Notes: a model not told the origin generated them from the sequence alone. A DNA stretch of 64,000 nucleotides from Nitrospinota bacterium (GCA_965223725.1 CBDCXE010000006.1:34357-98356); one strand, 5' to 3'; shown: positions 1 through 64,000, numbered from the stretch's first letter. A program made the numbers and translations.

Positions 1-357
1 GACTAACAGGTTGACCGAGGAGCAGAGGATTCCCTCCAGCTTATAACTAAGGTAAGTGTCCTGTCGCTCGTCTTCAAACCCATGCGCCGCGTGCACCCGC
101 TCCGACTCCACATGGGCCTGGATTTTTTTCCGTGTGTCCATATCTTCCACTATTAAAAAATCCCACGGTTGCATGAAGCCAACCGACGGCGCCTTGTTGG
201 CCGCATCCAGCACCCGCGCCAATGTCTCATCCGGCACTGGCTTGTTTATAAAGCTTCGGATATCCCTTCTTTTTCTGATAGCGTCATAGACACCCTGCCT
301 CGCTTCGGCGCCGAATGAGTGGTCTGGAGCCACTGTTTCTTTTTCTAGACTTTGCAT
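1..357 (-). CDS. bluB: 5,6-dimethylbenzimidazole synthase BluB (N-terminal part; runs off the window edge)
   Basis: Manual translation from ATG at 357 (SD AGGGA upstream): MQSLEKE...VYDAIRKRRDIRSF..PVPDETLARVLDAANKAPSVGFMQPWDFLIV...YLSYKLEGIL. This has the nitroreductase-fold BluB motifs (RRDxRxF, APSVGxxQPW, KLEGI) and lies downstream of a cobalamin riboswitch. Not in the ORF track. Confidence 0.88.
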   Translation of the reverse strand, partial: MQSLEKETVAPDHSFGAEARQGVYDAIRKRRDIRSFINKPVPDETLARVLDAANKAPSVGFMQPWDFLIVEDMDTRKKIQAHVESERVHAAHGFEDERQDTYLSYKLEGILCSSVNLLV

Positions 358-522
358 AGTTCCCTCGACTGATGGCGCACGGCTGGGGAAAGGGCAGAAG
401 GCCCTGATGGAAAACAAGGCATATAACGCTCGTCCAACATTCCGCAGCTCCCGTGCTGATGTTAAAAAATACGCTAAAGGCGCAAAGGCCCAACGCAATC
501 GAGCGCCATCTCCAGGTGGCAT

Positions 523-678
523 CCTGCAGGCAAGTATTCTGGCTCCCAGGTCATTCAAAAAAGTCGCGCCTTCCCGGCTTTTGCCAGTGGCATAATGCGA
601 CTGTAACCCTGGTTACAGCGGCGGGCCCGCGATGGATTCTCACCATCTTCCTTTTCAGCTCTTAAAGCAACCTGCAGG
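523..678 (-). ncRNA. Cobalamin (B12) riboswitch
   Basis: The minus strand reads CAGGTTGC..AAAAGGAAGATGGTGAGAATCCATCGCGGGCCCGCCGCTGTAA...GCCACTGG..CCGGGAAGG...GAGCCAGAATACTTGCCTG. These are the conserved B12-element blocks and B12 box, closed by CCTGCAGG at both ends, in the 5' UTR of bluB. Confidence 0.9.
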
Positions 679-699
679 CCTCAATTCATATAGGGCTAG

Positions 700-728
700 A
701 TTCTACAACAGCGTTCGATAATTTGCAA
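700..728 (-). promoter_or_regulatory. Sigma70-type promoter for riboswitch-bluB
   Basis: TTGCAA-17 nt-TAGAAT on the minus strand, just upstream of the riboswitch. Confidence 0.55.
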
Positions 729-762
729 CAACATGATAATGGAGCAGGTTAATTCAATGAGA

Positions 763-791
763 TTGACGATTAACCTTGCCACAGTTATACT
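763..791 (+). promoter_or_regulatory. Sigma70-type promoter for hflKC
   Basis: TTGACG-17 nt-TATACT. Confidence 0.65.
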
Positions 792-821
792 GAAAAATTA
801 CTTTATTTGGAGAGATTTTTT

Positions 822-1892
822 ATGGACTGGGACGACAGGCCCAGGCGTGGCAGACGAGGCGGCGCTGGCGGGTTCGACAAGATACCGGAGTTTGATATTG
901 GCAAGTTGAGACCACCAGAATTTAAGCCTCGCCATTTGTTGCTGATAATACCCATCATAATCGCCATATGGCTGTTGACCGGGTTATACAAGGTTGAACT
1001 GCAAGAAGAGGCGGTGGCTTTGGCTTTCGGTAAACATATCAAAACATCTCAGCCAGGCTTGCATTGGAACGTACCATCTCCCTTTGGCAAAGTCATTAAA
1101 GTAAAATCCCAAGAAATCAAGCGGGTCGAAATCGGGTTTCGCACCGGGCAGAGCAGGATCTCTCGCAACGAGCTGATGAGAGAGTCGCTGATGCTGACGG
1201 AAGGCGCCAATATGATCGATATACATATGTCGGTTCAGTATCAGGTAAGTGATTCCGCTATGTTCCTTTTTGAAGTTGCTGACACACCTCGCAAGTTGGA
1301 AGGAATCGGCCCGGAAATAACAGTAAAAAATGTAGCTGAAGCAGCCTTGCGGGAAATCGTTGGCAAAAACAATATTGATGAAATATTGACCGTCGGTAAG
1401 GCCCAAGTTCAGCAGGATATACATGACCTGATGCAAACTATCCTGGATCGTTACAACGCGGGTGTTTCTATCCGTCTGGTTCAGTTGCAGGATGTGCACC
1501 CGCCTGATGAGGTTCGTGAAGCGTTTCGCGATGTTAACAACTCGGAAGAAGACAAGAATAGACTGATTCGGGAAGCTGAGGGTTATTACAACTCGATAAT
1601 ACCGGAAACCCGCGGTAGGGCGGCTCAGATAATCGCCAGGGCGGAGGCTTATAAAGAAGAAAAAGTAAAGATCTCTGAAGGTGACGCCAGTCGCTTCCTC
1701 TCCCAGCTAAAAGAATATAAGAACGCTCCGGAAATCACGAAGAAAAGGTTGTATATAGAGGCTATGGAAGAAGTGCTCTCTAAAGTGGACAAGGTGATTA
1801 TTGACAAAAACGTGTCTGGCTCTGTATTACCGCTGCTGCCGCTGGGTAATATGAAACAAACACCCCCTGTACTGCAAGGAGAAGCGAAATGA
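822..1892 (+). CDS. hflK: FtsH protease modulator HflK
   Basis: SPFH domain with N-terminal TM, PGLHW, VxxAFxDV..AEGY; ATG at 822 after GGAG; overlaps hflC (ATGA). Confidence 0.93.
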   Translation: MDWDDRPRRGRRGGAGGFDKIPEFDIGKLRPPEFKPRHLLLIIPIIIAIWLLTGLYKVELQEEAVALAFGKHIKTSQPGLHWNVPSPFGKVIKVKSQEIKRVEIGFRTGQSRISRNELMRESLMLTEGANMIDIHMSVQYQVSDSAMFLFEVADTPRKLEGIGPEITVKNVAEAALREIVGKNNIDEILTVGKAQVQQDIHDLMQTILDRYNAGVSIRLVQLQDVHPPDEVREAFRDVNNSEEDKNRLIREAEGYYNSIIPETRGRAAQIIARAEAYKEEKVKISEGDASRFLSQLKEYKNAPEITKKRLYIEAMEEVLSKVDKVIIDKNVSGSVLPLLPLGNMKQTPPVLQGEAK

Positions 1893-2761
1893 AAAATCTG
1901 AAATCATTTATGACTCCTGTGATTGTCATCGGGGTAATCTTTCTGTTTATTTTGGCGAAGGAAACCTTTTTTATTGTTCAGGAAAATGAGCAGGTTGTTA
2001 TAACCCAGCTGGGAAAGTTCGTCAGGATGATACAAGACCCCGGGTTCCACTATAAAACTCCATTTATTCAGTCCAGTGTTTATTACGACAAGCGTCTATT
2101 GGGCCATGACGTCGAACCGACAGAAATTGTAACCAAGGATAAAAGAACGCTGATTATAGACAACTTCGCGAAGTGGAGGATAACAAACGCGGAGCAGTTT
2201 TTCACCCGGATAAAAACCATAAATGCTGCGAAGGACCGGCTGCGCGACACAATATATTCCGAGTTACGGCAAGACTTTGGCGCTCACGATCTTTTTGAAA
2301 TTGTTTCCACTCAAAGGGCAAAGCTGATGAAGGAAGTAACCGAGCGGGCGAATAAAAAAGTTAAAGAGCTGAACATGGGCGTGGAAATTATTGACGTTCG
2401 TATCAAGCGCGCCGACCTTCCGCCGGAAAACCAGCAAGCCGTATTTGACCGTATGCGCGAAGAACGTAAACGTATCGCAAAGCAGTTCCGCTCTGAAGGC
2501 AAGGAAGAGGCCCAAAAAATAAGGGCCACCACCGACAAGGAAAAAGTAATCTTGCTGGCGGAAGCCACCAAAAAAGAGCAGGAAATACGTGGGCTAGGTG
2601 ATGGCGAAGCGATAAAAATCACCGCCCAGGCGTTTGGCCAGGACGAAGAATTCTATTCGTTTTTAAGGTCACTGGAAGCGTATAAAAAATCGTTGGTGGA
2701 AAAAGGTTTCATTGTGCTTTCTGAAGACTCACCATTTTTAAAGCATCTAGGAGAGCAATAA
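1889..2761 (+). CDS. hflC: FtsH protease modulator HflC
   Basis: SPFH domain, DVRIKRADLP, RMREER..RSEG, EFYSFLRSLEAY. Confidence 0.95.
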   Translation: MKNLKSFMTPVIVIGVIFLFILAKETFFIVQENEQVVITQLGKFVRMIQDPGFHYKTPFIQSSVYYDKRLLGHDVEPTEIVTKDKRTLIIDNFAKWRITNAEQFFTRIKTINAAKDRLRDTIYSELRQDFGAHDLFEIVSTQRAKLMKEVTERANKKVKELNMGVEIIDVRIKRADLPPENQQAVFDRMREERKRIAKQFRSEGKEEAQKIRATTDKEKVILLAEATKKEQEIRGLGDGEAIKITAQAFGQDEEFYSFLRSLEAYKKSLVEKGFIVLSEDSPFLKHLGEQ

Positions 2762-2814
2762 AACGAGCGCAAGCCTGGCTGATTAGCTGAAAAATAATCC
2801 TGAGCGACAACAGT

Positions 2815-3930
2815 ATGAATGTACTGTATATTCTGTTTTCAAAGGGGTGGGGTGGGCTGGAACGCTATGCCATCGGCAAGGCGCAAGCCATGGCCGAGCG
2901 TGGCCACGACATATACTTCCTGCGTCTGAAAAATTCCGAAGTGGCGAAGGCTTTGGATGAAATCAACATGCCGGGCGAGGAATGGGATCCGGTGCGGTAT
3001 GTCGATGTCCGGGCCATTTGGGGTATCCGGTCCCTGGTCAAGCAGATGGGCGTCTCCATTGTCCACACTCACCACTCCGCCGATCTGGGGCTGGCGGCCA
3101 CCGCGCTGTGGCATATGCCCGATGTGAAGCTTCTGTTTTCCAATTATATGCAAGCGCCCGGGTTGAAGCACGATCTGTATCACAGGTTGGAATATTCGCG
3201 GGTGGACAAGATTATTGTCGGCGCCGACAGTATGCGGCAAAATTCCGTTAAGAACCTGCCGATGGAACCAGATAATGTGATCACCATACCATACGGGCTG
3301 GATATGGACAAATTCGACCCGGATAAAAAGCCGAAGGGCGCGTTAAGGAACAAGCATGGGATCGACAACGGAGCCTTGGTGGCTGGTGTGATCAGCCGGC
3401 TTGATCCGCTGAAAGGTCAGATGGAAATGATCGAAGCGGCGCCTGCCATATTCGACCGGTTTCCTGACGCGTACATCATACTGACCGGTGACGAAACACC
3501 GGAGTATAAAGGCCGCTATATGCCCCTTCTGGAAAAGAAGGTGAAGCAGCTGGGGTTTAGGGGGAAGATCATTTTCACTGGCCCGACGGATGATACTGCT
3601 TCCATACTCGCCGACCTGGATGTATACGTTCTGCCTTCCCATTCAGAGACCTTTGCGCTGGGGCTGATCGAAGCGATGGCCATGGGCAAGGCTGTCGTAG
3701 GGACCGATGCCGGCGGCACACCGGATATTCTGGATAACAAAACCTGCGGCCTGCTGGCCCAGCCGAAGAGTCCCAAATCGCTGGCGGAAAAGGTGATCAC
3801 ACTGTTTTCCGACGCCACCTTGCGCAAAACCCTTGGCCAAAACGCCCGGTCGAAGGTTGCGGGTGTCTATGATAGAAAACTTTCCATGGACAAGCTGGAC
3901 GCGCTGTATCAAGAGGTTGCTTCAACCTAG
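2815..3930 (+). CDS. Glycosyltransferase family 4 (GT-B)
   Basis: GGLERY N-terminus; ETFALGLIEAMAMG (Ex7E) motif. Confidence 0.88.
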   Translation: MNVLYILFSKGWGGLERYAIGKAQAMAERGHDIYFLRLKNSEVAKALDEINMPGEEWDPVRYVDVRAIWGIRSLVKQMGVSIVHTHHSADLGLAATALWHMPDVKLLFSNYMQAPGLKHDLYHRLEYSRVDKIIVGADSMRQNSVKNLPMEPDNVITIPYGLDMDKFDPDKKPKGALRNKHGIDNGALVAGVISRLDPLKGQMEMIEAAPAIFDRFPDAYIILTGDETPEYKGRYMPLLEKKVKQLGFRGKIIFTGPTDDTASILADLDVYVLPSHSETFALGLIEAMAMGKAVVGTDAGGTPDILDNKTCGLLAQPKSPKSLAEKVITLFSDATLRKTLGQNARSKVAGVYDRKLSMDKLDALYQEVAST

Positions 3931-4617
3931 CTCGACCGGAATCTCGCCAATAACCGAAGTCGACCGCCGCCCTACCCTGCATCGCACCGCCCGGACATCC
4001 ACCCCCCGCTCCTTGGCCAGCTTCAGCTCTCTGCTAAAAACCGGGTCTGTCCCTGTGTTGGGCATGAACCGGCTGGCGTCGGAGCGCAGGACACAAAACA
4101 GAACCATACAACGGTACCCTTCTTCTGTCAGCTTGCCAAGGGCCGACATGTGCGCAGCGCCTCTGATGGTGGGCGCATCGGAGAACAGGGCAGTATTTTC
4201 CCTGACCAGAGTGACCGATTTTATCTCCACAACCGTTGGCTGTTTTGATCCTCCAGAAAGCAGAAGGTCAAACCTGTGTCGACCTACGCTGTATTCCCTT
4301 TGCACATTTTCGTATCCGGAAAACAGATCAGACTTTCCACCCAGCGCCATCCGCTCGATCAGCCGGTTTGGCGCCATGGAATCGACACACACCCAGCGCC
4401 GGTTATACCAGACCGCCCGGACCGTGTACGCTGTTTTTCTTTGGCTGCCATTTTCCTTCGATAGGATGGCGCGCCTGCCTTCGGTAAACAGCTCGAACAA
4501 CCGGCCGGAGTTGGGGATGTGCGCCTTATGCTCCTTTCCGCCGATTTTTACTATACCCAGGAACCGGTTAAGCTTCTTAACGAAAATAGCGTCGATCGGT
4601 TGATTGCAATAGATCAC
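3922..4617 (-). CDS. sfsA: DNA/RNA nuclease SfsA (sugar fermentation stimulation protein)
   Basis: NRF..AHIPNSGRL, RFDLLL, VEIKSVTL, FSDAPTIRG. Confidence 0.9.
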   Translation of the reverse strand: MIYCNQPIDAIFVKKLNRFLGIVKIGGKEHKAHIPNSGRLFELFTEGRRAILSKENGSQRKTAYTVRAVWYNRRWVCVDSMAPNRLIERMALGGKSDLFSGYENVQREYSVGRHRFDLLLSGGSKQPTVVEIKSVTLVRENTALFSDAPTIRGAAHMSALGKLTEEGYRCMVLFCVLRSDASRFMPNTGTDPVFSRELKLAKERGVDVRAVRCRVGRRSTSVIGEIPVELG

Positions 4618-5816
4618 GTTCTGTAGTCAGCGTTGATTTTAACGTAGTCGTACGACAGGTCACAGGTCCACACTTCCGCGCCCGCCTTCCCGGCGCCCAG
4701 GTCGATATCGATTCTGATATTTCTGTTTTTCAGCTTCGGCGCCAGGCGTTTCTCCCAGTCACCAGCAGCCACGGCGCCGTTTCTGTAAACTGTGATACCG
4801 CCTATTTTCAGGGTGATGCGCTCCGGGTCAATCGGCGCCCCGCAATAGCCAACGGCGCACAATATCCGCCCCCAGTTGGCGTCTTCACCAAACATGGCGG
4901 TTTTCACCAGGCTCGATTTCGCCACCGCCATGGCCGTTTTCTTCGCATCCGTTTCACGCTTTGCGCCTTTGACGGCCACGGTGATAAACTTGGTGGCGCC
5001 CTCGCCATCCATGGCTACTTTCTTCGCCAGGTCAGCGCAGACCTTACAAACATTTTTCACCAGCGCCCGGTAACGCGCGCCGGACGGTTTATCGATCATC
5101 GGCGCGCCTGATGCGCCGTTGGCCAGTATGATCAGCATATCGCTGGTGCTGGTGTCGCCATCCACCGTCACCCGGGCAAACGAAGCGGCGTTGGCCTCCT
5201 TTGTCAGCGCCTTCAGTGCGTTTTTCGATATGGCCGCGTCGGTGGTAACGAAGCAGAGCATCGTCGCCATGTTCGGATGGACCATCCCGGAGCCTTTCGC
5301 GCAACCGCCGACTGTTATTTTCCTTCTGCCCGCCATATAGCTGGCGGACGCTTCCTTGCTCACCAGGTCGGTGGTCATGATTGCCTTGGCCGCCGCCGCG
5401 CCGCCTTTCTCATCGAGGGTTGGCGCCAGCTCGGCAATGCCATTCTCTATCTTCCGTATCGGCAGCGGCTGACCTATCACGCCGGTGGAGGCGACGATCA
5501 TCTGGCCCGCCCGGCAACCGGTCATCTCCGCCGCCTTGACCGCCATCCGCTTCGCGTCTCGCAACGCATTTTCCGTAAGGGTGTTGGAGTTGCCGGAGTT
5601 GGCGACAACACCGCGGATGTATCGTGATCGCAAATGGGACCGTGAAACGACAACCGGCGCCCCCTTCACCCGATTGGTGGTGAACACACCCCACCCGACG
5701 GCTGGCGGGTCCGATACTATCATCGCCAGGTCAGGCTCGTTGACTTTTTTGACGCCGCAATGCAGACCGCCGGCGATGAAACCCTTGGCGGCGGTAACTC
5801 CGCTTCGTTTACCCAT
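4614..5816 (-). CDS. argJ: Bifunctional ornithine acetyltransferase/N-acetylglutamate synthase
   Basis: KGSGMVHPNMATML, VDGDTSTSD, DGEGATK, NADYRT C-terminus. Confidence 0.96.
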   Translation of the reverse strand: MGKRSGVTAAKGFIAGGLHCGVKKVNEPDLAMIVSDPPAVGWGVFTTNRVKGAPVVVSRSHLRSRYIRGVVANSGNSNTLTENALRDAKRMAVKAAEMTGCRAGQMIVASTGVIGQPLPIRKIENGIAELAPTLDEKGGAAAAKAIMTTDLVSKEASASYMAGRRKITVGGCAKGSGMVHPNMATMLCFVTTDAAISKNALKALTKEANAASFARVTVDGDTSTSDMLIILANGASGAPMIDKPSGARYRALVKNVCKVCADLAKKVAMDGEGATKFITVAVKGAKRETDAKKTAMAVAKSSLVKTAMFGEDANWGRILCAVGYCGAPIDPERITLKIGGITVYRNGAVAAGDWEKRLAPKLKNRNIRIDIDLGAGKAGAEVWTCDLSYDYVKINADYRT

Positions 5817-6832
5817 CAGCCCGACAACCCCGCGGCTTCATCGAAGCCGTAACTGATATTGAAACATTGCACAGCCTGACCCGACGCGCCTTTGATTAGG
5901 TTGTCCAACGTGGCGGTGATTATCATCGAGCCGGTTCGCTTATCCACTGCGACGTTGATGAACGCGCCATTATGCCCGGTTGTCCATTTCATATGCGGGT
6001 AAGAGTCGCACACCGTCACAAACCGGCTGTCCCGGTAGAACCCTTGATACAGCTCCTTCGCATTATCTGCGGTTACTTCCTGTTTTGTTTTTATCGTTAT
6101 GGTGCTATAGATCCCTCTGGCCGTCGGCAGCAGATGCGGAATGAACATTACCTTGACCGGCTTTGGCGCCAGGTTCGTAAGCTCCTGCTCGATCTCCGGG
6201 GTGTGGCGATGGTTCGGCGCGCCATAGGCGAAAAAGTTGCCCTCCAGCTCGGCGAACATATAGTCCGGCTCCGTCTTGCGGCCAGCGCCCGATACACCAG
6301 ATACAGAGTTAATTATTATGGAGCCATGGTCCACCCAGTCAACCCCCATCACCGGAGCCAGCGCCAGGATCGCCGATGTTGGATAACAGCCTGGGACCGC
6401 TACAAGGTCCGCCCCCGCGATCTTCCCTTTATACAGCTCCGGCAACCCATAGACCGAGCGTTGCAGGTATTCAGACGCTGTGTGCGGCGTGTTGTACCAT
6501 TCGCTATATACAGCGCTGTCTTTCAGTCGAAAATCGGCCGACAGGTCGAACACCTTTTTGCCCGCTTCTATAAACCGTGGCGCCACGCTCATCGATTCGC
6601 GATGGGGAAGGCACAGAAATATTGCGTCCAGCTGGTCCATGTCCACATCATCATGACTTTCAAAAATCATCGGCGCCGAGTTTGCGAACCGGGGGAACGC
6701 TTCGGCCAGGGCTTTCCCTCTGAACGTATCGGAAGTGATCTGCCGCAGGTTCACCTCTGGATGGTCCAACAACAGGCTGGTCAACTCCACCCCGGTGTAT
6801 CCTGCCGCCCCGATTATTCCTGTGTTTATCAT
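5816..6832 (-). CDS. argC: N-acetyl-gamma-glutamyl-phosphate reductase
   Basis: GAAGYTG, DLSADFRL, PGCYPT, SGVSGAGR, DNLIKGASGQAVQ; start taken at ATG 6832. Confidence 0.96.
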   Translation of the reverse strand: MINTGIIGAAGYTGVELTSLLLDHPEVNLRQITSDTFRGKALAEAFPRFANSAPMIFESHDDVDMDQLDAIFLCLPHRESMSVAPRFIEAGKKVFDLSADFRLKDSAVYSEWYNTPHTASEYLQRSVYGLPELYKGKIAGADLVAVPGCYPTSAILALAPVMGVDWVDHGSIIINSVSGVSGAGRKTEPDYMFAELEGNFFAYGAPNHRHTPEIEQELTNLAPKPVKVMFIPHLLPTARGIYSTITIKTKQEVTADNAKELYQGFYRDSRFVTVCDSYPHMKWTTGHNGAFINVAVDKRTGSMIITATLDNLIKGASGQAVQCFNISYGFDEAAGLSG

Positions 6833-6997
6833 TGTATATGCCAACTCTTAAATGTTTCGTATTTTTCACAATATACAGTAGTCGAGTTTTGCCGATGGGT
6901 CAATCGCCATGGGGTGATGCGCGCCAAGGCAGAACTGTATTGTGAAATTTGTTGAGATAGAAACAGGCCCGGCGCTTTTACGCCTGCCCGAACAGTT

Positions 6998-7399
6998 CTA
7001 ACGTTTGGAGAACTGGAACCTTTTGCGGGCGCCAGGCTGGCCCGGCTTTTTCCGTTCCTTGACCCGCGGGTCCCTGGTGAGGAAGCCGGCTTTTTTGATC
7101 GCCTTGCGCAACTCCGGGTCGTACTCCAGCAAGGCTTTAGATATGCCATGGCGCACCGCGCCCATCTGCCCGCTCAAGCCGCCGCCCCGCACTGTGCATA
7201 CAACGTCGATCTTATCGCCCAGTTCGGCGATCTCCAATGGCCGACGCAGTGTCGCATCGCCGGTGGAGCGTTTGAAATAGTCAGTCGACTTTTTCTTGTT
7301 GACCGTTATATTGCCTTCACCCGATGTGATCCAGACTCTGGCGGTTGCGGTTTTTCTTCTGCCGGTGGCATAGTAGCGGTCATCGCCTTGATGGGCCAT
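6998..7399 (-). CDS. rpsI: 30S ribosomal protein S9
   Basis: [43 protein letters not shown]. Confidence 0.98.
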
Positions 7400-7852
7400 T
7401 TATGTAATCTCCAATGGTTTGGGCTTTTGCGCCTCATGGGGATGAGCAGGGCCAGAGTATACTTTCAGCTTTTCCATAAGTTGTCGGCTGAGCCGGTTTT
7501 TCGGTAACATCCGCTCCACAGCCTTTCTGATCACCTGATCAGGCTTGCTTTCCAGCATCTCCCGCGCGGTGGCGGATTTCAGGCTGCCGATATAGCCGGA
7601 ATGTCTGTAGTAGATCTTCTGATCGATTTTTCGCCCGGTAAGGCCCACCTTTTCTGCGTTTATAACCACAACAAATGACCCGGTGTCGACATGGGGTGTA
7701 AACACAGCTTTATCCTTGCCGCGCAATGTATTGGCAATTTTCACCGCCATACGGCCAAGGGAGACGCCATCGGCATCCACAATATACCAGGCGCTGTCAC
7801 CGCGTTTATAATCTTCCTGTTTGGCGGAAAATGTCTTTGTTACGTTTTTCAT
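7400..7852 (-). CDS. rplM: 50S ribosomal protein L13
   Basis: [39 protein letters not shown]. Start moved to ATG 7852 because the longer ORF start lies in the promoter. Confidence 0.97.
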
Positions 7853-7889
7853 CAATTTGTTGTCTGTTTCCAATAATAGCAAAACGATC

Positions 7890-7918
7890 ATTTTGCGCGT
7901 GTAGCTAACTATTGTCAA
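7890..7918 (-). promoter_or_regulatory. Sigma70 promoter of rplM-rpsI
   Basis: TTGACA-17 nt-CAAAAT. Confidence 0.6.
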
Positions 7919-8024
7919 CTATATTTTTTCGGTTATCATAAACAGCATGTAGGGTTAGTCTCTGTTTGAATAGTATAGATGGTTCGGTTACGATGTCTGT
8001 CAACTGATAAGGTTATATACAAGC

Positions 8025-8720
8025 ATGTCGACTATCGCTGAAAATTTGAGTGAAATAAAGACAAGGGTGGCGCGGGCCGCCGCAAAAGCAGGGCGTAGCG
8101 CCGATGAGATAGAGATCGTGGCCGTCTCGAAAGCGGTTGATGTGGATCAGGCGCTGGCAGCGTTGGAGGCGGGCGCCACAGACCTGGGCGAATCGAGAAT
8201 TCAGGAGGCCAGACGTAAATTCGAATCTATCGGGGGCCAGGCGAAGTGGCACATGATCGGGCCGTTGCAGACAAACAAGGCGAAGTATTGCCCTGGACTG
8301 TTTGCGCTGATTCATTCTGTAGACAGGCTGGAGCTGGTCCGGGAGCTGGCCCACCGGGCGGAACTGACCGGCGTGACGATAGACTGTTTGTTGCAGGTCA
8401 ACCTTTCCGGTGAGGAACAAAAGTCCGGATGCGACCGGGATGAAGCGGTTTCGCTGATCAAGGCCAGCGGCGATGGCGGGCTTGTCCGGTTTTGCGGATT
8501 GATGACTATACCGCCTTACAACGAGGACCCGGAGGCGTCGCGCCCGATCTTCCGCGAGTTGGCAAACCTGAAGATAGAGATAGAAAGACTAGGGCTCGAA
8601 AACTGTTCCATGGATAAAATATCGATGGGTATGACCGGTGATTTTGAAATCGCCATCGAGGAGGGCGCGACGATAGTGCGAATCGGGACAGGAATTTTCG
8701 GCAAAAGGGTATACAATTAG
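8025..8720 (+). CDS. yggS: PLP homeostasis protein (YggS/PLPBP)
   Basis: VAVSK, WHMIGPLQTNK, GLMTIPP, SMGMTGD, VRIGTGIFG. Confidence 0.95.
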   Translation: MSTIAENLSEIKTRVARAAAKAGRSADEIEIVAVSKAVDVDQALAALEAGATDLGESRIQEARRKFESIGGQAKWHMIGPLQTNKAKYCPGLFALIHSVDRLELVRELAHRAELTGVTIDCLLQVNLSGEEQKSGCDRDEAVSLIKASGDGGLVRFCGLMTIPPYNEDPEASRPIFRELANLKIEIERLGLENCSMDKISMGMTGDFEIAIEEGATIVRIGTGIFGKRVYN

Positions 8721-8758
8721 CTATCGGTGAATTACTAAAATATTAAAGGTCAAGTAGT

Positions 8759-9571
8759 ATGATAAAAAGCAAAAGGATCGCTTTTATCGGCGCCGGATTC
8801 ATGGGCGGGGCGCTTATCCGCGGGCTGGTGGAATCGAAAGCTGTAACACCCCGTTATGTGATTGCGTATGACCCAAATGATCAGGCGATAAAACCACTGG
8901 CTGAAGATCTGAAAATCAGAACTGCGGCCGGCAATCTGCAAGCTGTGTCAGACGCCGATATTGTGGTGCTGGCGGTTAAGCCGCAGACACTGGACTCGGT
9001 GCTGAAGATTATCGGCAAAAAACTGGGTAAACGGAAGCTGGTGATCTCTATCGCAGCCGGCGTCAAAATATCAACCCTGGCGAAACGAATGCCGATTGGC
9101 GCGCGCATCATCCGCGCCATGCCGAACATGGCCGCCTCTGTGGGCCAAGCGGCGACTGCGCTGTGCGCCGGGCCGAAGGTGAAAAAAGACGACATACTCA
9201 TGGCGCGGCAGATTTTCGACGCAGTGGGCGAGTCTGTGGTGGTGGAAGAAGAATTGATGGACGCGGTGACCGGATTGTCCGGCTCTGGCCCGGCGTTTGT
9301 ATATCTGTTTCTGGAAGCGATGATAGACGCAGGAGTGCAATGTGGGCTGACGAGGGATGTGGCCACCGAGCTGGCGGGGCAGACTTTGTATGGCGCTTCG
9401 TTGGTCACACGCAAATCGGGCGAGCATCCGGCGCTGTTGAAAGATATGATCACATCACCCGGTGGCACCACCATAGCCGGGCTGGCCTCGTTGGAAGGAG
9501 ACCGGTTCCGGGGCGCGGTGATCAAGGCGGTGGAAGCGGCGAAAAAACGATCGGAAGAGCTGGGTGATTAA
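8759..9571 (+). CDS. proC: Pyrroline-5-carboxylate reductase
   Basis: FIGAGFMG, RAMPN, SGSGPA, SPGGTT. Confidence 0.96.
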   Translation: MIKSKRIAFIGAGFMGGALIRGLVESKAVTPRYVIAYDPNDQAIKPLAEDLKIRTAAGNLQAVSDADIVVLAVKPQTLDSVLKIIGKKLGKRKLVISIAAGVKISTLAKRMPIGARIIRAMPNMAASVGQAATALCAGPKVKKDDILMARQIFDAVGESVVVEEELMDAVTGLSGSGPAFVYLFLEAMIDAGVQCGLTRDVATELAGQTLYGASLVTRKSGEHPALLKDMITSPGGTTIAGLASLEGDRFRGAVIKAVEAAKKRSEELGD

Positions 9572-9596
9572 CATCGATTTTATAGGGAAACGATAA

Positions 9597-9905
9597 ATGT
9601 TCATATTGGGTAACTTTCTGATAGCATTCGCGCAGGTTCTTAATATAGCGCTCACCATTTATTTGTGGGTGGTGATTATCCGGGCGCTGATCTCGTGGGT
9701 CAACCCGGACCCATACAATCCCATCGTTCGGTTCCTGCACTCTGTCACCGACCCGGTGTTATACCCGATCCAGCGCGCCATCCCACCCGCCGGCGGTATC
9801 GACTTTTCACCTATCATCCTCATATTGGGTATATACTTTCTGCAATATTTTCTGGTGCGCACATTGATACAGATAGGCCAGTCTCTGCATGGCTCTGCTA
9901 TGTGA
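9597..9905 (+). CDS. yggT: YggT family membrane protein
   Basis: SWVNPDPYNPIV..TDP...GIDFSP; canonical yggS-proC-yggT-yggU context. Confidence 0.92.
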   Translation: MFILGNFLIAFAQVLNIALTIYLWVVIIRALISWVNPDPYNPIVRFLHSVTDPVLYPIQRAIPPAGGIDFSPIILILGIYFLQYFLVRTLIQIGQSLHGSAM

Positions 9906-10236
9906 CATGCCAGGTCGATCGTTGGATGGGTCCGGGCTGGATATTTCCATAGATAAAAAAGGCGCTGTCGCTTTTGCCGTCCGCGCCGTACCGAGGGCGT
10001 CTGGCAGTGAAGTGATCGGTATACACGAAGGTGCCTTGAAAGTGCGCCTCGGCTCCCCTCCGGTGGATGGCGCTGCTAACAAAGAGCTGATAGCATGCCT
10101 CTCAAAATTTTTCAAAGTTTCAAAATCCTCAATCAGCATCGTAAGTGGTCAATTATCCAGAAATAAAAGGGTCTCGATGGCAGGAATTACTCCGGAAAAA
10201 GTTATGGCAACAGCCGATAAGTTGAGCAAACGGTGA
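9889..10236 (+). CDS. yggU: DUF167/YggU family protein
   Basis: VPRAS, LKVRL.SPPVDGAANKEL, G..SRNK; start uncertain. Confidence 0.88.
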   Translation: MALLCDMPGRSLDGSGLDISIDKKGAVAFAVRAVPRASGSEVIGIHEGALKVRLGSPPVDGAANKELIACLSKFFKVSKSSISIVSGQLSRNKRVSMAGITPEKVMATADKLSKR

Positions 10237-10290
10237 GTCTGCCTGTATGATATATTGCAGGTTGATATAAAATTGTATGGAGAGTTTTTG

Positions 10291-10674
10291 ATGTTACAAA
10301 GGTTCACAATTGCTATTATTCTGGGCGTCTCTTTATCCGGCTGTGTGGCTCTGACAGCGGGCGGTGTGGGCGCAGCCGCGGGCGCGTATGTGTGGGTCAA
10401 TGGCAATCTGCATCGCCACTATACAGCGCCATTCGAATCGACCTGGGACAGCGCCCTCACCGCCCTGGACAGGATGGGTTATGAGGTGGTGGATAAAAGC
10501 CACGATGAGTATGAGGGTGAAATAACCGCCCAAATAACGAAAAATGAAGGGGTGCAGGTCACTCTCGAGCGATGGACCAATGCAGAAACCAGGGTGACCG
10601 TCCGGGTGGGCGCGCTGGGCGACAAGGATATATCCACCGCCATCCATGATGAAATCAACAAAGCCCTCTATTAA
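10291..10674 (+). CDS. Lipoprotein, DUF3568-like
   Basis: Lipobox LSGC followed by a Gly/Ala-rich segment and GAYVW..G; TVRVG..GD..S C-terminus; ATG 10291 after GGAG. Confidence 0.75.
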   Translation: MLQRFTIAIILGVSLSGCVALTAGGVGAAAGAYVWVNGNLHRHYTAPFESTWDSALTALDRMGYEVVDKSHDEYEGEITAQITKNEGVQVTLERWTNAETRVTVRVGALGDKDISTAIHDEINKALY

Positions 10675-10677
10675 GGA

Positions 10678-11577
10678 GTGATGGCCGTGACCACAGGGAT
10701 AGGTATTTCCACCAGCTATCGGTCTGGCGTCATCACCGACGGGGCGAACCTTGCCAAGGCGCTGGCGCAGCTGGGTGTGGGCGCTATTGAGCTTGATAAT
10801 TCCCTCGCGCCAGATACACGGGAAAAGCTTATTGCGTCTATTAGTGACCATGGCCTGAGCCTTGTATCTGTTTGCGCTATGGGGGGTGATGATCTCTGCT
10901 CGACGGACCATCAATTGCGCCAGGGAGCCGTTGATAATGTGAAACAAACCATTTCGCTGGCTTCAGACATCAGGGCGAAGGCTGTTGTTCTCCATTGCGG
11001 CGCTGTGCCTATGGATAAAACAATTTCAGAATTTCAGCGGATGTATGACACAGGGACTTTGGGAACTGTTGATGGACAGCGATATGTCAATGATATGAAA
11101 ATAATGCGCCTTGGTTATCGTGGCCTTACATTCGAGCAATTGCTCCGAAGCCTGGAAGAGATAAATAAAGAGGCGGAACGGCAGGGTGTTTATATTGGCC
11201 TGGAAAACCGGTATTACCTGCGCGACTATCCAGATTTTGAGGAGATGGCCATCATATTTTGCCGGATGGATGGTTCGAAAATAATGTATTGGCACGACAC
11301 CGGATATGCGCAGGTTCAGGATAATCTGGGGATCATGCCGCATGAAGCCTGGCTGAAAGAATTTTCCGAGCGAATGATCGGTGTCCATATCCACGACGCT
11401 GTTGGATATAACGATCGTATGGCGCCCCCGGCGAAAGGGAAAGACAGTGTCGATTTCGGTATGCTTAAAAAATACATTGGTAACGATATGGTCAAAATTC
11501 TTAAACTGAATGATGGTGTCACCGACCAGCAAGCCGAAGCAAGTATCGGCTGGTTGATCGCCCAGGGCCTCGGTTGA
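10678..11577 (+). CDS. Xylose-isomerase-like TIM barrel (sugar phosphate isomerase/epimerase family)
   Basis: VVLHCG, GLENR, WHDTG, HIHD; some metal ligands appear substituted. Confidence 0.75.
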   Translation: MMAVTTGIGISTSYRSGVITDGANLAKALAQLGVGAIELDNSLAPDTREKLIASISDHGLSLVSVCAMGGDDLCSTDHQLRQGAVDNVKQTISLASDIRAKAVVLHCGAVPMDKTISEFQRMYDTGTLGTVDGQRYVNDMKIMRLGYRGLTFEQLLRSLEEINKEAERQGVYIGLENRYYLRDYPDFEEMAIIFCRMDGSKIMYWHDTGYAQVQDNLGIMPHEAWLKEFSERMIGVHIHDAVGYNDRMAPPAKGKDSVDFGMLKKYIGNDMVKILKLNDGVTDQQAEASIGWLIAQGLG

Positions 11578-11586
11578 ACTATCCCC

Positions 11587-12741
11587 ATGAGCCATATAGG
11601 CTTTGACCTTCGCGCACTGCAGCATGGCTATAAGGCCCACAAGGCAAGGGGCATTGGTGTATACGCCCGGAATATGATTGAAAGGAGCGGGCTGGCCCCC
11701 AGTGGCTTGGAAATAATTCCATTTCACGACCCGCAATATGAATCGGAGGAGCCTGATTCACATGGTTCGTCTCCCTATGAATACTCCGCTGATAATCTTG
11801 CTCGTAAAATAAGTGGCGAGTATTTCTGGCTGCATCTCTGTTTTGCGAAGGTTATAAAGTCTTCCGCTGGCAAGGCAGGCGTTGGCGCTTTTTTCTTTCC
11901 CACCCACTTGGATGTCCCGATAAACCTTGGTGTGCCGTATGCCGTTACGGCCCACGACATGATAAACACAGTCTTTTGTGAGCCGGGCAAACAGTCGATA
12001 TCCAGAAAGATGGATAACGCGCGGCAGGTACATGTGCTTAAAAACGCTCATCTGATCCTGGCTGGTTCTGTTTGCGCCAAGGATGATATCATTCGATGCG
12101 CCAATGTTGACCCGGAAAAAATTGTAGTGACTTATTACGGAGTCGACCCCAGGTTCAAGCCGGGCGTGCAAAGCTCCAGCGGCCGGTTTGAATTACCAGA
12201 CAAGTATATCTTGCATGTGGGTGGTATCGATTGGCGCAAAAACAGCGGTCTGTTGTTGGACGCTTTTGCCAGGCTGAACAAGGCTCGGCCGGAATACCAG
12301 CTGGTAATGGCTGGGGATATAAAAAATGACAGCCGATATGATGATTTCAAAAATGACCTTGCAAAACGCTCGCTGGAACCTGTCGTTCACACGCCTGGGT
12401 ATGTGACCACTGAAGAGCTGATATTAATATACAACAAGGCGGCGCTTCTATTATACCCGAGCCTGTATGAAGGATTCGGGCTGCCCGTGCTGGAGGCTAT
12501 GTCTTGCGGAACTCCTGTTATTACAACGAACCGCTCTTCCATTCCAGAGGTGGCGGGCGATGCGGCAATACTGCTCGACCCGGATAAGCCGGAATCATTC
12601 GCAGAGGCATTGATCAGATTGACCGGATCGGAAAATGAAAGAAAGCGTTTGTCTGAGGCAGGTTTAAGGCAGGCGGATAAATTTTCGTGGGATCGGTGCG
12701 CCAAAGAAACATATGAGGCCTTGTGGGCAAGCTTTCAATGA
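11587..12741 (+). CDS. Glycosyltransferase family 4
   Basis: RGIGVY, RKN, YPSLYEGFGLPVLEAMSCG, FSWDRCA. Confidence 0.9.
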   Translation: MSHIGFDLRALQHGYKAHKARGIGVYARNMIERSGLAPSGLEIIPFHDPQYESEEPDSHGSSPYEYSADNLARKISGEYFWLHLCFAKVIKSSAGKAGVGAFFFPTHLDVPINLGVPYAVTAHDMINTVFCEPGKQSISRKMDNARQVHVLKNAHLILAGSVCAKDDIIRCANVDPEKIVVTYYGVDPRFKPGVQSSSGRFELPDKYILHVGGIDWRKNSGLLLDAFARLNKARPEYQLVMAGDIKNDSRYDDFKNDLAKRSLEPVVHTPGYVTTEELILIYNKAALLLYPSLYEGFGLPVLEAMSCGTPVITTNRSSIPEVAGDAAILLDPDKPESFAEALIRLTGSENERKRLSEAGLRQADKFSWDRCAKETYEALWASFQ

Positions 12742-12852
12742 TAGCGCGCGCCTGTTAAGCTGGTCTGGCCCGGCGCTATTGATATTGTTCAGCTAGCGGT
12801 TCGCTGAATATTTGGACCAATTGCGTATAACTGCATGGTATTATTCTAACGC

Positions 12853-14016
12853 ATGCGAGTGATAGACAAATATATAATCAAAGAACAGTCGAAGATTTTT
12901 TTCCTGGCAATATTTATACTCTTCTCTGTTCTGATGCTGGAGAAAGTAAATTTTCTGTCTGACCTTCTGCTGACACAACGGGCGCCGGTCAGCATGATCG
13001 CCCGATTACTGGTCTATATTAGCCCCACCTTTTTGACGCTTGCCATTCCATTGGCGGTTTTGATGTCAACGTTGATGAGTTTTTCACGGTTGTCGGCGGA
13101 AAATGAGATTACAGCCATGCGCGCGGGGGGTATTTCGCTCTATCGTCTGCTGGCGCCTGCGCTGGCCATGTCGGTGGTGGCCGCTGGCATTACCTTGTAC
13201 CTCACGGTCAGCCTGACACATCAGGGTAACCTCGCGTTCCGGCAGACTGTTATCGAAATTTTGCAATCGAACTTTAACCTGGATATCAAGGAGCGCAAGT
13301 TCTATTCCGATTTCCCCGGGTTCATTATTCATGTAAATGAAAATAATGACGGCATACTCACTGGTGTATTTATCTCCGACCAGCGCAAGCAGGCAAAATC
13401 AAAAATTATCGAAGCGCGCTCCGGCAAATTGACCCCGCAGGCGGATAGCGAATATATGACTATGAAGCTGTTTGATGGCGTCATCCATACCATCACAGAG
13501 GGGGGGGCATACAGGACTATATCGTATAATGAATACCTGCTTGTTCTCGACCTTTCAAAAAAGCTCGCCCAACCTTTGGAAAAGGAGATTCCGCATCTGT
13601 CGGTGCCAGAGCTGAGGGGCAAGATCGCGTCTCTGGAATCCAAGGGTATGACAGCATATGCGGAAACCGTGGCGATTTATAAAAAATATTCTATACCGTT
13701 CGGGTGCCTTGTTCTAGGTCTATTAGGCGCTCCTGTGGGCGTGATGACACACCGTCGTGGGAAAGCCGGAGGGTTCGGGGCCGGGGTGTTATTGATTGTG
13801 CTTAACTATTTATTCCTAATGGTTGGTGAAGGGCTAGGTTCCGGTGGAAAGATACATCCAGTGATCGCAATGTGGGGGCCGAACTTGGTGATGGGCGCGA
13901 TCGCTTTCTATATTATCAACCGCGTGTCGAAAGATACAATGCCTTCGAAGTTAGGGCTGCTGATATCTGATGCCTGGAAATCCATAAGGTCCTTATGGTC
14001 GAGGAAACAACATTGA
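12853..14016 (+). CDS. lptF: LPS export ABC transporter permease LptF/LptG family
   Basis: MRVIDKYI, RLSAENEITAMRAGGIS, 3+3 TM layout, WGPN; no partner lptG adjacent. Confidence 0.85.
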   Translation: MRVIDKYIIKEQSKIFFLAIFILFSVLMLEKVNFLSDLLLTQRAPVSMIARLLVYISPTFLTLAIPLAVLMSTLMSFSRLSAENEITAMRAGGISLYRLLAPALAMSVVAAGITLYLTVSLTHQGNLAFRQTVIEILQSNFNLDIKERKFYSDFPGFIIHVNENNDGILTGVFISDQRKQAKSKIIEARSGKLTPQADSEYMTMKLFDGVIHTITEGGAYRTISYNEYLLVLDLSKKLAQPLEKEIPHLSVPELRGKIASLESKGMTAYAETVAIYKKYSIPFGCLVLGLLGAPVGVMTHRRGKAGGFGAGVLLIVLNYLFLMVGEGLGSGGKIHPVIAMWGPNLVMGAIAFYIINRVSKDTMPSKLGLLISDAWKSIRSLWSRKQH

Positions 14017-14591
14017 TCGACGCGTTATTCAAGCTGGATGAGATGGTTTTCCTATGGGTAAACAACAGGTGGTCTTCGTCATTTATGGATGCCCTGATGA
14101 CAATCGTGACGGTGGCGGGCGACTGGCCTGTTTGGCTGGTTGTGGGGTTGATAGCGATCTGGTTTGCAAAACTGGAAAATCAGCGCAGAGCCGCGCTGGT
14201 GTTTATACTCACCATGCTGGTTGCGGGCAGCGCGCTGCACGCCATCAAGCAGGTCGCCCCGAGGGATCGGCCGCTCAAGCATTTTCAGGAGCGGATCGAA
14301 ACCGGCGAGGTGACGGTGAACACGCCACATAACAAACTGTATCACCGCTCTTTTCCATCGGGGCATTCGCAGGCGGCGTTCACCGCGGCCATGTTTTTCG
14401 CTCTCTATTTCAAAAGGTACTGGGTGTTGGTTTTAATCGCGGCGGGGGTTGTGGCGATATCCAGGGTGTATCTGGGTGTTCATTTCCCCACGGACATCGT
14501 GGTCGGGTCGGCCCTCGGCATGGTTGTGGCGTGGGTTGTGTACAGGCTGGACAAGCTCTCCCCGGCTAACGTCGGCTCTGCGGAATCATAG
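13995..14591 (+). CDS. PAP2-family membrane phosphatase
   Basis: Kx6RP, SFPSGH, SRVYLGVHFPTD; alternative start TTG 14013. Confidence 0.9.
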   Translation: MVEETTLIDALFKLDEMVFLWVNNRWSSSFMDALMTIVTVAGDWPVWLVVGLIAIWFAKLENQRRAALVFILTMLVAGSALHAIKQVAPRDRPLKHFQERIETGEVTVNTPHNKLYHRSFPSGHSQAAFTAAMFFALYFKRYWVLVLIAAGVVAISRVYLGVHFPTDIVVGSALGMVVAWVVYRLDKLSPANVGSAES

Positions 14592-15158
14592 TCCAACCTC
14601 GTTGTATCGATAGCAGGAGACCAGATGGTCGTTGACCATGCCTATGGATTGCATATACGCATAACAGATGGTCGACCCGATAAAATTGAACCCACGCGCC
14701 TTCAGGTCCTTGCTCATCGCGTCTGACACCGGGGTCGACGCGGGGATCTGTTTCATCGTCCTCCATGCGTTTTTTATGGGGACGCCATCCACAAACTTCC
14801 AGATATAATCGGCGAAGCTGCCCTCCTCCTCCACAACTTCAATATACGCTTTCGCGTTACGCACCGCCGACCCGACTTTCAGTTTGTTGCGGATGATGCC
14901 GGGGTTTTGCAGCAGCTTCTCGATTTTTCGTTTGTCATAGCGGGCGACTTTTCTGTAATCAAAATTGTCAAACACCGCTTTATAGTTTTCCCGTTTTTTC
15001 AGCACCGTCAGCCAGCTCAGCCCGGCCTGGGCGCCCTCCAGGATCAGCAGCTCGAACAGTAACCGGTCGTCGAACACCGGCTCGCCCCACTCTTTGTCAT
15101 GATACTCGATATAGAGTTCGTCGCCTTCGCACCAGCCGCATCTTTTGACAGGCATCAC
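14586..15158 (-). CDS. tag: DNA-3-methyladenine glycosylase I
   Basis: [35 protein letters not shown]. Confidence 0.95.
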
Positions 15159-16222
15159 TTCTCCACGACTTCGCCCGCGTCGCCCGCATCGACCGCTTCC
15201 GCTACGCTCTTTTCAACCTGCGCCAGCCCTATCTTCTCGCGCAGTTTATTCTCCAGCTCATGGGAAGTTTCCGGATAATCGATGAGGTACTTTTTGGCGT
15301 TTTCTCTGCCCTGCCCTATACGCTCTTCACCATAGGAGAACCAGGCGCCAGATTTTTTCACATAGCCGTGCAGCACACCCAGATCAATAAGGTCGCCCTC
15401 CTTTGATATACCTTCGCCATACACAATATCGACTTCCGCTTCGCGAAAGGGCGGCGACATTTTGTTTTTCACCACCTTCACCCTGGTCTTGGCGCCCACA
15501 GTGTCGCCCTGGTCCTTGATGGCGGCGATCCGTCGGATATCGATGCGGATAGTCGAGTAAAATTTCAGCGCGTTGCCACCGGTGGTGGTCTCCGGGCTGC
15601 CGAACGAGATGCCGATCTTCTGCCGGACCTGGTTGATAAACACCAGGCAGGTGTTAGATTTTGCTATCACCGCAGTCAGCTTCCGCAGCGCCTGGCTCAT
15701 AAGGCGCGCCTGCATACCCATCTGCGGGTCGCCCATATCTCCGTCCAGCTCCGATTTCGGCACCAGCGCGGCCACAGAGTCGATGACGATGATATCCACA
15801 GCGCCGGAACGAATCAGCACTTCGGCGATTTCCAGCGCCTGCTCGCCGGTGTCTGGCTGTGATATGACCAGGTTGTCTATATCCACGCCCAGGTTGCGGG
15901 CGTATATCGGGTCGAGCGCATGCTCCGCGTCGATGAATGCGGCGTTGCCCCCCGATTTTTGGGCTTCGGCGATCAGATGCAATGACAGTGTGGTTTTACC
16001 AGATGATTCCGGCCCGTAAATCTCCACCACCCTGCCCCGGGGCACGCCGCCAATGCCGAGCGCCGCGTCGATGGAGATGGAGCCAGAGGGGATTACGCTT
16101 ATCGTTTCGGTGGATGACGGGTCATCCCCCATGCGCATGATGGCGCCTTTGCCAAACTGTCTTTCGATCTGGGAAAACGCCTGCTCCAGACTGCGATTTT
16201 TGTCATTTTCTTCCCGAGCCAT
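15155..16222 (-). CDS. recA: Recombinase RecA
   Basis: [32 protein letters not shown]. Confidence 0.99.
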
Positions 16223-16282
16223 CAGGCCACCTCACTATCAAATAAGTTACTAATCATAAATTTCATATACTCACTGAAGGCC

Positions 16283-16311
16283 ATTATATGTAGAAACAAT
16301 GTATATGTAAA
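16283..16311 (-). promoter_or_regulatory. Sigma70 promoter of recA
   Basis: TTTACA-17 nt-TATAAT. Confidence 0.65.
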
Positions 16312-16404
16312 CGAAAAAAAAGCAAAAATGTGTTTAAGGCCACTTTCCCCCGTTTAATCAACAAGATAGATTTTACCAGGCATCGAGTGATGCTGCATAT
16401 ACGC

Positions 16405-16433
16405 TTGCAATCTCTGCTGCATTTGGTGATAAT
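16405..16433 (+). promoter_or_regulatory. Sigma70-type promoter of the repeat-protein gene
   Basis: TTGCAA-17 nt-GATAAT, running directly into the tandem repeat. Confidence 0.45.
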
Positions 16434-16482
16434 ATCCACGATATATAATATTCACGATATATAATATTCACGATATATAATA
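16429..16482 (+). repeat. 16-bp tandem repeat (CACGATATATAATATT) of about 3 copies
   Basis: Units start at 16437, 16453 and 16469, with a partial copy before; each contains TATAAT. Confidence 0.92.
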
Positions 16483-16545
16483 ATATCTCTGATATTCATA
16501 TCCGTTTTATGGTTTAAACATATTAAAACCTTTAGGGAGGCCACA

Positions 16546-18105
16546 ATGTTTTCTATCAGACTCATACAGAAACTGTCATTGATCATTCTATCTATCTCAT
16601 TTTCATTTATGACAGCACACATGGCTATTGCGGCGAACAATGACTTTGGTTCAAACAGCACAACTACTGGAGCGAGCAATTACACCATCAGTGGTGGAGA
16701 TAGCAATACTGTTGGCAACGATTCTACAACCGTTGGCGGAGGCTATTATAACACCGCCAGCGGCTCTAAATCCACCGTTGGCGGAGGGAAGAATAACACC
16801 GCCAGTAACTTGTATGCCACCGTGGGCGGAGGCTGGTTAAACAAAGCCAGCAACTCGTATGCCACTGTCGGCGGAGGTAGCACTAATATTGCCAGCGGCG
16901 ACCGGTCCATCGTAGGCGGAGGATTTCAAAACAAGGCCATTGCCCAATTTTCTACTGCAAGCGGCGGGCAAAATAACACGGCAAGTGGCATTAACTCCAC
17001 CATGGGCGGGGGCGCAAGTAACACCGCCAATGGCCATCAATCCACAGTATGTGGAGGTTGGGCCAACATCGCCAGTGGCCTGTATTCGACAATAGTCGGA
17101 GGCGGAGCAAACAAGGCCAGTAATGAAAAATCTACAGTGAGTGGCGGTAACAACAACAATGCCAGTGGACGATTCGCATTTGTTGGCGGAGGCGATACTA
17201 ATACTTCTAGCAATGATAATACTACCGCAGGCGGAGGCGCGCTTAACATCGCCAGTGGCTATGTTTCAACAATTGCTGGAGGTTTGAGTAACGAGGCCAG
17301 CGGCGCAATATCTATTTTGGGTGGAGGACAAGAAAATATTGCTAGCGGCATCTACTCCACACTGAGCGGCGGCTTGCGTAACACCGCCAGCGGCTACGGC
17401 GGAACCATAGGTGGAGGCAGGGACAACACCGCCAGCGGACAATATTCCATTGTAGGTGGTGGACAGAACAACGGCGCCGGTAACAGTTACGCTTCGGTGG
17501 GCGGAGGCGCTTTCAACAAAGCTTACGGTCTGTTTGCCACCATCCCGGGTGGGCATGGCAACGCGGCCGCAGGCTATAGCTTTGCCGCGGGCAAAAGGGC
17601 CAGGGCCGTCCACACAGGAGCTTTCGTCTGGGGCGACAGCACCAACACCGATATTCAATCATCCAATCATAACCAGGTGACGTTCCGGGCCAGGGGCGGC
17701 TACCTTCTGTTTACCAACGCTGGAGCTACCCTAGGGGCGCGGCTGAACCCAAACGCCACTGCGTAGGTGGCTATGAGTGACCGTAATTCCAAGGAGAAGG
17801 TGGTGAAGGTGGACAGCCGGAAGGTGCTGGAGAAGCTGGCGCAGATGGAGATCGCCACCTGGCAGTACAAGGGTGTGGACGCGCCGGTGCGGCATATGGG
17901 TCCGATGGCGCAAGATTTTTACAAGGCGTACAGCCTGGGTCATGACGAAAAGGGGATATCCACCCTGGATGCCGACGGCGTTGCCCTGGCCGCCATCCAG
18001 GGGCTGTATGAAATCCTGAAAAAGAAAAACGCCACAATTGCGATGCATAAAGATAAAATCACTGAACTGGAAACGCGAATAACAAGATTGGAAAAAAATA
18101 ATTAA
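16546..18105 (+). pseudogene. Secreted fibre/adhesin-like protein: 20 x 15-aa (TVGGGxxNxASGxxS) repeats plus C-terminal peptidase S74 intramolecular chaperone; interrupted by in-frame TAG at 17764-17766
   Basis: Signal peptide; repeats counted by hand. ORFs 16546..17766 and 17767..18105 are contiguous and in frame: LNPNATA*VAMSDRNSKE...WQYK...HMGPMAQDF plus a coiled coil (S74 signature). The stop sits where Trp is usual before the SDR motif. Confidence 0.8.
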
Positions 18106-18341
18106 TGAAAATATCTATTACATATTGCCAGAGCTGAAACTACTATCCATACGCCGCCAGGCTGGCGGAAGAGATAATGGAAGTGTTCGGGGTGGAGGCG
18201 GAGCTTGACGGCGGCTTTGGTGGTGTCTACGATATCAGGCTGGATGATAAGCTGATTTTCTCCAAGCATGGGTCAGGGAACCGGTTCCCGCTGAAAGGTG
18301 AAATAATCGGGCTGATAAAAGCGGAAGTCAGCGCGGAATAG
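18105..18341 (+). CDS. Rdx-family (SelW/SelT/SelH-like) selenoprotein, 78 aa, Sec at TGA 18135-18137
   Basis: MKISITYCQSUNYYPYAARLAEEI...GFGGVYDIRLDDKLIFSKH...RFP: CxxU motif, G-x-(F/Y)-(E/D)-I, IFSK, RFP. ATG overlaps the upstream TAA (TAATG). Missing from the ORF track. Confidence 0.9.
18154..18168 (+). promoter_or_regulatory. Bacterial SECIS hairpin
   Basis: CCGCCA-GGC-TGGCGG stem-loop with a G-containing loop about 22 nt 3' of the in-frame UGA. Confidence 0.75.
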
Positions 18342-18350
18342 CGAATCGGT

Positions 18351-18860
18351 TTATCGATTTATCCTTGAGTTAATGGCCTGAGCCAGTCTTTCTGCTTTCT
18401 GTGAGCCTATCAGCAGCGGCTTGCCTTTATGGCAGTGGAGCTGGACGCCCTGGTCGCCATAGACGTTATAGGCGCCTCCCTTGCCCTGGAACCCGTACCG
18501 GATGCCCCACCCTCCATACTCCATGATGGGCCGATAGGTCCGCGCCTTACACGATTTTATGTCGCCATATCGTATCATCCGATGGGGGAAGGGGTAGAAC
18601 CGGATATAGAGCCCCTCCTCGCGAACTTCCGTGATCAGCTTCAACACAAAGAAAACGTAAATCAAGCCCAGGGAAAACAGGATCGTGGCGGAGCCGACGA
18701 TCAACAAGGCGGTGTCCGACATGGGGTTATCGCCCCACGGCTTACCATCTATCAGTTGCTGCACCATCCCATAACCAAACAGAGCAGCCACAGGAAGCAA
18801 GGTAACAGCCAGCAAAATCCAGAGCCAAGGCTGCCGAAACTGCTGTTCCTCGCGAAACAT
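18351..18860 (-). CDS. Membrane protein, DUF6141-like
   Basis: FREEQQFRQPWLW, two TMs, YRPIMEYGGWGIR, GAYNVYG, LIGSQK. Confidence 0.75.
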   Translation of the reverse strand: MFREEQQFRQPWLWILLAVTLLPVAALFGYGMVQQLIDGKPWGDNPMSDTALLIVGSATILFSLGLIYVFFVLKLITEVREEGLYIRFYPFPHRMIRYGDIKSCKARTYRPIMEYGGWGIRYGFQGKGGAYNVYGDQGVQLHCHKGKPLLIGSQKAERLAQAINSRINR

Positions 18861-18883
18861 GGTTTAATATCCGCAGTTGACTA

Positions 18884-19792
18884 TCAGCCCTGACCCAGAA
18901 TTTTGTGCAGATGGAAATGGTGCGGGCCCAGCTTGCCGCCATAGTTGCCGGCGGTGATCTTTTTAACGCCGTCGACGCCGCTAGCCGCTTCTATACCAAC
19001 TTTCATCGCGTTGTCGATAGATTCGCTGTCCACACCATCCACCACGATCTCCAGCACCGAGTTCATACCTTTCTCCAGCTTCGAATCGACCTGCCGGCAG
19101 ATGGTGGGGCAATACTCTGTGTTGGTGGATGCGGACAAGAACTTGTATTTCGACCCGACCTTGGAGCCGGAGCGCACAACACCACCAGGAAACGGCAAGA
19201 TAATGCCAGGCAGAGGATCCATCACCTCAACAGCCGCGCGAGCCGCATCGGAAGCGCTCTTTGCGGAGTCCGCCAGAATCAGGAAGTTACCACCACCAAT
19301 GCCGTCGGCCCTGCCAAAACCTTCCTCGATCACAAACTCGCCCTCCATCACAGGAATCCGCCAGTACCGACGCCCACCCGTGACCTTGGACGCCTGGAAC
19401 CCGTCGCCAAAATAGCGCAGCTTCGACCCGATCTCCATCATCGCGTCCGACTCCACCGCGTTATACACAGCGGTAGTAGGGCATGTCATAATCGCCTGCC
19501 CGACCCGGTTGGTCAGCTGCTCTTCCAATCCTTTTTTGCCCATGGCGAAAAACAGAAGGTTGGCGCCTTGCCTGCCATCGGGTGTGTCTGCAGTGTAGCT
19601 TTCGATCCCAGCCTCGACACCGCATCCGATAACCGATGTGGCGAAGCCGGTGGCTGTATTGCACGCAGCGTCGAGCCATTGTTTATCAGCCGCTGTTACC
19701 AACAGCCGGGTATAGACCATGGGAAACGCTTCGGCGAAGGTGTCTTCTATCTCTGCGTTGTTCAACTTGATAGTAGTAGCTGTATTCTCCAT
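18884..19792 (-). CDS. ftr: Formylmethanofuran:tetrahydromethanopterin N-formyltransferase
   Basis: IEDTFAEAF, TGFATSVIGC, TPDGR, RVGQ..MTCPT, PFPGGVVRSGSKVGS, AGNYGGKLG. Confidence 0.95.
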   Translation of the reverse strand: MENTATTIKLNNAEIEDTFAEAFPMVYTRLLVTAADKQWLDAACNTATGFATSVIGCGVEAGIESYTADTPDGRQGANLLFFAMGKKGLEEQLTNRVGQAIMTCPTTAVYNAVESDAMMEIGSKLRYFGDGFQASKVTGGRRYWRIPVMEGEFVIEEGFGRADGIGGGNFLILADSAKSASDAARAAVEVMDPLPGIILPFPGGVVRSGSKVGSKYKFLSASTNTEYCPTICRQVDSKLEKGMNSVLEIVVDGVDSESIDNAMKVGIEAASGVDGVKKITAGNYGGKLGPHHFHLHKILGQG

Positions 19793-20097
19793 TTCCTCTT
19801 ACGCATTAAAGTTATAATCAGGCTCTATATAATAACACCAAGGGCCTGAATTGCCCAAAATTTTGTCGATAATTTTGTATGCTATATTTAAAGGGTAAAA
19901 ACCTGATATTTACGCACTTCTATGGTGATAATCCTATCTGTAGTCGTTTGAATGGAGATACCGATCGTACCGGAATGAATTTTTCTTTACTATAGTATCT
20001 AATTGTGTTTATTTTATGATGTTCTGAAAATGTACGGCAAGTGTTGCGCATGCGGACAGAAAAACGGGGAAAACCGGCGGAACGGCCCATATGACCG

Positions 20098-20113
20098 AGG
20101 CATGACAATTGCT
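20098..20113 (+). promoter_or_regulatory. Sigma54 (-24/-12) promoter
   Basis: AGGCATGACAATTGCT = GG-N10-GC, about 40 nt before the porin gene. Confidence 0.65.
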
Positions 20114-20153
20114 ACATTTTATCCAAATGCATTACTTTATTCATAGTTGAGGG

Positions 20154-21314
20154 GTGATTTTGAAAGTTTCTCATCTTGCCAGACAGCGCCGAACGCTTCC
20201 AAATCAACGCAATGAACAGCCCAAAAACAGCGTCCCGCTCCGTTATTATTTACCGGTTTTGCTCATTTTGCTGCTCCAGGCCCCGCTGGCGGAGGCGGTA
20301 TCCATGAAAGATTTCCATATCCATGGCTACCTGGACCTGGAGTATAAGCAGTCGAACAAGGATATCCATGCCGGCTTCAGCGAAGAATCCCCAAACCTGA
20401 AAAACGGATCGTTCGACCAGCGGCACCTGAACATTTTGATGGATTTCAAGGTATGGCCCAAGCTGTTTGTCAAAACCCATGTGGAGTTTGAGCATGGTGT
20501 GAACCCAAGCTCGGGCGACTCTGGCATTGTGCTGGAATATGCGTTTGTGGAATACACCCATAACAACGCAATACAGTTGCGCGGGGGCAAGATGCTCAGC
20601 CCGTGGGGTATCTATAACGAGATACGGGACGCCACGCCCACTTATCTTTCGGTGGGCATACCGGAGCTGCTCTACCGGGCGGAGGAGCATGGTGGGTTCG
20701 CCTTTATACCGAAATGGACCACCGGCCTGGCAACGCTGGGCGCTATTATTGTCGACTCGTCACACAACGACCTTGAATACACTGTTTACCTGGGCAATGG
20801 AGAGTCCAGGCTGACCACCAACGAAAGCCGGCACGACGACAACCAGAACAAGGCGATCGGCGCCAGGGTCAATTTCACCACCCACGATGGTGTATATCAC
20901 GTCGGCGTTTCCGGGTTTTACGGGGACAAGGCCATCGACAATGACAGCCTTTCGGAAAGACATTTTAGTTTTACGACCCATGCTGTTTACACCAGGGGCG
21001 ATTTCATACTGAGCGGAGAATATGGATATTCCGAGCTGTCCAAATGGAAATCAAAAGCCTGGTTTCTCCAGCTTTCGCGCAGGATTGGCAAATTCACGCC
21101 ATATTTACGCTACTCCACGCTCGACCCGTTAGACTCTGTCAGTGATGACGACTGGACCAGATATATCGCCGGATTGAACGTGAAAATCATGGACTTTCTG
21201 TTTTTCAAGGCGGAGTGGAACCAGAATATGCGCGGCGAAAACAACACATCCATCGTCGGCGATGACGACCCGGATTATGGCGAGTTCCGCGCCGCCATCG
21301 CGGTCTTGTTCTAG
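20154..21314 (+). CDS. Outer-membrane porin (OprO/P-like beta-barrel)
   Basis: Signal peptide, EFEHG..LEYAFVEY, amphipathic strands, DDNQNKAIGAR, C-terminal Phe; start uncertain. Confidence 0.75.
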   Translation: MILKVSHLARQRRTLPNQRNEQPKNSVPLRYYLPVLLILLLQAPLAEAVSMKDFHIHGYLDLEYKQSNKDIHAGFSEESPNLKNGSFDQRHLNILMDFKVWPKLFVKTHVEFEHGVNPSSGDSGIVLEYAFVEYTHNNAIQLRGGKMLSPWGIYNEIRDATPTYLSVGIPELLYRAEEHGGFAFIPKWTTGLATLGAIIVDSSHNDLEYTVYLGNGESRLTTNESRHDDNQNKAIGARVNFTTHDGVYHVGVSGFYGDKAIDNDSLSERHFSFTTHAVYTRGDFILSGEYGYSELSKWKSKAWFLQLSRRIGKFTPYLRYSTLDPLDSVSDDDWTRYIAGLNVKIMDFLFFKAEWNQNMRGENNTSIVGDDDPDYGEFRAAIAVLF

Positions 21315-21327
21315 ACAGAATACCGCA

Positions 21328-21810
21328 ATGTATAGCTGCCTCCGCCTGATCGGCTCGACGGTTGTGACCGCCATACTCATGGCGATGATAGCCATGGACC
21401 CCGACCCGGCCTTCACCAGCGACAGCGGGCTGGTGGTGGTCGCAAACAAAAACAACCAGGTCAGCTCCCTCACAAAAAGCGAAGTCAAAAAGATCTTTCT
21501 GGGCAAAAAAAGATTCTGGAACACCGGCGTTTCCGTGGAGACCTGCGACCTGGTCGAGACCGGTGTCCGCAGCAGCAAAACAGCAAGGGCCCGGTTCAGC
21601 CGGCAGTTTCTGGGCAAGGATCTGGTGAAACTGAAAAGCTACTGGATCAGGATGATCTTCTCCGGCCGGGGCCACCCGCCGGTCAGTTTCGACAACGCCG
21701 GAGATGTCATTAAATTTGTGGCCAGGGATGAGGGTGGAATAGGATATTTGTATCCGGCGGATGTGACGGATGATGTGAAGACGCTTACAATAACCAACGA
21801 CGGTGAATAA
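21328..21810 (+). CDS. Small periplasmic binding-protein-like protein (PstS-like annotation class)
   Basis: VVVANKNN..SLT..EVKKIFLG...YWIRMIFSGRG.PP...VIKFVA..GGIGY. Confidence 0.75.
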   Translation: MYSCLRLIGSTVVTAILMAMIAMDPDPAFTSDSGLVVVANKNNQVSSLTKSEVKKIFLGKKRFWNTGVSVETCDLVETGVRSSKTARARFSRQFLGKDLVKLKSYWIRMIFSGRGHPPVSFDNAGDVIKFVARDEGGIGYLYPADVTDDVKTLTITNDGE

Positions 21811-21869
21811 AATTGCAGACGCAGGGGCTTTTGTAAACTGGATCCATACGGATACTAATTGCTGAAACA

Positions 21870-23429
21870 ATGTCATCCAAGCTAAACATTTCGATCCGAG
21901 CCAAGCTGTGGGGGGGCATGGCGCTCTTTTTCATCTTCTTCATGCTTATCTGGTATCTGACATTTAATACTTCCGATAAAATCATTGGCTATCTCGACTC
22001 TTCCAAAGTGGAAATCATGAAACAGTCGGACAGACTGCGCCAGTCGTTGCAGGATGCGGAACAACTGATAAGCGACGCCGCCCAGCTGGGCGATAAAGAC
22101 ATACTGGGGGACGCGGACGAGAAGGCGGATGAATTCAGAAAAGCGCTGGCTCATCTTAAAGCCCTGGATGGCGACCGGGTGGTGGAATACGATTTGACGG
22201 AGCAGCGGTTCGACCTGTACTACAACAACGCCCGGCAGGCGGCGCAGATCATCATCAACGGCGGTTCCTTTGACGGGGAGATCGTCTCCCACGCGGAGCA
22301 GGTGGGCCGCACGCTGCCGGCCCTGCGCGAGGATGTGGGCCAGATACTCACCCGCAACTACGACTCCTTCTCCGCATTGCTCAACCAGGCGACCGGCCTC
22401 TCCTCCCGGCTGATCAAGGGCAACTCCGTCCTGCTTTTAATCCTCTTTTTCATATCGATGATATTCGCGCCGTTGATAATAAGATCGATAACCAAACCGA
22501 TAGGCCGCCTGGTTAGGGCCACCCGCGAAGTGGCGGATGGCAACCTGGACGCCAAGGCGCAGGTGACCGCCCATGACGAAATCGGCAAGCTGGCCGAAGC
22601 GTTCAACGATATGACGGAAAAACTGAAGGAGAAAAGCGCCGCACTGGAGAAAACCACCAAGGACCTGAAGCTGGCCAACATCGACCTGAAGGAGGCCGAC
22701 CGGCTGAAGTCGCACTTCCTCGCGTCGATGTCCCACGAGCTGCGCACACCGCTGAATGCCATAATCAACTTTTCGGAGCAGATCATCGAGGATTGGGACA
22801 TGCTGGCCAGGGACAAGGAACGGTCCGCCGAAGCTAACGATATGATCAAACGGGTCAGTAAAAGCTCCAAACAGCTATTGGCGTTGATAAACGAACTTCT
22901 CGACCTTGCCAAGCTGGAGTCGGGCCATATGCGGCTAAACCTGGATAGTGGCGACCTGAAGGAGGTCATAGATGACGCAGTGGCATCGGTGGCGCCGCTG
23001 GTGGAAAACGGGGATGTCACCCTAAGCTATACGATAGATATCGATCTGCCGCAGTTCGTCTTCGACGAGCGCAAAGTGCTGCAAATGCTGATTAATCTTC
23101 TGTCCAACGCCATCAAGTTCACCAGGGCGGGACAAGTGACCATCGCCGTGGAACAGGCGGATGATTACCCGGAGGGTGTGTTGATCAAGGTGATCGATAC
23201 CGGGATAGGCATCGAGCCCAGGCATCAGTCGATTATCTTCGACCGGTTCCGGCAGGCGGATGGCGCCGATTCCAGAAACTATGCGGGAACAGGGCTGGGG
23301 TTAAATCTGGTGAAGGACCTGATAGAGCTGCATGGCGGCAAAATCGAGGTCCAAAGCAAAAAAGGCGAGGGCTCTGTGTTCACCCTATATTTACCGTATC
23401 AGGCGGTGGAAAAAGAGGGCGAACCATAG
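21870..23429 (+). CDS. Membrane sensor histidine kinase (periplasmic helical domain, HAMP, HisKA, HATPase)
   Basis: Two TMs, DEIGKLAEAFN, FLASMSHELRTPLN, NLLSNAIKFT, DTGIGI, GTGLGL. Confidence 0.92.
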   Translation: MSSKLNISIRAKLWGGMALFFIFFMLIWYLTFNTSDKIIGYLDSSKVEIMKQSDRLRQSLQDAEQLISDAAQLGDKDILGDADEKADEFRKALAHLKALDGDRVVEYDLTEQRFDLYYNNARQAAQIIINGGSFDGEIVSHAEQVGRTLPALREDVGQILTRNYDSFSALLNQATGLSSRLIKGNSVLLLILFFISMIFAPLIIRSITKPIGRLVRATREVADGNLDAKAQVTAHDEIGKLAEAFNDMTEKLKEKSAALEKTTKDLKLANIDLKEADRLKSHFLASMSHELRTPLNAIINFSEQIIEDWDMLARDKERSAEANDMIKRVSKSSKQLLALINELLDLAKLESGHMRLNLDSGDLKEVIDDAVASVAPLVENGDVTLSYTIDIDLPQFVFDERKVLQMLINLLSNAIKFTRAGQVTIAVEQADDYPEGVLIKVIDTGIGIEPRHQSIIFDRFRQADGADSRNYAGTGLGLNLVKDLIELHGGKIEVQSKKGEGSVFTLYLPYQAVEKEGEP

Positions 23430-23439
23430 GGCCGCCTGG

Positions 23440-25122
23440 TTATTTTTCGCCGGCCAGCGCTTCGGCGATATTCAGGGCGTGGTCCTTTATACGCCGGTAG
23501 TCGTTGAGCATGTCGGAATAGATCATGGTCATGCTCGGCTCCTTCCGCTCGCTGGAGAGCCGGGCCACATGCTCCGTCCGGATTTTTCGTATCTTATGGT
23601 TGATCGCGTCCGATCTTGGTTTCGCCTTGAAAAGGACATCCTTGGTCCTGTTGGCGCACCCGTTGGTCACCATATCCACATACGCGGCCACATCTTCATG
23701 CAACTCAATAATATCGTTCCAGTCGTCTTCTGTCAGCGACAGCTTCTCATTTCTCAACCGCAAATGCAGCTTCAATATTTTGGTAATATAGTCACTGATC
23801 GATTCATACTCATCCGCCATCTCCAGATGGTTCCTGCCTTCATTGGTCACTTCATGGGGCAAACCAGCCGCCAGCAGGCTGGTGAGGAACAACGATACCT
23901 CATGTTGGATCTTGTCGAGCACTTCCTCGCGGTTAAAAACCTTCTCGGCAAACTTTTTGTTGACCGAATCTCCGCCGATCGCCTCCTTTAATTGGTTCAT
24001 CATTTTGGCGACAATATCCCCCATTTTCAATATTTCCGCCCTGGTCCGCTCTATGGCGATGACCGGTGTCTCCAGCAGGACATTATCCAGGTTGGTCAGC
24101 TTCGCCGCTTTATCCACCGTCTCGCCCGGCACGATCCGGACAAGGAACGATTCCAGATACTTGATGAACGGTATAAACAGGGCGGTGTTCGCCAGGTTGA
24201 AAACCGTATGCACAGTCGCTATGCCCAGGGTGATGTGCGGGAAGGTTTCGTTGGCGCCGTCCAGCACCATCAGGCCCGGATCCACACCCAGAAACATCTT
24301 TATGAAATCGATGTAGAACACAAATATGGAAGTGATCCACAGCACCCCCAGCAAATTGAACACCACATGGCCATAGGCGGCCCGTTTGGCGTTGGTGGTG
24401 GCGCCCAGCGACGCCAGGAACGCGGTGATGGTGGTGCCTATGTTCTCGCCCAGCACCAGGGCGGCGGCTGTTTCGAAGTTTATCACGCCGGTGGTGGCCA
24501 GGCCGATGGTGATGGCCAGGGTGGCGGAAGATGACTGAACAATAAAGGTGAGGACACACCCGACCATGGCCGCCTTTAACACGCCAAAATATGTATCCGC
24601 CTGGAAAAAAGAAAACCATTCGATAAATTCCGGTACGGAGCGAATAGGCTTGAAGCCGCTTTTCATCAGCTCCAGCCCGAAGAAGACCATACCCACACCC
24701 ATGATGATCATGGCGATGAATTTGATGCGTTCGTTTTTAGTGAACAGGTAGACAAGGGCGGCGCCTCCTATCAAAGGCAAGCCATATTTCCCGATTTTGA
24801 TGACCAGTATCCAGCCGGTGATGGTCGTCCCGATGTTGGCGCCCATGATCACCCCGATCCCTTGCAGGAGGGTCATCACGCCGCTGTTCACCAGGCCCAC
24901 CACCATCACGGTTGTAATAGAACTCGACTGTACCAGACAGGTGAATATCACACCGACCCCCAGCGCCACAAACCGGTTGTTGGTCACCGCGCTGATAAGC
25001 CGCCGCAACGGGCCGCTGGCCACAGACTGGATACCATCGGATAGAAAATTCATGCCAAGCAGGAATATACCGAGTCCGCCCAACACTTTGAAAGCCATAT
25101 CAAATATTATCGTCAGTTCCAT
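23440..25122 (-). CDS. Na/Pi cotransporter family protein with PhoU domains
   Basis: Duplicated VQSSS and GANIGTT/GENIGTT motifs; C-terminal PhoU-like helices. Confidence 0.92.
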   Translation of the reverse strand: MELTIIFDMAFKVLGGLGIFLLGMNFLSDGIQSVASGPLRRLISAVTNNRFVALGVGVIFTCLVQSSSITTVMVVGLVNSGVMTLLQGIGVIMGANIGTTITGWILVIKIGKYGLPLIGGAALVYLFTKNERIKFIAMIIMGVGMVFFGLELMKSGFKPIRSVPEFIEWFSFFQADTYFGVLKAAMVGCVLTFIVQSSSATLAITIGLATTGVINFETAAALVLGENIGTTITAFLASLGATTNAKRAAYGHVVFNLLGVLWITSIFVFYIDFIKMFLGVDPGLMVLDGANETFPHITLGIATVHTVFNLANTALFIPFIKYLESFLVRIVPGETVDKAAKLTNLDNVLLETPVIAIERTRAEILKMGDIVAKMMNQLKEAIGGDSVNKKFAEKVFNREEVLDKIQHEVSLFLTSLLAAGLPHEVTNEGRNHLEMADEYESISDYITKILKLHLRLRNEKLSLTEDDWNDIIELHEDVAAYVDMVTNGCANRTKDVLFKAKPRSDAINHKIRKIRTEHVARLSSERKEPSMTMIYSDMLNDYRRIKDHALNIAEALAGEK

Positions 25123-25300
25123 CGTCTATCCCTGGATATATAAAATCAGTCGTTGCCTGCAGAAAGCAACTTTATCATATAGAAAGGCCAATGGTGTTTA
25201 AAATATTCTGTTTCTGGCCGTATAATCCTTGCAGTGGCGCCCCGCTGGCCCGGCGCCGGTGTGTGATATAATTTTACAATCGATTTTACCAGGAGCTGGA

Positions 25301-25888
25301 ATGATGAGAAATTTTGTATTGGCGATTCTGCTCTGCGCACCGCTGCTTCTTCTATCCACCCCGGCGCTGGCGGACGACGTGACCGACCAGATAGACGAAG
25401 CCCTGAAAGCATACGAGAAAAAGGACCTGTCCACGGCGCTGGCCGCGATGGAGGCCGCCACCGCCCTGATGCGTCAGGCCAGGGCCGATTATATGGTGGA
25501 GCTGCTGCCAGAGCCGCTGGCCGGCTGGACCGTGAACAAGAAGCAATCCAAAAAATCTTCATCCTCCATGTTCGGAGGGGGGATCAGCTCCGAGAAGCGG
25601 TATGACAAAGATAAAATGAACGTGACGATCAGGATGACCTCTGATTCGCCAATGCTACAGGCGTTCTCCATGTTGTTTACCAACACAGGTATTACCGGCA
25701 GCCAAAGACGCCTGGTGGTTATCGACGGACGCAAGTTTATGCATGACGCCAACGAAAACTCGTATCAGGTGATGGTCGCCAACAAACTGCTGGTGGAGGT
25801 ACAGGGCTCCAAAAAAACCGATGACAAGTTCGTCAAGGAATACCTGAAGGCAATAGACTTCGAAAAGGTAGAAAAATTCGCCCAGTAG
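25301..25888 (+). CDS. Secreted hypothetical protein
   Basis: AGGAG SD, signal peptide ending ALA-DD, LPEPLAGW motif. Confidence 0.7.
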   Translation: MMRNFVLAILLCAPLLLLSTPALADDVTDQIDEALKAYEKKDLSTALAAMEAATALMRQARADYMVELLPEPLAGWTVNKKQSKKSSSSMFGGGISSEKRYDKDKMNVTIRMTSDSPMLQAFSMLFTNTGITGSQRRLVVIDGRKFMHDANENSYQVMVANKLLVEVQGSKKTDDKFVKEYLKAIDFEKVEKFAQ

Positions 25889-25972
25889 ATTTAACCACGG
25901 CCACCCGAGTGCCATCCCTGCATGGCGAAGCCGCTGGCGGAAAGCTCAAAAATTCGCGCAGCAGGTTTAACC

Positions 25973-27550
25973 CTACCTGAACTGCCCCACATGGTAAATG
26001 TCGGTGTAGAGGGCGATCTCTTCGCTGGTGGTGGCCAGGTCGTCCAGCGACAGCTCGCTTATATCCCGCTTGCCGCATATCCGCGCGAAGTCTGTAAGCT
26101 GGCTTTTCGTTAGCTCAAAATATTTCGCCAGCATGTTCGCGGAGGTTTCCACGTCCAGCCGCTTGCGGTATTTTTCATTCTGCGTGGCGATACCGACCGG
26201 GCAATTGCCGGTATGGCAGGCGCGGTACTGCTGGCAGCCGATGGCGATCATCGCCGACGTGGCGCAGGCGACAGCCGTGGCGCCCATGGCGATCGCCTTG
26301 GCGAAATCGGCCGGCATACGCAACCCACCGGTGATCACCAGGTCGACCTTGGCGCCTTCCGAATCGAGAAAACGCACGGCCCTGCTCAGCGCATATAGCG
26401 TCGGCGCGCAGATGTTATCCTTCACATGTTTCGGGGCCGCCCCGGTGGCGCCGCCCCGGCCATCGATTGTGATGTAATCCGGCTCGCATTCCAGCGCCGC
26501 CGCAACATCCTCTTCCACCCGGGCCGCCGCTATCTTGATGCCCAGCGGTTTTCCTTCGATTATCGACCGGATCTCCGCCACCCGCTGTTTCATCTGGGCC
26601 ACGGAGGATATGTCCCGGAACCGCGAGGGCGAGATGGCATCTTCGCCCTTGCCCAATTTGCGTACTGCGGCGATCTCCTCCGTCACCTTGCGCGCGGGCA
26701 ACATCCCGCCCATCCCGGCCTTGGCCGCCTGCCCTATTTTAATCTCCACCCCGTCGGCTCTGGCCATCGCCTCTTCTGTCCAGCCAAAATAGCCGCTGGC
26801 CATCTCCAGGATATAGGTTTTGGCGGCGTCCCTCTCCGCCCCCAGCATGCCACCCTCGCCGGAGCAGATCAGCGTGCCGGCCATGGCGGAGCCTTTTGCC
26901 AGGGCGATCTTCGCCTCGCGCGACAGCGCGCCGAAACTCATGTGGGATACATAAACCGGCATGCTTATCTTTATCGGTTTTTCCGCGCCTTTGCCCAGCG
27001 TGGTCTCCAGGTTCACAGCTTCATCATCCAACAATGGTGGATTCGCCAGCTGGCCGGGAAGGAACACAACTTTGTCCCACAACGGTTCTTGCCGGGCTGT
27101 CCGCATCGGCTCGGTATAACCGTGCGGGCCAACCCAACCGTCCGCCATATGCTGAACCATATCCATCCGATCCTCTACTTCATCCTCGCGACGGCGCCAT
27201 GGACCAAGGTAATCCGCCGATTGGACCGATTTATCCGGTTCACTTACTTCCACATATATCCCGTCATCACGGATATCGACATTAAAGGTTTCTAGTCGGT
27301 TCTCAGGATTGTAGGCAGAGACACCGGTCTCAAGGTCAAAATCCCAGTTATGCAAGCCACACACAACCTCACCCCTGTCTAGCTTTAACCTGCCATCGCA
27401 TAGCTGACCGCCCAGGTGTGGACATTTGTTATCCAGCGCATAGTATTCCTTTTCGGTTCTGGCAAGCAGCATTGAACGCCCCCCGGCGGTGACGCATTTT
27501 ATTTCGCCGACAGACAGCTCATCTGGAATTGCGATTTTATGGTATGACAT
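25973..27550 (-). CDS. Rieske [2Fe-2S] domain fused to FMN-binding glutamate-synthase-like domain
   Basis: CPH..CGLH Rieske ligands; MSFGALS, EIKIGQAAKAGMGG, ITIDG..GATGAAP, CQQYRACHTGNCP [3Fe-4S]. Confidence 0.88.
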   Translation of the reverse strand: MSYHKIAIPDELSVGEIKCVTAGGRSMLLARTEKEYYALDNKCPHLGGQLCDGRLKLDRGEVVCGLHNWDFDLETGVSAYNPENRLETFNVDIRDDGIYVEVSEPDKSVQSADYLGPWRRREDEVEDRMDMVQHMADGWVGPHGYTEPMRTARQEPLWDKVVFLPGQLANPPLLDDEAVNLETTLGKGAEKPIKISMPVYVSHMSFGALSREAKIALAKGSAMAGTLICSGEGGMLGAERDAAKTYILEMASGYFGWTEEAMARADGVEIKIGQAAKAGMGGMLPARKVTEEIAAVRKLGKGEDAISPSRFRDISSVAQMKQRVAEIRSIIEGKPLGIKIAAARVEEDVAAALECEPDYITIDGRGGATGAAPKHVKDNICAPTLYALSRAVRFLDSEGAKVDLVITGGLRMPADFAKAIAMGATAVACATSAMIAIGCQQYRACHTGNCPVGIATQNEKYRKRLDVETSANMLAKYFELTKSQLTDFARICGKRDISELSLDDLATTSEEIALYTDIYHVGQFR

Positions 27551-27656
27551 TGAATTACTCCCGGTAAATTCAGATTAACATGTTTAAATAAGAGCCCTTT
27601 TGAATTATAGTTGATAGCTATGATTTCAAACAAATAAAAACTGGGGGAACAAGCCA

Positions 27657-28919
27657 ATGCCAAAGCTTTTATTGAAACTGATCATATGCGCAATCCTGAT
27701 CACGCCACTTGCCTGCAGCACAGAAGATGATGGCGGCGGTGGAGGAACACCGGAAATCGTGTTCACCCCTGTGGTGGGTGGCATACTCCTGCCAACAGGC
27801 CTGACAAACGCAGGCGACGGATCGGGCAGGCTGTTCGTGACAGAGAAGGGCGGAAGAGTAAAGATTGTTAAAAACGGCGCGCTGATTCCACAGCCGTTCC
27901 TCGATATATCCCGCCGGGTGTTAACAGCGCATAGTGAGTCGGGGCTGCTCGATATCACTTTCCCACCGGGCTATGCTTCCAAAGGTTATTTCTATGTGAA
28001 CTATGTGAACAGGAGGAACCAGACCGTTATTTCGCGGTTTAACGTATCGGGCAATCCGGATATTGCGAACCCCTCCAGCGAGCGTATCCTGCTGGTGATA
28101 TCCAGAACCCACACAAACCATTACGGCGGCCAGATGGAGTTCGGCCCGGATGGATACCTGTATATAGGTGTCGGCGACGGCAGCTTGTCTGGAAATATAA
28201 ACGACCCGAACCTGGTGGCGCAGAACAAGGGCAGTCTGCTGGGCAAAATCTTGCGGATCAATGTGGAGCCGAACATCCCTGGTTATACGATCCCCGGCAA
28301 TAATCCGTTTGTCGGCGAAGCGGGGAGCCGCGGCGAGATATGGGCGTATGGACTGCGCAACCCGTGGCGCTTCTCCTTCGACCGGGCCACCGGAGGGCTG
28401 TTCATCGGCGACGTCATGTATGACGGGCCGGAGGCGGTATACCATCAGCCGGCAGGCTCGCCCGGCGGACAGAATTACGGCTGGTCGATCCTGGAAGGGT
28501 CGGAGTGCGCCAAGCCGGAGCTGGACTGCGGGCAGGGCGGGTTCACCAATCCTGTTTTCGAATATGGTCATGACCAGGGCGAGGCGGTGATCGGCGGCTA
28601 TGTATACCGCGGCCCTGGCAATTGCCGGATGCAGGGCAAATATATATTTGGCGATTTCATCGGAAAAATCTGGGCGATGTCCGGTGGCGATGGCGGATGG
28701 TCGGCGGAGCTGCTGCGGGATATCGGCGATGATGGCCCCGGCGCCGCTTCCAGGGATCTTGACGAGGTAAGCGACACGGAAGAGCATCATGAAAACTATC
28801 TGATATCCAGCTTTGGCGAAGGCGAAAACGGAGAGCTGTATATCGTGATATTCGATATCATGCAAGGCGGTGTGGGCGCCATATACCAGATCAGCGACAA
28901 TGGCCCGCAGGATTGCTGA
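27657..28919 (+). CDS. PQQ-dependent sugar dehydrogenase (GSDH family) lipoprotein
   Basis: Lipobox PLAC, GRLFVTEK, NHYGG..FGPDGYLY..GDG, GLRNPWRFSFD. Confidence 0.88.
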   Translation: MPKLLLKLIICAILITPLACSTEDDGGGGGTPEIVFTPVVGGILLPTGLTNAGDGSGRLFVTEKGGRVKIVKNGALIPQPFLDISRRVLTAHSESGLLDITFPPGYASKGYFYVNYVNRRNQTVISRFNVSGNPDIANPSSERILLVISRTHTNHYGGQMEFGPDGYLYIGVGDGSLSGNINDPNLVAQNKGSLLGKILRINVEPNIPGYTIPGNNPFVGEAGSRGEIWAYGLRNPWRFSFDRATGGLFIGDVMYDGPEAVYHQPAGSPGGQNYGWSILEGSECAKPELDCGQGGFTNPVFEYGHDQGEAVIGGYVYRGPGNCRMQGKYIFGDFIGKIWAMSGGDGGWSAELLRDIGDDGPGAASRDLDEVSDTEEHHENYLISSFGEGENGELYIVIFDIMQGGVGAIYQISDNGPQDC

Positions 28920-28928
28920 TTAGGGCGA

Positions 28929-29756
28929 CTATCCAGATAGCCGCCAGCAGATAATAAACAGCAGGCAGAACGCAAGGCCCAGCCGCATCTCCGCGAAGCC
29001 GACTTTCATCGGGTCGGTGGCTTGTCTGTTCGTGATGATATCGTACAGGTTGCGCAATGTCGCCAGCCCGAACGGAATAATCAAAACAAATGGCGCCGAC
29101 TCCCTGAAAACGGAAAGAACCAGAATCACAGACGCAAGCGCCAACCCGTGAACGGTCAATTCCCTTTTAAGCGCAGAGGCGCGTTCGACGGATGTGGTGA
29201 ATTGTAAACCGGATTTTATAATTGCCAAAATTCCTCTGGTGGTTATCATCCTGTCGACAAACCAGATCACCAGCAGAAGATAGAGAGCGATGATGGCTGA
29301 ATTGAACTGGTTGAGCTGTAGGTAAGCGGCGGCCGGCCCGGCCAGCGCCAGCCCGGCGATGCCGCAGATTTCCACAAACGTCACCCTCTTCTTTTTCGCG
29401 GCGCTCACCCACAGGTATGTCACGGTCAGCAAAATCGCGGGCGCGATGAACCATACAAGACCCGGCCTGTCCAGAACTGCCACTAAAAGCAGAAAACTGG
29501 TGATCGATATGAGAAAGTAAATGATGAACCATGAAACCGCTCTTGGTTTTTTGATCCCGACCGGCAGTTTGAACAGCATACGCAGCGGTGTGAACGACAG
29601 GAACCCGGACAGCGCGGAAAGAACAATCAGCGCGAACCCGGGCCATGTGATCCCATCAACTGGTCTGAACGCAAAACTGCCAGCCAGCAAAGAGACGATC
29701 ATCACCATCCAGACTCCGTGTTCCCTTGGCCATATTGGTTTGCCTGGTATGCTCAA
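28929..29756 (-). CDS. YwiC-like membrane protein
   Basis: N-terminal PREHGVW, multiple TMs, C-terminal KVGFAE. Confidence 0.75.
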   Translation of the reverse strand: MSIPGKPIWPREHGVWMVMIVSLLAGSFAFRPVDGITWPGFALIVLSALSGFLSFTPLRMLFKLPVGIKKPRAVSWFIIYFLISITSFLLLVAVLDRPGLVWFIAPAILLTVTYLWVSAAKKKRVTFVEICGIAGLALAGPAAAYLQLNQFNSAIIALYLLLVIWFVDRMITTRGILAIIKSGLQFTTSVERASALKRELTVHGLALASVILVLSVFRESAPFVLIIPFGLATLRNLYDIITNRQATDPMKVGFAEMRLGLAFCLLFIICWRLSG

Positions 29757-29864
29757 AATTTTTATCCTTGCAGGTTATTAAAATTGAGAGGTTACTCTGT
29801 ACTGCATGATATTATCCATGATATATATCATTTTTTTAACATGTAACGAGGGCTGTTGCTAACT

Positions 29865-30377
29865 ATGCCGAATATGACACAAGCCGAGCTTATGGAAAAA
29901 GCGAAGCTGATTAAACTGATAGTACTGGATGTGGATGGTGTCCTGACCGATGGCAGGATCATATATTCATCGGACGGGACAGAAACCAAGTGCTTCAATG
30001 TCCGTGACGGGCACGGGATAGCGCAGGCGCTGTTCGCCGGGCTGGAGATTGCGTGGATCTCCGGCCGCAACTCGCCCGTGACCAGCCTGCGCGCCAAAGA
30101 GTTTGGCATAGAACATGTTTTTCAGGGCAGGCATGAAAAGCTGACCGTGCTGTCGGACCTGACGGAGAAGCTGGGTATCGGCATGGAGAACGCGCTGTTT
30201 ATGGGAGATGACGTGATCGATATCCCGGCGATGGAAGCGTGCGCTGTTGGCGCGGCGCCGGCCGACGCCCATGATGACGTTTTGGCCCGGGCCGACTGGG
30301 TGACAAAAAAAACGGGCGGCAATGGCGCCGCCCGTGAAATAACTGATCTGATATTATCAGCCCAAGGTAAGCTATAG
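29865..30377 (+). CDS. kdsC: KDO-8-phosphate phosphatase (HAD)
   Basis: LDVDGVLTDG, FNVRDGHG, ISGR, MGDDVID, GGNGAARE. Confidence 0.92.
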   Translation: MPNMTQAELMEKAKLIKLIVLDVDGVLTDGRIIYSSDGTETKCFNVRDGHGIAQALFAGLEIAWISGRNSPVTSLRAKEFGIEHVFQGRHEKLTVLSDLTEKLGIGMENALFMGDDVIDIPAMEACAVGAAPADAHDDVLARADWVTKKTGGNGAAREITDLILSAQGKL

Positions 30378-30382
30378 GATAA

Positions 30383-31396
30383 CTATTTGAGCTGACGATA
30401 CATCTTCGCGATCTTGATGCCAGCTTCGGTGGCGATCAAGCCATCCTCCGGTGTGATATCCGGCTTCTTGCCAGCCAGCACACATTTAACGAAGTGCTCA
30501 TCTTCCTGATAATGGCCCCAGACCTTCGGCCCGGACACGTCCACCTTGCACACCGTCTCATGCACATCGTCGGTGTTCAGCTTGATGGTGTGGGTGTCGA
30601 TGGCGGTCAGGATGTTGGTGTTTTCACCAACCATTTCCATGGTGACGATTGTCTGGTCGTTGCAGACGCCGCCGGAATACTGCATGGATGAAATGGTGCC
30701 ATCGGTGAACTCCGCCACTGCATAGCCCATATAGCCATGGGTGCCTTTATACTTTTTCAGTTTATGGTTTTCCGCCACGGCGTGCAGCTGCTTGATCTCG
30801 GCGCCCAGCAGCCAGCGGAACAGATCGATCGACCAGACCGACAGGGTGAACAGCGGTCCGCCAGACTTGTTCTTGTCCCACGCCCAGGAGCTTGGCGGCC
30901 ACTGCGCGGCCAGCAGGTTGGCGGAGATATATTCGCGGTAATGGATGGCGGCAGGGCCTTTGCCCAGCACTTTATCCTTGTCGATCATTTTCTTTATCCG
31001 CTGATAGATCGGCGCGAACCGGAAGTTCAGGCTCGGCATCAAGGTTATCTTGGCTTTTTTAGCGGCCTTGATGATGTCCTTGGTCTGCTTCATATTGACA
31101 CCCAGCGGCATCTCCAGAAGCAGATGCTTTTTAGCTTTTATGGCCTCCATGGCCACTGCATAGTGGAACGGATTCGGCACTGCGACGATCACAGCGTCGA
31201 CATCCTTGTCTGCAAAAGCTTCCTTGGTGGTAAGATATTTTTTACAATTATACTTTGTAGAAAACTTTGTGGCCAGCTTGTCGTTCATGTCACAAACAGC
31301 TACCAACTCCGCGTTTTTGATCTTGTTAATGGAAGGCGCATGAGCTTGCCCGCCGACAAACCCCAACCCTACAACACATACACCTAGTTTTTTCAT
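30383..31396 (-). CDS. Gfo/Idh/MocA family NAD(P)-dependent oxidoreductase
   Basis: VGLGFVG Rossmann motif, AVPNPFH, LLEMP (variant of EKP), SGG; last gene of the methyltransferase cassette. Confidence 0.85.
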   Translation of the reverse strand: MKKLGVCVVGLGFVGGQAHAPSINKIKNAELVAVCDMNDKLATKFSTKYNCKKYLTTKEAFADKDVDAVIVAVPNPFHYAVAMEAIKAKKHLLLEMPLGVNMKQTKDIIKAAKKAKITLMPSLNFRFAPIYQRIKKMIDKDKVLGKGPAAIHYREYISANLLAAQWPPSSWAWDKNKSGGPLFTLSVWSIDLFRWLLGAEIKQLHAVAENHKLKKYKGTHGYMGYAVAEFTDGTISSMQYSGGVCNDQTIVTMEMVGENTNILTAIDTHTIKLNTDDVHETVCKVDVSGPKVWGHYQEDEHFVKCVLAGKKPDITPEDGLIATEAGIKIAKMYRQLK

Positions 31397-31430
31397 TGCA
31401 TCCTTATCCTTTTATGAATCACTTTTTTGC

Positions 31431-33416
31431 CTATTCCTTCGCCTTTTTATCCTTCGCCAGTTTTTTCCAGTTCGGAATCTCGTCGAGCACATGCTGGATC
31501 GAAGGGAACGGATCCGTCATATGAGGAAACTGCATCGCCTCCATAAACACACGCTCGAACTCAGGGAATACCGTGAGTTCAAGATACTCGACCTCCCTGG
31601 CCTTTTCATTCGCCTCGAGGCGCTTTTCCTTATTTACAAGACAAAGCCTGGCGCCATCGCCCGCGGCGTTGCCAACCGTATGCACGTCCCCCAATGGACA
31701 ATCAGGGAACATACCCATAAACAAACATGAAAATTGACTTAAATGAGAACCGAACGCGCCGGCAAGGACCACCTTGTCCAGTTTCTCGACTTTCAGGTGT
31801 GTCATCATGATATCAGCGCCCGCATAGATAGAGCCGACAGCAAGCTGGATAGCGCGCACATCACCTTGTGTAATCGCTATATCCTTGCCTATGGAAGTTT
31901 CCGGCTCGTAAGCCAGAACATATTCTGTAAGATCTGTATCCGGATCCTTCCTTAACCTTTTTGATGGCGCAAACTTGCTGAATCGTCCACCTTTGTCGAT
32001 AATACCAACCCGAAACATCTCTGCCACAATATCGATAATCCCGGAGCCACAAATACCCTTTGCGTCTATATCATCTATCTCGGTATTCCATTCCGTCTTG
32101 CCGATAACCTTGTATTGCGGCTCAAGGGTATCGATATCAATCTCCACTTTTTCTATCGCGCCCGGCGCAGCGCGCATACCAAATTTTATCTGGGCGCCCT
32201 CCAGCGCAGGGCCAGTCGCCACCGAACATGAAACAACACCCAGTTTTTTAGATCCACACAACAGCTCGCCGTTGGTGCCAATATCAATGATCAGCACCAC
32301 ATCATCAGAGTTGTAAGGCTCTTCCGCGATTAATACACCACAGTTGTCCGCCCCCACAAACCCTGCCTCGTTGGCGAGGATATGAATATTACCTGATTTA
32401 TTTATTTCGATGCCCATATCACGCGCTTTGATATCTATAGATGGCGCTATAGCGGTCGGGAACGGCGCAACACCCACATACGCCGGATTGATATTCAGCA
32501 AAATATGATGCATCGCCGTGTTACAGACCAGCACCATCTCGCAGATATCATCCCGGGTCAGGCTGTTATTTTCCGTCAGCGAACCGATAAGATCATTGAG
32601 CGCTTCTATGATCGAGCTGTTCATCTTCTCCAGGCCGTCCTTATTCTGCATGGCGTATGAGATTCGACTCATCACATCCTCACCATACCTAACCTGCGGA
32701 TTCATCTTCGAATCGGTATCGACAGCCTTACCAGTCATCATATCTGTAAGGTACGCTGCCACTGTGGTAGTGCCGATATCAACAGCGATACCATAATATT
32801 TACCAATCTTGCCAGGAACGATCCGCACAATCTCGTCATGCAGAACATATACTGTCACTTTCCATTTCGCCTGGCGAATGATGTCTGGCATGGTGCGCAA
32901 ACAAAAGATATCAATAGAGTTTATGTCAGCTCCATGTTCCTCTTTCACAGCATACTTTATCCTTAGGAAATCATCTTCAGGATCATGTAGCGAAGGCGGT
33001 TTCATATCTATGTAATAAGTCTTCAGAGGAGGATCTGGCTTATATTTTAGTTTACCAGCTTTTTTTCTGACCACTTGCTGGCCACCTCGGGCCTCTTCCG
33101 GAACAAACACAAGCAAATCGCCTTTAACATGAGCCAGGCAGGAAAGCCGGTAATTATTCTCCTTCTCCGCCGAGCTTAGCATCCGCTCTTCATCAGTTGT
33201 CCATTCAGTCAGGTGTGACGGATCAGAAGTTATACCAAACTTCTCAAAAAAGCCCACCTCTACCTGAGTCTTGCATTTACCACAAGTCTTTTTTTCACCG
33301 CAAATAGATTCGATTTCAACACCAAGGGATCTGGCGGCGTCGAGAAGTATCTCACCATCCTTGATTTTCCCTCTTCTTCCCGAGGGCTGGAAAATTACTG
33401 TATGCTCTTTCATCAC
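31431..33416 (-). CDS. ATP-dependent reductive activator of corrinoid proteins (RACo/ASKHA, N-terminal 2Fe-2S)
   Basis: CGEKKTCGKC..RLSC, DIGTTTV, NPQ..YGEDVMSRI, GFVGAD, DIGTNGE, GPALEG, GICGSG, LAGAFG. Confidence 0.92.
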   Translation of the reverse strand: MMKEHTVIFQPSGRRGKIKDGEILLDAARSLGVEIESICGEKKTCGKCKTQVEVGFFEKFGITSDPSHLTEWTTDEERMLSSAEKENNYRLSCLAHVKGDLLVFVPEEARGGQQVVRKKAGKLKYKPDPPLKTYYIDMKPPSLHDPEDDFLRIKYAVKEEHGADINSIDIFCLRTMPDIIRQAKWKVTVYVLHDEIVRIVPGKIGKYYGIAVDIGTTTVAAYLTDMMTGKAVDTDSKMNPQVRYGEDVMSRISYAMQNKDGLEKMNSSIIEALNDLIGSLTENNSLTRDDICEMVLVCNTAMHHILLNINPAYVGVAPFPTAIAPSIDIKARDMGIEINKSGNIHILANEAGFVGADNCGVLIAEEPYNSDDVVLIIDIGTNGELLCGSKKLGVVSCSVATGPALEGAQIKFGMRAAPGAIEKVEIDIDTLEPQYKVIGKTEWNTEIDDIDAKGICGSGIIDIVAEMFRVGIIDKGGRFSKFAPSKRLRKDPDTDLTEYVLAYEPETSIGKDIAITQGDVRAIQLAVGSIYAGADIMMTHLKVEKLDKVVLAGAFGSHLSQFSCLFMGMFPDCPLGDVHTVGNAAGDGARLCLVNKEKRLEANEKAREVEYLELTVFPEFERVFMEAMQFPHMTDPFPSIQHVLDEIPNWKKLAKDKKAKE

Positions 33417-33424
33417 TACTCCGC

Positions 33425-34096
33425 TTATCCTTCCTTCTGAATATCTTTGAGCGCCACGATCATGGCGACAGCTTCCGACAGCGCGTTTGTAGCGTCTTCT
33501 GCTGTGCCATCAGCTCCAAATTTTCCAGCTACATCATCGGTGATAGGCGCGCCACCGATAAGGATTTTACATCCCGGGTTTTTCTCTTTGATCATTTCGA
33601 TAACCTTAGGCATGCCCATCATGGTGGTGGTCATCATCGCCGACAAGCATACGATATCAGAATTGGTCTCCAGCTGTTTCTTCAGGAAGTCTTCCAATGG
33701 CACATCCCTGCCCAGATCGTGCACGGTAAACCCGGCCACGTCGAACATCATCTTAACGATGTTTTTACCGATATCATGAACATCGCCCTGCACAGTTCCG
33801 ATAACAACCGTGCCTTTAACGCCGGTATCGCGCTGAACCATATGCGGTCTTAATATATCCAGGCCGATATACAGCGAATCCGCCGCCATCAGCATCTCCG
33901 GTACGAAATATTCCTGCTCCGAAAATAACTTTCCAACTTCTTCCATACCAGTTACAAGGCCGTCGAATATTGCGTCGTAAGTGTCTTCACCGGTCGCCGC
34001 CCACTCTTCCGCCGCTTCTTTTACTTCGTCATCCTCAAATTCAACTACACCTTCAGCAAGCCTTTTAAGTAAATCGTCTCTTTTCTCCTGGTCCAT
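33425..34096 (-). CDS. Methyltransferase cognate corrinoid protein (MtaC/MtbC-like)
   Basis: Cap motif EYFVPEMLMAA, GDVHDIGKN (DxHxxG), SAMMTTTM, GGAP. Confidence 0.93.
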   Translation of the reverse strand: MDQEKRDDLLKRLAEGVVEFEDDEVKEAAEEWAATGEDTYDAIFDGLVTGMEEVGKLFSEQEYFVPEMLMAADSLYIGLDILRPHMVQRDTGVKGTVVIGTVQGDVHDIGKNIVKMMFDVAGFTVHDLGRDVPLEDFLKKQLETNSDIVCLSAMMTTTMMGMPKVIEMIKEKNPGCKILIGGAPITDDVAGKFGADGTAEDATNALSEAVAMIVALKDIQKEG

Positions 34097-34129
34097 TATA
34101 AACTCCCAATCTATTGGTATTGTAAAAAT

Positions 34130-35158
34130 CTAAGCGCTGGAAACTTCTGTTTCTTTGCAGGCGCGCATCATGGCTTCAATATTTTCCGGTTTGGCGGTGG
34201 GCCATATATCACAACCAGGGTGAACACCACTCACACCCTCCTTGATAATCTGCGCCACTGTATCATACGCCTCGCTGGCTTCGCCATTATTCAATATTGC
34301 AAACGGGTTGAAGTTGCCAAGTATAACTGTGTCTGGCCCCAGTTTCTCCCGCGCGGTCGCCATCGGTGTTTTGGAATCGATAGAGATCGCATCAAACCCG
34401 CATTCCACCATCGTACTCAAGATAGGCGTCACCAATCCACAAATGTGCAATATGTTCGGGCTTTTAAGCTCAGCCGAAACTTTCTTGAGCGGCCCCGATA
34501 TAATTTTCTTGAATATTTTCGGCGAAAGCACATCGGTTGTGGCGCCCATCTCTCTTACTGAGATAAAGTCAACACCGTTGTCCATCAGGTCATTACCAAT
34601 GGCTATACTCACATCCGCTAATGCGTTGAGATATTCCAGAATCTCATCCGGCTTCTTATAAGCGCTTTTTAAAAGCGGCTCCAGCTCGCTGATCTGCCCG
34701 CCCAGGGTGAATGGACCCAGCAGGTAAGACCCGATCGCCACATCATCGCCAACCTTTTCCTTTATGATTTTCACCGCTTCCCTGATCAGAGGCAAACGGC
34801 CCTTATCAGACACACCCTCGGCGGCTATCGCCTTGATCTGTTCGGCAGTGGGCGCGCTTTTCGTTTTGATGGTCGGATACAATAGCTCGGAAGAATCTTG
34901 ATACGGGTTCATCTCGCATCCCAAAACTTCCGCTTCCATACACAGGTCAAATGGTACGATCACACATTCATAACCGTACAGCTCCCAGGTGGTCATCGCT
35001 GACTCGGCCATTTGCTGGGCATTGTTGTGCACATTGGCAAACTTATAGCCAAGCTTTTCCAGCCCGGCTGAAGTGACGTTCCCAACACCGGAAAAGCAGG
35101 GAACAGGCGACACTTTTTCGCCACTAAGCATTTTTAACACACGTTCTTTCGAAGTCAT
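34130..35158 (-). CDS. MtaA/CmuA-family (URO-D fold) Zn methyltransferase
   Basis: VPFDLCMEAEVLG, GPFTL, LHICG and PGCD Zn ligands. Confidence 0.88.
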   Translation of the reverse strand: MTSKERVLKMLSGEKVSPVPCFSGVGNVTSAGLEKLGYKFANVHNNAQQMAESAMTTWELYGYECVIVPFDLCMEAEVLGCEMNPYQDSSELLYPTIKTKSAPTAEQIKAIAAEGVSDKGRLPLIREAVKIIKEKVGDDVAIGSYLLGPFTLGGQISELEPLLKSAYKKPDEILEYLNALADVSIAIGNDLMDNGVDFISVREMGATTDVLSPKIFKKIISGPLKKVSAELKSPNILHICGLVTPILSTMVECGFDAISIDSKTPMATAREKLGPDTVILGNFNPFAILNNGEASEAYDTVAQIIKEGVSGVHPGCDIWPTAKPENIEAMMRACKETEVSSA

Positions 35159-35171
35159 ATAAATAAACCTT

Positions 35172-36200
35172 TCAATCTGTATAGTTTTTCGCTAGCGAAT
35201 ATAATAATTCCAGGTTCTCATCCGACACCGTCGGCGGATGGTCGCAACCTGGCATTAAGATAAAGCCACCGTTTTTCGCGCCATCCACAAGGCATTCGTT
35301 TGCCATTTGCCTCACTTGATCTGTACTTCCCCTATCCATGATGGTAACAGGATCTACATTTCCTGCTATGCATAGTTTGTGCCCAATCTCCTGCTTTGCC
35401 TTTGTAAGCTCTACTTTATGGTCCAGACTGATGCAGTCTACCCCTGTTTCCGCAAACAGATCAAGCCGATTATTCGTATCTCCACATATATGCAGAAGTG
35501 TTTTCACACCTTTCGATTTTGCCCATGCGCTCATCTCCTGTAACGGCTCAAGCGCAAACTTATCAAACTGTTTTCTTGATATCAGGTCGCCAGAGGCAGT
35601 CGGGTCCGCCATCGTTATCATTTCTATGGTTCCATCTTCAATAAGCGGCTTGAAAATCTCCTGAATCATTTTAACGGCAAACGCGCATGTGGCTTTCACC
35701 AGAGGTTTGTTCTTAAAGGTGGCCCGCATCATTTGCTCTACACCCATAAGCTGGCCGGCAAGGGTGAACGGCCCCCAGGCGGTCACGGTGACCACCGCTT
35801 CGTCGCCAATCTCCGCTTTAACCAGCCGGGCGGCTTTCCATATTGTCTGGACTACCGGGTCATTTGGAATAAGACTTAGGTCAAGTTTCTCTATATCTTC
35901 TTCGGCAAATACATATGGCTCCTCCAAATCTGGCGCGCCTATCTCTCGAAACTTTATTTCACCACCCAGCGCGGCGGCATGCAGGTTGTTATAGCCGGAG
36001 CCAACATAAACAATGTCTGGCTTGAACTGGTTATATATATCAATATTGGTTTTCGCCATTCTCTCCGGGTCTTGTGATAATTCTTTAAATGTGGTGCCAG
36101 AGCGGTGGATTGTCCACACCCCACATCCGAATGGAGCTACAGGCACCCTTTCAGGCTTGCCCATCTCCATTGCCTTAAAGACTATTTCTTTCGCGTTCAT
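35172..36200 (-). CDS. Second MtaA/CmuA-family (URO-D fold) Zn methyltransferase
   Basis: GPFTLA, ADPTASGDLIS, LHICG, GNVDP, PGCD. Confidence 0.88.
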   Translation of the reverse strand: MNAKEIVFKAMEMGKPERVPVAPFGCGVWTIHRSGTTFKELSQDPERMAKTNIDIYNQFKPDIVYVGSGYNNLHAAALGGEIKFREIGAPDLEEPYVFAEEDIEKLDLSLIPNDPVVQTIWKAARLVKAEIGDEAVVTVTAWGPFTLAGQLMGVEQMMRATFKNKPLVKATCAFAVKMIQEIFKPLIEDGTIEMITMADPTASGDLISRKQFDKFALEPLQEMSAWAKSKGVKTLLHICGDTNNRLDLFAETGVDCISLDHKVELTKAKQEIGHKLCIAGNVDPVTIMDRGSTDQVRQMANECLVDGAKNGGFILMPGCDHPPTVSDENLELLYSLAKNYTD

Positions 36201-36862
36201 CAGCTATTTTCTCCCAATTCTATCTTTGCATTTTATAAGCTTTAATTTTTGCATCTGAGTATGTTATCGCAATTCTGTCAATTTAGTTAATTATAATCCG
36301 CCAAGGCTTATGTTCATCACTGCTCCAAAAACTGCAAGTCACAATTGCAACCACTGCATATTAACCCCTCAGAGGTTCTGTGTACTTTCTATATGGATAG
36401 TAAAAGCATGTTTCAAGCTCAATAATTTTCATGATTCCTTGACCATTGCTGCAGTTTATGCTTTTTATGACGCAAACCTGATACATTACTTTATACAATT
36501 TGAAGTCGCCACACACAAAGAACAGTTGCGCAGTTGCCAATAGCGTAAAGCAAACAAGATTCGAGCCATTTTCATTATTTATAAGCATTCTGTTTCTATT
36601 GATACAACCCAAACCAGAAATGTGGTGATGTTACTGCATGTAAACAAGTTGAATTGAACAGATATATATTATCGTGTATCTTGATATTACTGTCACCAAC
36701 CAGAAATTAATGTTACCAATTAGCAAGGCGGGTTACCAAAAGAAACGAGCTGATCGCATATACTAAAAGCTAAGTGGCCCGAAATTCAATATTAATCGAA
36801 GGTTACATTTCCTGCTCCAATATACGTATAATAACGTCACATTTATAACCTGATGAGGATTT

Positions 36863-38683
36863 ATGACCGAAAGTTTTGCAGAAGCAGTTGAAAAACGCCT
36901 CCTGGTATGCGACGGCGCCACCGCCACAATGTTCTATGCGCGCGGGATCACAATAAACCGTTGTTATGAAGAGCTGAACCTGACAAAACCAGACTTGGTC
37001 CGTGATCTTCATCGGGATTATATCAAAGCTGGCGCAGATATCATCGAAACAAACACTTTTGGGGCCAACCGATACAAGCTGAGGCATTTTGGGCTCGATA
37101 GCAAAGTCGCCGAGATTAACAGAGCCGGGATAGCCCTGGCATCGGAAGAGGCAAGGGGTGGCGTGTTCATAGCCGCGTCGATCGGTCCGCTCGGCTCCAG
37201 CCTGGAGCCATACGGCAAGATACTGTCAGCCGATGCAAAAGATGCCTTTACAGAACAAGCCAGGGAGTTGGTAAATAACGGCGCGGACGCTGTAATGTTT
37301 GAGACGTTTCATGACCTGAACGAGCTCGAAATAGCCATCAACGCCGTTAAATCGTTGTCAAAGGAGATACCGATCATCGCCCAGGTCGCATTCGAACAGG
37401 ATGGCAAAACCATATATGGCGCCACAGCGACGCAAGCCCTCACCACCATGGAATCGGCAGGGGCGGACATAGTCGGCGCCAACTGCTCGGTCGGCCCCGC
37501 GGCCATGCTAGAAGTGGTCCAGGAAATGGCCTCCTCCACCAACCTGCCGGTTATCGCCCAGCCGAACGCTGGCATGCCGAAACTGCTGGATGATCGATTG
37601 ATATACCTTACCACGCCGGAATATCTGCTCACATACGCCAAACGGTTTATCCGGGCCGGTGCAAGAATCATAGGCGGATGTTGCGGCGCCACACCGGAGC
37701 ATATCAGCCAGCTTAAGGGCGCCGCGCTGGCCCTTTCGCCTTCCCGGGTGGAGGTCAGCAAAACAGTGGACGAAGATAAAGAGGAATATGAAGAGACCGA
37801 GACGGCAGAGAAAACATCGGTATCCGCCAAGCTGGCGGCGGGCGAATGGGTCCGGTCGGTGGAGCTGTTGCCGCCGAAAGGGGCGGACCCCACAAAGGTG
37901 CTGGAACATGCCAGAAAGCTGAAAGAGGCAGGGATCGATTGCATCAACATACCAGATGGGCCGAGGGCCATGGCGCGGATGAGCCCTCTATCATTGGCGC
38001 TGCTCTTTAAAAACGATATCGGGGTGGAGCCGATCCTCCACTATACCTGCCGGGACAGAAACCTGCTGGGGATGCAGTCGGACATACTGGGCGCGGAGGC
38101 TGTGGGTATAAAAGACATCCTGGCCATCACCGGCGATCCGCCGAAGCTGGGCAACTATCCGAACGCGACGGCGGTGTACGATGTAGACTCCATCGGCCTT
38201 GTCAAAATGATCCGCAATCTCAACCGTGGGCTCGATATTGTGGGCAACCCGATCATAGGGCGCACATCGATCCATATCGGTGTGGGCGCCAACCCGGGTG
38301 CGGCCAACATCGATGAAGAGCTGCGTCGTTTTGAGCAGAAGATTGAGTCTGGCGCAGAATTCGCCATGACCCAGCCGATTTTTGATTCCGATAAACTGTT
38401 CGCATTCCTCGACCGGATCGATCAATTCAAAATACCGGTTCTTGTCGGCATCCTTCCACTGGCCTCTTTACGTTCCGCCGAGTTTTTGCATAACGAGGTG
38501 CCGAGGATGAGCGTGCCGGACGATATCCGCCAGCGGCTGAAAGACGCAGGCGAAAACGCCCGGGATGTGGGTGTGGAGGTGGCGCGGGAGGCGCTGGCCG
38601 CATGCGCCGACCGGGTTCAGGGTGTGTATGTGATGGCGCCGGTGGGCGGGGCGGATACTGCTTTGCGGGTTTTAAGTGAATAA
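36863..38683 (+). CDS. Bifunctional homocysteine S-methyltransferase / methylenetetrahydrofolate reductase (YitJ-like)
   Basis: ETNTFGAN, GANCS, PNAG, GGCCG (Zn) followed by an MTHFR domain (HYTCRDRN, ITGDPP, TQPIFD). Confidence 0.92.
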   Translation: MTESFAEAVEKRLLVCDGATATMFYARGITINRCYEELNLTKPDLVRDLHRDYIKAGADIIETNTFGANRYKLRHFGLDSKVAEINRAGIALASEEARGGVFIAASIGPLGSSLEPYGKILSADAKDAFTEQARELVNNGADAVMFETFHDLNELEIAINAVKSLSKEIPIIAQVAFEQDGKTIYGATATQALTTMESAGADIVGANCSVGPAAMLEVVQEMASSTNLPVIAQPNAGMPKLLDDRLIYLTTPEYLLTYAKRFIRAGARIIGGCCGATPEHISQLKGAALALSPSRVEVSKTVDEDKEEYEETETAEKTSVSAKLAAGEWVRSVELLPPKGADPTKVLEHARKLKEAGIDCINIPDGPRAMARMSPLSLALLFKNDIGVEPILHYTCRDRNLLGMQSDILGAEAVGIKDILAITGDPPKLGNYPNATAVYDVDSIGLVKMIRNLNRGLDIVGNPIIGRTSIHIGVGANPGAANIDEELRRFEQKIESGAEFAMTQPIFDSDKLFAFLDRIDQFKIPVLVGILPLASLRSAEFLHNEVPRMSVPDDIRQRLKDAGENARDVGVEVAREALAACADRVQGVYVMAPVGGADTALRVLSE

Positions 38684-40028
38684 CAGGGAAATTCTGGAAA
38701 AGGTAAAATCCACAATTGTGGAGCGCCGGATGATTGAGCCGGGCCAGATAGTCAGCGCCGCTGTGTCGGGCGGGCCGGATTCTACGGCGTTACTCTATAT
38801 TCTGCTGGAGCTGCGCAACGAGCTGGGCTTCTTCTTGCGTGTTTGCCATTTCGATCATGCCATCCGGGATGAATCGCCCGACGACATGGCTCATGTGAAA
38901 CAACTGGCTGGCAAGCTGGGGCTTCGTTACGCCACGGCGCGGGCGATGGTTCCCCCGGACGCCAAAATCACGCAGGAGCTGGCCAGGGATCTGCGTTACC
39001 GGTTTTTCGAGCGGCAGGTCCGGCTGGGTCATGCTGATCTAATCGCTCTCGGTCATACACTGGATGACTCGGTGGAGACGTCGATCATGTGGATGCTGCG
39101 GGGGACAGGGCCCTCGGCCTTTGGTGGCATCCCGCCGGTGCGCGACCACTACATCCGGCCGTTGATCGACCTGTGCAAAGGTGACATCACCCGATGGCTG
39201 GATGGCAATGGCATAAAATATCTAACCGACCCCAGCAACGAGTCGGACAAATATCTGCGCAACTCCATAAGGCGCAACATTATTTCGGTGATGGAGAGGA
39301 CCGTCACCGGCTCCGTGGATTCCATAGCCAGGCTGGCGAAGCTGGTCCAGGATCAAAACTCTATATTGGAAAAACAGGCTCAGGAGTTTGTCGAAGCAAA
39401 CGGCGCCAGTCAGAGCAGCCTGCTAACGCTCGACACCCCGCTGCTGCGCGCCCAGCCGGAAGCCATGCGCTTCGTAATATACAGGGTGGCTATCAGGACA
39501 ACAGGGCTGAATCCATCGTTGCTCACTTTCCGGCATATGGAGGCGATCGACGGCTTGCTGACAACAGGGACGCTGGGCAAGAAGATCGATCTGCCACAGG
39601 GGAATATGGCAATGCTCGACCATGCAGGCTTGAGCCTGGGCAAAGAGCCAGCGCAGTTCGAGTTTCCGGAAACAGCTTTCAATTGTCCGCTATTATTAGA
39701 GACAACATGCGGAACGCTGTCGGTGTCTGCCGCCGACAATGATTCGGATGACGCCTTGTTGATGGACGCGGAGAAGATACCTGACGGCGCGGTTTTCCGG
39801 ACGAGACAGGCGGGCGATTTTTTGAAGCTGGCCAATACAGAAGGCCGAAAATCGTTAAAGAAGTTTTTCATCGACCGCAAGGTTCCCTCCGGCAGGCGCG
39901 ACAAGATACTGTTGCTGGCCGCTGATTCCGAAGTAGTATGGATACCAGGGTTGTTTGCGGCGCCATCGATTGTGGCTGATGAGAATTGTGGGCAGGCAGT
40001 TAAAATTCGCTGGGATCAAGCTGGCTAG
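38676..40028 (+). CDS. tilS: tRNA(Ile)-lysidine synthetase
   Basis: AVSGGPDS, RDLRY, GHTLDDSVET, IRPL, DPSN, RNSIR, KSLKKFFID. Confidence 0.93.
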   Translation: MNNREILEKVKSTIVERRMIEPGQIVSAAVSGGPDSTALLYILLELRNELGFFLRVCHFDHAIRDESPDDMAHVKQLAGKLGLRYATARAMVPPDAKITQELARDLRYRFFERQVRLGHADLIALGHTLDDSVETSIMWMLRGTGPSAFGGIPPVRDHYIRPLIDLCKGDITRWLDGNGIKYLTDPSNESDKYLRNSIRRNIISVMERTVTGSVDSIARLAKLVQDQNSILEKQAQEFVEANGASQSSLLTLDTPLLRAQPEAMRFVIYRVAIRTTGLNPSLLTFRHMEAIDGLLTTGTLGKKIDLPQGNMAMLDHAGLSLGKEPAQFEFPETAFNCPLLLETTCGTLSVSAADNDSDDALLMDAEKIPDGAVFRTRQAGDFLKLANTEGRKSLKKFFIDRKVPSGRRDKILLLAADSEVVWIPGLFAAPSIVADENCGQAVKIRWDQAG

Positions 40029-41713
40029 ATCTCTACATTCTCCAGCGCCTTGACCCCTCGCTGCATCGGGATATATACAAACAAAACGGTAATTATGATC
40101 ATGGCTGCGTACGATAACCAGACTTCTATTCCGCCGATGTTGCGCCCGATGAATACGCTGTAGAGGTGGGTGTAGACCGGCCGCGCGCACAGCATGACCG
40201 CCAACCCTGCGTATGCCAGCGAGATCACCATATAGATCACGGCGCCGGTGGAAGCGCTGATCTCCGCCACGTTTTCATAGTCGAACACCGGATAGATGGC
40301 GCCCATGCCGACCCCCAGCCCAGTCAGCCCGATGGTTAGCAATGCCACGGTCCCCGCCGATATGGCCATGACGAACCAGTCCACCCCCAACAGCAGGTTG
40401 GACGCGACCACGAGTATCTCCGCCAACAGAAGCAGCGGAAACAGATAAAGAAAAAACTTGCCCCATAAAAACCGGCCAAAACCGACAGGCGCGGTCTTCA
40501 CCGCCCAGAAGCTGCGTCCCTCCAGGCTGGTGGTGGTGAAAACGAAGCGCACGGCCACAGCGGCCAGCACGATCCCGGCCAGCCCGATATTCATGACCGA
40601 TACGATGTTTCTCAGATATACGGTCTCCAGCGGCAGGTTCCTGATATTGAAAATGTAGACAACCACCAGCGCGCCCAGCATGAACAGCTGTGACCATTGG
40701 CCGGTGTCGCGCCAGAAAAGTTTTATATCCTTGATCGCCAGCGCCCGCACCTCCGATGAGACCGGGGCGACAATCAGCCGGACCAGTTTGTAAAACCATC
40801 GCTCATCCTCCGGCGGCGCGATCGACCGGTCGGCCGCGTAGGCCGACGCCCAGCCGTTGTAATATATCTTCACGGCGATGGTGAGCGTGACCAGGATTGT
40901 TATCAACGCCATTATGTAGAGAAGCCCCAGCTTGCCCCAGAAAAACTCCCAGTCGCCAAACGCGCCCAGTTGCAGGGTTCGCGCCATGACGCTGGAGGGG
41001 AGCCATTCATAATCGGGGACCTTCAGCTTCTCCACGAACTGGATGATCAGCTCGTCCGGCACATCCTTGCCCAGAAACTTTTCCGGCTGCAGGAACCGGA
41101 AAAACATCACCAGCCCCGCGATAAAAAAAAGGCCGACAAACGATAGCACCTGATAAGCGCGCCGGGCCGGGAAAAACCGCATCAGGGTCATGGTGATCAT
41201 TATTCCGATGCCGGCGGGGACCACAAGGAACGGCGCCAGGACAATCGGTATCGCCAAATAGTAGCCCCACGGCGCATAGTTCACCTCGCCATACGCGACC
41301 AGCACAGGGATGATGAACAGAACCGCCATCCAGGAAGAGTTTATCATTGTATAGATATATTTCGACATCAGCAGGTGGCGCATCGATATGGGCGACGATA
41401 TGAGCAGGTCGAGGTCGCGGGACATATACATGGTGGAAATCGACGCGATGATATTGGAAAATATCAGCATGGAAAAAAATGTCAGGCAGAGCAGGTTGAG
41501 CAGCTGAATTATCAAAATCTCGCCCACATCGGCCGGCAGTTCGTTAAAATAGATCAGTATCCGGTGGAAAAACCAGTAGTCGCCGGCGATAAAGAGAACA
41601 GTTAGGGCGCCTATTAATACGATTTTAGTGATATGATCACTCTCCAGACGAAACATGGAGTTGAACATCAGTCGTCGTCTGGCTTTTTGTAATGCTATAA
41701 ATGTTTTCATCAA
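40025..41713 (-). CDS. Putative ABC-2-type exporter permease
   Basis: About 12 TMs, SRDLDLLISSP, KDIKLFWRD, SLEGRSFW. Confidence 0.8.
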   Translation of the reverse strand: MMKTFIALQKARRRLMFNSMFRLESDHITKIVLIGALTVLFIAGDYWFFHRILIYFNELPADVGEILIIQLLNLLCLTFFSMLIFSNIIASISTMYMSRDLDLLISSPISMRHLLMSKYIYTMINSSWMAVLFIIPVLVAYGEVNYAPWGYYLAIPIVLAPFLVVPAGIGIMITMTLMRFFPARRAYQVLSFVGLFFIAGLVMFFRFLQPEKFLGKDVPDELIIQFVEKLKVPDYEWLPSSVMARTLQLGAFGDWEFFWGKLGLLYIMALITILVTLTIAVKIYYNGWASAYAADRSIAPPEDERWFYKLVRLIVAPVSSEVRALAIKDIKLFWRDTGQWSQLFMLGALVVVYIFNIRNLPLETVYLRNIVSVMNIGLAGIVLAAVAVRFVFTTTSLEGRSFWAVKTAPVGFGRFLWGKFFLYLFPLLLLAEILVVASNLLLGVDWFVMAISAGTVALLTIGLTGLGVGMGAIYPVFDYENVAEISASTGAVIYMVISLAYAGLAVMLCARPVYTHLYSVFIGRNIGGIEVWLSYAAMIIITVLFVYIPMQRGVKALENVEI

Positions 41714-41799
41714 TACTCAGCTTATTCGTTTGCGCAACTTAATAGTTGTATCGGCAAACTGTATGGTTTCATAATAGGAAATTTGGCTTCAGGATAGCA

Positions 41800-44472
41800 A
41801 TGTTAGGTTCGATAGTAAAAAAAGTATTCGGCTCTCACAACGACAGGGAGCTTAAACGGTTGCAGGCGTATGTGGAGGCTGTTAACGCGCTGGAGCCGGA
41901 AATCCAGCAGTTGAGCGATGGCGAGCTGCAGGCGAAAACCGACGAGTTCAAGGCGCGGCTGGCGGAGGGAGAGACCCTGGACGACATCCTGGTGGAGGCG
42001 TTCGCTGTCACCCGCGAAGCGTCGTGGCGCGTGCTCTCCATGCGGCATTTCGATGTCCAGCTCATAGGCGGCGCGGCGTTGCACAAAGGCAAGATCGCAG
42101 AGATGAAAACCGGCGAAGGTAAAACCTTGTCCGCCACACTGCCGCTCTATCTCAACGCGCTCTCCGGTAAGGGGGCGCATCTGGTGACCGTGAACGATTA
42201 CCTGGCCCGGCGCGACGCGGAATGGATGGGGGCGATCTACAATTTCCTCGGGATGAGTGTCGGCGTTATCCAGCATGGGCTGACCGACGAGCAGAGGCAG
42301 GAGGCGTATAACAGCGACATAACATACGGCACCAACAACGAGTATGGGTTCGACTACCTGCGGGATAACATGAAGTTTTCGCTGGATCAATGCGTCCAAC
42401 GGGAGCTTAATTTCGCCATTGTAGATGAGGTCGATTCGATACTGATAGACGAGGCGAGGACACCATTAATCATATCCGGCCCCGCCGAAGAGTCGACCGA
42501 TAAATATTATGTGATCAACCGGATAGTGCCGCAGCTCCTCAAAAAGGAAGAGTTCTATACCATAGACGAAAAGGCGAAATCTGCAATGTTGACCGAAGAG
42601 GGGATCGCAGTAGCGGAAAAGGCGTTGGGTGTGGAAAACCTGTACGAGCCGGAAAATATCGAGGTCCTGCATCATGTCCAGCAGGCGCTCAAGGCACACA
42701 CATTGTTCACCATCGACAAGGAGTATATGATCAAGGATGGCAAAGTGGTGATCGTAGATGAGTTCACCGGGCGGCTGATGCCGGGTCGGCGCTGGTCGGA
42801 CGGATTGCACCAGGCCATCGAAGCAAAAGAAGCGGTGGAGATCGAGAACGAGAACCAGACCCTGGCCACGATCACGTTCCAGAATTATTTCCGGCTCTAT
42901 AACAAACTATCCGGCATGACCGGCACCGCCGATACCGAGGCGGCGGAGTTCGCCAACACATACAACATGGAAGTGCTGGTCATCCCGCCGAACCGGATCA
43001 TGGTGCGTGAAGACAATTCTGACGTGGTATACCGAACCGAACGGGAAAAAGATAACTGCATAATTGATGAGATCGTCGAAAAACATGAAGCCGGCCAGCC
43101 GGCGCTGGTGGGTACCATCTCCATAGAAAAATCGGAACATCTATCCAAGCTCCTGCGCAAAAAAGGTATTAAGCATAACGTACTCAACGCGAAACATCAT
43201 GAGCAGGAGGCGGAGATCGTGGCCCAGGCCGGGCGTAAAGGCGCCGTCACCATCGCCACCAACATGGCGGGCCGCGGCACGGACATAGTCCTGGGCGGCA
43301 ATCCGGAAATGCTGGCCCTGGGTCGTGGGTTAGACCCGGACGACGAGGAATACGAATCGGTTGTCGAAGAATTTACCGAACTATGCGAGCAGGAGAAAGG
43401 TGAGGTGCTGGAAGCCGGCGGCCTGCATATCATCGGCACAGAACGGCACGAGTCGCGCCGGATCGATAACCAGCTGCGTGGACGGTCCGGCAGGCAGGGC
43501 GACCCTGGCTCTTCCCGCTTCTTCCTGTCGTTGGAGGATGACTTACTGCGCATATTTGGCTCGGAAAAGATATCAACCTTGATGGAGCGGATCGGCATGG
43601 ATGAGGGTGAGCCTATCGAGGCGAAGCTGGTATCCAAAGCTATCGAAAACGCCCAGAAGAAGGTTGAAGGACACAACTTTGATATTCGTAAGCAACTGCT
43701 GGAATATGATGATGTGATGAATAAACAGCGGGAGGTCATCTATGACCAGAGGAAGATGATACTGGCGGGTGATGAGATGCATGAAACCATCGAGGACATG
43801 GCGCTGGAGGTTCTCGATAGAGAGCTGGAGATATATACGCCGAAAGACGCTTTGCCAGAGGAGTGGGATCTGGCCGGGCTGGCTGACGCGATCGAACGCC
43901 ATTTTCTGATCGGTATGAAGCTGGATGATGACAATAATATAACCATCGATATTAACAGGCTGGATTTTGAAACGGTCACCTATGATGAACTGCTCGAAAC
44001 CTTGTCGAAACAAGTAAAATTCAACCTGGACGCAAAACGTGACATGGTGGGGGAAGAGTATTGGGGCCATGTGGAAAAAGATCTTATGCTCCATATCGTC
44101 GATAGCAACTGGAAGGATCACCTGCTATCGATGGATACCTTGAAAGAGGGTATCGGACTGCGTGGCTATGCCCAGAAAAATCCGTTGAATGAATATAAAC
44201 GGGAGGGTAGCGACATGTTCATGCGGATGCTCGACCGGGTGCGTGAAGATGTGGTGGGCGCCATATTCCGGGTGCGGGTGCAGACCGAAGAAGAGGCCCG
44301 TAATGAGAAGCGGCAGCTGGCACAAAGACAGAGCAGTCAGAACCTGATCGAACATAGGGGCGACAGCGATAAAAAGCAGGAAACCGTAAGAAGAAAAGGG
44401 AAAAAAACCGGCCGGAACGATCCTTGCCCCTGCGGGTCTGGCAAAAAGTATAAAAAATGCCATGGCAAGTAA
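41800..44472 (+). CDS. secA: Preprotein translocase subunit SecA
   Basis: [39 protein letters not shown]-terminal [17 protein letters not shown]; start at ATG 41800. Confidence 0.99.
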
Positions 44473-44813
44473 CAATATAATACATATATCTATGACCATC
44501 CAATTGGGCCGCCATTTTACGCCGATAGCTTACCGTATCATTGCTAGAGCAGCCCTCACCACAAATTAATTCGAATTTTTCAAAAATTTAGCTGTTATCA
44601 GCTCCAAGTTCTACCTATATGCTGGCTTTGCATATGAAGATTAACCTGAAATAAGGTTTTATAGACTGCAATTAATTAACCAACCAGTTATTTATGTTTT
44701 CGCACTTGAACATATTTGTCCTTTATTAACCAAATTGGCGACGCAAACGAGTCGTCTTGAACTAACAAAAGTGTAACATTATGATATATAAGCGATTATT
44801 ATTAGCGTCTATA

Positions 44814-44829
44814 TGGCACACCTTGTGCT
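44814..44829 (+). promoter_or_regulatory. Sigma54 (-24/-12) promoter
   Basis: TGGCACACCTTGTGCT = GG-N10-GC, upstream of the hybrid kinase operon. Confidence 0.65.
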
Positions 44830-44878
44830 ACTACCTATATCCGGAGGCCGGAAAAACTATGGCCATTTGTAGTAAACG

Positions 44879-47251
44879 ATGAATTTGGCAGAAGTAGCAA
44901 TGGTTGACAAAACAGATGATTTAAAAGCAGTGATAGTAAAGCTCAAGGATGAAAACCTGATCCTTGAAAAACGGCTGGATACGTCTCAAAAAGTTCATTT
45001 CGACAAGAGCAACGATGAGCGAAGTGTGTTCCTGGACAAAATCAGCCATGAAATACGAACTCCCATAAACACAATTATCGGGATGACCCATCTGTGCCAA
45101 CAGTCCGAACTCAACCAGAAACAGCACAGCTATCTCAAAAAAGCGCATGAAGCCGAGTTATCTCTCCTCAACGTTTTTAATGAGATGCTTGACTATTTTA
45201 AAATCGAGATCAATAAGCTACATCTCGAGCCAAGAGATTTTTATCTGGCCGAAGTAATGGACAAACTGACTTCAGAAGTCGCCAACAAAGCGCATGATAA
45301 AGGTCTAGAGCTGATATTTGATATCGACTCTGACCTGCCCGATATTTTGCAGGGTGATCCATACCGGCTGCAGCAAGTTCTGATCAACCTTGCAACCAAC
45401 GCCATAGAGCATACGGATAAGGGCGATATCACCATTACCATCACCAAGGATTCAGATGGGAATGGTGAAGTAAAATTGCGTTTTTCGGTATGTGACACAG
45501 GCAGAAGCTTGAACAGGGAGCAGATCGACAGGTTATTCAGGCCATTTGTTCCGGAAGATATACATGCGCCAAGGAGAAATAGCGGAGCTGGTCTCGGGAT
45601 GCTTATCAGCAAGCATCTGGTTCAATTGATGGATGGCGAACTTTGGGTGAACAGCAAGCAGGATTTTGGCAACGAATTTATTTTCACCGCCACGCTGGAT
45701 GTGCGCGAAAGAATTGAAAAGAAGATCCTGGTTCCTAAAGCGAGGCTGAAGGATGTTCGCGCGCTGGTGGTGGACGACAATGAATCCGCTGGGCTTATCT
45801 TGAAATCGTTGCTGGAATCGTTGTCGATGGATGTTTCTGTTGTTAAATCGGCCGAAGAGTCATTCGTAGACCTGGAAATCGCTGAGAAGGTTGGCAGACC
45901 TTACGATATTTTGTTCATGGATTGACAGATGGAGGGCATGGATGGAATGGAGGCCTCGCGCCGGGTCAGAAATAGCATCTCGGTCAACCTGGAAACCATT
46001 CCAGTTATCATTCTGGTTACAGCATTTGGACAAAAAGATATTATAAAATCGGCTGGCAGGGATGATATAGACGCGTTTCTTGTAAAACCGGTCAGCCCGA
46101 CTGCGCTATTTAGTACCATAGCGGAAACTTATGCCGACAAACCTTCCCCCCCGGCCCGCAAACCCACTTATGGAAATAATGATTTGGCCAGAGCGATCAC
46201 CCACGATCTTTCCAGGGCCAAGGTTCTGCTGGTGGAGGAGAACAGCAACAACGATCAGCTAACCTCTAGAATATTAACTAACGCAGGCCTGAATGTTACT
46301 CAAGCAAGCAGCGAGCATCAGGCATTCACGGCGGCGCCTTTGTTTGACTACGATATCGTGCTGATCGATTTCCATAAACCAGGGATAGACGCGTATGGGA
46401 TAACAAATAGAATACGGAATAACCAAAAACATGCAAATGTCCCGATCATGGCCATGGTGGATGGCAACGCGCTTGCCGAGAAAGAAAGTTATCTGCAGGC
46501 AGGCCTGAACGACTGCATTGCCAAACCGGTCGAAGCATATGAGTTGATCCGTATGCTGGCCAAATGGATAAATAAAGACCGTGTAGTTGAAAAACCCGCC
46601 AGCAAAAATATAAATGAAGAAACAGAAAATGATAGCGCCATACAAGATATATCTGGGATCAATGTGCCAACAGGGCTTGCATACTCCGGCGGTAACTGGA
46701 AGCTGTACAAGCTGATATTGAAGAAATTTTATACAGACTATGCGAAGGCGATCACAGATATAAAAGAAATGATCGCGAACAATGATATGCAGACAGCCAC
46801 AAGGACCGCGCACAACCTCAAAGGCCTCTCTGGCAGCATTGGCGCCAACACGCTTAGTAAATATATAACTAGTCTGGAAGACGCTTTGCTCAATGGAAGC
46901 AATGCCGCAATTCCTGCATTGTTAGAGTCCAGTGACCAGGAATTGAAGAGAGTGATCGACGAATTGGAGTTTCTGGTCAAGGATGAGCAGGCAAAACAAC
47001 AGCCCACACCAAACGAAAAAATCAAGCCGGAAACCGGCGCCTTAAAGTTTCAAAAGCTAGTTAAGCTCCTTGCAAGTGATGACGCCAAGGCGGCCAAAGC
47101 GCTCGATGAAATCAAGGAGAGCTATCCTGACGGATATTTCAACGGCTCTCTGGAAAAACTTGAGTATTTTGTGGAGCATTACGACTATAAAGCCGCACAC
47201 CGCCTCGCAAAGAAAATAGCTCAGACCACGCCTTTCAGAGGGAACGGCTAA
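44879..47251 (+). pseudogene. Cytoplasmic hybrid histidine kinase (HisKA-HATPase-REC-REC-Hpt), interrupted by in-frame TGA at 45923-45925
   Basis: ORFs 44879..45925 and 45929..47251 are in frame: ILFMD*QMEGMDG. SHEIRTP H-box and AHNLKG Hpt are present; several catalytic motifs are degenerate. Confidence 0.8.
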
Positions 47252-48319
47252 GTGGAAAGAACGCTAGCCAGGGAAACCGTGTTGGTGGTCGATGATATGC
47301 CGGAAAACATCAGAATCATCGCTGATTTGCTGGCTGCCGATTATAACGTGAAGGTCGCAAAGAGCGGAGAGCGCGCACTGGAAATCGCCGCGGGCGATGC
47401 AAGGCCGGATCTGATTCTTCTCGATATCATCATGCCAGATATGGATGGATATGAAGTGCTGCAAAGCCTGAAGGCAAATCCGCTGACCCATCCAATTCCT
47501 GTTATATTCATCACCGCCCTGATGAGGCCGGAAGATGAAGAAAGGGGCTTGCAATTGGGCGCGGTCGATTATGTGACCAAACCGATAAGCCCGGCTGTGG
47601 TGCAGGCGCGGGTCAAAACCCACCTGGCCCTGTACGACCAGAGCAAATCGCTGGAGCATAAAGTCATGGAACGCACCTCCGAACTTCAGGAGACGCAGTT
47701 CGAAATTGTCCGGCAGCTTGCCAGGGCGGGTGAATTCAAGGATAACGAAACCGGGTTGCATATTGTGAGGATCAGCAAATATTCCAAAATGCTGGGTCAA
47801 AAAATCGGTCTTAATGTCAACGCCACAGAATTGCTGGCCCATGCCGCGCCGATGCACGATATCGGCAAGATAGGCGTCCCGGACAAAATATTGCTAAAAC
47901 CAGGAAAGCTGGACAGGGATGAGTGGAAAGTCATGAAAAGGCATCCACAATATGGTGTGGAAATTCTGGGGCAACATAAATCTGAATTGCTGGAATACGC
48001 CCAGATCATCGCATTAACACATCATGAAAAATGGGATGGGTCCGGCTATCCCAACCGGCTGAAGGGAGACCAGATACCTCTGCTGGGCAGGATCGTGGCC
48101 GTAGCGGATGTTTTCGACGCGCTGACCTGTGATCGACCATACAAAAATGCGTGGCCCGTGGATAAAGCGATAGACCATATACAAAGGGAAGGCGGTCGCC
48201 ATTTCGACCCGTACATCGTCGAAGCGTTTATGGATATCCAGGAGGACATCCTGGCCACCAGGCGAGAGCATGACGAGCCTTGCCACTCCTCACCAGCAAA
48301 CAGAATGGCTGTTCACTAA
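47252..48319 (+). CDS. REC-HD-GYP response regulator (c-di-GMP phosphodiesterase, RpfG-like)
   Basis: VVDD..LLDIIMP..TKP; HDIGKIG, HHEKWDGSGYP, ADVFDAL. Confidence 0.93.
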   Translation: MERTLARETVLVVDDMPENIRIIADLLAADYNVKVAKSGERALEIAAGDARPDLILLDIIMPDMDGYEVLQSLKANPLTHPIPVIFITALMRPEDEERGLQLGAVDYVTKPISPAVVQARVKTHLALYDQSKSLEHKVMERTSELQETQFEIVRQLARAGEFKDNETGLHIVRISKYSKMLGQKIGLNVNATELLAHAAPMHDIGKIGVPDKILLKPGKLDRDEWKVMKRHPQYGVEILGQHKSELLEYAQIIALTHHEKWDGSGYPNRLKGDQIPLLGRIVAVADVFDALTCDRPYKNAWPVDKAIDHIQREGGRHFDPYIVEAFMDIQEDILATRREHDEPCHSSPANRMAVH

Positions 48320-48320
48320 A

Positions 48321-49016
48321 ATGTACTATATCGAAAGAAAGGACTTGCCAACGATTGACCAGGCGCAGAATGTGCAGAGGGCTGTTGAATCGCTATCAGA
48401 ACATGACACGCAGGTGGCTGTGCTAAAAGCCCTGGAAGCTAACAGCGATATTCATTCTATCATTGTAAACGGACTGGTCGCCGGGCTGAAAGCTGTCGGT
48501 GAAAAGTGGATGAAACAGAAAATGTACAACAGCCATGTGCTGATGGCCGCAAAAGCCGTGAAGGCAGGTCAGGATGCGCTTGAGCGGAAATTGGCGCCAT
48601 TGGGCATTCGGCGGGGTCTAATAGTGCTGGGCACGGCGCAAGGCGACCTGCACGATGTGGGTAAAAGCCTGGCGGGGATGATGTTGAGGCTCGATGGCTG
48701 GGATGTGCGTGATATCGGCACAGAGGCGACACCCCGAATGTTTATGGAAAAAGCGAAAGAAGTGAACGCCGACCTGATAGGTATATCTATCGTCATGGGA
48801 ATATATCTCGACAAGATCCAACAGGTCTGTTCGCTGGTCCGGTCGGAGGGTATAAGGGCCAAAGTGATCATAGGCGGCCCCGGCTCCAACGACGCTGTCG
48901 CCAGGAAAGTCAACGCCCACACCTATGCCGGTTGCGACACGTTAGGCAGTCTGCAGGCGGCAAAGCGGCTGCTCGACCGGACGAAGAATGTGAGAGCCAG
49001 GACCAGACATATCTGA
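48321..49016 (+). CDS. Standalone cobalamin-binding (cap + Rossmann) protein
   Basis: GTAQGDLHDVGK (DxHxxG), IGIS, IIGG; ATG lies 1 nt after the HD-GYP stop. Confidence 0.85.
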   Translation: MYYIERKDLPTIDQAQNVQRAVESLSEHDTQVAVLKALEANSDIHSIIVNGLVAGLKAVGEKWMKQKMYNSHVLMAAKAVKAGQDALERKLAPLGIRRGLIVLGTAQGDLHDVGKSLAGMMLRLDGWDVRDIGTEATPRMFMEKAKEVNADLIGISIVMGIYLDKIQQVCSLVRSEGIRAKVIIGGPGSNDAVARKVNAHTYAGCDTLGSLQAAKRLLDRTKNVRARTRHI

Positions 49017-49041
49017 ACGTGCCATCCGGGCCATGCCCTGC

Positions 49042-49773
49042 TCACGCTTTGTCGATGGCCCCTTCATAGGCGGACCATATCATCGGCCATCCCTTCTTTA
49101 CGATATCCGCCATCACCACCGCGTAATCCCTGATCTCCTTTTGCGCATCGTCGGCAAGACGCAACGAAAAATAGTGGAGCAGGTTGCGCATATCTATCCG
49201 CCAGATTATTTGCGTGTAGGCGGACACCGGCAGAACCACCCGGGCCTGCTCCCGCGCCACGCCCAGCTCCAGCAGTTGCTTATACACCGCATAGGCATGC
49301 TGGTTCAATCCGTCGATCAAGGTCCTGGCTTTCATTGCAGTTTCCTGGTCAAGGCTCTGTGCGCTCATCTGCTTGTTGGTGGCGTGCTGGCCACGGACAT
49401 CGTCCTTCGCCGGCACATAAAAAATGTCGGGGCATTCGGTATATCGAAACGACCATTCATTCAGCGACGCCGTGCGATGCCGGACATGCTGGCGCATCAC
49501 AAATATCGGCAAACGAATCCGGAACGTAAGGTTGATCATCTCGAAGGGCGACGTATGCCGGTCCTTCCACAGCCGGGCGATCAGTTTCCGGTCATGCTCT
49601 TCGCTTTTGCCTTCGCTGCGTTGATACGATGTTCTGGCGGCCCGCGCCACCGACTGATCGGCGCCCAGATAATCCACCAGCTCCACCTCACCATGCTCGT
49701 GGATAGTATAAACCTTGTTCAGTTCCTCTTCCGCGCCACTGCTTACAGGGCGGCTGGTTTGATCTTCGGCCAT
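49042..49773 (-). CDS. thyX: FAD-dependent thymidylate synthase
   Basis: AARTSY, HTSPFE, RHRTASLNEWSFRY, AREQARVVLP, AQKEIR. Confidence 0.95.
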   Translation of the reverse strand: MAEDQTSRPVSSGAEEELNKVYTIHEHGEVELVDYLGADQSVARAARTSYQRSEGKSEEHDRKLIARLWKDRHTSPFEMINLTFRIRLPIFVMRQHVRHRTASLNEWSFRYTECPDIFYVPAKDDVRGQHATNKQMSAQSLDQETAMKARTLIDGLNQHAYAVYKQLLELGVAREQARVVLPVSAYTQIIWRIDMRNLLHYFSLRLADDAQKEIRDYAVVMADIVKKGWPMIWSAYEGAIDKA

Positions 49774-49800
49774 GCGGCTACTCCAGTATCAGTCGTTAAT

Positions 49801-50511
49801 TCACTGCGCCGACAAGCTGATATCGGCGTACCAGGCCTGGGCGCTGCTCATTGTGTTATCAGTATCAGACATTATCATAATTCCGGCCAAAGGGGGCGGG
49901 TGGGCGCCAAAATATTTTTTATAGTCCTCGACTATGTTCACCTGCTCCTCTATCCATTGACCTGCTTTCTGATTGCCACTTTCGGTGGCGACAATGATGG
50001 CCCTGTCAGTATAACTGCTCGGCATGTGGGCGCCCTTCGGCAGCTTGTTCGCCCACACATAATTGAGTGCGGAGTGAATCGGGTATTCACCCTGAAGTTT
50101 TTTATAAAAGGAGAACTTCAGGCGTTCAAAAAACCCGGCTTTACCCTTTTCATACCGAAACGATACATATACACGGGCAGGGAAATCATCCTTCCGTTTA
50201 TCGGTGGCGTCACCATCCTTTAATGTGCTTTGAACTTTCCACTTCCACCGCAATACAGGTAGTTCATCGGCAGCCATATCCAGGCTGTAGCCAAGCCCGG
50301 ACGCGGAATTATCCGCCACTGCTTTTACCGCGACAATGTCGCCATCCTGGATCACCATATACTCCGTATGCCGCTGGATTTTCTCGAATTCGATGGCCTT
50401 CCAGCCGTCCGGCGTATCGCTATAAATTTTCTTTTTATCAAAGGAAAGATCAAGGGTTGACGAGCCGATCGATAAAACCAGCAGTCCTGATACAATAGCT
50501 GTTTTGAACAT
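49801..50511 (-). CDS. DUF3047 family secreted protein
   Basis: SASGL, LRWKWKV, DDFPARVYV, LNYVWAN, MSDTDNT. Confidence 0.85.
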   Translation of the reverse strand: MFKTAIVSGLLVLSIGSSTLDLSFDKKKIYSDTPDGWKAIEFEKIQRHTEYMVIQDGDIVAVKAVADNSASGLGYSLDMAADELPVLRWKWKVQSTLKDGDATDKRKDDFPARVYVSFRYEKGKAGFFERLKFSFYKKLQGEYPIHSALNYVWANKLPKGAHMPSSYTDRAIIVATESGNQKAGQWIEEQVNIVEDYKKYFGAHPPPLAGIMIMSDTDNTMSSAQAWYADISLSAQ

Positions 50512-50514
50512 TCA

Positions 50515-51927
50515 CTACTTACCTACTATAAATGATATTGCTGCCTTGATACGGTTCACTGATTTTTCTTTACCCAGAGCGGACAAAAGCCCGAACAACC
50601 CTGGGCTGACCGTGCCACCGGTAAGCGCCACCCGCACAGGCTGGGCCAGATGCTTCAGCTTCAGCCCCTTGCTCTCCAGCAGCGATTTAAATTCAGACTC
50701 AATGGCCTCCGTATCGGAAAAGTCGACATCGCCAAACCTTTCCACCAATTCTTTTAATACCAGACAGATATCATCGGTCAGAAATTTCTTTGCCGCTTTC
50801 TCTTCATATGCTACTTTATCCACGAAAAAATATTTCATCGACTCCGCCAGCCCGGTCACACTCTGCGCCCTTTGCCGCAGCATCGGAAGAAGTGGAACAA
50901 TCGAACCGACAGACGCTTCTATACCATCACCCATAAGTATATTGGCGATCATTGCACCCAACGTTTCATCCGGCGTGGTCTTGATATGTTCCGCGTTTAT
51001 CCAGAGCAGTTTCTCTTCATCGAACCGGGCCGACCCTTTACCGACAGCGTCCAGGTCGTACAAAGATTTCAGTTCGTCCATGCTGAAAACTTCCTGGTCG
51101 CCATGGCTCCAGCCGAGCCGGACAAGGTAGTTGACCAGCGCCTCCGGCAAGATCCCCTTGTCGCGATACTCCAGCACGGAGAGCGCGCCATGCCTTTTCG
51201 ACAATCGTTTCCCATCATTGCCCAGGATCATCGACACATGGGCGAATTTTGGAACGTCCAGACCCAGCGCTTCATATATCACCGCCTGGCGCGGTGTATT
51301 GGCCAGATGATCATCACCTCGGATGACATGGGTGATGTTCATTTCCGCGTCATCCACCACAACACAAAAGTTATAGGTCGGTGTGCCATCGGCCCGCATG
51401 ATGATCATATCATCGAGCTGGTCATTATCGAAGCTGATGATTCCGCGCAGCATGTCGTCCACTTTTGTCACACCACTTTTCGGAGTGTCGAACCGGACAA
51501 CGAATGGCTGATTGGTATCGGCCGGTATGTTTTTGCCCCTGCAGACTCCGTCATATTTCGGCTTCTGTTTTGCCGCTATCATCGCCTCGCGTTTTACGTC
51601 CAGTTCCTCTTTGGAACAGACACAACGATAGGCGTGGCCAGCGTCGAGAAGTTTATCCACATGAACCTTGTACCGACCCTGCCGCTCGGTCTGGCGATAC
51701 GGCCCTTCATCATGATCGAGCCCCAGCCAGTCCATGGCTTCGATGATCTGTTCTATGGAATCTTCGGTCGATCTGGTCTGGTCGGTATCCTCTATCCGCA
51801 GTATGAACGATCCGCCAAACCGACGGGCGTACAGCCAGTTGAATATGGCCGTGCGCGCGCCACCAATATGCAGATAGCCGGTGGGGCTGGGCGCGAATCG
51901 TGTCCTCACAATTTCTTTATTATTCAT
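50515..51927 (-). CDS. gltX: Glutamate-tRNA ligase
   Basis: RFAPSPTGYLHIGG, LRIEDTD, THVIRGDDH, LSKRHG. Confidence 0.97.
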   Translation of the reverse strand: MNNKEIVRTRFAPSPTGYLHIGGARTAIFNWLYARRFGGSFILRIEDTDQTRSTEDSIEQIIEAMDWLGLDHDEGPYRQTERQGRYKVHVDKLLDAGHAYRCVCSKEELDVKREAMIAAKQKPKYDGVCRGKNIPADTNQPFVVRFDTPKSGVTKVDDMLRGIISFDNDQLDDMIIMRADGTPTYNFCVVVDDAEMNITHVIRGDDHLANTPRQAVIYEALGLDVPKFAHVSMILGNDGKRLSKRHGALSVLEYRDKGILPEALVNYLVRLGWSHGDQEVFSMDELKSLYDLDAVGKGSARFDEEKLLWINAEHIKTTPDETLGAMIANILMGDGIEASVGSIVPLLPMLRQRAQSVTGLAESMKYFFVDKVAYEEKAAKKFLTDDICLVLKELVERFGDVDFSDTEAIESEFKSLLESKGLKLKHLAQPVRVALTGGTVSPGLFGLLSALGKEKSVNRIKAAISFIVGK

Positions 51928-52361
51928 CTATTAATTCACAGTTTTCATCTGAAAAGCTTTTTACTATAACATGGTAAACCGATTCAGTTCGATACGTAAT
52001 AGTACTCTCCATCAACCCGGGCAACCACCATTAAAGCGTTTAACGCTTTGGTGCTTTAGCGTAGCTCCTTTCTGTTGCGCAGTTACGGCAGATTGCGCCA
52101 TTGCTTATTATCTTTAATAAACAAAATAACTGTTTATGATGAGCAAACGTGTTAAAAGGCATCGACTTAAATTCTGACAAGGTTATATAAATGCGCCTCA
52201 ATGCGCTTAGACAATGCTTGAAAATATCGGAAAAAACCAATATAATGGGGAAATTGGGAGACGCACATCGAATAGGAAAGTCGCTGGTCATGGCCTGATC
52301 CACTTTCGATTTTAACAAAGAATTTATACATACAATAGTGTGCGGAAAGGATTGCGCAATT

Positions 52362-52874
52362 GTGAGTAAAGCCATAATCAGACCATTGATGACCATGGAA
52401 AGTAGTAAAGCGGTGGATGTGATAAATGACGCCGCCACTGTTTATGATGGGGTCGTCGCCTCAGACGCGTTACCGACGCCATATATGTCCAAAGGTAGTT
52501 TTGTGATGGATATCGGTATGGGTGTCAAATTCTGGTGTGTCGACAAAGGAGGCGAGGTTCTGGGTGTTATGGGTCTCCAGAAAATCGATGGGATATCCCT
52601 GATTCGGCACGCCTATGTTCTCAAAAAATATCAGCGTAAAGGCGTTGGCAGTGGATTATTAAAACGGCTGACGACCGAACTGGATGAGCCTGTCCTGGTG
52701 GGGACCTGGAGAGACGCTGCTTCTTCCAATCAATTTTATGTAAAGCATGGCTTCACTAAAATCGATAGGGATGAAAAGGATCAGCTGCTTAAGAAATACT
52801 GGAAGATATCAGACCGGCATAGAGAAGAATCGGTGGTGTACGCCAACAAAAAATGGTTTGAGGCCGAGGGATAA
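52362..52874 (+). CDS. GNAT family N-acetyltransferase
   Basis: INDAA..YDG, LIRHAYV...QRKGVG, VGTW, FY.KHGF; start uncertain. Confidence 0.85.
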   Translation: MSKAIIRPLMTMESSKAVDVINDAATVYDGVVASDALPTPYMSKGSFVMDIGMGVKFWCVDKGGEVLGVMGLQKIDGISLIRHAYVLKKYQRKGVGSGLLKRLTTELDEPVLVGTWRDAASSNQFYVKHGFTKIDRDEKDQLLKKYWKISDRHREESVVYANKKWFEAEG

Positions 52875-52913
52875 ACCATATATTCGCGCCTGGCAAGGCG
52901 GAAGACCTGCTAT

Positions 52914-54182
52914 TCAGAAGCGGTATCCTGCGTAAAGAAAATAAGTTACCGCATTGAACTTATCTGATGTTTTAGCCAGCGCGATGCTATCGATATCTAG
53001 ATACTCCTCGTTGGACAATTCTATCGAACCTGACACAAAAAACGTATTGCCCGGGTACCAGTCTGCGCTGAATCCATAAATCCACTGTTCCAGAGTATTG
53101 GACGTGCCCTCCTGTTCGTTGGTCATGAAGGTCACGTTGGCTTCCACACTCAGGTTATCGTCCACATCCGCGCCGATGGCGCCAAAATATTGGATAATAT
53201 CAGATGTGAAATAGTTGATCGAGCGGAACGCCACATCATAATAGAACCAGTTAAAAAAGTCGGTCTGTTTCAATCCACCCCATATCAGGGACGCGGATTT
53301 TCCATCGCTCTCCCTGGTTCGTGTATCGAAACTTCCATAGATGGTCATGGTTTTCGTAACCTTCACCCTGCCGGCGGCGCGCAGTGTGGTCTGCAGCTCA
53401 TGGTTGAGGTCATAATCCATCGACTCAAACAGCCGGATGGCACGATACTGGTTATAACTAAAATCGAGGGATACATTCTCGTTCGGAATAAAGTTGGCGC
53501 TCAGGTAAAAATTAGTCAGCTCGTTGCCACCGGAATCGGCGTTATGATCGGACCGGGCGGTTCCGTATAACCGGAGGCTTTCCGACATGTTGTAATAGCC
53601 GGACCCATACAGGTACGATTTATCGTCGCCGCCTTTGAATGTGCTCATAACATATCCGCCGCTCACCCCGGCTGTGGGGTTATTGGTGAACCCATACAGT
53701 CCATACATCATATAGTCGCCGTTCACGATATCGTCGTAAGGGTCAGGCTCCAACCCACCGAACAGCCCTACTCCTGATGTTTCGCCCAACGGATACACAA
53801 TGTTCGCGCCATCCAGCCTGGCGGTGGGCATATAGTCTATATACTGTCTGCCCAGATGGATATCGACCAGCGAAAACGCCTGCTTGAACTCCAGCTTGGC
53901 TGTTTCAAACCTGGCGCCCGGAATGTCCTCGCTGAATGTTCCGGAGCCGGATGAACGGGTGGCCCCTTTCAGGCGAAGCGCTGTGCCATCGCCTATCAGC
54001 TCTTCCACATTCAGACGTATCCGAACCCGAGTGATGGAAAAATCTTGCGCCGCGACATCATCATCGCGGTTATAAATGGAGCCGGAGATAAACCCGGTGA
54101 CGCTCTGGGCCAGAGCGGACACAGGCGCCAGGACGCAACCTATGGCCAGCGAGCAGGCAAGAAACCGTTTTGTCAATCGCAT
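52914..54182 (-). CDS. Outer-membrane beta-barrel protein (porin of a porin-cytochrome complex)
   Basis: Signal peptide (ALA-Q), many amphipathic aromatic-rich strands, LGRQ..RLDG, C-terminal BAM signal YAGYRF; start overlaps the 3' end of the cytochrome gene. Confidence 0.82.
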   Translation of the reverse strand: MRLTKRFLACSLAIGCVLAPVSALAQSVTGFISGSIYNRDDDVAAQDFSITRVRIRLNVEELIGDGTALRLKGATRSSGSGTFSEDIPGARFETAKLEFKQAFSLVDIHLGRQYIDYMPTARLDGANIVYPLGETSGVGLFGGLEPDPYDDIVNGDYMMYGLYGFTNNPTAGVSGGYVMSTFKGGDDKSYLYGSGYYNMSESLRLYGTARSDHNADSGGNELTNFYLSANFIPNENVSLDFSYNQYRAIRLFESMDYDLNHELQTTLRAAGRVKVTKTMTIYGSFDTRTRESDGKSASLIWGGLKQTDFFNWFYYDVAFRSINYFTSDIIQYFGAIGADVDDNLSVEANVTFMTNEQEGTSNTLEQWIYGFSADWYPGNTFFVSGSIELSNEEYLDIDSIALAKTSDKFNAVTYFLYAGYRF

Positions 54183-56464
54183 CTGATAAAATCCTTGGCC
54201 ATATCAAAGTCGATGGTGTTATGACATAATGTGCATGTGGTCGGGCACGCCGGCGCGCCGGGCGGATCCCCATTGGCGTGTTCTTTTCTGTAATCGGCCC
54301 TGTGGCACGATATGCAATCGCTCTCCACCATCGCCCCGGGGAACTTCAGCGCGCCGCCACTACCCACATGGCACTTGCTGCAGTCGCCCTGGATCTCGCG
54401 GTGGCTGCCGGTGAATGTCATGCTCTTGTGGGCGTGGCTGCCGAAGGCGCCGCTCCAGTCGTATGGCCTGTGGCAGTTTTCGCAATTGGTATTGCCTGGT
54501 GTGTGGGCGCTTATATTGCCGGCGTTAAAGAACTCTTTTTGATGACAACTGAAGCAATCAACCGGGGTTCCACGATAGTCACGCCGGCTGTGGCAATCTT
54601 TACACTCCGCCGCCCTGTGGAGCCCCTCCAGCCGGAAGCCTGTGGTATTGTGGCGGAACTTCAGCGGATCCCAGCTCAACGCCTTGTGACAATCGGAGCA
54701 GTTGGAGCCGAACTGGTTGAAATGCGGGTCGGTGTGGCACTGCTGACAATCGGACCCGGAGCCTTTGTCGAACTTCACCGCTTTATGACAGTCGCCGCAC
54801 ATCAAGACGCTGTGGGCGCCGGTCAGCCGAAAGCCGGTGACCGCGTGGAAAAACTGGTCGGTTTTCCAGGTGTCTGCGCTGTGACAATCGCCGCATCGCG
54901 GGCCGAAGGTTCCTTTATGCTTGTCATCCTTATTGTGGCAGTCGATACACTCGTTACCGATCGGTTTCCAGACGGTTTTCTTTTTTATGGTGTGGCAGTC
55001 GGCGCATTTGGTGGATATGTGCTTGCCCTTGAGCGCAAACCGGCTGTGCTGGTTGTGAACGAACGATGTCTTCTTCCAGTCGTTCTCCACCTTGTGGCAG
55101 ACTTCGCATTTTTTATCGTCCAGCTTGCCTTTATGCGGATCCATATGACAGCTTTTGCTGGCGCAGCTTTCTGTTTTGATCGGCCTGTAATGCGCCGACT
55201 TGGTCACACGATTCGGTTTGTGACATTTTTCGCATTTGACCTTCTTATGTTTACCAACCAGCTTGTAACCTTTATAGGAACTGGCGCTATGGCTGAACAG
55301 GGTCGGTCTCCACCCTTTGACGCTGTGGCACTCTTCGCACTTTTTACCCTTGAACTGGTTGCCATGGATCGCGCCCCGTTTGCGGGTGTCATGACAGCCG
55401 GATGCGTCGCATGTGTCGAACTTTTCGACTTTGAAAATATTTTTCTTCCTATGGCACTTCTCGCATTTCACCTTCCGGTGTTTACCGGTCAGCGGGTATT
55501 TGGTTTTCGCGTGGTTGAACTTTACCGATTTCCAGCTATCGGTTTTATGACAGTCCACGCAGGTTGACCCCAGGGTACCTTTATGTTTGTCATCCTTTTT
55601 GTGGCAGGTGATGCATTTCTCATAGCCCCGGACCTTGAAGACGCCCTTCTTCTTGTGGCAATTTTCACATTTCACTTTCTGATGCTTGCCGGTCAGCTGG
55701 TATTTGGTTTTTGAATGGTCGAATCGTACTTCTTTCCAGGTGGTGGCTTTATGGCAATCTTTGCAGGCAGAGCCCAGGGTTCCTTTATGTTTGTCATCCT
55801 TCTTGTGGCAGGTGATACATTGCTCATAGCCCGGGACCTTGAAGATCCCCTTGGTCTGATGGCACTTCTCGCACTTGACCTTCGCATGCCCTGTATCCAG
55901 CTTGTACACCTTGTCATGGTCGAAGGTCACATCCTTGCCTTTCCAGCTGAAAGCGGTATGGCAGGTCTCGCACCGGGCGCCTAAAGTGGGTTTATGTATA
56001 TCAGCGTGGCACGATGCGCAGGTATTGTCGGCCAACAGATAGCTTTGCTGACCTTTTTTGGTTTTCGCCTTGTGGCAATCCACACATGCGGTTTTAGCGT
56101 GCCTACCGGTCAGCGGGTATCCGGTGTTCGCCATGCCATGGTCGAACTTTTTCGGCTCCCACTCGACCATGGAGAAGGCTTTGCCCTTATGGTCGGAGTG
56201 GCACTTGAAACACTTCTTATCGGTTACAGTGGAGTGATATCCTGTCTTTCGTTTGATGCGGGCGTCGATATCTTTATGGCAATCGAGGCATTTCCGGTCC
56301 GGGATACCACCGCGAAGTTCATGGCACTCGGTACATTTGGTAATTCCGGTCAGGTCGCCATGCAGCACGGATAATTCGCCAGGGCTTATCAGTTTACCCA
56401 GGTCCTGGGCATAGGCGTTTGCGCTAAGCGCAAACAAAAGACCCACAATTACCCTTAGAATCAA
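54173..56464 (-). CDS. Periplasmic 30-heme c-type cytochrome (tandem c7-like triheme modules)
   Basis: Signal peptide (AYA-Q). Manual count: 28 CxxCH + 2 Cx4CH (CDASGCH, CASKSCH). Repeating FDH..T.Y.L.G.H module; Lys-rich. Confidence 0.93.
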   Translation of the reverse strand: MILRVIVGLLFALSANAYAQDLGKLISPGELSVLHGDLTGITKCTECHELRGGIPDRKCLDCHKDIDARIKRKTGYHSTVTDKKCFKCHSDHKGKAFSMVEWEPKKFDHGMANTGYPLTGRHAKTACVDCHKAKTKKGQQSYLLADNTCASCHADIHKPTLGARCETCHTAFSWKGKDVTFDHDKVYKLDTGHAKVKCEKCHQTKGIFKVPGYEQCITCHKKDDKHKGTLGSACKDCHKATTWKEVRFDHSKTKYQLTGKHQKVKCENCHKKKGVFKVRGYEKCITCHKKDDKHKGTLGSTCVDCHKTDSWKSVKFNHAKTKYPLTGKHRKVKCEKCHRKKNIFKVEKFDTCDASGCHDTRKRGAIHGNQFKGKKCEECHSVKGWRPTLFSHSASSYKGYKLVGKHKKVKCEKCHKPNRVTKSAHYRPIKTESCASKSCHMDPHKGKLDDKKCEVCHKVENDWKKTSFVHNQHSRFALKGKHISTKCADCHTIKKKTVWKPIGNECIDCHNKDDKHKGTFGPRCGDCHSADTWKTDQFFHAVTGFRLTGAHSVLMCGDCHKAVKFDKGSGSDCQQCHTDPHFNQFGSNCSDCHKALSWDPLKFRHNTTGFRLEGLHRAAECKDCHSRRDYRGTPVDCFSCHQKEFFNAGNISAHTPGNTNCENCHRPYDWSGAFGSHAHKSMTFTGSHREIQGDCSKCHVGSGGALKFPGAMVESDCISCHRADYRKEHANGDPPGAPACPTTCTLCHNTIDFDMAKDFIRCD
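55571..55980 (-). repeat. Near-identical 204-nt (68-aa) internal duplication in the 30-heme cytochrome
   Basis: CAGGGT.CCTTTATGTTTGTCATCCTT.TTGTGGCAGGTGAT at 55571 and 55775 (CITCHKKDDKHKGTLGS twice); outer boundaries approximate. Confidence 0.8.
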
Positions 56465-56582
56465 GCTGTCCCCACTAGCCTAAAGTTAATTTATAAAAAA
56501 GCTGCAGCAGCCTTAAATACTTCTCCGACCGCAGCTGCATATATTATTTAACTATTTCCACCAATATCAATATTGACTGATA

Positions 56583-57590
56583 TCAATCGTCGTCATCGTC
56601 GTCATCGTCGTCATCGTGGTCATCGTCGTCGTCATCCGGGTTGTCGCTGCCGTGGCACGCCCTGCATGCCTGAGATTTGACCTGGCTATGGCTATATCGC
56701 CAGCTAATACCGAATGTATGGCACCATTCGCAGTTATAGCCTGCGAAATGGCGACTATGGCAGCTGGCGCAATCGCTGGTAATACCCTGATGGGAAAACG
56801 TGACCCCACTCCACTTCGGGTATTTGTGGCAGTTTTCACAAGTGGCGCCAAAATGTTTTTGCGGTGCTGTGGCCGCATGACAGTTGGAGCAACCTGTTGT
56901 ATGGTTATGGGCGCCGCCGGATATGTTGCTCCATTTCGGGTATTTGTGGCAGTTTTCACAGTTTACTTTCCTGCCATCGTTATGGCTGGCCGGCGCTTTA
57001 CCGACGTGGCAATTGGCGCACCCAGTTGCGTGGGTATGCGCTCCGCCACCGCCACTTAAGCTCCATCGCCCGGAAGAGTACTGATGACAAGTATCACAGC
57101 CGGTTTTTCGGCCATTGTTGTGGCTGGCTGGCGCTCTGCTGGTATGGCAGGTTTCGCACGAATTTTTGATCCCGTTATGAAAGGTTGTATGACTTATTCT
57201 TGTATGAGATGTAAAACTGTCTGAATAGTGACAGGAGTTGCAGTATGTCCCTGTTTGAGCCGTGGCATGGTTCAGGAACCGGGTCCTGTTATATTGATCC
57301 ACATGGCAGTTTAGGCAGATCTGGGCGCCCGGCACATCCCTGGAATTTTCTGTAAACATTATCGAGCGCGCAGTCTGATGACAGCTGTTGCAATCCATGC
57401 TGGCGTGGCGGCCAACCTGATACTGCCTGTGCCAATCTGGTGATGGTTGAACGCCTATCCCGTTCCAGTTTGTCTGAGGTGTGGAGCCGCCGCCTGACCC
57501 GCCATCATCACCCCCGCCGCCGGAGCACCCAACAGCAACCAGGGAAACAGCAAGCCCAATCGCTATCAGAATATACCTGGAATAGTTCAT
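56583..57590 (-). CDS. 12-heme c-type cytochrome lipoprotein with C-terminal poly-Asp tail
   Basis: Lipobox VAVG-C plus Gly/Ser linker; 12 CxxCH counted; ends D6-H-D10. Confidence 0.92.
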   Translation of the reverse strand: MNYSRYILIAIGLAVSLVAVGCSGGGGDDGGSGGGSTPQTNWNGIGVQPSPDWHRQYQVGRHASMDCNSCHQTARSIMFTENSRDVPGAQICLNCHVDQYNRTRFLNHATAQTGTYCNSCHYSDSFTSHTRISHTTFHNGIKNSCETCHTSRAPASHNNGRKTGCDTCHQYSSGRWSLSGGGGAHTHATGCANCHVGKAPASHNDGRKVNCENCHKYPKWSNISGGAHNHTTGCSNCHAATAPQKHFGATCENCHKYPKWSGVTFSHQGITSDCASCHSRHFAGYNCEWCHTFGISWRYSHSQVKSQACRACHGSDNPDDDDDDHDDDDDDDDDD

Positions 57591-57684
57591 ATTATTCTCC
57601 GCTCATTTAGCACATTCAGTAATTTATATTTGTATATAAACAGCATTACCAACAATAGCCCGCAGGCATACCGTACTAAAATTC

Positions 57685-57701
57685 AGCACATATGGCGCCA
57701 A
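57685..57701 (-). promoter_or_regulatory. Sigma54 (-24/-12) promoter of the cytochrome-porin operon
   Basis: TTGGCGCCATATGTGCT = GG-N10-GC, about 95 nt upstream of ATG 57590. Confidence 0.6.
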
Positions 57702-57833
57702 AGAATATTTTCAGATGACCACAGCGTCTACAGCATCAGGCAACAATAGATAAATGCTTAATTTCATACGGTTTACTGAGTACTAATAGCTGCGTAGTGG
57801 TTATTTTATGGCGGGATTATCGTATGTTTTATC

Positions 57834-57873
57834 TTGTCCTGAATCAAGACAACTGTACTAATAACAATACAGT
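57834..57873. promoter_or_regulatory. Tandem palindromes, candidate enhancer sites for a sigma54 activator
   Basis: TTGTCCTGA-A-TCAAGACAA (TGT-N11-ACA) and ACTGTA-N10-TACAGT (TGT-N12-ACA), about 135-175 bp upstream of the -24 box. Confidence 0.5.
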
Positions 57874-57915
57874 GACTCCTCTAGCAGAGCAGTTTGAACA
57901 TGGAAAAACGAAAGC

Positions 57916-59274
57916 TCAGTTATCCAGTTTGTATTTCTTGATCATGCGATAGACATTCCGTTCGCTGACCCCGAGGGCGGAGGCGAGGCCGCTTCTATGG
58001 CCCCGGTATTTATCTAGAAGGGTTTTCAGATAGCTCATTTTGATTTCCTCCAGTGTCGGTTCATGGTCGAAGCTAAAGCTGACAGGCGCAGCGTTACCGG
58101 CTCGACCTTGCGGTAAACCCAGGTGCTCTGGCTGGATCGTCGGGTCATCAGCGGATAATATAATTGCTCTCTCTACCACATTACGCAGTTCTCGCACATT
58201 TCCGGGCCAGTCGTAAGCGCCAAGGGTATGGAGGGCGCTTGGCGAAAGCTTTTTGCTAATACGTCGAGAGAAATCGTGATAATCAATAAAATGCTCCACC
58301 AGGTCAGGAATATCCTCCCGCCTCTCCCGCAATGGTGGAACTTTTATACTGAAAGCGCTCAATCGATAAAACAGATCCGCTCGAAATTCGTTCTCTTTCG
58401 CCATCGACTCCAGGTCCCGGTTGGTGGCCACAAGAATCCGGGCGTCCGATTGCAGGTCCTTGGTCCCGCCCAGTCGGCGGAAATTACCGGTTTCCAGAAT
58501 ACGCAACAACTTGGCCTGCATGGCTTGTCCGATCTCGCCGATTTCATCGAGGAATAGCGTCCCACCCTTGGCGCCTTCAACCAATCCTTTTTTCTGACGG
58601 TCGGCGCCGGTGAATGCGCCCCGCTCATGACCAAACAGCTCCGACTCAAACAGGTTCTCTTGTAAAGTACAGCAATCGAGTGTGACAAAGTTGCGATCAG
58701 TTCGTGTTCCAAGGTCATGGATTTCCCGCGCCACCAGCTCTTTGCCGACACCGCTTTCGCCTGTAATAAGAACGTTTACATCCTCACGGGCGACAGAGCG
58801 TATAAGTTCATTTACCTGATTCAATGCATCGGAGCGGCCCACCATAAACGATTTGCGGCCAGCCCGCTCCCGAGACCAGACAAACTGGTAGTCCTGGCGC
58901 ATTTCAGCGTATCCCAATGTACGATGCACAGTAAGCTCCAGCTCTACAAGGTTGACCGGTTTAACCAGGTATTCGGCGACTCCCTGTTTCATGGCGTCCA
59001 CAGCGTTTTTTACCGATCCGTATGCGGTTAACACGATAACCGGAGCCTGCGCCACCAAATCCGGCACCATGCTCAACCCATCCACATCGGGTAGCTGGAT
59101 ATCGAGAAGGATCAGGTCTGGCTCATACTTTTCCAAGTATTTGTTTGTTTCGGCGCCAGAGTGTACACCAGTCACTACGAACCCCAGTTCTGTAAGTTGG
59201 CTCACCATAAGCTCGTTGAAAACCTTGTCGTCATCGACGACAAGTATGCTCTTTTTAAGCTGATTGCTTCTCAT
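57916..59274 (-). CDS. Sigma54-dependent response regulator (REC-AAA+-HTH, NtrC family)
   Basis: VVDDD..LLDIQLP, GESGVGKE, ESELFGHERGAFTGA, FLDEIGE, WPGNVREL. Confidence 0.95.
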   Translation of the reverse strand: MRSNQLKKSILVVDDDKVFNELMVSQLTELGFVVTGVHSGAETNKYLEKYEPDLILLDIQLPDVDGLSMVPDLVAQAPVIVLTAYGSVKNAVDAMKQGVAEYLVKPVNLVELELTVHRTLGYAEMRQDYQFVWSRERAGRKSFMVGRSDALNQVNELIRSVAREDVNVLITGESGVGKELVAREIHDLGTRTDRNFVTLDCCTLQENLFESELFGHERGAFTGADRQKKGLVEGAKGGTLFLDEIGEIGQAMQAKLLRILETGNFRRLGGTKDLQSDARILVATNRDLESMAKENEFRADLFYRLSAFSIKVPPLRERREDIPDLVEHFIDYHDFSRRISKKLSPSALHTLGAYDWPGNVRELRNVVERAIILSADDPTIQPEHLGLPQGRAGNAAPVSFSFDHEPTLEEIKMSYLKTLLDKYRGHRSGLASALGVSERNVYRMIKKYKLDN

Positions 59275-59276
59275 AA

Positions 59277-61172
59277 CTAACCCAGTATAACCTTCTCTTT
59301 GGAATAATCCGCCAATGGTAAAGTGACTGTGAATGTTGTCCCTTTACCTGGTTCACTGGCAACGCTGATATTACCATAATATCTTTCTATTATTGCTTTG
59401 CAGATGGTAAGCCCCAATCCGGTGCCTTCATTCTGGTCGGCTCGACGAGAGAAGAACGGAGCGAATATATGCTCCCTGATATCAGGGCTGATGCCCACAC
59501 CACTATCCTCAAACTCCAGTATCGTTTTATCATCTTTAGAGCATCCTCGAATAATTAATCGGCCACCTTCTGGCATGGAATGAAAAGCGTTCTGAACAAG
59601 GTTTAAAACGAGCATCCGTATCTCGCTCTCCGTGGCCAGCACACGCGGCTCTCCTTCGATCTCCACCTGCAGATCAACACCCCTGTTGTCAGCCTCATAT
59701 TTCAGCAGCGAGGTCACCTCTGGGATAGCCTGCTTCAAGGATACCAGTTGCACATGCTCGGATGGCGGCATGGAAAGGTTGAGCATCCGCCGGGTAACAT
59801 CGATACATTTATCAACTTCATCATCCACCTGACGAAGATAGTCCATCACTTTACTATCTGTTTTGCCGGTTTCCGACACCCTCAACAACGCTTGCAGCCC
59901 CAACCGCACCGAAGCCAATGGGTTGTGAATTTCGTGGGCGACACCGGTGGCCAGCTGACCAAGCTCGGCCATATGTTGCTCTTGCGTTGTTTTCATCTGT
60001 TTTTCCAGATCACGGATTACTTCGACCACATAGGTCCTCTCTTTACCGCCACGGTTGATTTTCAGTGGCGCCGCATATATCTCCACCGGCAGCTCTGCGC
60101 CATCCTTTCGCCGATATCGATGAACCATTTTCAGAGGAGTCTCGTCACGTTCAAACTCGTACATTGGGCAAGTAATCAGGCTGGGCGGACATGGTTCATC
60201 ACGGCCATGGCTGGACGCATAACAGAAGGTTCCCTCAATATTTGTCATATCCACATCGAAATGATGGCAATACGCTTTGTTAGCCAGCAGGATTCGATAG
60301 TTCTCATCAATGACCCGTATGCCATCCGGAGCGGCATTTATCATCGATTGCAGAAACTCTTCATGCGTCTTCAACTCGGCCAGGGTTTGCTCCAGCTTTT
60401 GCGCCATTATATTAAAGGAGCTTCCCAGCTGCGCCAATTCATCCTCACCCTGACTGCCAACCCGCGTATCCAGCCGCCCTTCCGACAGGCGCCCGCTGGC
60501 AATGGAAAGCGCGTTGACAGGAGACACCACCGTCGCTTTTATAAACAACCAAGCAGCGATTAGCGCCAGCAACACCACAAGGCCGCTGGATGCAGCAAGG
60601 GTGGCGGCGCCAAATAAAGCTTTTCGTTGTATACCTGCCGCTTCATAATCGACAAGCAGTATGCCATTAATCGGATTATCCTCTATGGAGCCGTGGCATC
60701 CGGCGCACTGCTCCTTGTTGCTGATTGGGTTTACACTGCGTAATACTTCCTGCCCTGCGGCGCCAGTCATAAACCAAGCCATACTTTTCGGAATGGTGTC
60801 AATTTTGGCGCAATCGGCGCATCCTGTGATATCCCCGGTCGACAGAAAACTTTCCAGAAGGGACTGGTCGGATGAAAACCGTACTACCAGCTCCGGATTG
60901 GTAATCATCACGCTTCGAACACTTTTTTGCTCTCCCAGACGCTCGACGATTTCGGCAAGCCCAGACAAGTCTCTCTTCAGCATGGCATTCTCCAAAGATG
61001 TCTGAAGAAGGAAATTTACCTGCATCGAAGCGTCCGCCCTCTCCTTTTCCAGCTGAACCTTGTACAAGCTTATAAATCCGATAAGCAGAATCAGCAATGA
61101 CACGGCCAAAATGGCGGCCAGCCCGGCAAGAAGCTTCCGGCTCAACGATTGTTTAAACCATTGCAAGCTCAT
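59277..61172 (-). CDS. Sensor histidine kinase with periplasmic CxxCH heme domain, HAMP and Cys-rich PAS
   Basis: Two TMs flanking CADC and CAGCH; PAS with CY..HG..PC....CP; AHEIHNPL, NLVQNA, DSGVGI, GTGLGL. Confidence 0.92.
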   Translation of the reverse strand: MSLQWFKQSLSRKLLAGLAAILAVSLLILLIGFISLYKVQLEKERADASMQVNFLLQTSLENAMLKRDLSGLAEIVERLGEQKSVRSVMITNPELVVRFSSDQSLLESFLSTGDITGCADCAKIDTIPKSMAWFMTGAAGQEVLRSVNPISNKEQCAGCHGSIEDNPINGILLVDYEAAGIQRKALFGAATLAASSGLVVLLALIAAWLFIKATVVSPVNALSIASGRLSEGRLDTRVGSQGEDELAQLGSSFNIMAQKLEQTLAELKTHEEFLQSMINAAPDGIRVIDENYRILLANKAYCHHFDVDMTNIEGTFCYASSHGRDEPCPPSLITCPMYEFERDETPLKMVHRYRRKDGAELPVEIYAAPLKINRGGKERTYVVEVIRDLEKQMKTTQEQHMAELGQLATGVAHEIHNPLASVRLGLQALLRVSETGKTDSKVMDYLRQVDDEVDKCIDVTRRMLNLSMPPSEHVQLVSLKQAIPEVTSLLKYEADNRGVDLQVEIEGEPRVLATESEIRMLVLNLVQNAFHSMPEGGRLIIRGCSKDDKTILEFEDSGVGISPDIREHIFAPFFSRRADQNEGTGLGLTICKAIIERYYGNISVASEPGKGTTFTVTLPLADYSKEKVILG

Positions 61173-61190
61173 GGCTGCATAACCTGTCGC

Positions 61191-62237
61191 TCAATCATAA
61201 ACCTGAAACAGCTTTGCGTCTTGGCCCTTGCCAGAGCATATATGGCATTGGTTGTTTCTGACTCCAGACTCCTCTGGATAGTGGTATGAGACCCCACAAG
61301 TGTAGCATCGTTTCCTGGTTAAAACCAACCGGCTCCGATCTAGGGGCGCAATACTTAGCAGATGTATCGCATCCTTATCACAAATATCCAGGCACAATCC
61401 ACAACCTGTGCAGTTGCCGGCATCTATCCGGTACGCTTCATTTTGGCTGTCGCGATCCAGAGATATGGCGCCATGGGGGCAAACGCTTATGCATGCGTCA
61501 CAACCGACACAATCTTGTGGCAAAAATTCCGGTACATGAACATACAGCGCGGCAAGCGTCGGTGAGGCGTCCGGCAAGCCAGGATACGCCATATTGTCGG
61601 AACTGCTGTTTTCAACTATTTCTGATGTAACGGAGCTGAAATATTTGGCCATGCTCTGAAAAAACCGACGTTTGCTTTTGTCCGTCGGTCCCAACGGCAA
61701 CGCCTTATCATACCGGTTTTGCCATTGGTTACTGGACAAGGTTTCCATATGGAGAGGCTTTGCGCCACGGGATTTCAGAAGCGCATTTGCTTTATCGATT
61801 TTATTTTGTAAAGAATCAGCATTGCCACGGGCGCAATCTGCACATCTGCCTGACGCAACTACGAGACGCTCGCCTTCTCTTCCATATAACCAAAACAGGT
61901 CTCTGAGTCCAAGGGCATGGACACAGGGTAGTAGCGCGTCACCTTTTTCTTCCAGTTGATCGCAAGCTGCAAAAGCGCTTGGGCCGCCTGTCTCTTCCCG
62001 AATATCCAGTTGCAAGGTGGGCAATGCAATAACATTTTCTGGACAAGCGGGCACACACAAACCACAACCGTCACACTTTTGCTCGTCAAACAGCAACGCG
62101 TCCTCATCAAGCAACAACGCGCCATGTGGGCAGACAACACAACATTCTGCGCAGCTTGCATTCGGGCACAATGAATGCACACAACGTTTGGTGTTTAGTT
62201 CGATCATGTTTCTATTGGCGCCATCATAGCTGTTCAA
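61191..62237 (-). CDS. Polyferredoxin / 4Fe-4S binding protein
   Basis: CAECCVVCP, CDGCGLCVPACP, CVGCDACISVCP, CTGCGLCLDIC and further Cys clusters. Confidence 0.85.
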   Translation of the reverse strand: MNSYDGANRNMIELNTKRCVHSLCPNASCAECCVVCPHGALLLDEDALLFDEQKCDGCGLCVPACPENVIALPTLQLDIREETGGPSAFAACDQLEEKGDALLPCVHALGLRDLFWLYGREGERLVVASGRCADCARGNADSLQNKIDKANALLKSRGAKPLHMETLSSNQWQNRYDKALPLGPTDKSKRRFFQSMAKYFSSVTSEIVENSSSDNMAYPGLPDASPTLAALYVHVPEFLPQDCVGCDACISVCPHGAISLDRDSQNEAYRIDAGNCTGCGLCLDICDKDAIHLLSIAPLDRSRLVLTRKRCYTCGVSYHYPEESGVRNNQCHICSGKGQDAKLFQVYD

Positions 62238-62408
62238 GCAAAGGCGCTAACCTTGATATGCATCTGTTTGTGACCCGGATGAAATAATAAAATGAAATGA
62301 AAAGTAAATTATTTCAATATAAAGAGCATTATACCAAAATAACTTTTCAAAAGGTTCAGGATTCAGGAAACCTGATAACCATAACAGCGCTCTTTATTTA
62401 CGAACCCC

Positions 62409-63119
62409 TCAGGGGCCACTGCTCAACAGCTCTGGCCGGGCATACCCGGACATGGCGGTGATCATGTTACGTTGTTCATTAAGATAAGCCACCGTCAACA
62501 TGGCCAGCCCTTTATAAAACGATGATGCGTCGCTGTCGACCACCCGCTCCGCGAACGCATGTATCCACAGCAGTAAATGCTCATCAAGAAACCGCGCCAC
62601 TTCCTCAATCGGCACAGCCGCTTCTTTGCACAACAGATGGGCAGCGAATTCCAGCTGCAACGCAATATGGTCATCCGGTTGGTCACGCCAGTTTTTAACT
62701 ACCATTTCATAATGTTTATACCACGCGCGGACAGAGAACATCGCCTCCTGACGCTCCAGATGGTCTTCATCCAGCCATACAGATTCATAAGGTGACGCTC
62801 GAAAACGATGGGTCAGGTAAATGTCAGCATAGTCCGCGGCAAGACTATCTATATATGCTTTCTCGGTTTGCTGGTCCGCAAGCGCCAGGCCTTTATCTAT
62901 AAGTGATATGCCCTCTTTAGCCAGCGAGCTATTCAGAACCAGCCCCAGCAACGACGCAAAAGGATAGATGCGTAAATCACGAATCATCCCTACGGTCAGT
63001 TCTGTACTATGAAGAAATGCCAATAGTTGCAAATCGGCGGCGGCCGCGCCCCACAGGCTGTTTAAACTGGGTTCGACCTGCTTGCATTCGGATGTTTCAT
63101 GGTTGGCGGCGAGACTTAT
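62409..63119 (-). CDS. TorD/DmsD-family molybdoenzyme maturation chaperone
   Basis: SPYESVW, PDDHIALQLEF, FLDEHLLLW. The frame is open upstream of TTG 63032 to an ATA at 63119 preceded by SD AGGGAG; start uncertain. Confidence 0.85.
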   Translation of the reverse strand: MSLAANHETSECKQVEPSLNSLWGAAAADLQLLAFLHSTELTVGMIRDLRIYPFASLLGLVLNSSLAKEGISLIDKGLALADQQTEKAYIDSLAADYADIYLTHRFRASPYESVWLDEDHLERQEAMFSVRAWYKHYEMVVKNWRDQPDDHIALQLEFAAHLLCKEAAVPIEEVARFLDEHLLLWIHAFAERVVDSDASSFYKGLAMLTVAYLNEQRNMITAMSGYARPELLSSGP

Positions 63120-63781
63120 TTTACGACTCCCTTTTTGTGCGCTACAAACCTGATGGATGGGTTTGTCAGCTCCGGGTTAGCCATCGATCTGACCTGACGG
63201 ACCACATGGTCATCTGGTCCTACTGCTTTGGTATCGTATGATCCATCGCTAATCTGGTCGATAGGCCCCACGTCCAGCACGCGCATCAGGCAGGCCATGA
63301 CGCAATATGGTTTCCGGCCAGCATCGATTTCGTCGACGCAGAAATTGCATTTGGAGACGATATTCTGCTCTGGTATAAATTGCGGCGCCCCATACGGGCA
63401 GGCAGCCTCGCATCGGCGGCACCCAATACACAACGTCGAATCGATATCGACGATACCGTCGGCTGTCCGTTTAAATATTGCCCCGGTTGGGCATGTGGGC
63501 AAACAGGCCGGCTCAGCGCAATGGTTGCAGGACATATTAACCTTGTAGGCATACAGGTCTGGATATGCGCCGCCTTCAACATAGGTAACTCTGCGGAAAC
63601 GAGGACCAGGCGCTAGACCGTTTTTATCCTTGCAGGCGATCTCGCACGATCGGCAACCAATGCACTCTGTATTATTATGAATAAAACCAAGCTGCTTCCC
63701 TGGCTTCACCGGGGTATAGACTACCCGTTGCTTTCTTTTTACAACAGCAACGGCGCCCTCTTTGTTGGCTTTTTCTGTCAT
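63116..63781 (-). CDS. DMSO-reductase-family four-cluster Fe-S subunit (DmsB-like)
   Basis: CIGCRSCEIACK, SCNHCAEPACLPTCP, CIGCRRCEAACPYGAP, KCNFC..PYCV.AC; TNPS near the C-terminus. Confidence 0.9.
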   Translation of the reverse strand: MTEKANKEGAVAVVKRKQRVVYTPVKPGKQLGFIHNNTECIGCRSCEIACKDKNGLAPGPRFRRVTYVEGGAYPDLYAYKVNMSCNHCAEPACLPTCPTGAIFKRTADGIVDIDSTLCIGCRRCEAACPYGAPQFIPEQNIVSKCNFCVDEIDAGRKPYCVMACLMRVLDVGPIDQISDGSYDTKAVGPDDHVVRQVRSMANPELTNPSIRFVAHKKGVVK

Positions 63782-63791
63782 TGGGCTATTC

Positions 63792-64000
63792 TCACTTTTT
63801 ATGCTGAGGGTTGCGGCGAAAGACATGGGAGCGGGAAGTGGCCAGCTTGTCCCAGCCGGGCTTGTGTTCCAGGTTGGACTTCTTTATTTTTGCAAGCCCT
63901 GTATTGAAAGCAAACGCTCCCGCCGGGCTGGGGGTATCGCTGGTCAGGAAGTTGGCGTTGCCGCCCCGGTCCACCCCGTTTTCATCCAGATCCATCCATG
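63792..64000 (-). CDS. C-terminus of a molybdopterin oxidoreductase catalytic subunit (DmsA-like); truncated by the window
   Basis: WMDLDENGVDRGGNANFLTSD.PSP resembles the DmsA-type domain IV end; directly upstream of the dmsB-like and torD-like genes. Confidence 0.75.
   Translation of the reverse strand, partial: WMDLDENGVDRGGNANFLTSDTPSPAGAFAFNTGLAKIKKSNLEHKPGWDKLATSRSHVFRRNPQHKK

Follow-up and report, generated by a model that had tools for sequence, protein, structure and literature searches.

The nine genes at positions 52914–64000 of the analyzed window (a 64,000-nucleotide stretch of a Nitrospinota genome) are most likely two independent modules lying side by side, a molybdenum (Mo) enzyme cassette (module A, 57916–64000 plus about 2.8 kb past the window) and a porin-cytochrome conduit (module B, 52914–57590). 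All nine lie on the minus strand, in one orientation and in the order first described, which confirms this part of the original prediction. Its larger claim, that they form a single respiratory module, does not hold up, as the two halves are unlinked elsewhere: none of the 20 Nitrospinota conduit loci examined (some of the relatives' loci having short flanks at contig ends) contains a match to the Mo enzyme, its chaperone or the sigma54 regulator, and none of the best 80 proteobacterial cassette loci contains a match to the barrel or the big cytochrome, with a reading frame carrying at least seven CxxCH motifs in only 2 of these 80.

Module B comprises, in order of coordinates, the gene of an outer-membrane β-barrel (52914–54182, minus strand; 422 aa with a signal peptide), which matches no Pfam and no NCBIfam family and for which AlphaFold2, run on a 17-sequence alignment, predicts 22 strands (pLDDT 83.6, pTM 0.72). 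The barrel was found in 27 of the 33 Nitrospinota genomes examined. Its start is overlapped by 10 nt by the stop of the gene for a secreted 763-aa c7-type polymer cytochrome (54173–56464, minus strand), in which 28 CxxCH and 2 CxxxxCH motifs give 30 heme motifs, or 25 aa per heme, and which matches PF14522 in five stretches (E 2.2e-35). A homologue of this cytochrome adjoins the barrel in all 20 Nitrospinota loci examined, with 17–38 CxxCH motifs where the gene is whole, and in other phyla a homologous 20- to 32-heme cytochrome (30–37% identity) lies directly upstream in 8 of the 9 genomes with a distant barrel relative. No conserved neighbor beyond this pair was found across the 20 loci, and most genomes of the phylum have the unit as these two genes alone. 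Judging from these sequence comparisons, the genes for the 30-heme cytochrome and the barrel form a conserved pair, native to the lineage.

Modeling the two proteins as a complex, as the original prediction had proposed, placed cytochrome residues ~541–669 inside the predicted 22-strand barrel, with contacts that in the model spread along barrel residues 29 to 421, and the model passed its controls (score 0.79, compared to 0.01 for the best of three controls). Between runs, at least 83% of contacts are shared, and the partner's pLDDT is at least 83. Of 80 solved complexes, 58 reach this mark, as do 2 of 110 mismatched pairs, a calibration that holds only roughly here, as our own alignments were used. 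The score is the model's own confidence, and the model is heme-free and does not orient the two ends of the cytochrome relative to the cell exterior. Mtr-type barrel-cytochrome complexes have solved structures, and part of the model's pass could therefore stem from likeness to them. Taking these points into account, the model suggests that a 30-heme c7-polymer wire could run through the inside of a 22-strand barrel whose family is uncharacterized.

The third gene of module B (56583–57590, minus strand) encodes a 335-aa lipoprotein cytochrome with 12 CxxCH motifs (28 aa per heme), a lipobox whose Cys is followed by a Gly/Ser/Asp linker, and a tail of poly-Asp at the C-terminus. The two cytochromes together carry 42 heme motifs, and the motif counts are as first described. 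Upstream of the pair, the 12-heme lipoprotein has clear homologues in just three relatives of the same family (L015, L018 and L032), with one weak match (L019), and the lipobox and acidic tails are common to these homologues. The lipoprotein is a candidate surface partner of the conduit, and may represent an acidic-tailed addition to it in this family of the phylum. We infer that the probable role of module B is electron transfer through the outer membrane, with an insoluble or non-permeant partner as donor or acceptor. The porin-cytochrome conduit originally envisaged is supported by the conserved pair, the 22 predicted strands, the complex model and the lipobox; that the Mo enzyme and the sensor belong to it is not supported.

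Within the window, module A begins with the 3′ end of the gene for the DmsA-like catalytic subunit (63792–64000, minus strand; the last 69 of 867 codons), which, read in the genome beyond the window, continues to window-equivalent position 66395. The protein has a Tat motif (RREFLK, with a PF10518 match) and scores 639.1 bits against the NCBIfam model TIGR02166, below the cut-off of 777.7. Its Ser228 aligns with the Mo ligand Ser147 of DorA (PDB 1eu1), and the surrounding motif is kept in all of the best 80 relatives. The Fe-S motif is C-x3-C-x3-H in 80 of 80 clade members, where the canonical DmsA-type motif has Cys in place of His. Of the features originally suggested for a check past position 64000, the Tat signal is present, and neither a lipobox or other surface-targeting feature in the protein nor a dmsC or nrfD gene nearby was seen. 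By its sequence, the enzyme is a predicted Tat-exported, Ser-ligated Mo-bisPGD enzyme of a DmsA/YnfE-like yet distinct clade.

The DmsB-like four-cluster Fe-S subunit (63116–63826, minus strand; 16 Cys) scores 189.7 bits against TIGR02951 (NCBIfam cut-off 214.1), and its true start is probably Met16 (63781), past the dmsA stop, because relatives mostly align from residue 16. We confirm that no DmsC/NrfD gene follows it; matches to NrfD (PF03916) or DmsC (PF04976) are absent within and beside the cluster, the nearest lying about 84 kb off on the same contig. Next, all on the minus strand, are a TorD/DmsD-family Tat-proofreading chaperone (62409–63032; PF02613 E 1.2e-22; 93.4 bits against NCBIfam TorD, under the cut-off of 132), a cytoplasmic polyferredoxin without a signal peptide (61191–62237; 348 aa, 26 Cys), which is an optional cassette member, a sensor kinase with a periplasmic CxxCH (59277–61172), also a cassette member, and an NtrC-type sigma54-dependent response regulator (57916–59274), the last gene of the cassette. 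As read from these genes, the cassette would supply a Mo enzyme, its DmsB-like subunit, a TorD-like chaperone, a polyferredoxin and a two-component system of its own.

DmsA relatives are encoded on 586 stretches, of which the best 80 loci are all from Pseudomonadota (75–81% DmsA identity); the cassette is common to Alpha-, Beta- and Gammaproteobacteria (DmsA 75–82% identical), and the closest DmsA protein cluster, at 82%, is labeled Hyphomicrobium sp. The flanks of the best 80 loci hold homologues of dmsB in 79 cases, of an upstream cytochrome in 78, of torD in 74, of the kinase in 56, of the regulator in 53 and of the polyferredoxin in 40. Within the Nitrospinota, a DmsA orthologue was found in 1 of the 33 genomes examined, namely the present one, and the best other match in the phylum is partial, at 34% identity. 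The cassette is thus of Pseudomonadota type and putatively imported by transfer, for which it is the distribution that argues, since composition gives no foreign signal by GC (51.4% for the cassette vs 50.5% for the genome) or by tetranucleotide profile (half of all 9-kb genome windows deviate at least as much as the cassette), and no att-like repeat of a tRNA end was found.

Intact proteobacterial cassettes open with a pentaheme cytochrome gene, ahead of the catalytic subunit. All 16 of these upstream cytochromes read out from the 78 loci are about 270–500 aa long with five CxxCH motifs (six in one fused form), and most show by eye a hydrophobic N-terminal stretch, with the proviso that some frames may begin before the true start; three intact ones score 23.9, 22.1 and 24.6 bits against PF03264 (cut-off 24.1). 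Such a TorC/NapC-like cytochrome, for which we infer a quinol-dehydrogenase role, would serve as the electron link of the periplasmic enzyme to the quinone pool. In the present genome, a remnant of a heme-cytochrome gene lies immediately upstream of dmsA, outside the window, interrupted by an insertion sequence (IS). The remnant matches about the last 118 residues of the pentaheme cytochrome, and its homology stops at contig position C6:101116, where it is abutted by a 1.23-kb IS3-type element (C6:101118–102347) that breaks the gene within the third heme motif. This speaks against the single module originally proposed, as a gene for a putatively membrane-anchored pentaheme cytochrome lies upstream of the catalytic subunit in intact cassettes and its remnant does so here. 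The IS3-type element has nine full copies in the genome, and the missing half of the cytochrome was not found genome-wide (tblastn, E ≤ 1e-3). The element has taken out the anchor, the first two heme sites, both Cys of the third site and anything upstream, and because the anchor and heme sites are gone, the cassette in this genome is probably uncoupled or decaying. We note that the six surviving cassette genes are all intact reading frames, and the cassette may therefore still operate with another electron partner. Beyond the IS lie an integrase fragment, a tyrosine recombinase and a tRNA-Ala.

In the sensor kinase, two transmembrane helices flank a periplasmic domain with one CxxCH (residue 156), followed by HAMP, PAS, HisKA and HATPase domains. 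The protein is 39–56% identical, over its full length, to proteobacterial cassette kinases, 52 of 54 of which have the CxxCH where their N-terminal part aligned, and no orthologue of its sensor half occurs among the other 32 Nitrospinota genomes examined. The regulator is 46–65% identical to those beside proteobacterial cassettes (present in 53 of 80 loci). Between the regulator gene and the lipoprotein-cytochrome gene is a 325-nt intergenic region (57591–57915, minus strand), which holds, upstream of the latter gene, a palindrome, TGTCTTGATTCAGGACA (57835–57851), and a sigma54-like −24/−12 element (57685–57700) that lies 220 nt downstream of the regulator gene. Sigma54 consensus matches over the whole window are not above chance (29 found vs 38.8 expected). 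Sigma54-like elements stand ahead of the lipoprotein-cytochrome gene in all four same-family loci examined, three of which belong to relatives with no two-component system next to the gene; two of these three also have the palindrome, and its type is absent upstream of all 62 proteobacterial cassettes (62/62).

The placement of both elements past the activator gene, the palindrome at a typical activator-site distance, together with the replacement of the cassette's own upstream region by the IS, could be taken to mean that the conduit operon has come under the control of the imported heme-sensor kinase and sigma54 activator, with the enzymes themselves not interacting. We consider such purely regulatory coupling unlikely. 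Because the elements recur in the relatives that lack the two-component system, and the palindrome is absent at proteobacterial cassettes, control of the sigma54-like element by a native activator would be the simpler reading. We give still less credence to a single composite module for extracellular respiration, where an anchor-less DmsAB trades electrons with the 42-heme conduit, perhaps out of need after the IS-mediated loss of the pentaheme cytochrome. Such a module would fit genes that are adjacent and in the same orientation, a DmsAB pair with no neighboring DmsC/NrfD gene and a truncated cytochrome, other cassette genes that are intact, and a periplasm in which both partners would meet. 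However, the linkage is limited to this one genome, the enzyme clade normally has its own pentaheme cytochrome and no outer-membrane conduit, the 325-nt gap with its own promoter-like elements parts the two units, and DmsA shows no feature that would target it to the surface.

That a proteobacterial fragment was misjoined to a Nitrospinota contig during assembly is hardly credible, even though the nearest cassette relatives (the best 80 loci) are all from Pseudomonadota and the genome is an assembly of metagenome type, in 6 contigs. Run X1, which may be the source sample, has a separate contig of 9,002 nt that spans 56588–64000 with no difference and bridges the junction; the IS interrupting the cassette is present in full 8 more times, on other contigs of the genome; and the cassette shares the genome's composition and is at most 82% identical to any proteobacterial copy. 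Two independent modules remain our preferred reading.

Among known systems, DmsEFAB of Shewanella oneidensis is an extracellular DMSO reductase wired via the decaheme cytochrome DmsE and the porin DmsF. The present locus resembles it in having a DmsA/DmsB-type pair without a DmsC anchor near genes for a multiheme cytochrome and an outer-membrane barrel. A DmsEFAB-type system was nevertheless rejected: there is no DmsE/MtrA cytochrome (TIGR03508 gives 32.6, 27.6 and 16.6 bits vs a cut-off of 192.2), the barrel matches no known family and so has no DmsF/MtrB-family match, the enzyme clade owns a pentaheme cytochrome, and enzyme and conduit are not co-inherited (0/20 and 0/80 loci). TorCAD/DorCDA-type systems combine a pentaheme membrane cytochrome, a Ser-ligated Mo enzyme and a TorD chaperone. 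Taken as a comparison class (cf. PMC11727998), they share with intact cassettes the run of anchored pentaheme cytochrome, catalytic subunit and TorD-like chaperone, as well as the Mo-ligand Ser of DorA with which Ser228 aligns; unlike them, the catalytic subunit here has kept its N-terminal Fe-S motif and pairs with a DmsB-like subunit, the cassette cytochrome is shorter and borderline for the NapC/NirT family (PF03264), and regulation is by a heme-kinase and a sigma54 activator. For Escherichia coli DmsABC and YnfEFGH, the likeness lies in the best-scoring curated families of both subunits (TIGR02166, TIGR02951), the Tat signal and the four-cluster B subunit; here, however, both subunits fall under the family cut-offs, and there is no DmsC.

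Geobacter Pcc/Ext and Shewanella MtrCAB have a periplasmic multiheme cytochrome within a barrel and a lipoprotein multiheme cytochrome, an architecture that module B would share. Unlike in those systems, to which neither the barrel nor the cytochromes show a sequence-family match, the wire here has 30 hemes in c7-type repeats and belongs to what is mostly a two-gene unit in the phylum; 22 strands are predicted for the barrel, whose listed Foldseek matches do not include MtrB. The Geobacter c7-polymer "nanowire" cytochromes GSU1996, GSU0592 and GSU2210 have similar tandem c7-type domains (here, the five PF14522 stretches), but the polymer described here goes with a barrel of its own, both in gene order and, according to the model, in physical contact. 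In PCC3 as described by He et al. 2017 (PMC5566968), a porin gene is clustered with extremely heme-rich cytochromes (22–39 aa per heme); the porins reportedly have as many as 42 transmembrane regions, and an inner-membrane protein of some 300 aa is also conserved in the cluster. On that description, the present conduit differs from PCC3 in its 22 predicted strands and in having no conserved neighbor in 20 loci, and resembles it in that its 25 and 28 aa per heme lie inside the PCC3 range and that, in three of the nine other-phylum loci, two giant cytochromes precede the barrel.

All nine genes between positions 52914 and 64000 of the window lie on the minus strand and in the originally predicted order, which runs from the DmsA-like gene, whose last 69 codons fall inside the window (63792–64000), through those for the DmsB-like subunit (63116–63826), the TorD-like chaperone (62409–63032), the polyferredoxin (61191–62237), the kinase (59277–61172, with one CxxCH motif at residue 156) and the sigma54 response regulator (57916–59274), all six labels being confirmed by Pfam/NCBIfam, to a 335-aa lipoprotein cytochrome (56583–57590), a 763-aa cytochrome (54173–56464), and a barrel without a Pfam or NCBIfam match (52914–54182). 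The predicted heme counts likewise match our motif count, with 28 CxxCH and 2 CxxxxCH motifs making 30 in the 763-aa protein, and 12 CxxCH motifs in the 335-aa protein. The idea that these genes form one respiratory module fares differently, as enzyme and conduit are linked at none of the loci of their relatives: the barrel loci of 20 Nitrospinota relatives hold zero matches to DmsA, DmsB, TorD, polyferredoxin, or regulator at ≥60 bits (0/20), and the 80 best proteobacterial loci with DmsA relatives hold zero matches to the barrel or either big cytochrome (0/80). We therefore consider it probable that two adjacent, unrelated modules meet here: a Mo-enzyme cassette that was imported and carries IS damage, and a porin-cytochrome conduit that is native to the lineage and has an undescribed barrel family. 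The apparent machine of Mo enzyme, sensor, and conduit most likely reflects chance gene order, and we advise against treating it as a new respiratory system. At least one read set confirms the junction between the modules, which is bridged by a 9,002-nt contig of sequencing run X1, which may be the source sample, with zero differences across 56588–64000.

Our scan for DmsA relatives, with one genome per species, returned 586 stretches, of which the best 80 loci were examined. These all belong to Alpha-, Beta- or Gammaproteobacteria (DmsA identity 75–81%), with carriers among Hyphomicrobiaceae, Competibacter, Sedimenticola, Thiodiazotropha, Dechloromonas, Sulfuritalea, and Azoarcus, and the nearest relative among protein clusters (82%) bears the name Hyphomicrobium sp. 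Within the fetched flanks, homologues were present for dmsB at 79/80 loci, for a cytochrome gene upstream of DmsA at 78/80, for torD at 74/80, for the kinase at 56/80, for the regulator at 53/80, and for the polyferredoxin at 40/80, many of the misses being loci cut by contig ends. The cassette is of a very widespread clade, strongly conserved in sulfur-oxidizing and denitrifying Proteobacteria. The kinase matches the cassette kinases over its full length at 39–56% identity, and of the 54 in which the N-terminal part aligned, 52 have a periplasmic CxxCH; as kinase and regulator recur in the proteobacterial cassettes, sensor and regulator travel with the Mo enzyme and not with the conduit.

Within the phylum, the DmsA orthologue is found in 1 of 33 genomes, the source genome only (the next best match is partial, at 34%), and an orthologue of the sensor half of the kinase is absent from the other genomes. 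The GC and tetranucleotide profiles of the cassette give no foreign signal, being ordinary for this genome, and a search of about 45 kb for an att-like repeat of the 3' end of tRNA-Ala gave none; it is the distribution of the cassette that points to its probable transfer into this genome. Just past the IS element described below (positions 7473–9887 of L002, the stretch fetched beyond the window end) come the N-terminal fragment of an integrase, an entire tyrosine recombinase, and tRNA-Ala(GGC), an arrangement that suggests an old integration hotspot.

The sequence retrieved past position 64000 completes the DmsA-like protein (L002:2149–4752, minus strand), which is 867 residues long and carries the twin-arginine motif RREFLK. 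Its top curated NCBIfam family is DmsA/YnfE, at 639.1 bits against a cut-off of 777.7, and the DmsB-like subunit likewise falls under its family cut-off (189.7 vs 214.1 bits). In an alignment with Rhodobacter DorA, Ser228 falls on Ser147, the Mo ligand, and residues 80–88 form an N-terminal Fe–S motif, C-x3-C-x3-H, in which His occupies the place expected of a third Cys. Both this motif, which is invariant, and the context of Ser228 are kept in 80/80 relatives, which therefore constitute a distinct, uncharacterized clade. Identities as ArrA/ArxA, TtrA, PhsA, or a type II enzyme were rejected, their NCBIfam scores lying far under those for DmsA/YnfE. Database names of the relatives are generic, with "DMSO reductase" as the only annotation, and no characterized member was found in the literature searched; the interest of the cassette thus lies in a widespread, conserved clade known only by generic annotation. 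The literature drawn on comprised PMC5566968, PMC11442690, PMC11995701, PMC10654088, PMC11237559, and bioRxiv 10.64898/2025.12.05.692423. Passages of two papers report dmsAB-annotated genes, which may belong to the clade of the present cassette, to be highly expressed in lucinid-clam symbionts and to neighbor sulfur-oxidation genes; these passages give no substrate test for the enzymes.

The absence of a DmsC/NrfD gene by the Fe–S subunit holds, genes of these families being located elsewhere in the genome and none in or near the cluster. Relatives of the cassette carry a cytochrome gene, probably with a membrane anchor, upstream of DmsA, and a remnant of this gene is present here. This gene was read out in 16 of the 78 proteobacterial loci holding a homologue, and all 16 products are about 270–500 aa long and have five CxxCH motifs, apart from one fused form with six, most showing a hydrophobic N-terminal stretch as judged by eye; NapC/NirT family scores for three intact relatives are borderline (23.9, 22.1, and 24.6 bits vs a cut-off of 24.1). 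The fused form, from Rhodovulum imhoffii (contig L084, 8443–9939, plus strand; 498 aa, 6 CxxCH), carries an extra N-terminal part, with a 10-CxxCH reading frame just upstream on the opposite strand (L084:7653–8417, minus strand). In the source genome, the frame directly upstream of DmsA has 156 codons and two CxxCH motifs. Homology to the pentaheme cytochrome ends at position 101116 of the source contig (C6, whose positions 34357–98356 make up the window), where an IS3-type element starts (C6:101118–102347, 1,230 bp). The 2.7-Mb genome contains 9 full copies of this element and a partial one. As the remnant begins at the His of the third heme motif, the anchor and about half of the protein are gone, and a genome-wide search for the missing N-terminal half gave no match; the other six genes of the cassette are intact. 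The terminal ~49–50 bp of this IS copy are present in three tandem repeats (L002:5118–6448, equivalent to C6:101118–102447, just past the window end).

In the intact cassette, the pentaheme membrane cytochrome would link periplasmic DmsAB with the quinone pool by electron transfer, a role that TorC plays for TorA, and the heme kinase would sense a periplasmic redox or ligand signal and switch on the operon via sigma54. In the source genome, the cytochrome of this pathway is gone, together with the upstream region.

The conduit has a distribution of its own. The barrel is found in 27 of the 33 genomes of the phylum, and 20 of the 26 relatives with a match were fetched (G003, G007, G016, G017, G027, and G030 were omitted for short contigs or partial matches). 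A homologue of the 763-aa cytochrome directly adjoins the barrel in 20/20 of these, with 17–38 CxxCH motifs where the gene was read whole; the genes beyond this pair vary between loci, and none of the genes in C6:75000–125000, the 50 kb around the cluster, has a counterpart beside the conduit in the 20 relatives. Homologues of the 12-heme lipoprotein were found in three relatives of the same family, plus one weak match, each bearing a lipobox and ending in an acidic or His-rich tail. The tail of the present lipoprotein (56583–56640) consists of 6 Asp, one His, and 10 Asp, and its homologues end in Asp-rich or Gly-His-Gly-Asp repeats; such a tail may bind cations or minerals. Unrelated contigs produced a depth spike over the low-complexity Asp stretch at 56583–56640.

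Among 1.84 billion representative proteins, a profile search identified 940 relatives of the barrel at E ≤ 1e-3 (37 at E ≤ 1e-30), with no informative family among them. Names in the protein collection were uniformly "hypothetical protein", a member of the best barrel cluster carrying the NCBI label Nitrospinota, and matches in the ESM Atlas were to unnamed clusters only. Some distant relatives carry SPOR (peptidoglycan-binding; P0031, P0032, P0033) or other N-terminal extensions. By whole-genome profile search, 9 of 368 genomes from other phyla hold a distant barrel relative, and in 8/9 of these the gene immediately upstream, in the same orientation, encodes a 20–32-heme cytochrome 30–37% identical to the 763-aa protein (the remaining locus stops at a contig edge); the pair is therefore conserved as a module across phyla. 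At three loci (L138, L139, and L146, from genomes G325, G368, and G051), two giant cytochromes (32+24, 20+31, and 20+19 CxxCH, respectively) precede the distant barrel in a PCC3-like layout, and the barrel family may already have been counted under PCC3 (PMC5566968). No paper describing the barrel-cytochrome pair in Nitrospinota was found in the literature searched.

The conservation of this pair supports the porin-cytochrome part of the original prediction, as does structure modeling. AlphaFold2 with a 17-sequence alignment gives the barrel 22 strands with short loops (pLDDT 83.6, pTM 0.72), and Foldseek against the PDB returned only generic large barrels (usher, OprD-type porins; query-normalized TM-score ≤0.50). 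The complex was modeled from cytochrome residues 298–763 and the mature barrel, without hemes. Three runs scored 0.79, 0.79, and 0.80, compared to 0.01 for the best of three controls, with contact agreement ≥83% and partner pLDDT ≥83; the calibrated mark is reached by 58/80 solved complexes and 2/110 mismatched pairs. In the model, cytochrome residues ~541–669, the invariant core of the family, contact barrel residues spread over 29–421, some placed near the periplasmic strand ends and others near the outer ends. The interface list of the model places ~520 mature residues (22 heme motifs) before the threaded segment, 6 motifs inside it, and ~94 residues (3 motifs) after it. The cytochrome is thus predicted to be threaded through the barrel, a result to which likeness to solved Mtr-type complexes may contribute.

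By analogy with c7 polymers, a 30-heme polypeptide would be long enough to cross the periplasm. A single such polypeptide would then span the periplasm and be insulated through the outer membrane by the barrel, and in the same-family version electrons would pass to or from the lipoprotein cytochrome as a candidate surface partner. Nitrospinota are known mainly for nitrite oxidation, and nearly all those sampled carry this two-gene outer-membrane wire, with a barrel family nameless in the databases searched; if the conduit works as modeled, it would allow electron exchange with partners outside the cell, for example iron, manganese, humics, or other cells. The best type II (NXR-like/NarG-like) alpha subunit score in the source genome is 122.6 bits against a cut-off of 984.75, with none above, and this organism may not be a nitrite oxidizer, making an alternative electron donor or acceptor plausible.

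A functional hybrid of the two modules would have DmsAB, after IS loss of its pentaheme cytochrome, use the 30-heme wire, with the imported sensor and activator driving the conduit operon; were this true, a Mo enzyme would be plugged into a trans-envelope nanowire newly assembled by gene transfer and transposition. We regard this as very improbable. A reading frame with ≥7 CxxCH motifs is present near the cassette at 2/80 proteobacterial loci, that of Rhodovulum imhoffii among them. A sigma54-like element (57685–57700; two mismatches, GG and GC kept) lies in the 325-nt gap upstream of the lipoprotein-cytochrome gene, with a 17-nt palindrome (57835–57851) about 135 nt upstream of it. Sigma54-like elements also occupy the equivalent place in the three same-family relatives, all without an adjacent two-component system, and two of the three share a near-identical palindrome, which is absent upstream of the proteobacterial cassettes (62/62). 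A one-mismatch element is found upstream of the big cytochrome in 3/11 two-gene loci. A sigma54 promoter of the proteobacterial cassettes themselves did not emerge (4/64 upstream regions vs 2/64 antisense controls; 1/60 vs 0 in a narrower scan), and terminator and sigma70 scans of 52000–64000 gave no useful excess over shuffles. Control of the conduit operon by a native activator would, from these sequence elements, be a simpler reading than cross-talk from the cassette regulator. Among the distant barrel loci, genomes G150 and G174 have an NtrC-type regulator and a kinase near the barrel. On the plus strand of the window, a signaling cluster at 44879–49016 encodes a histidine kinase core, receiver-Hpt, receiver-HD (HD_5), and B12-binding-domain proteins, followed by a 396-aa protein without a family.
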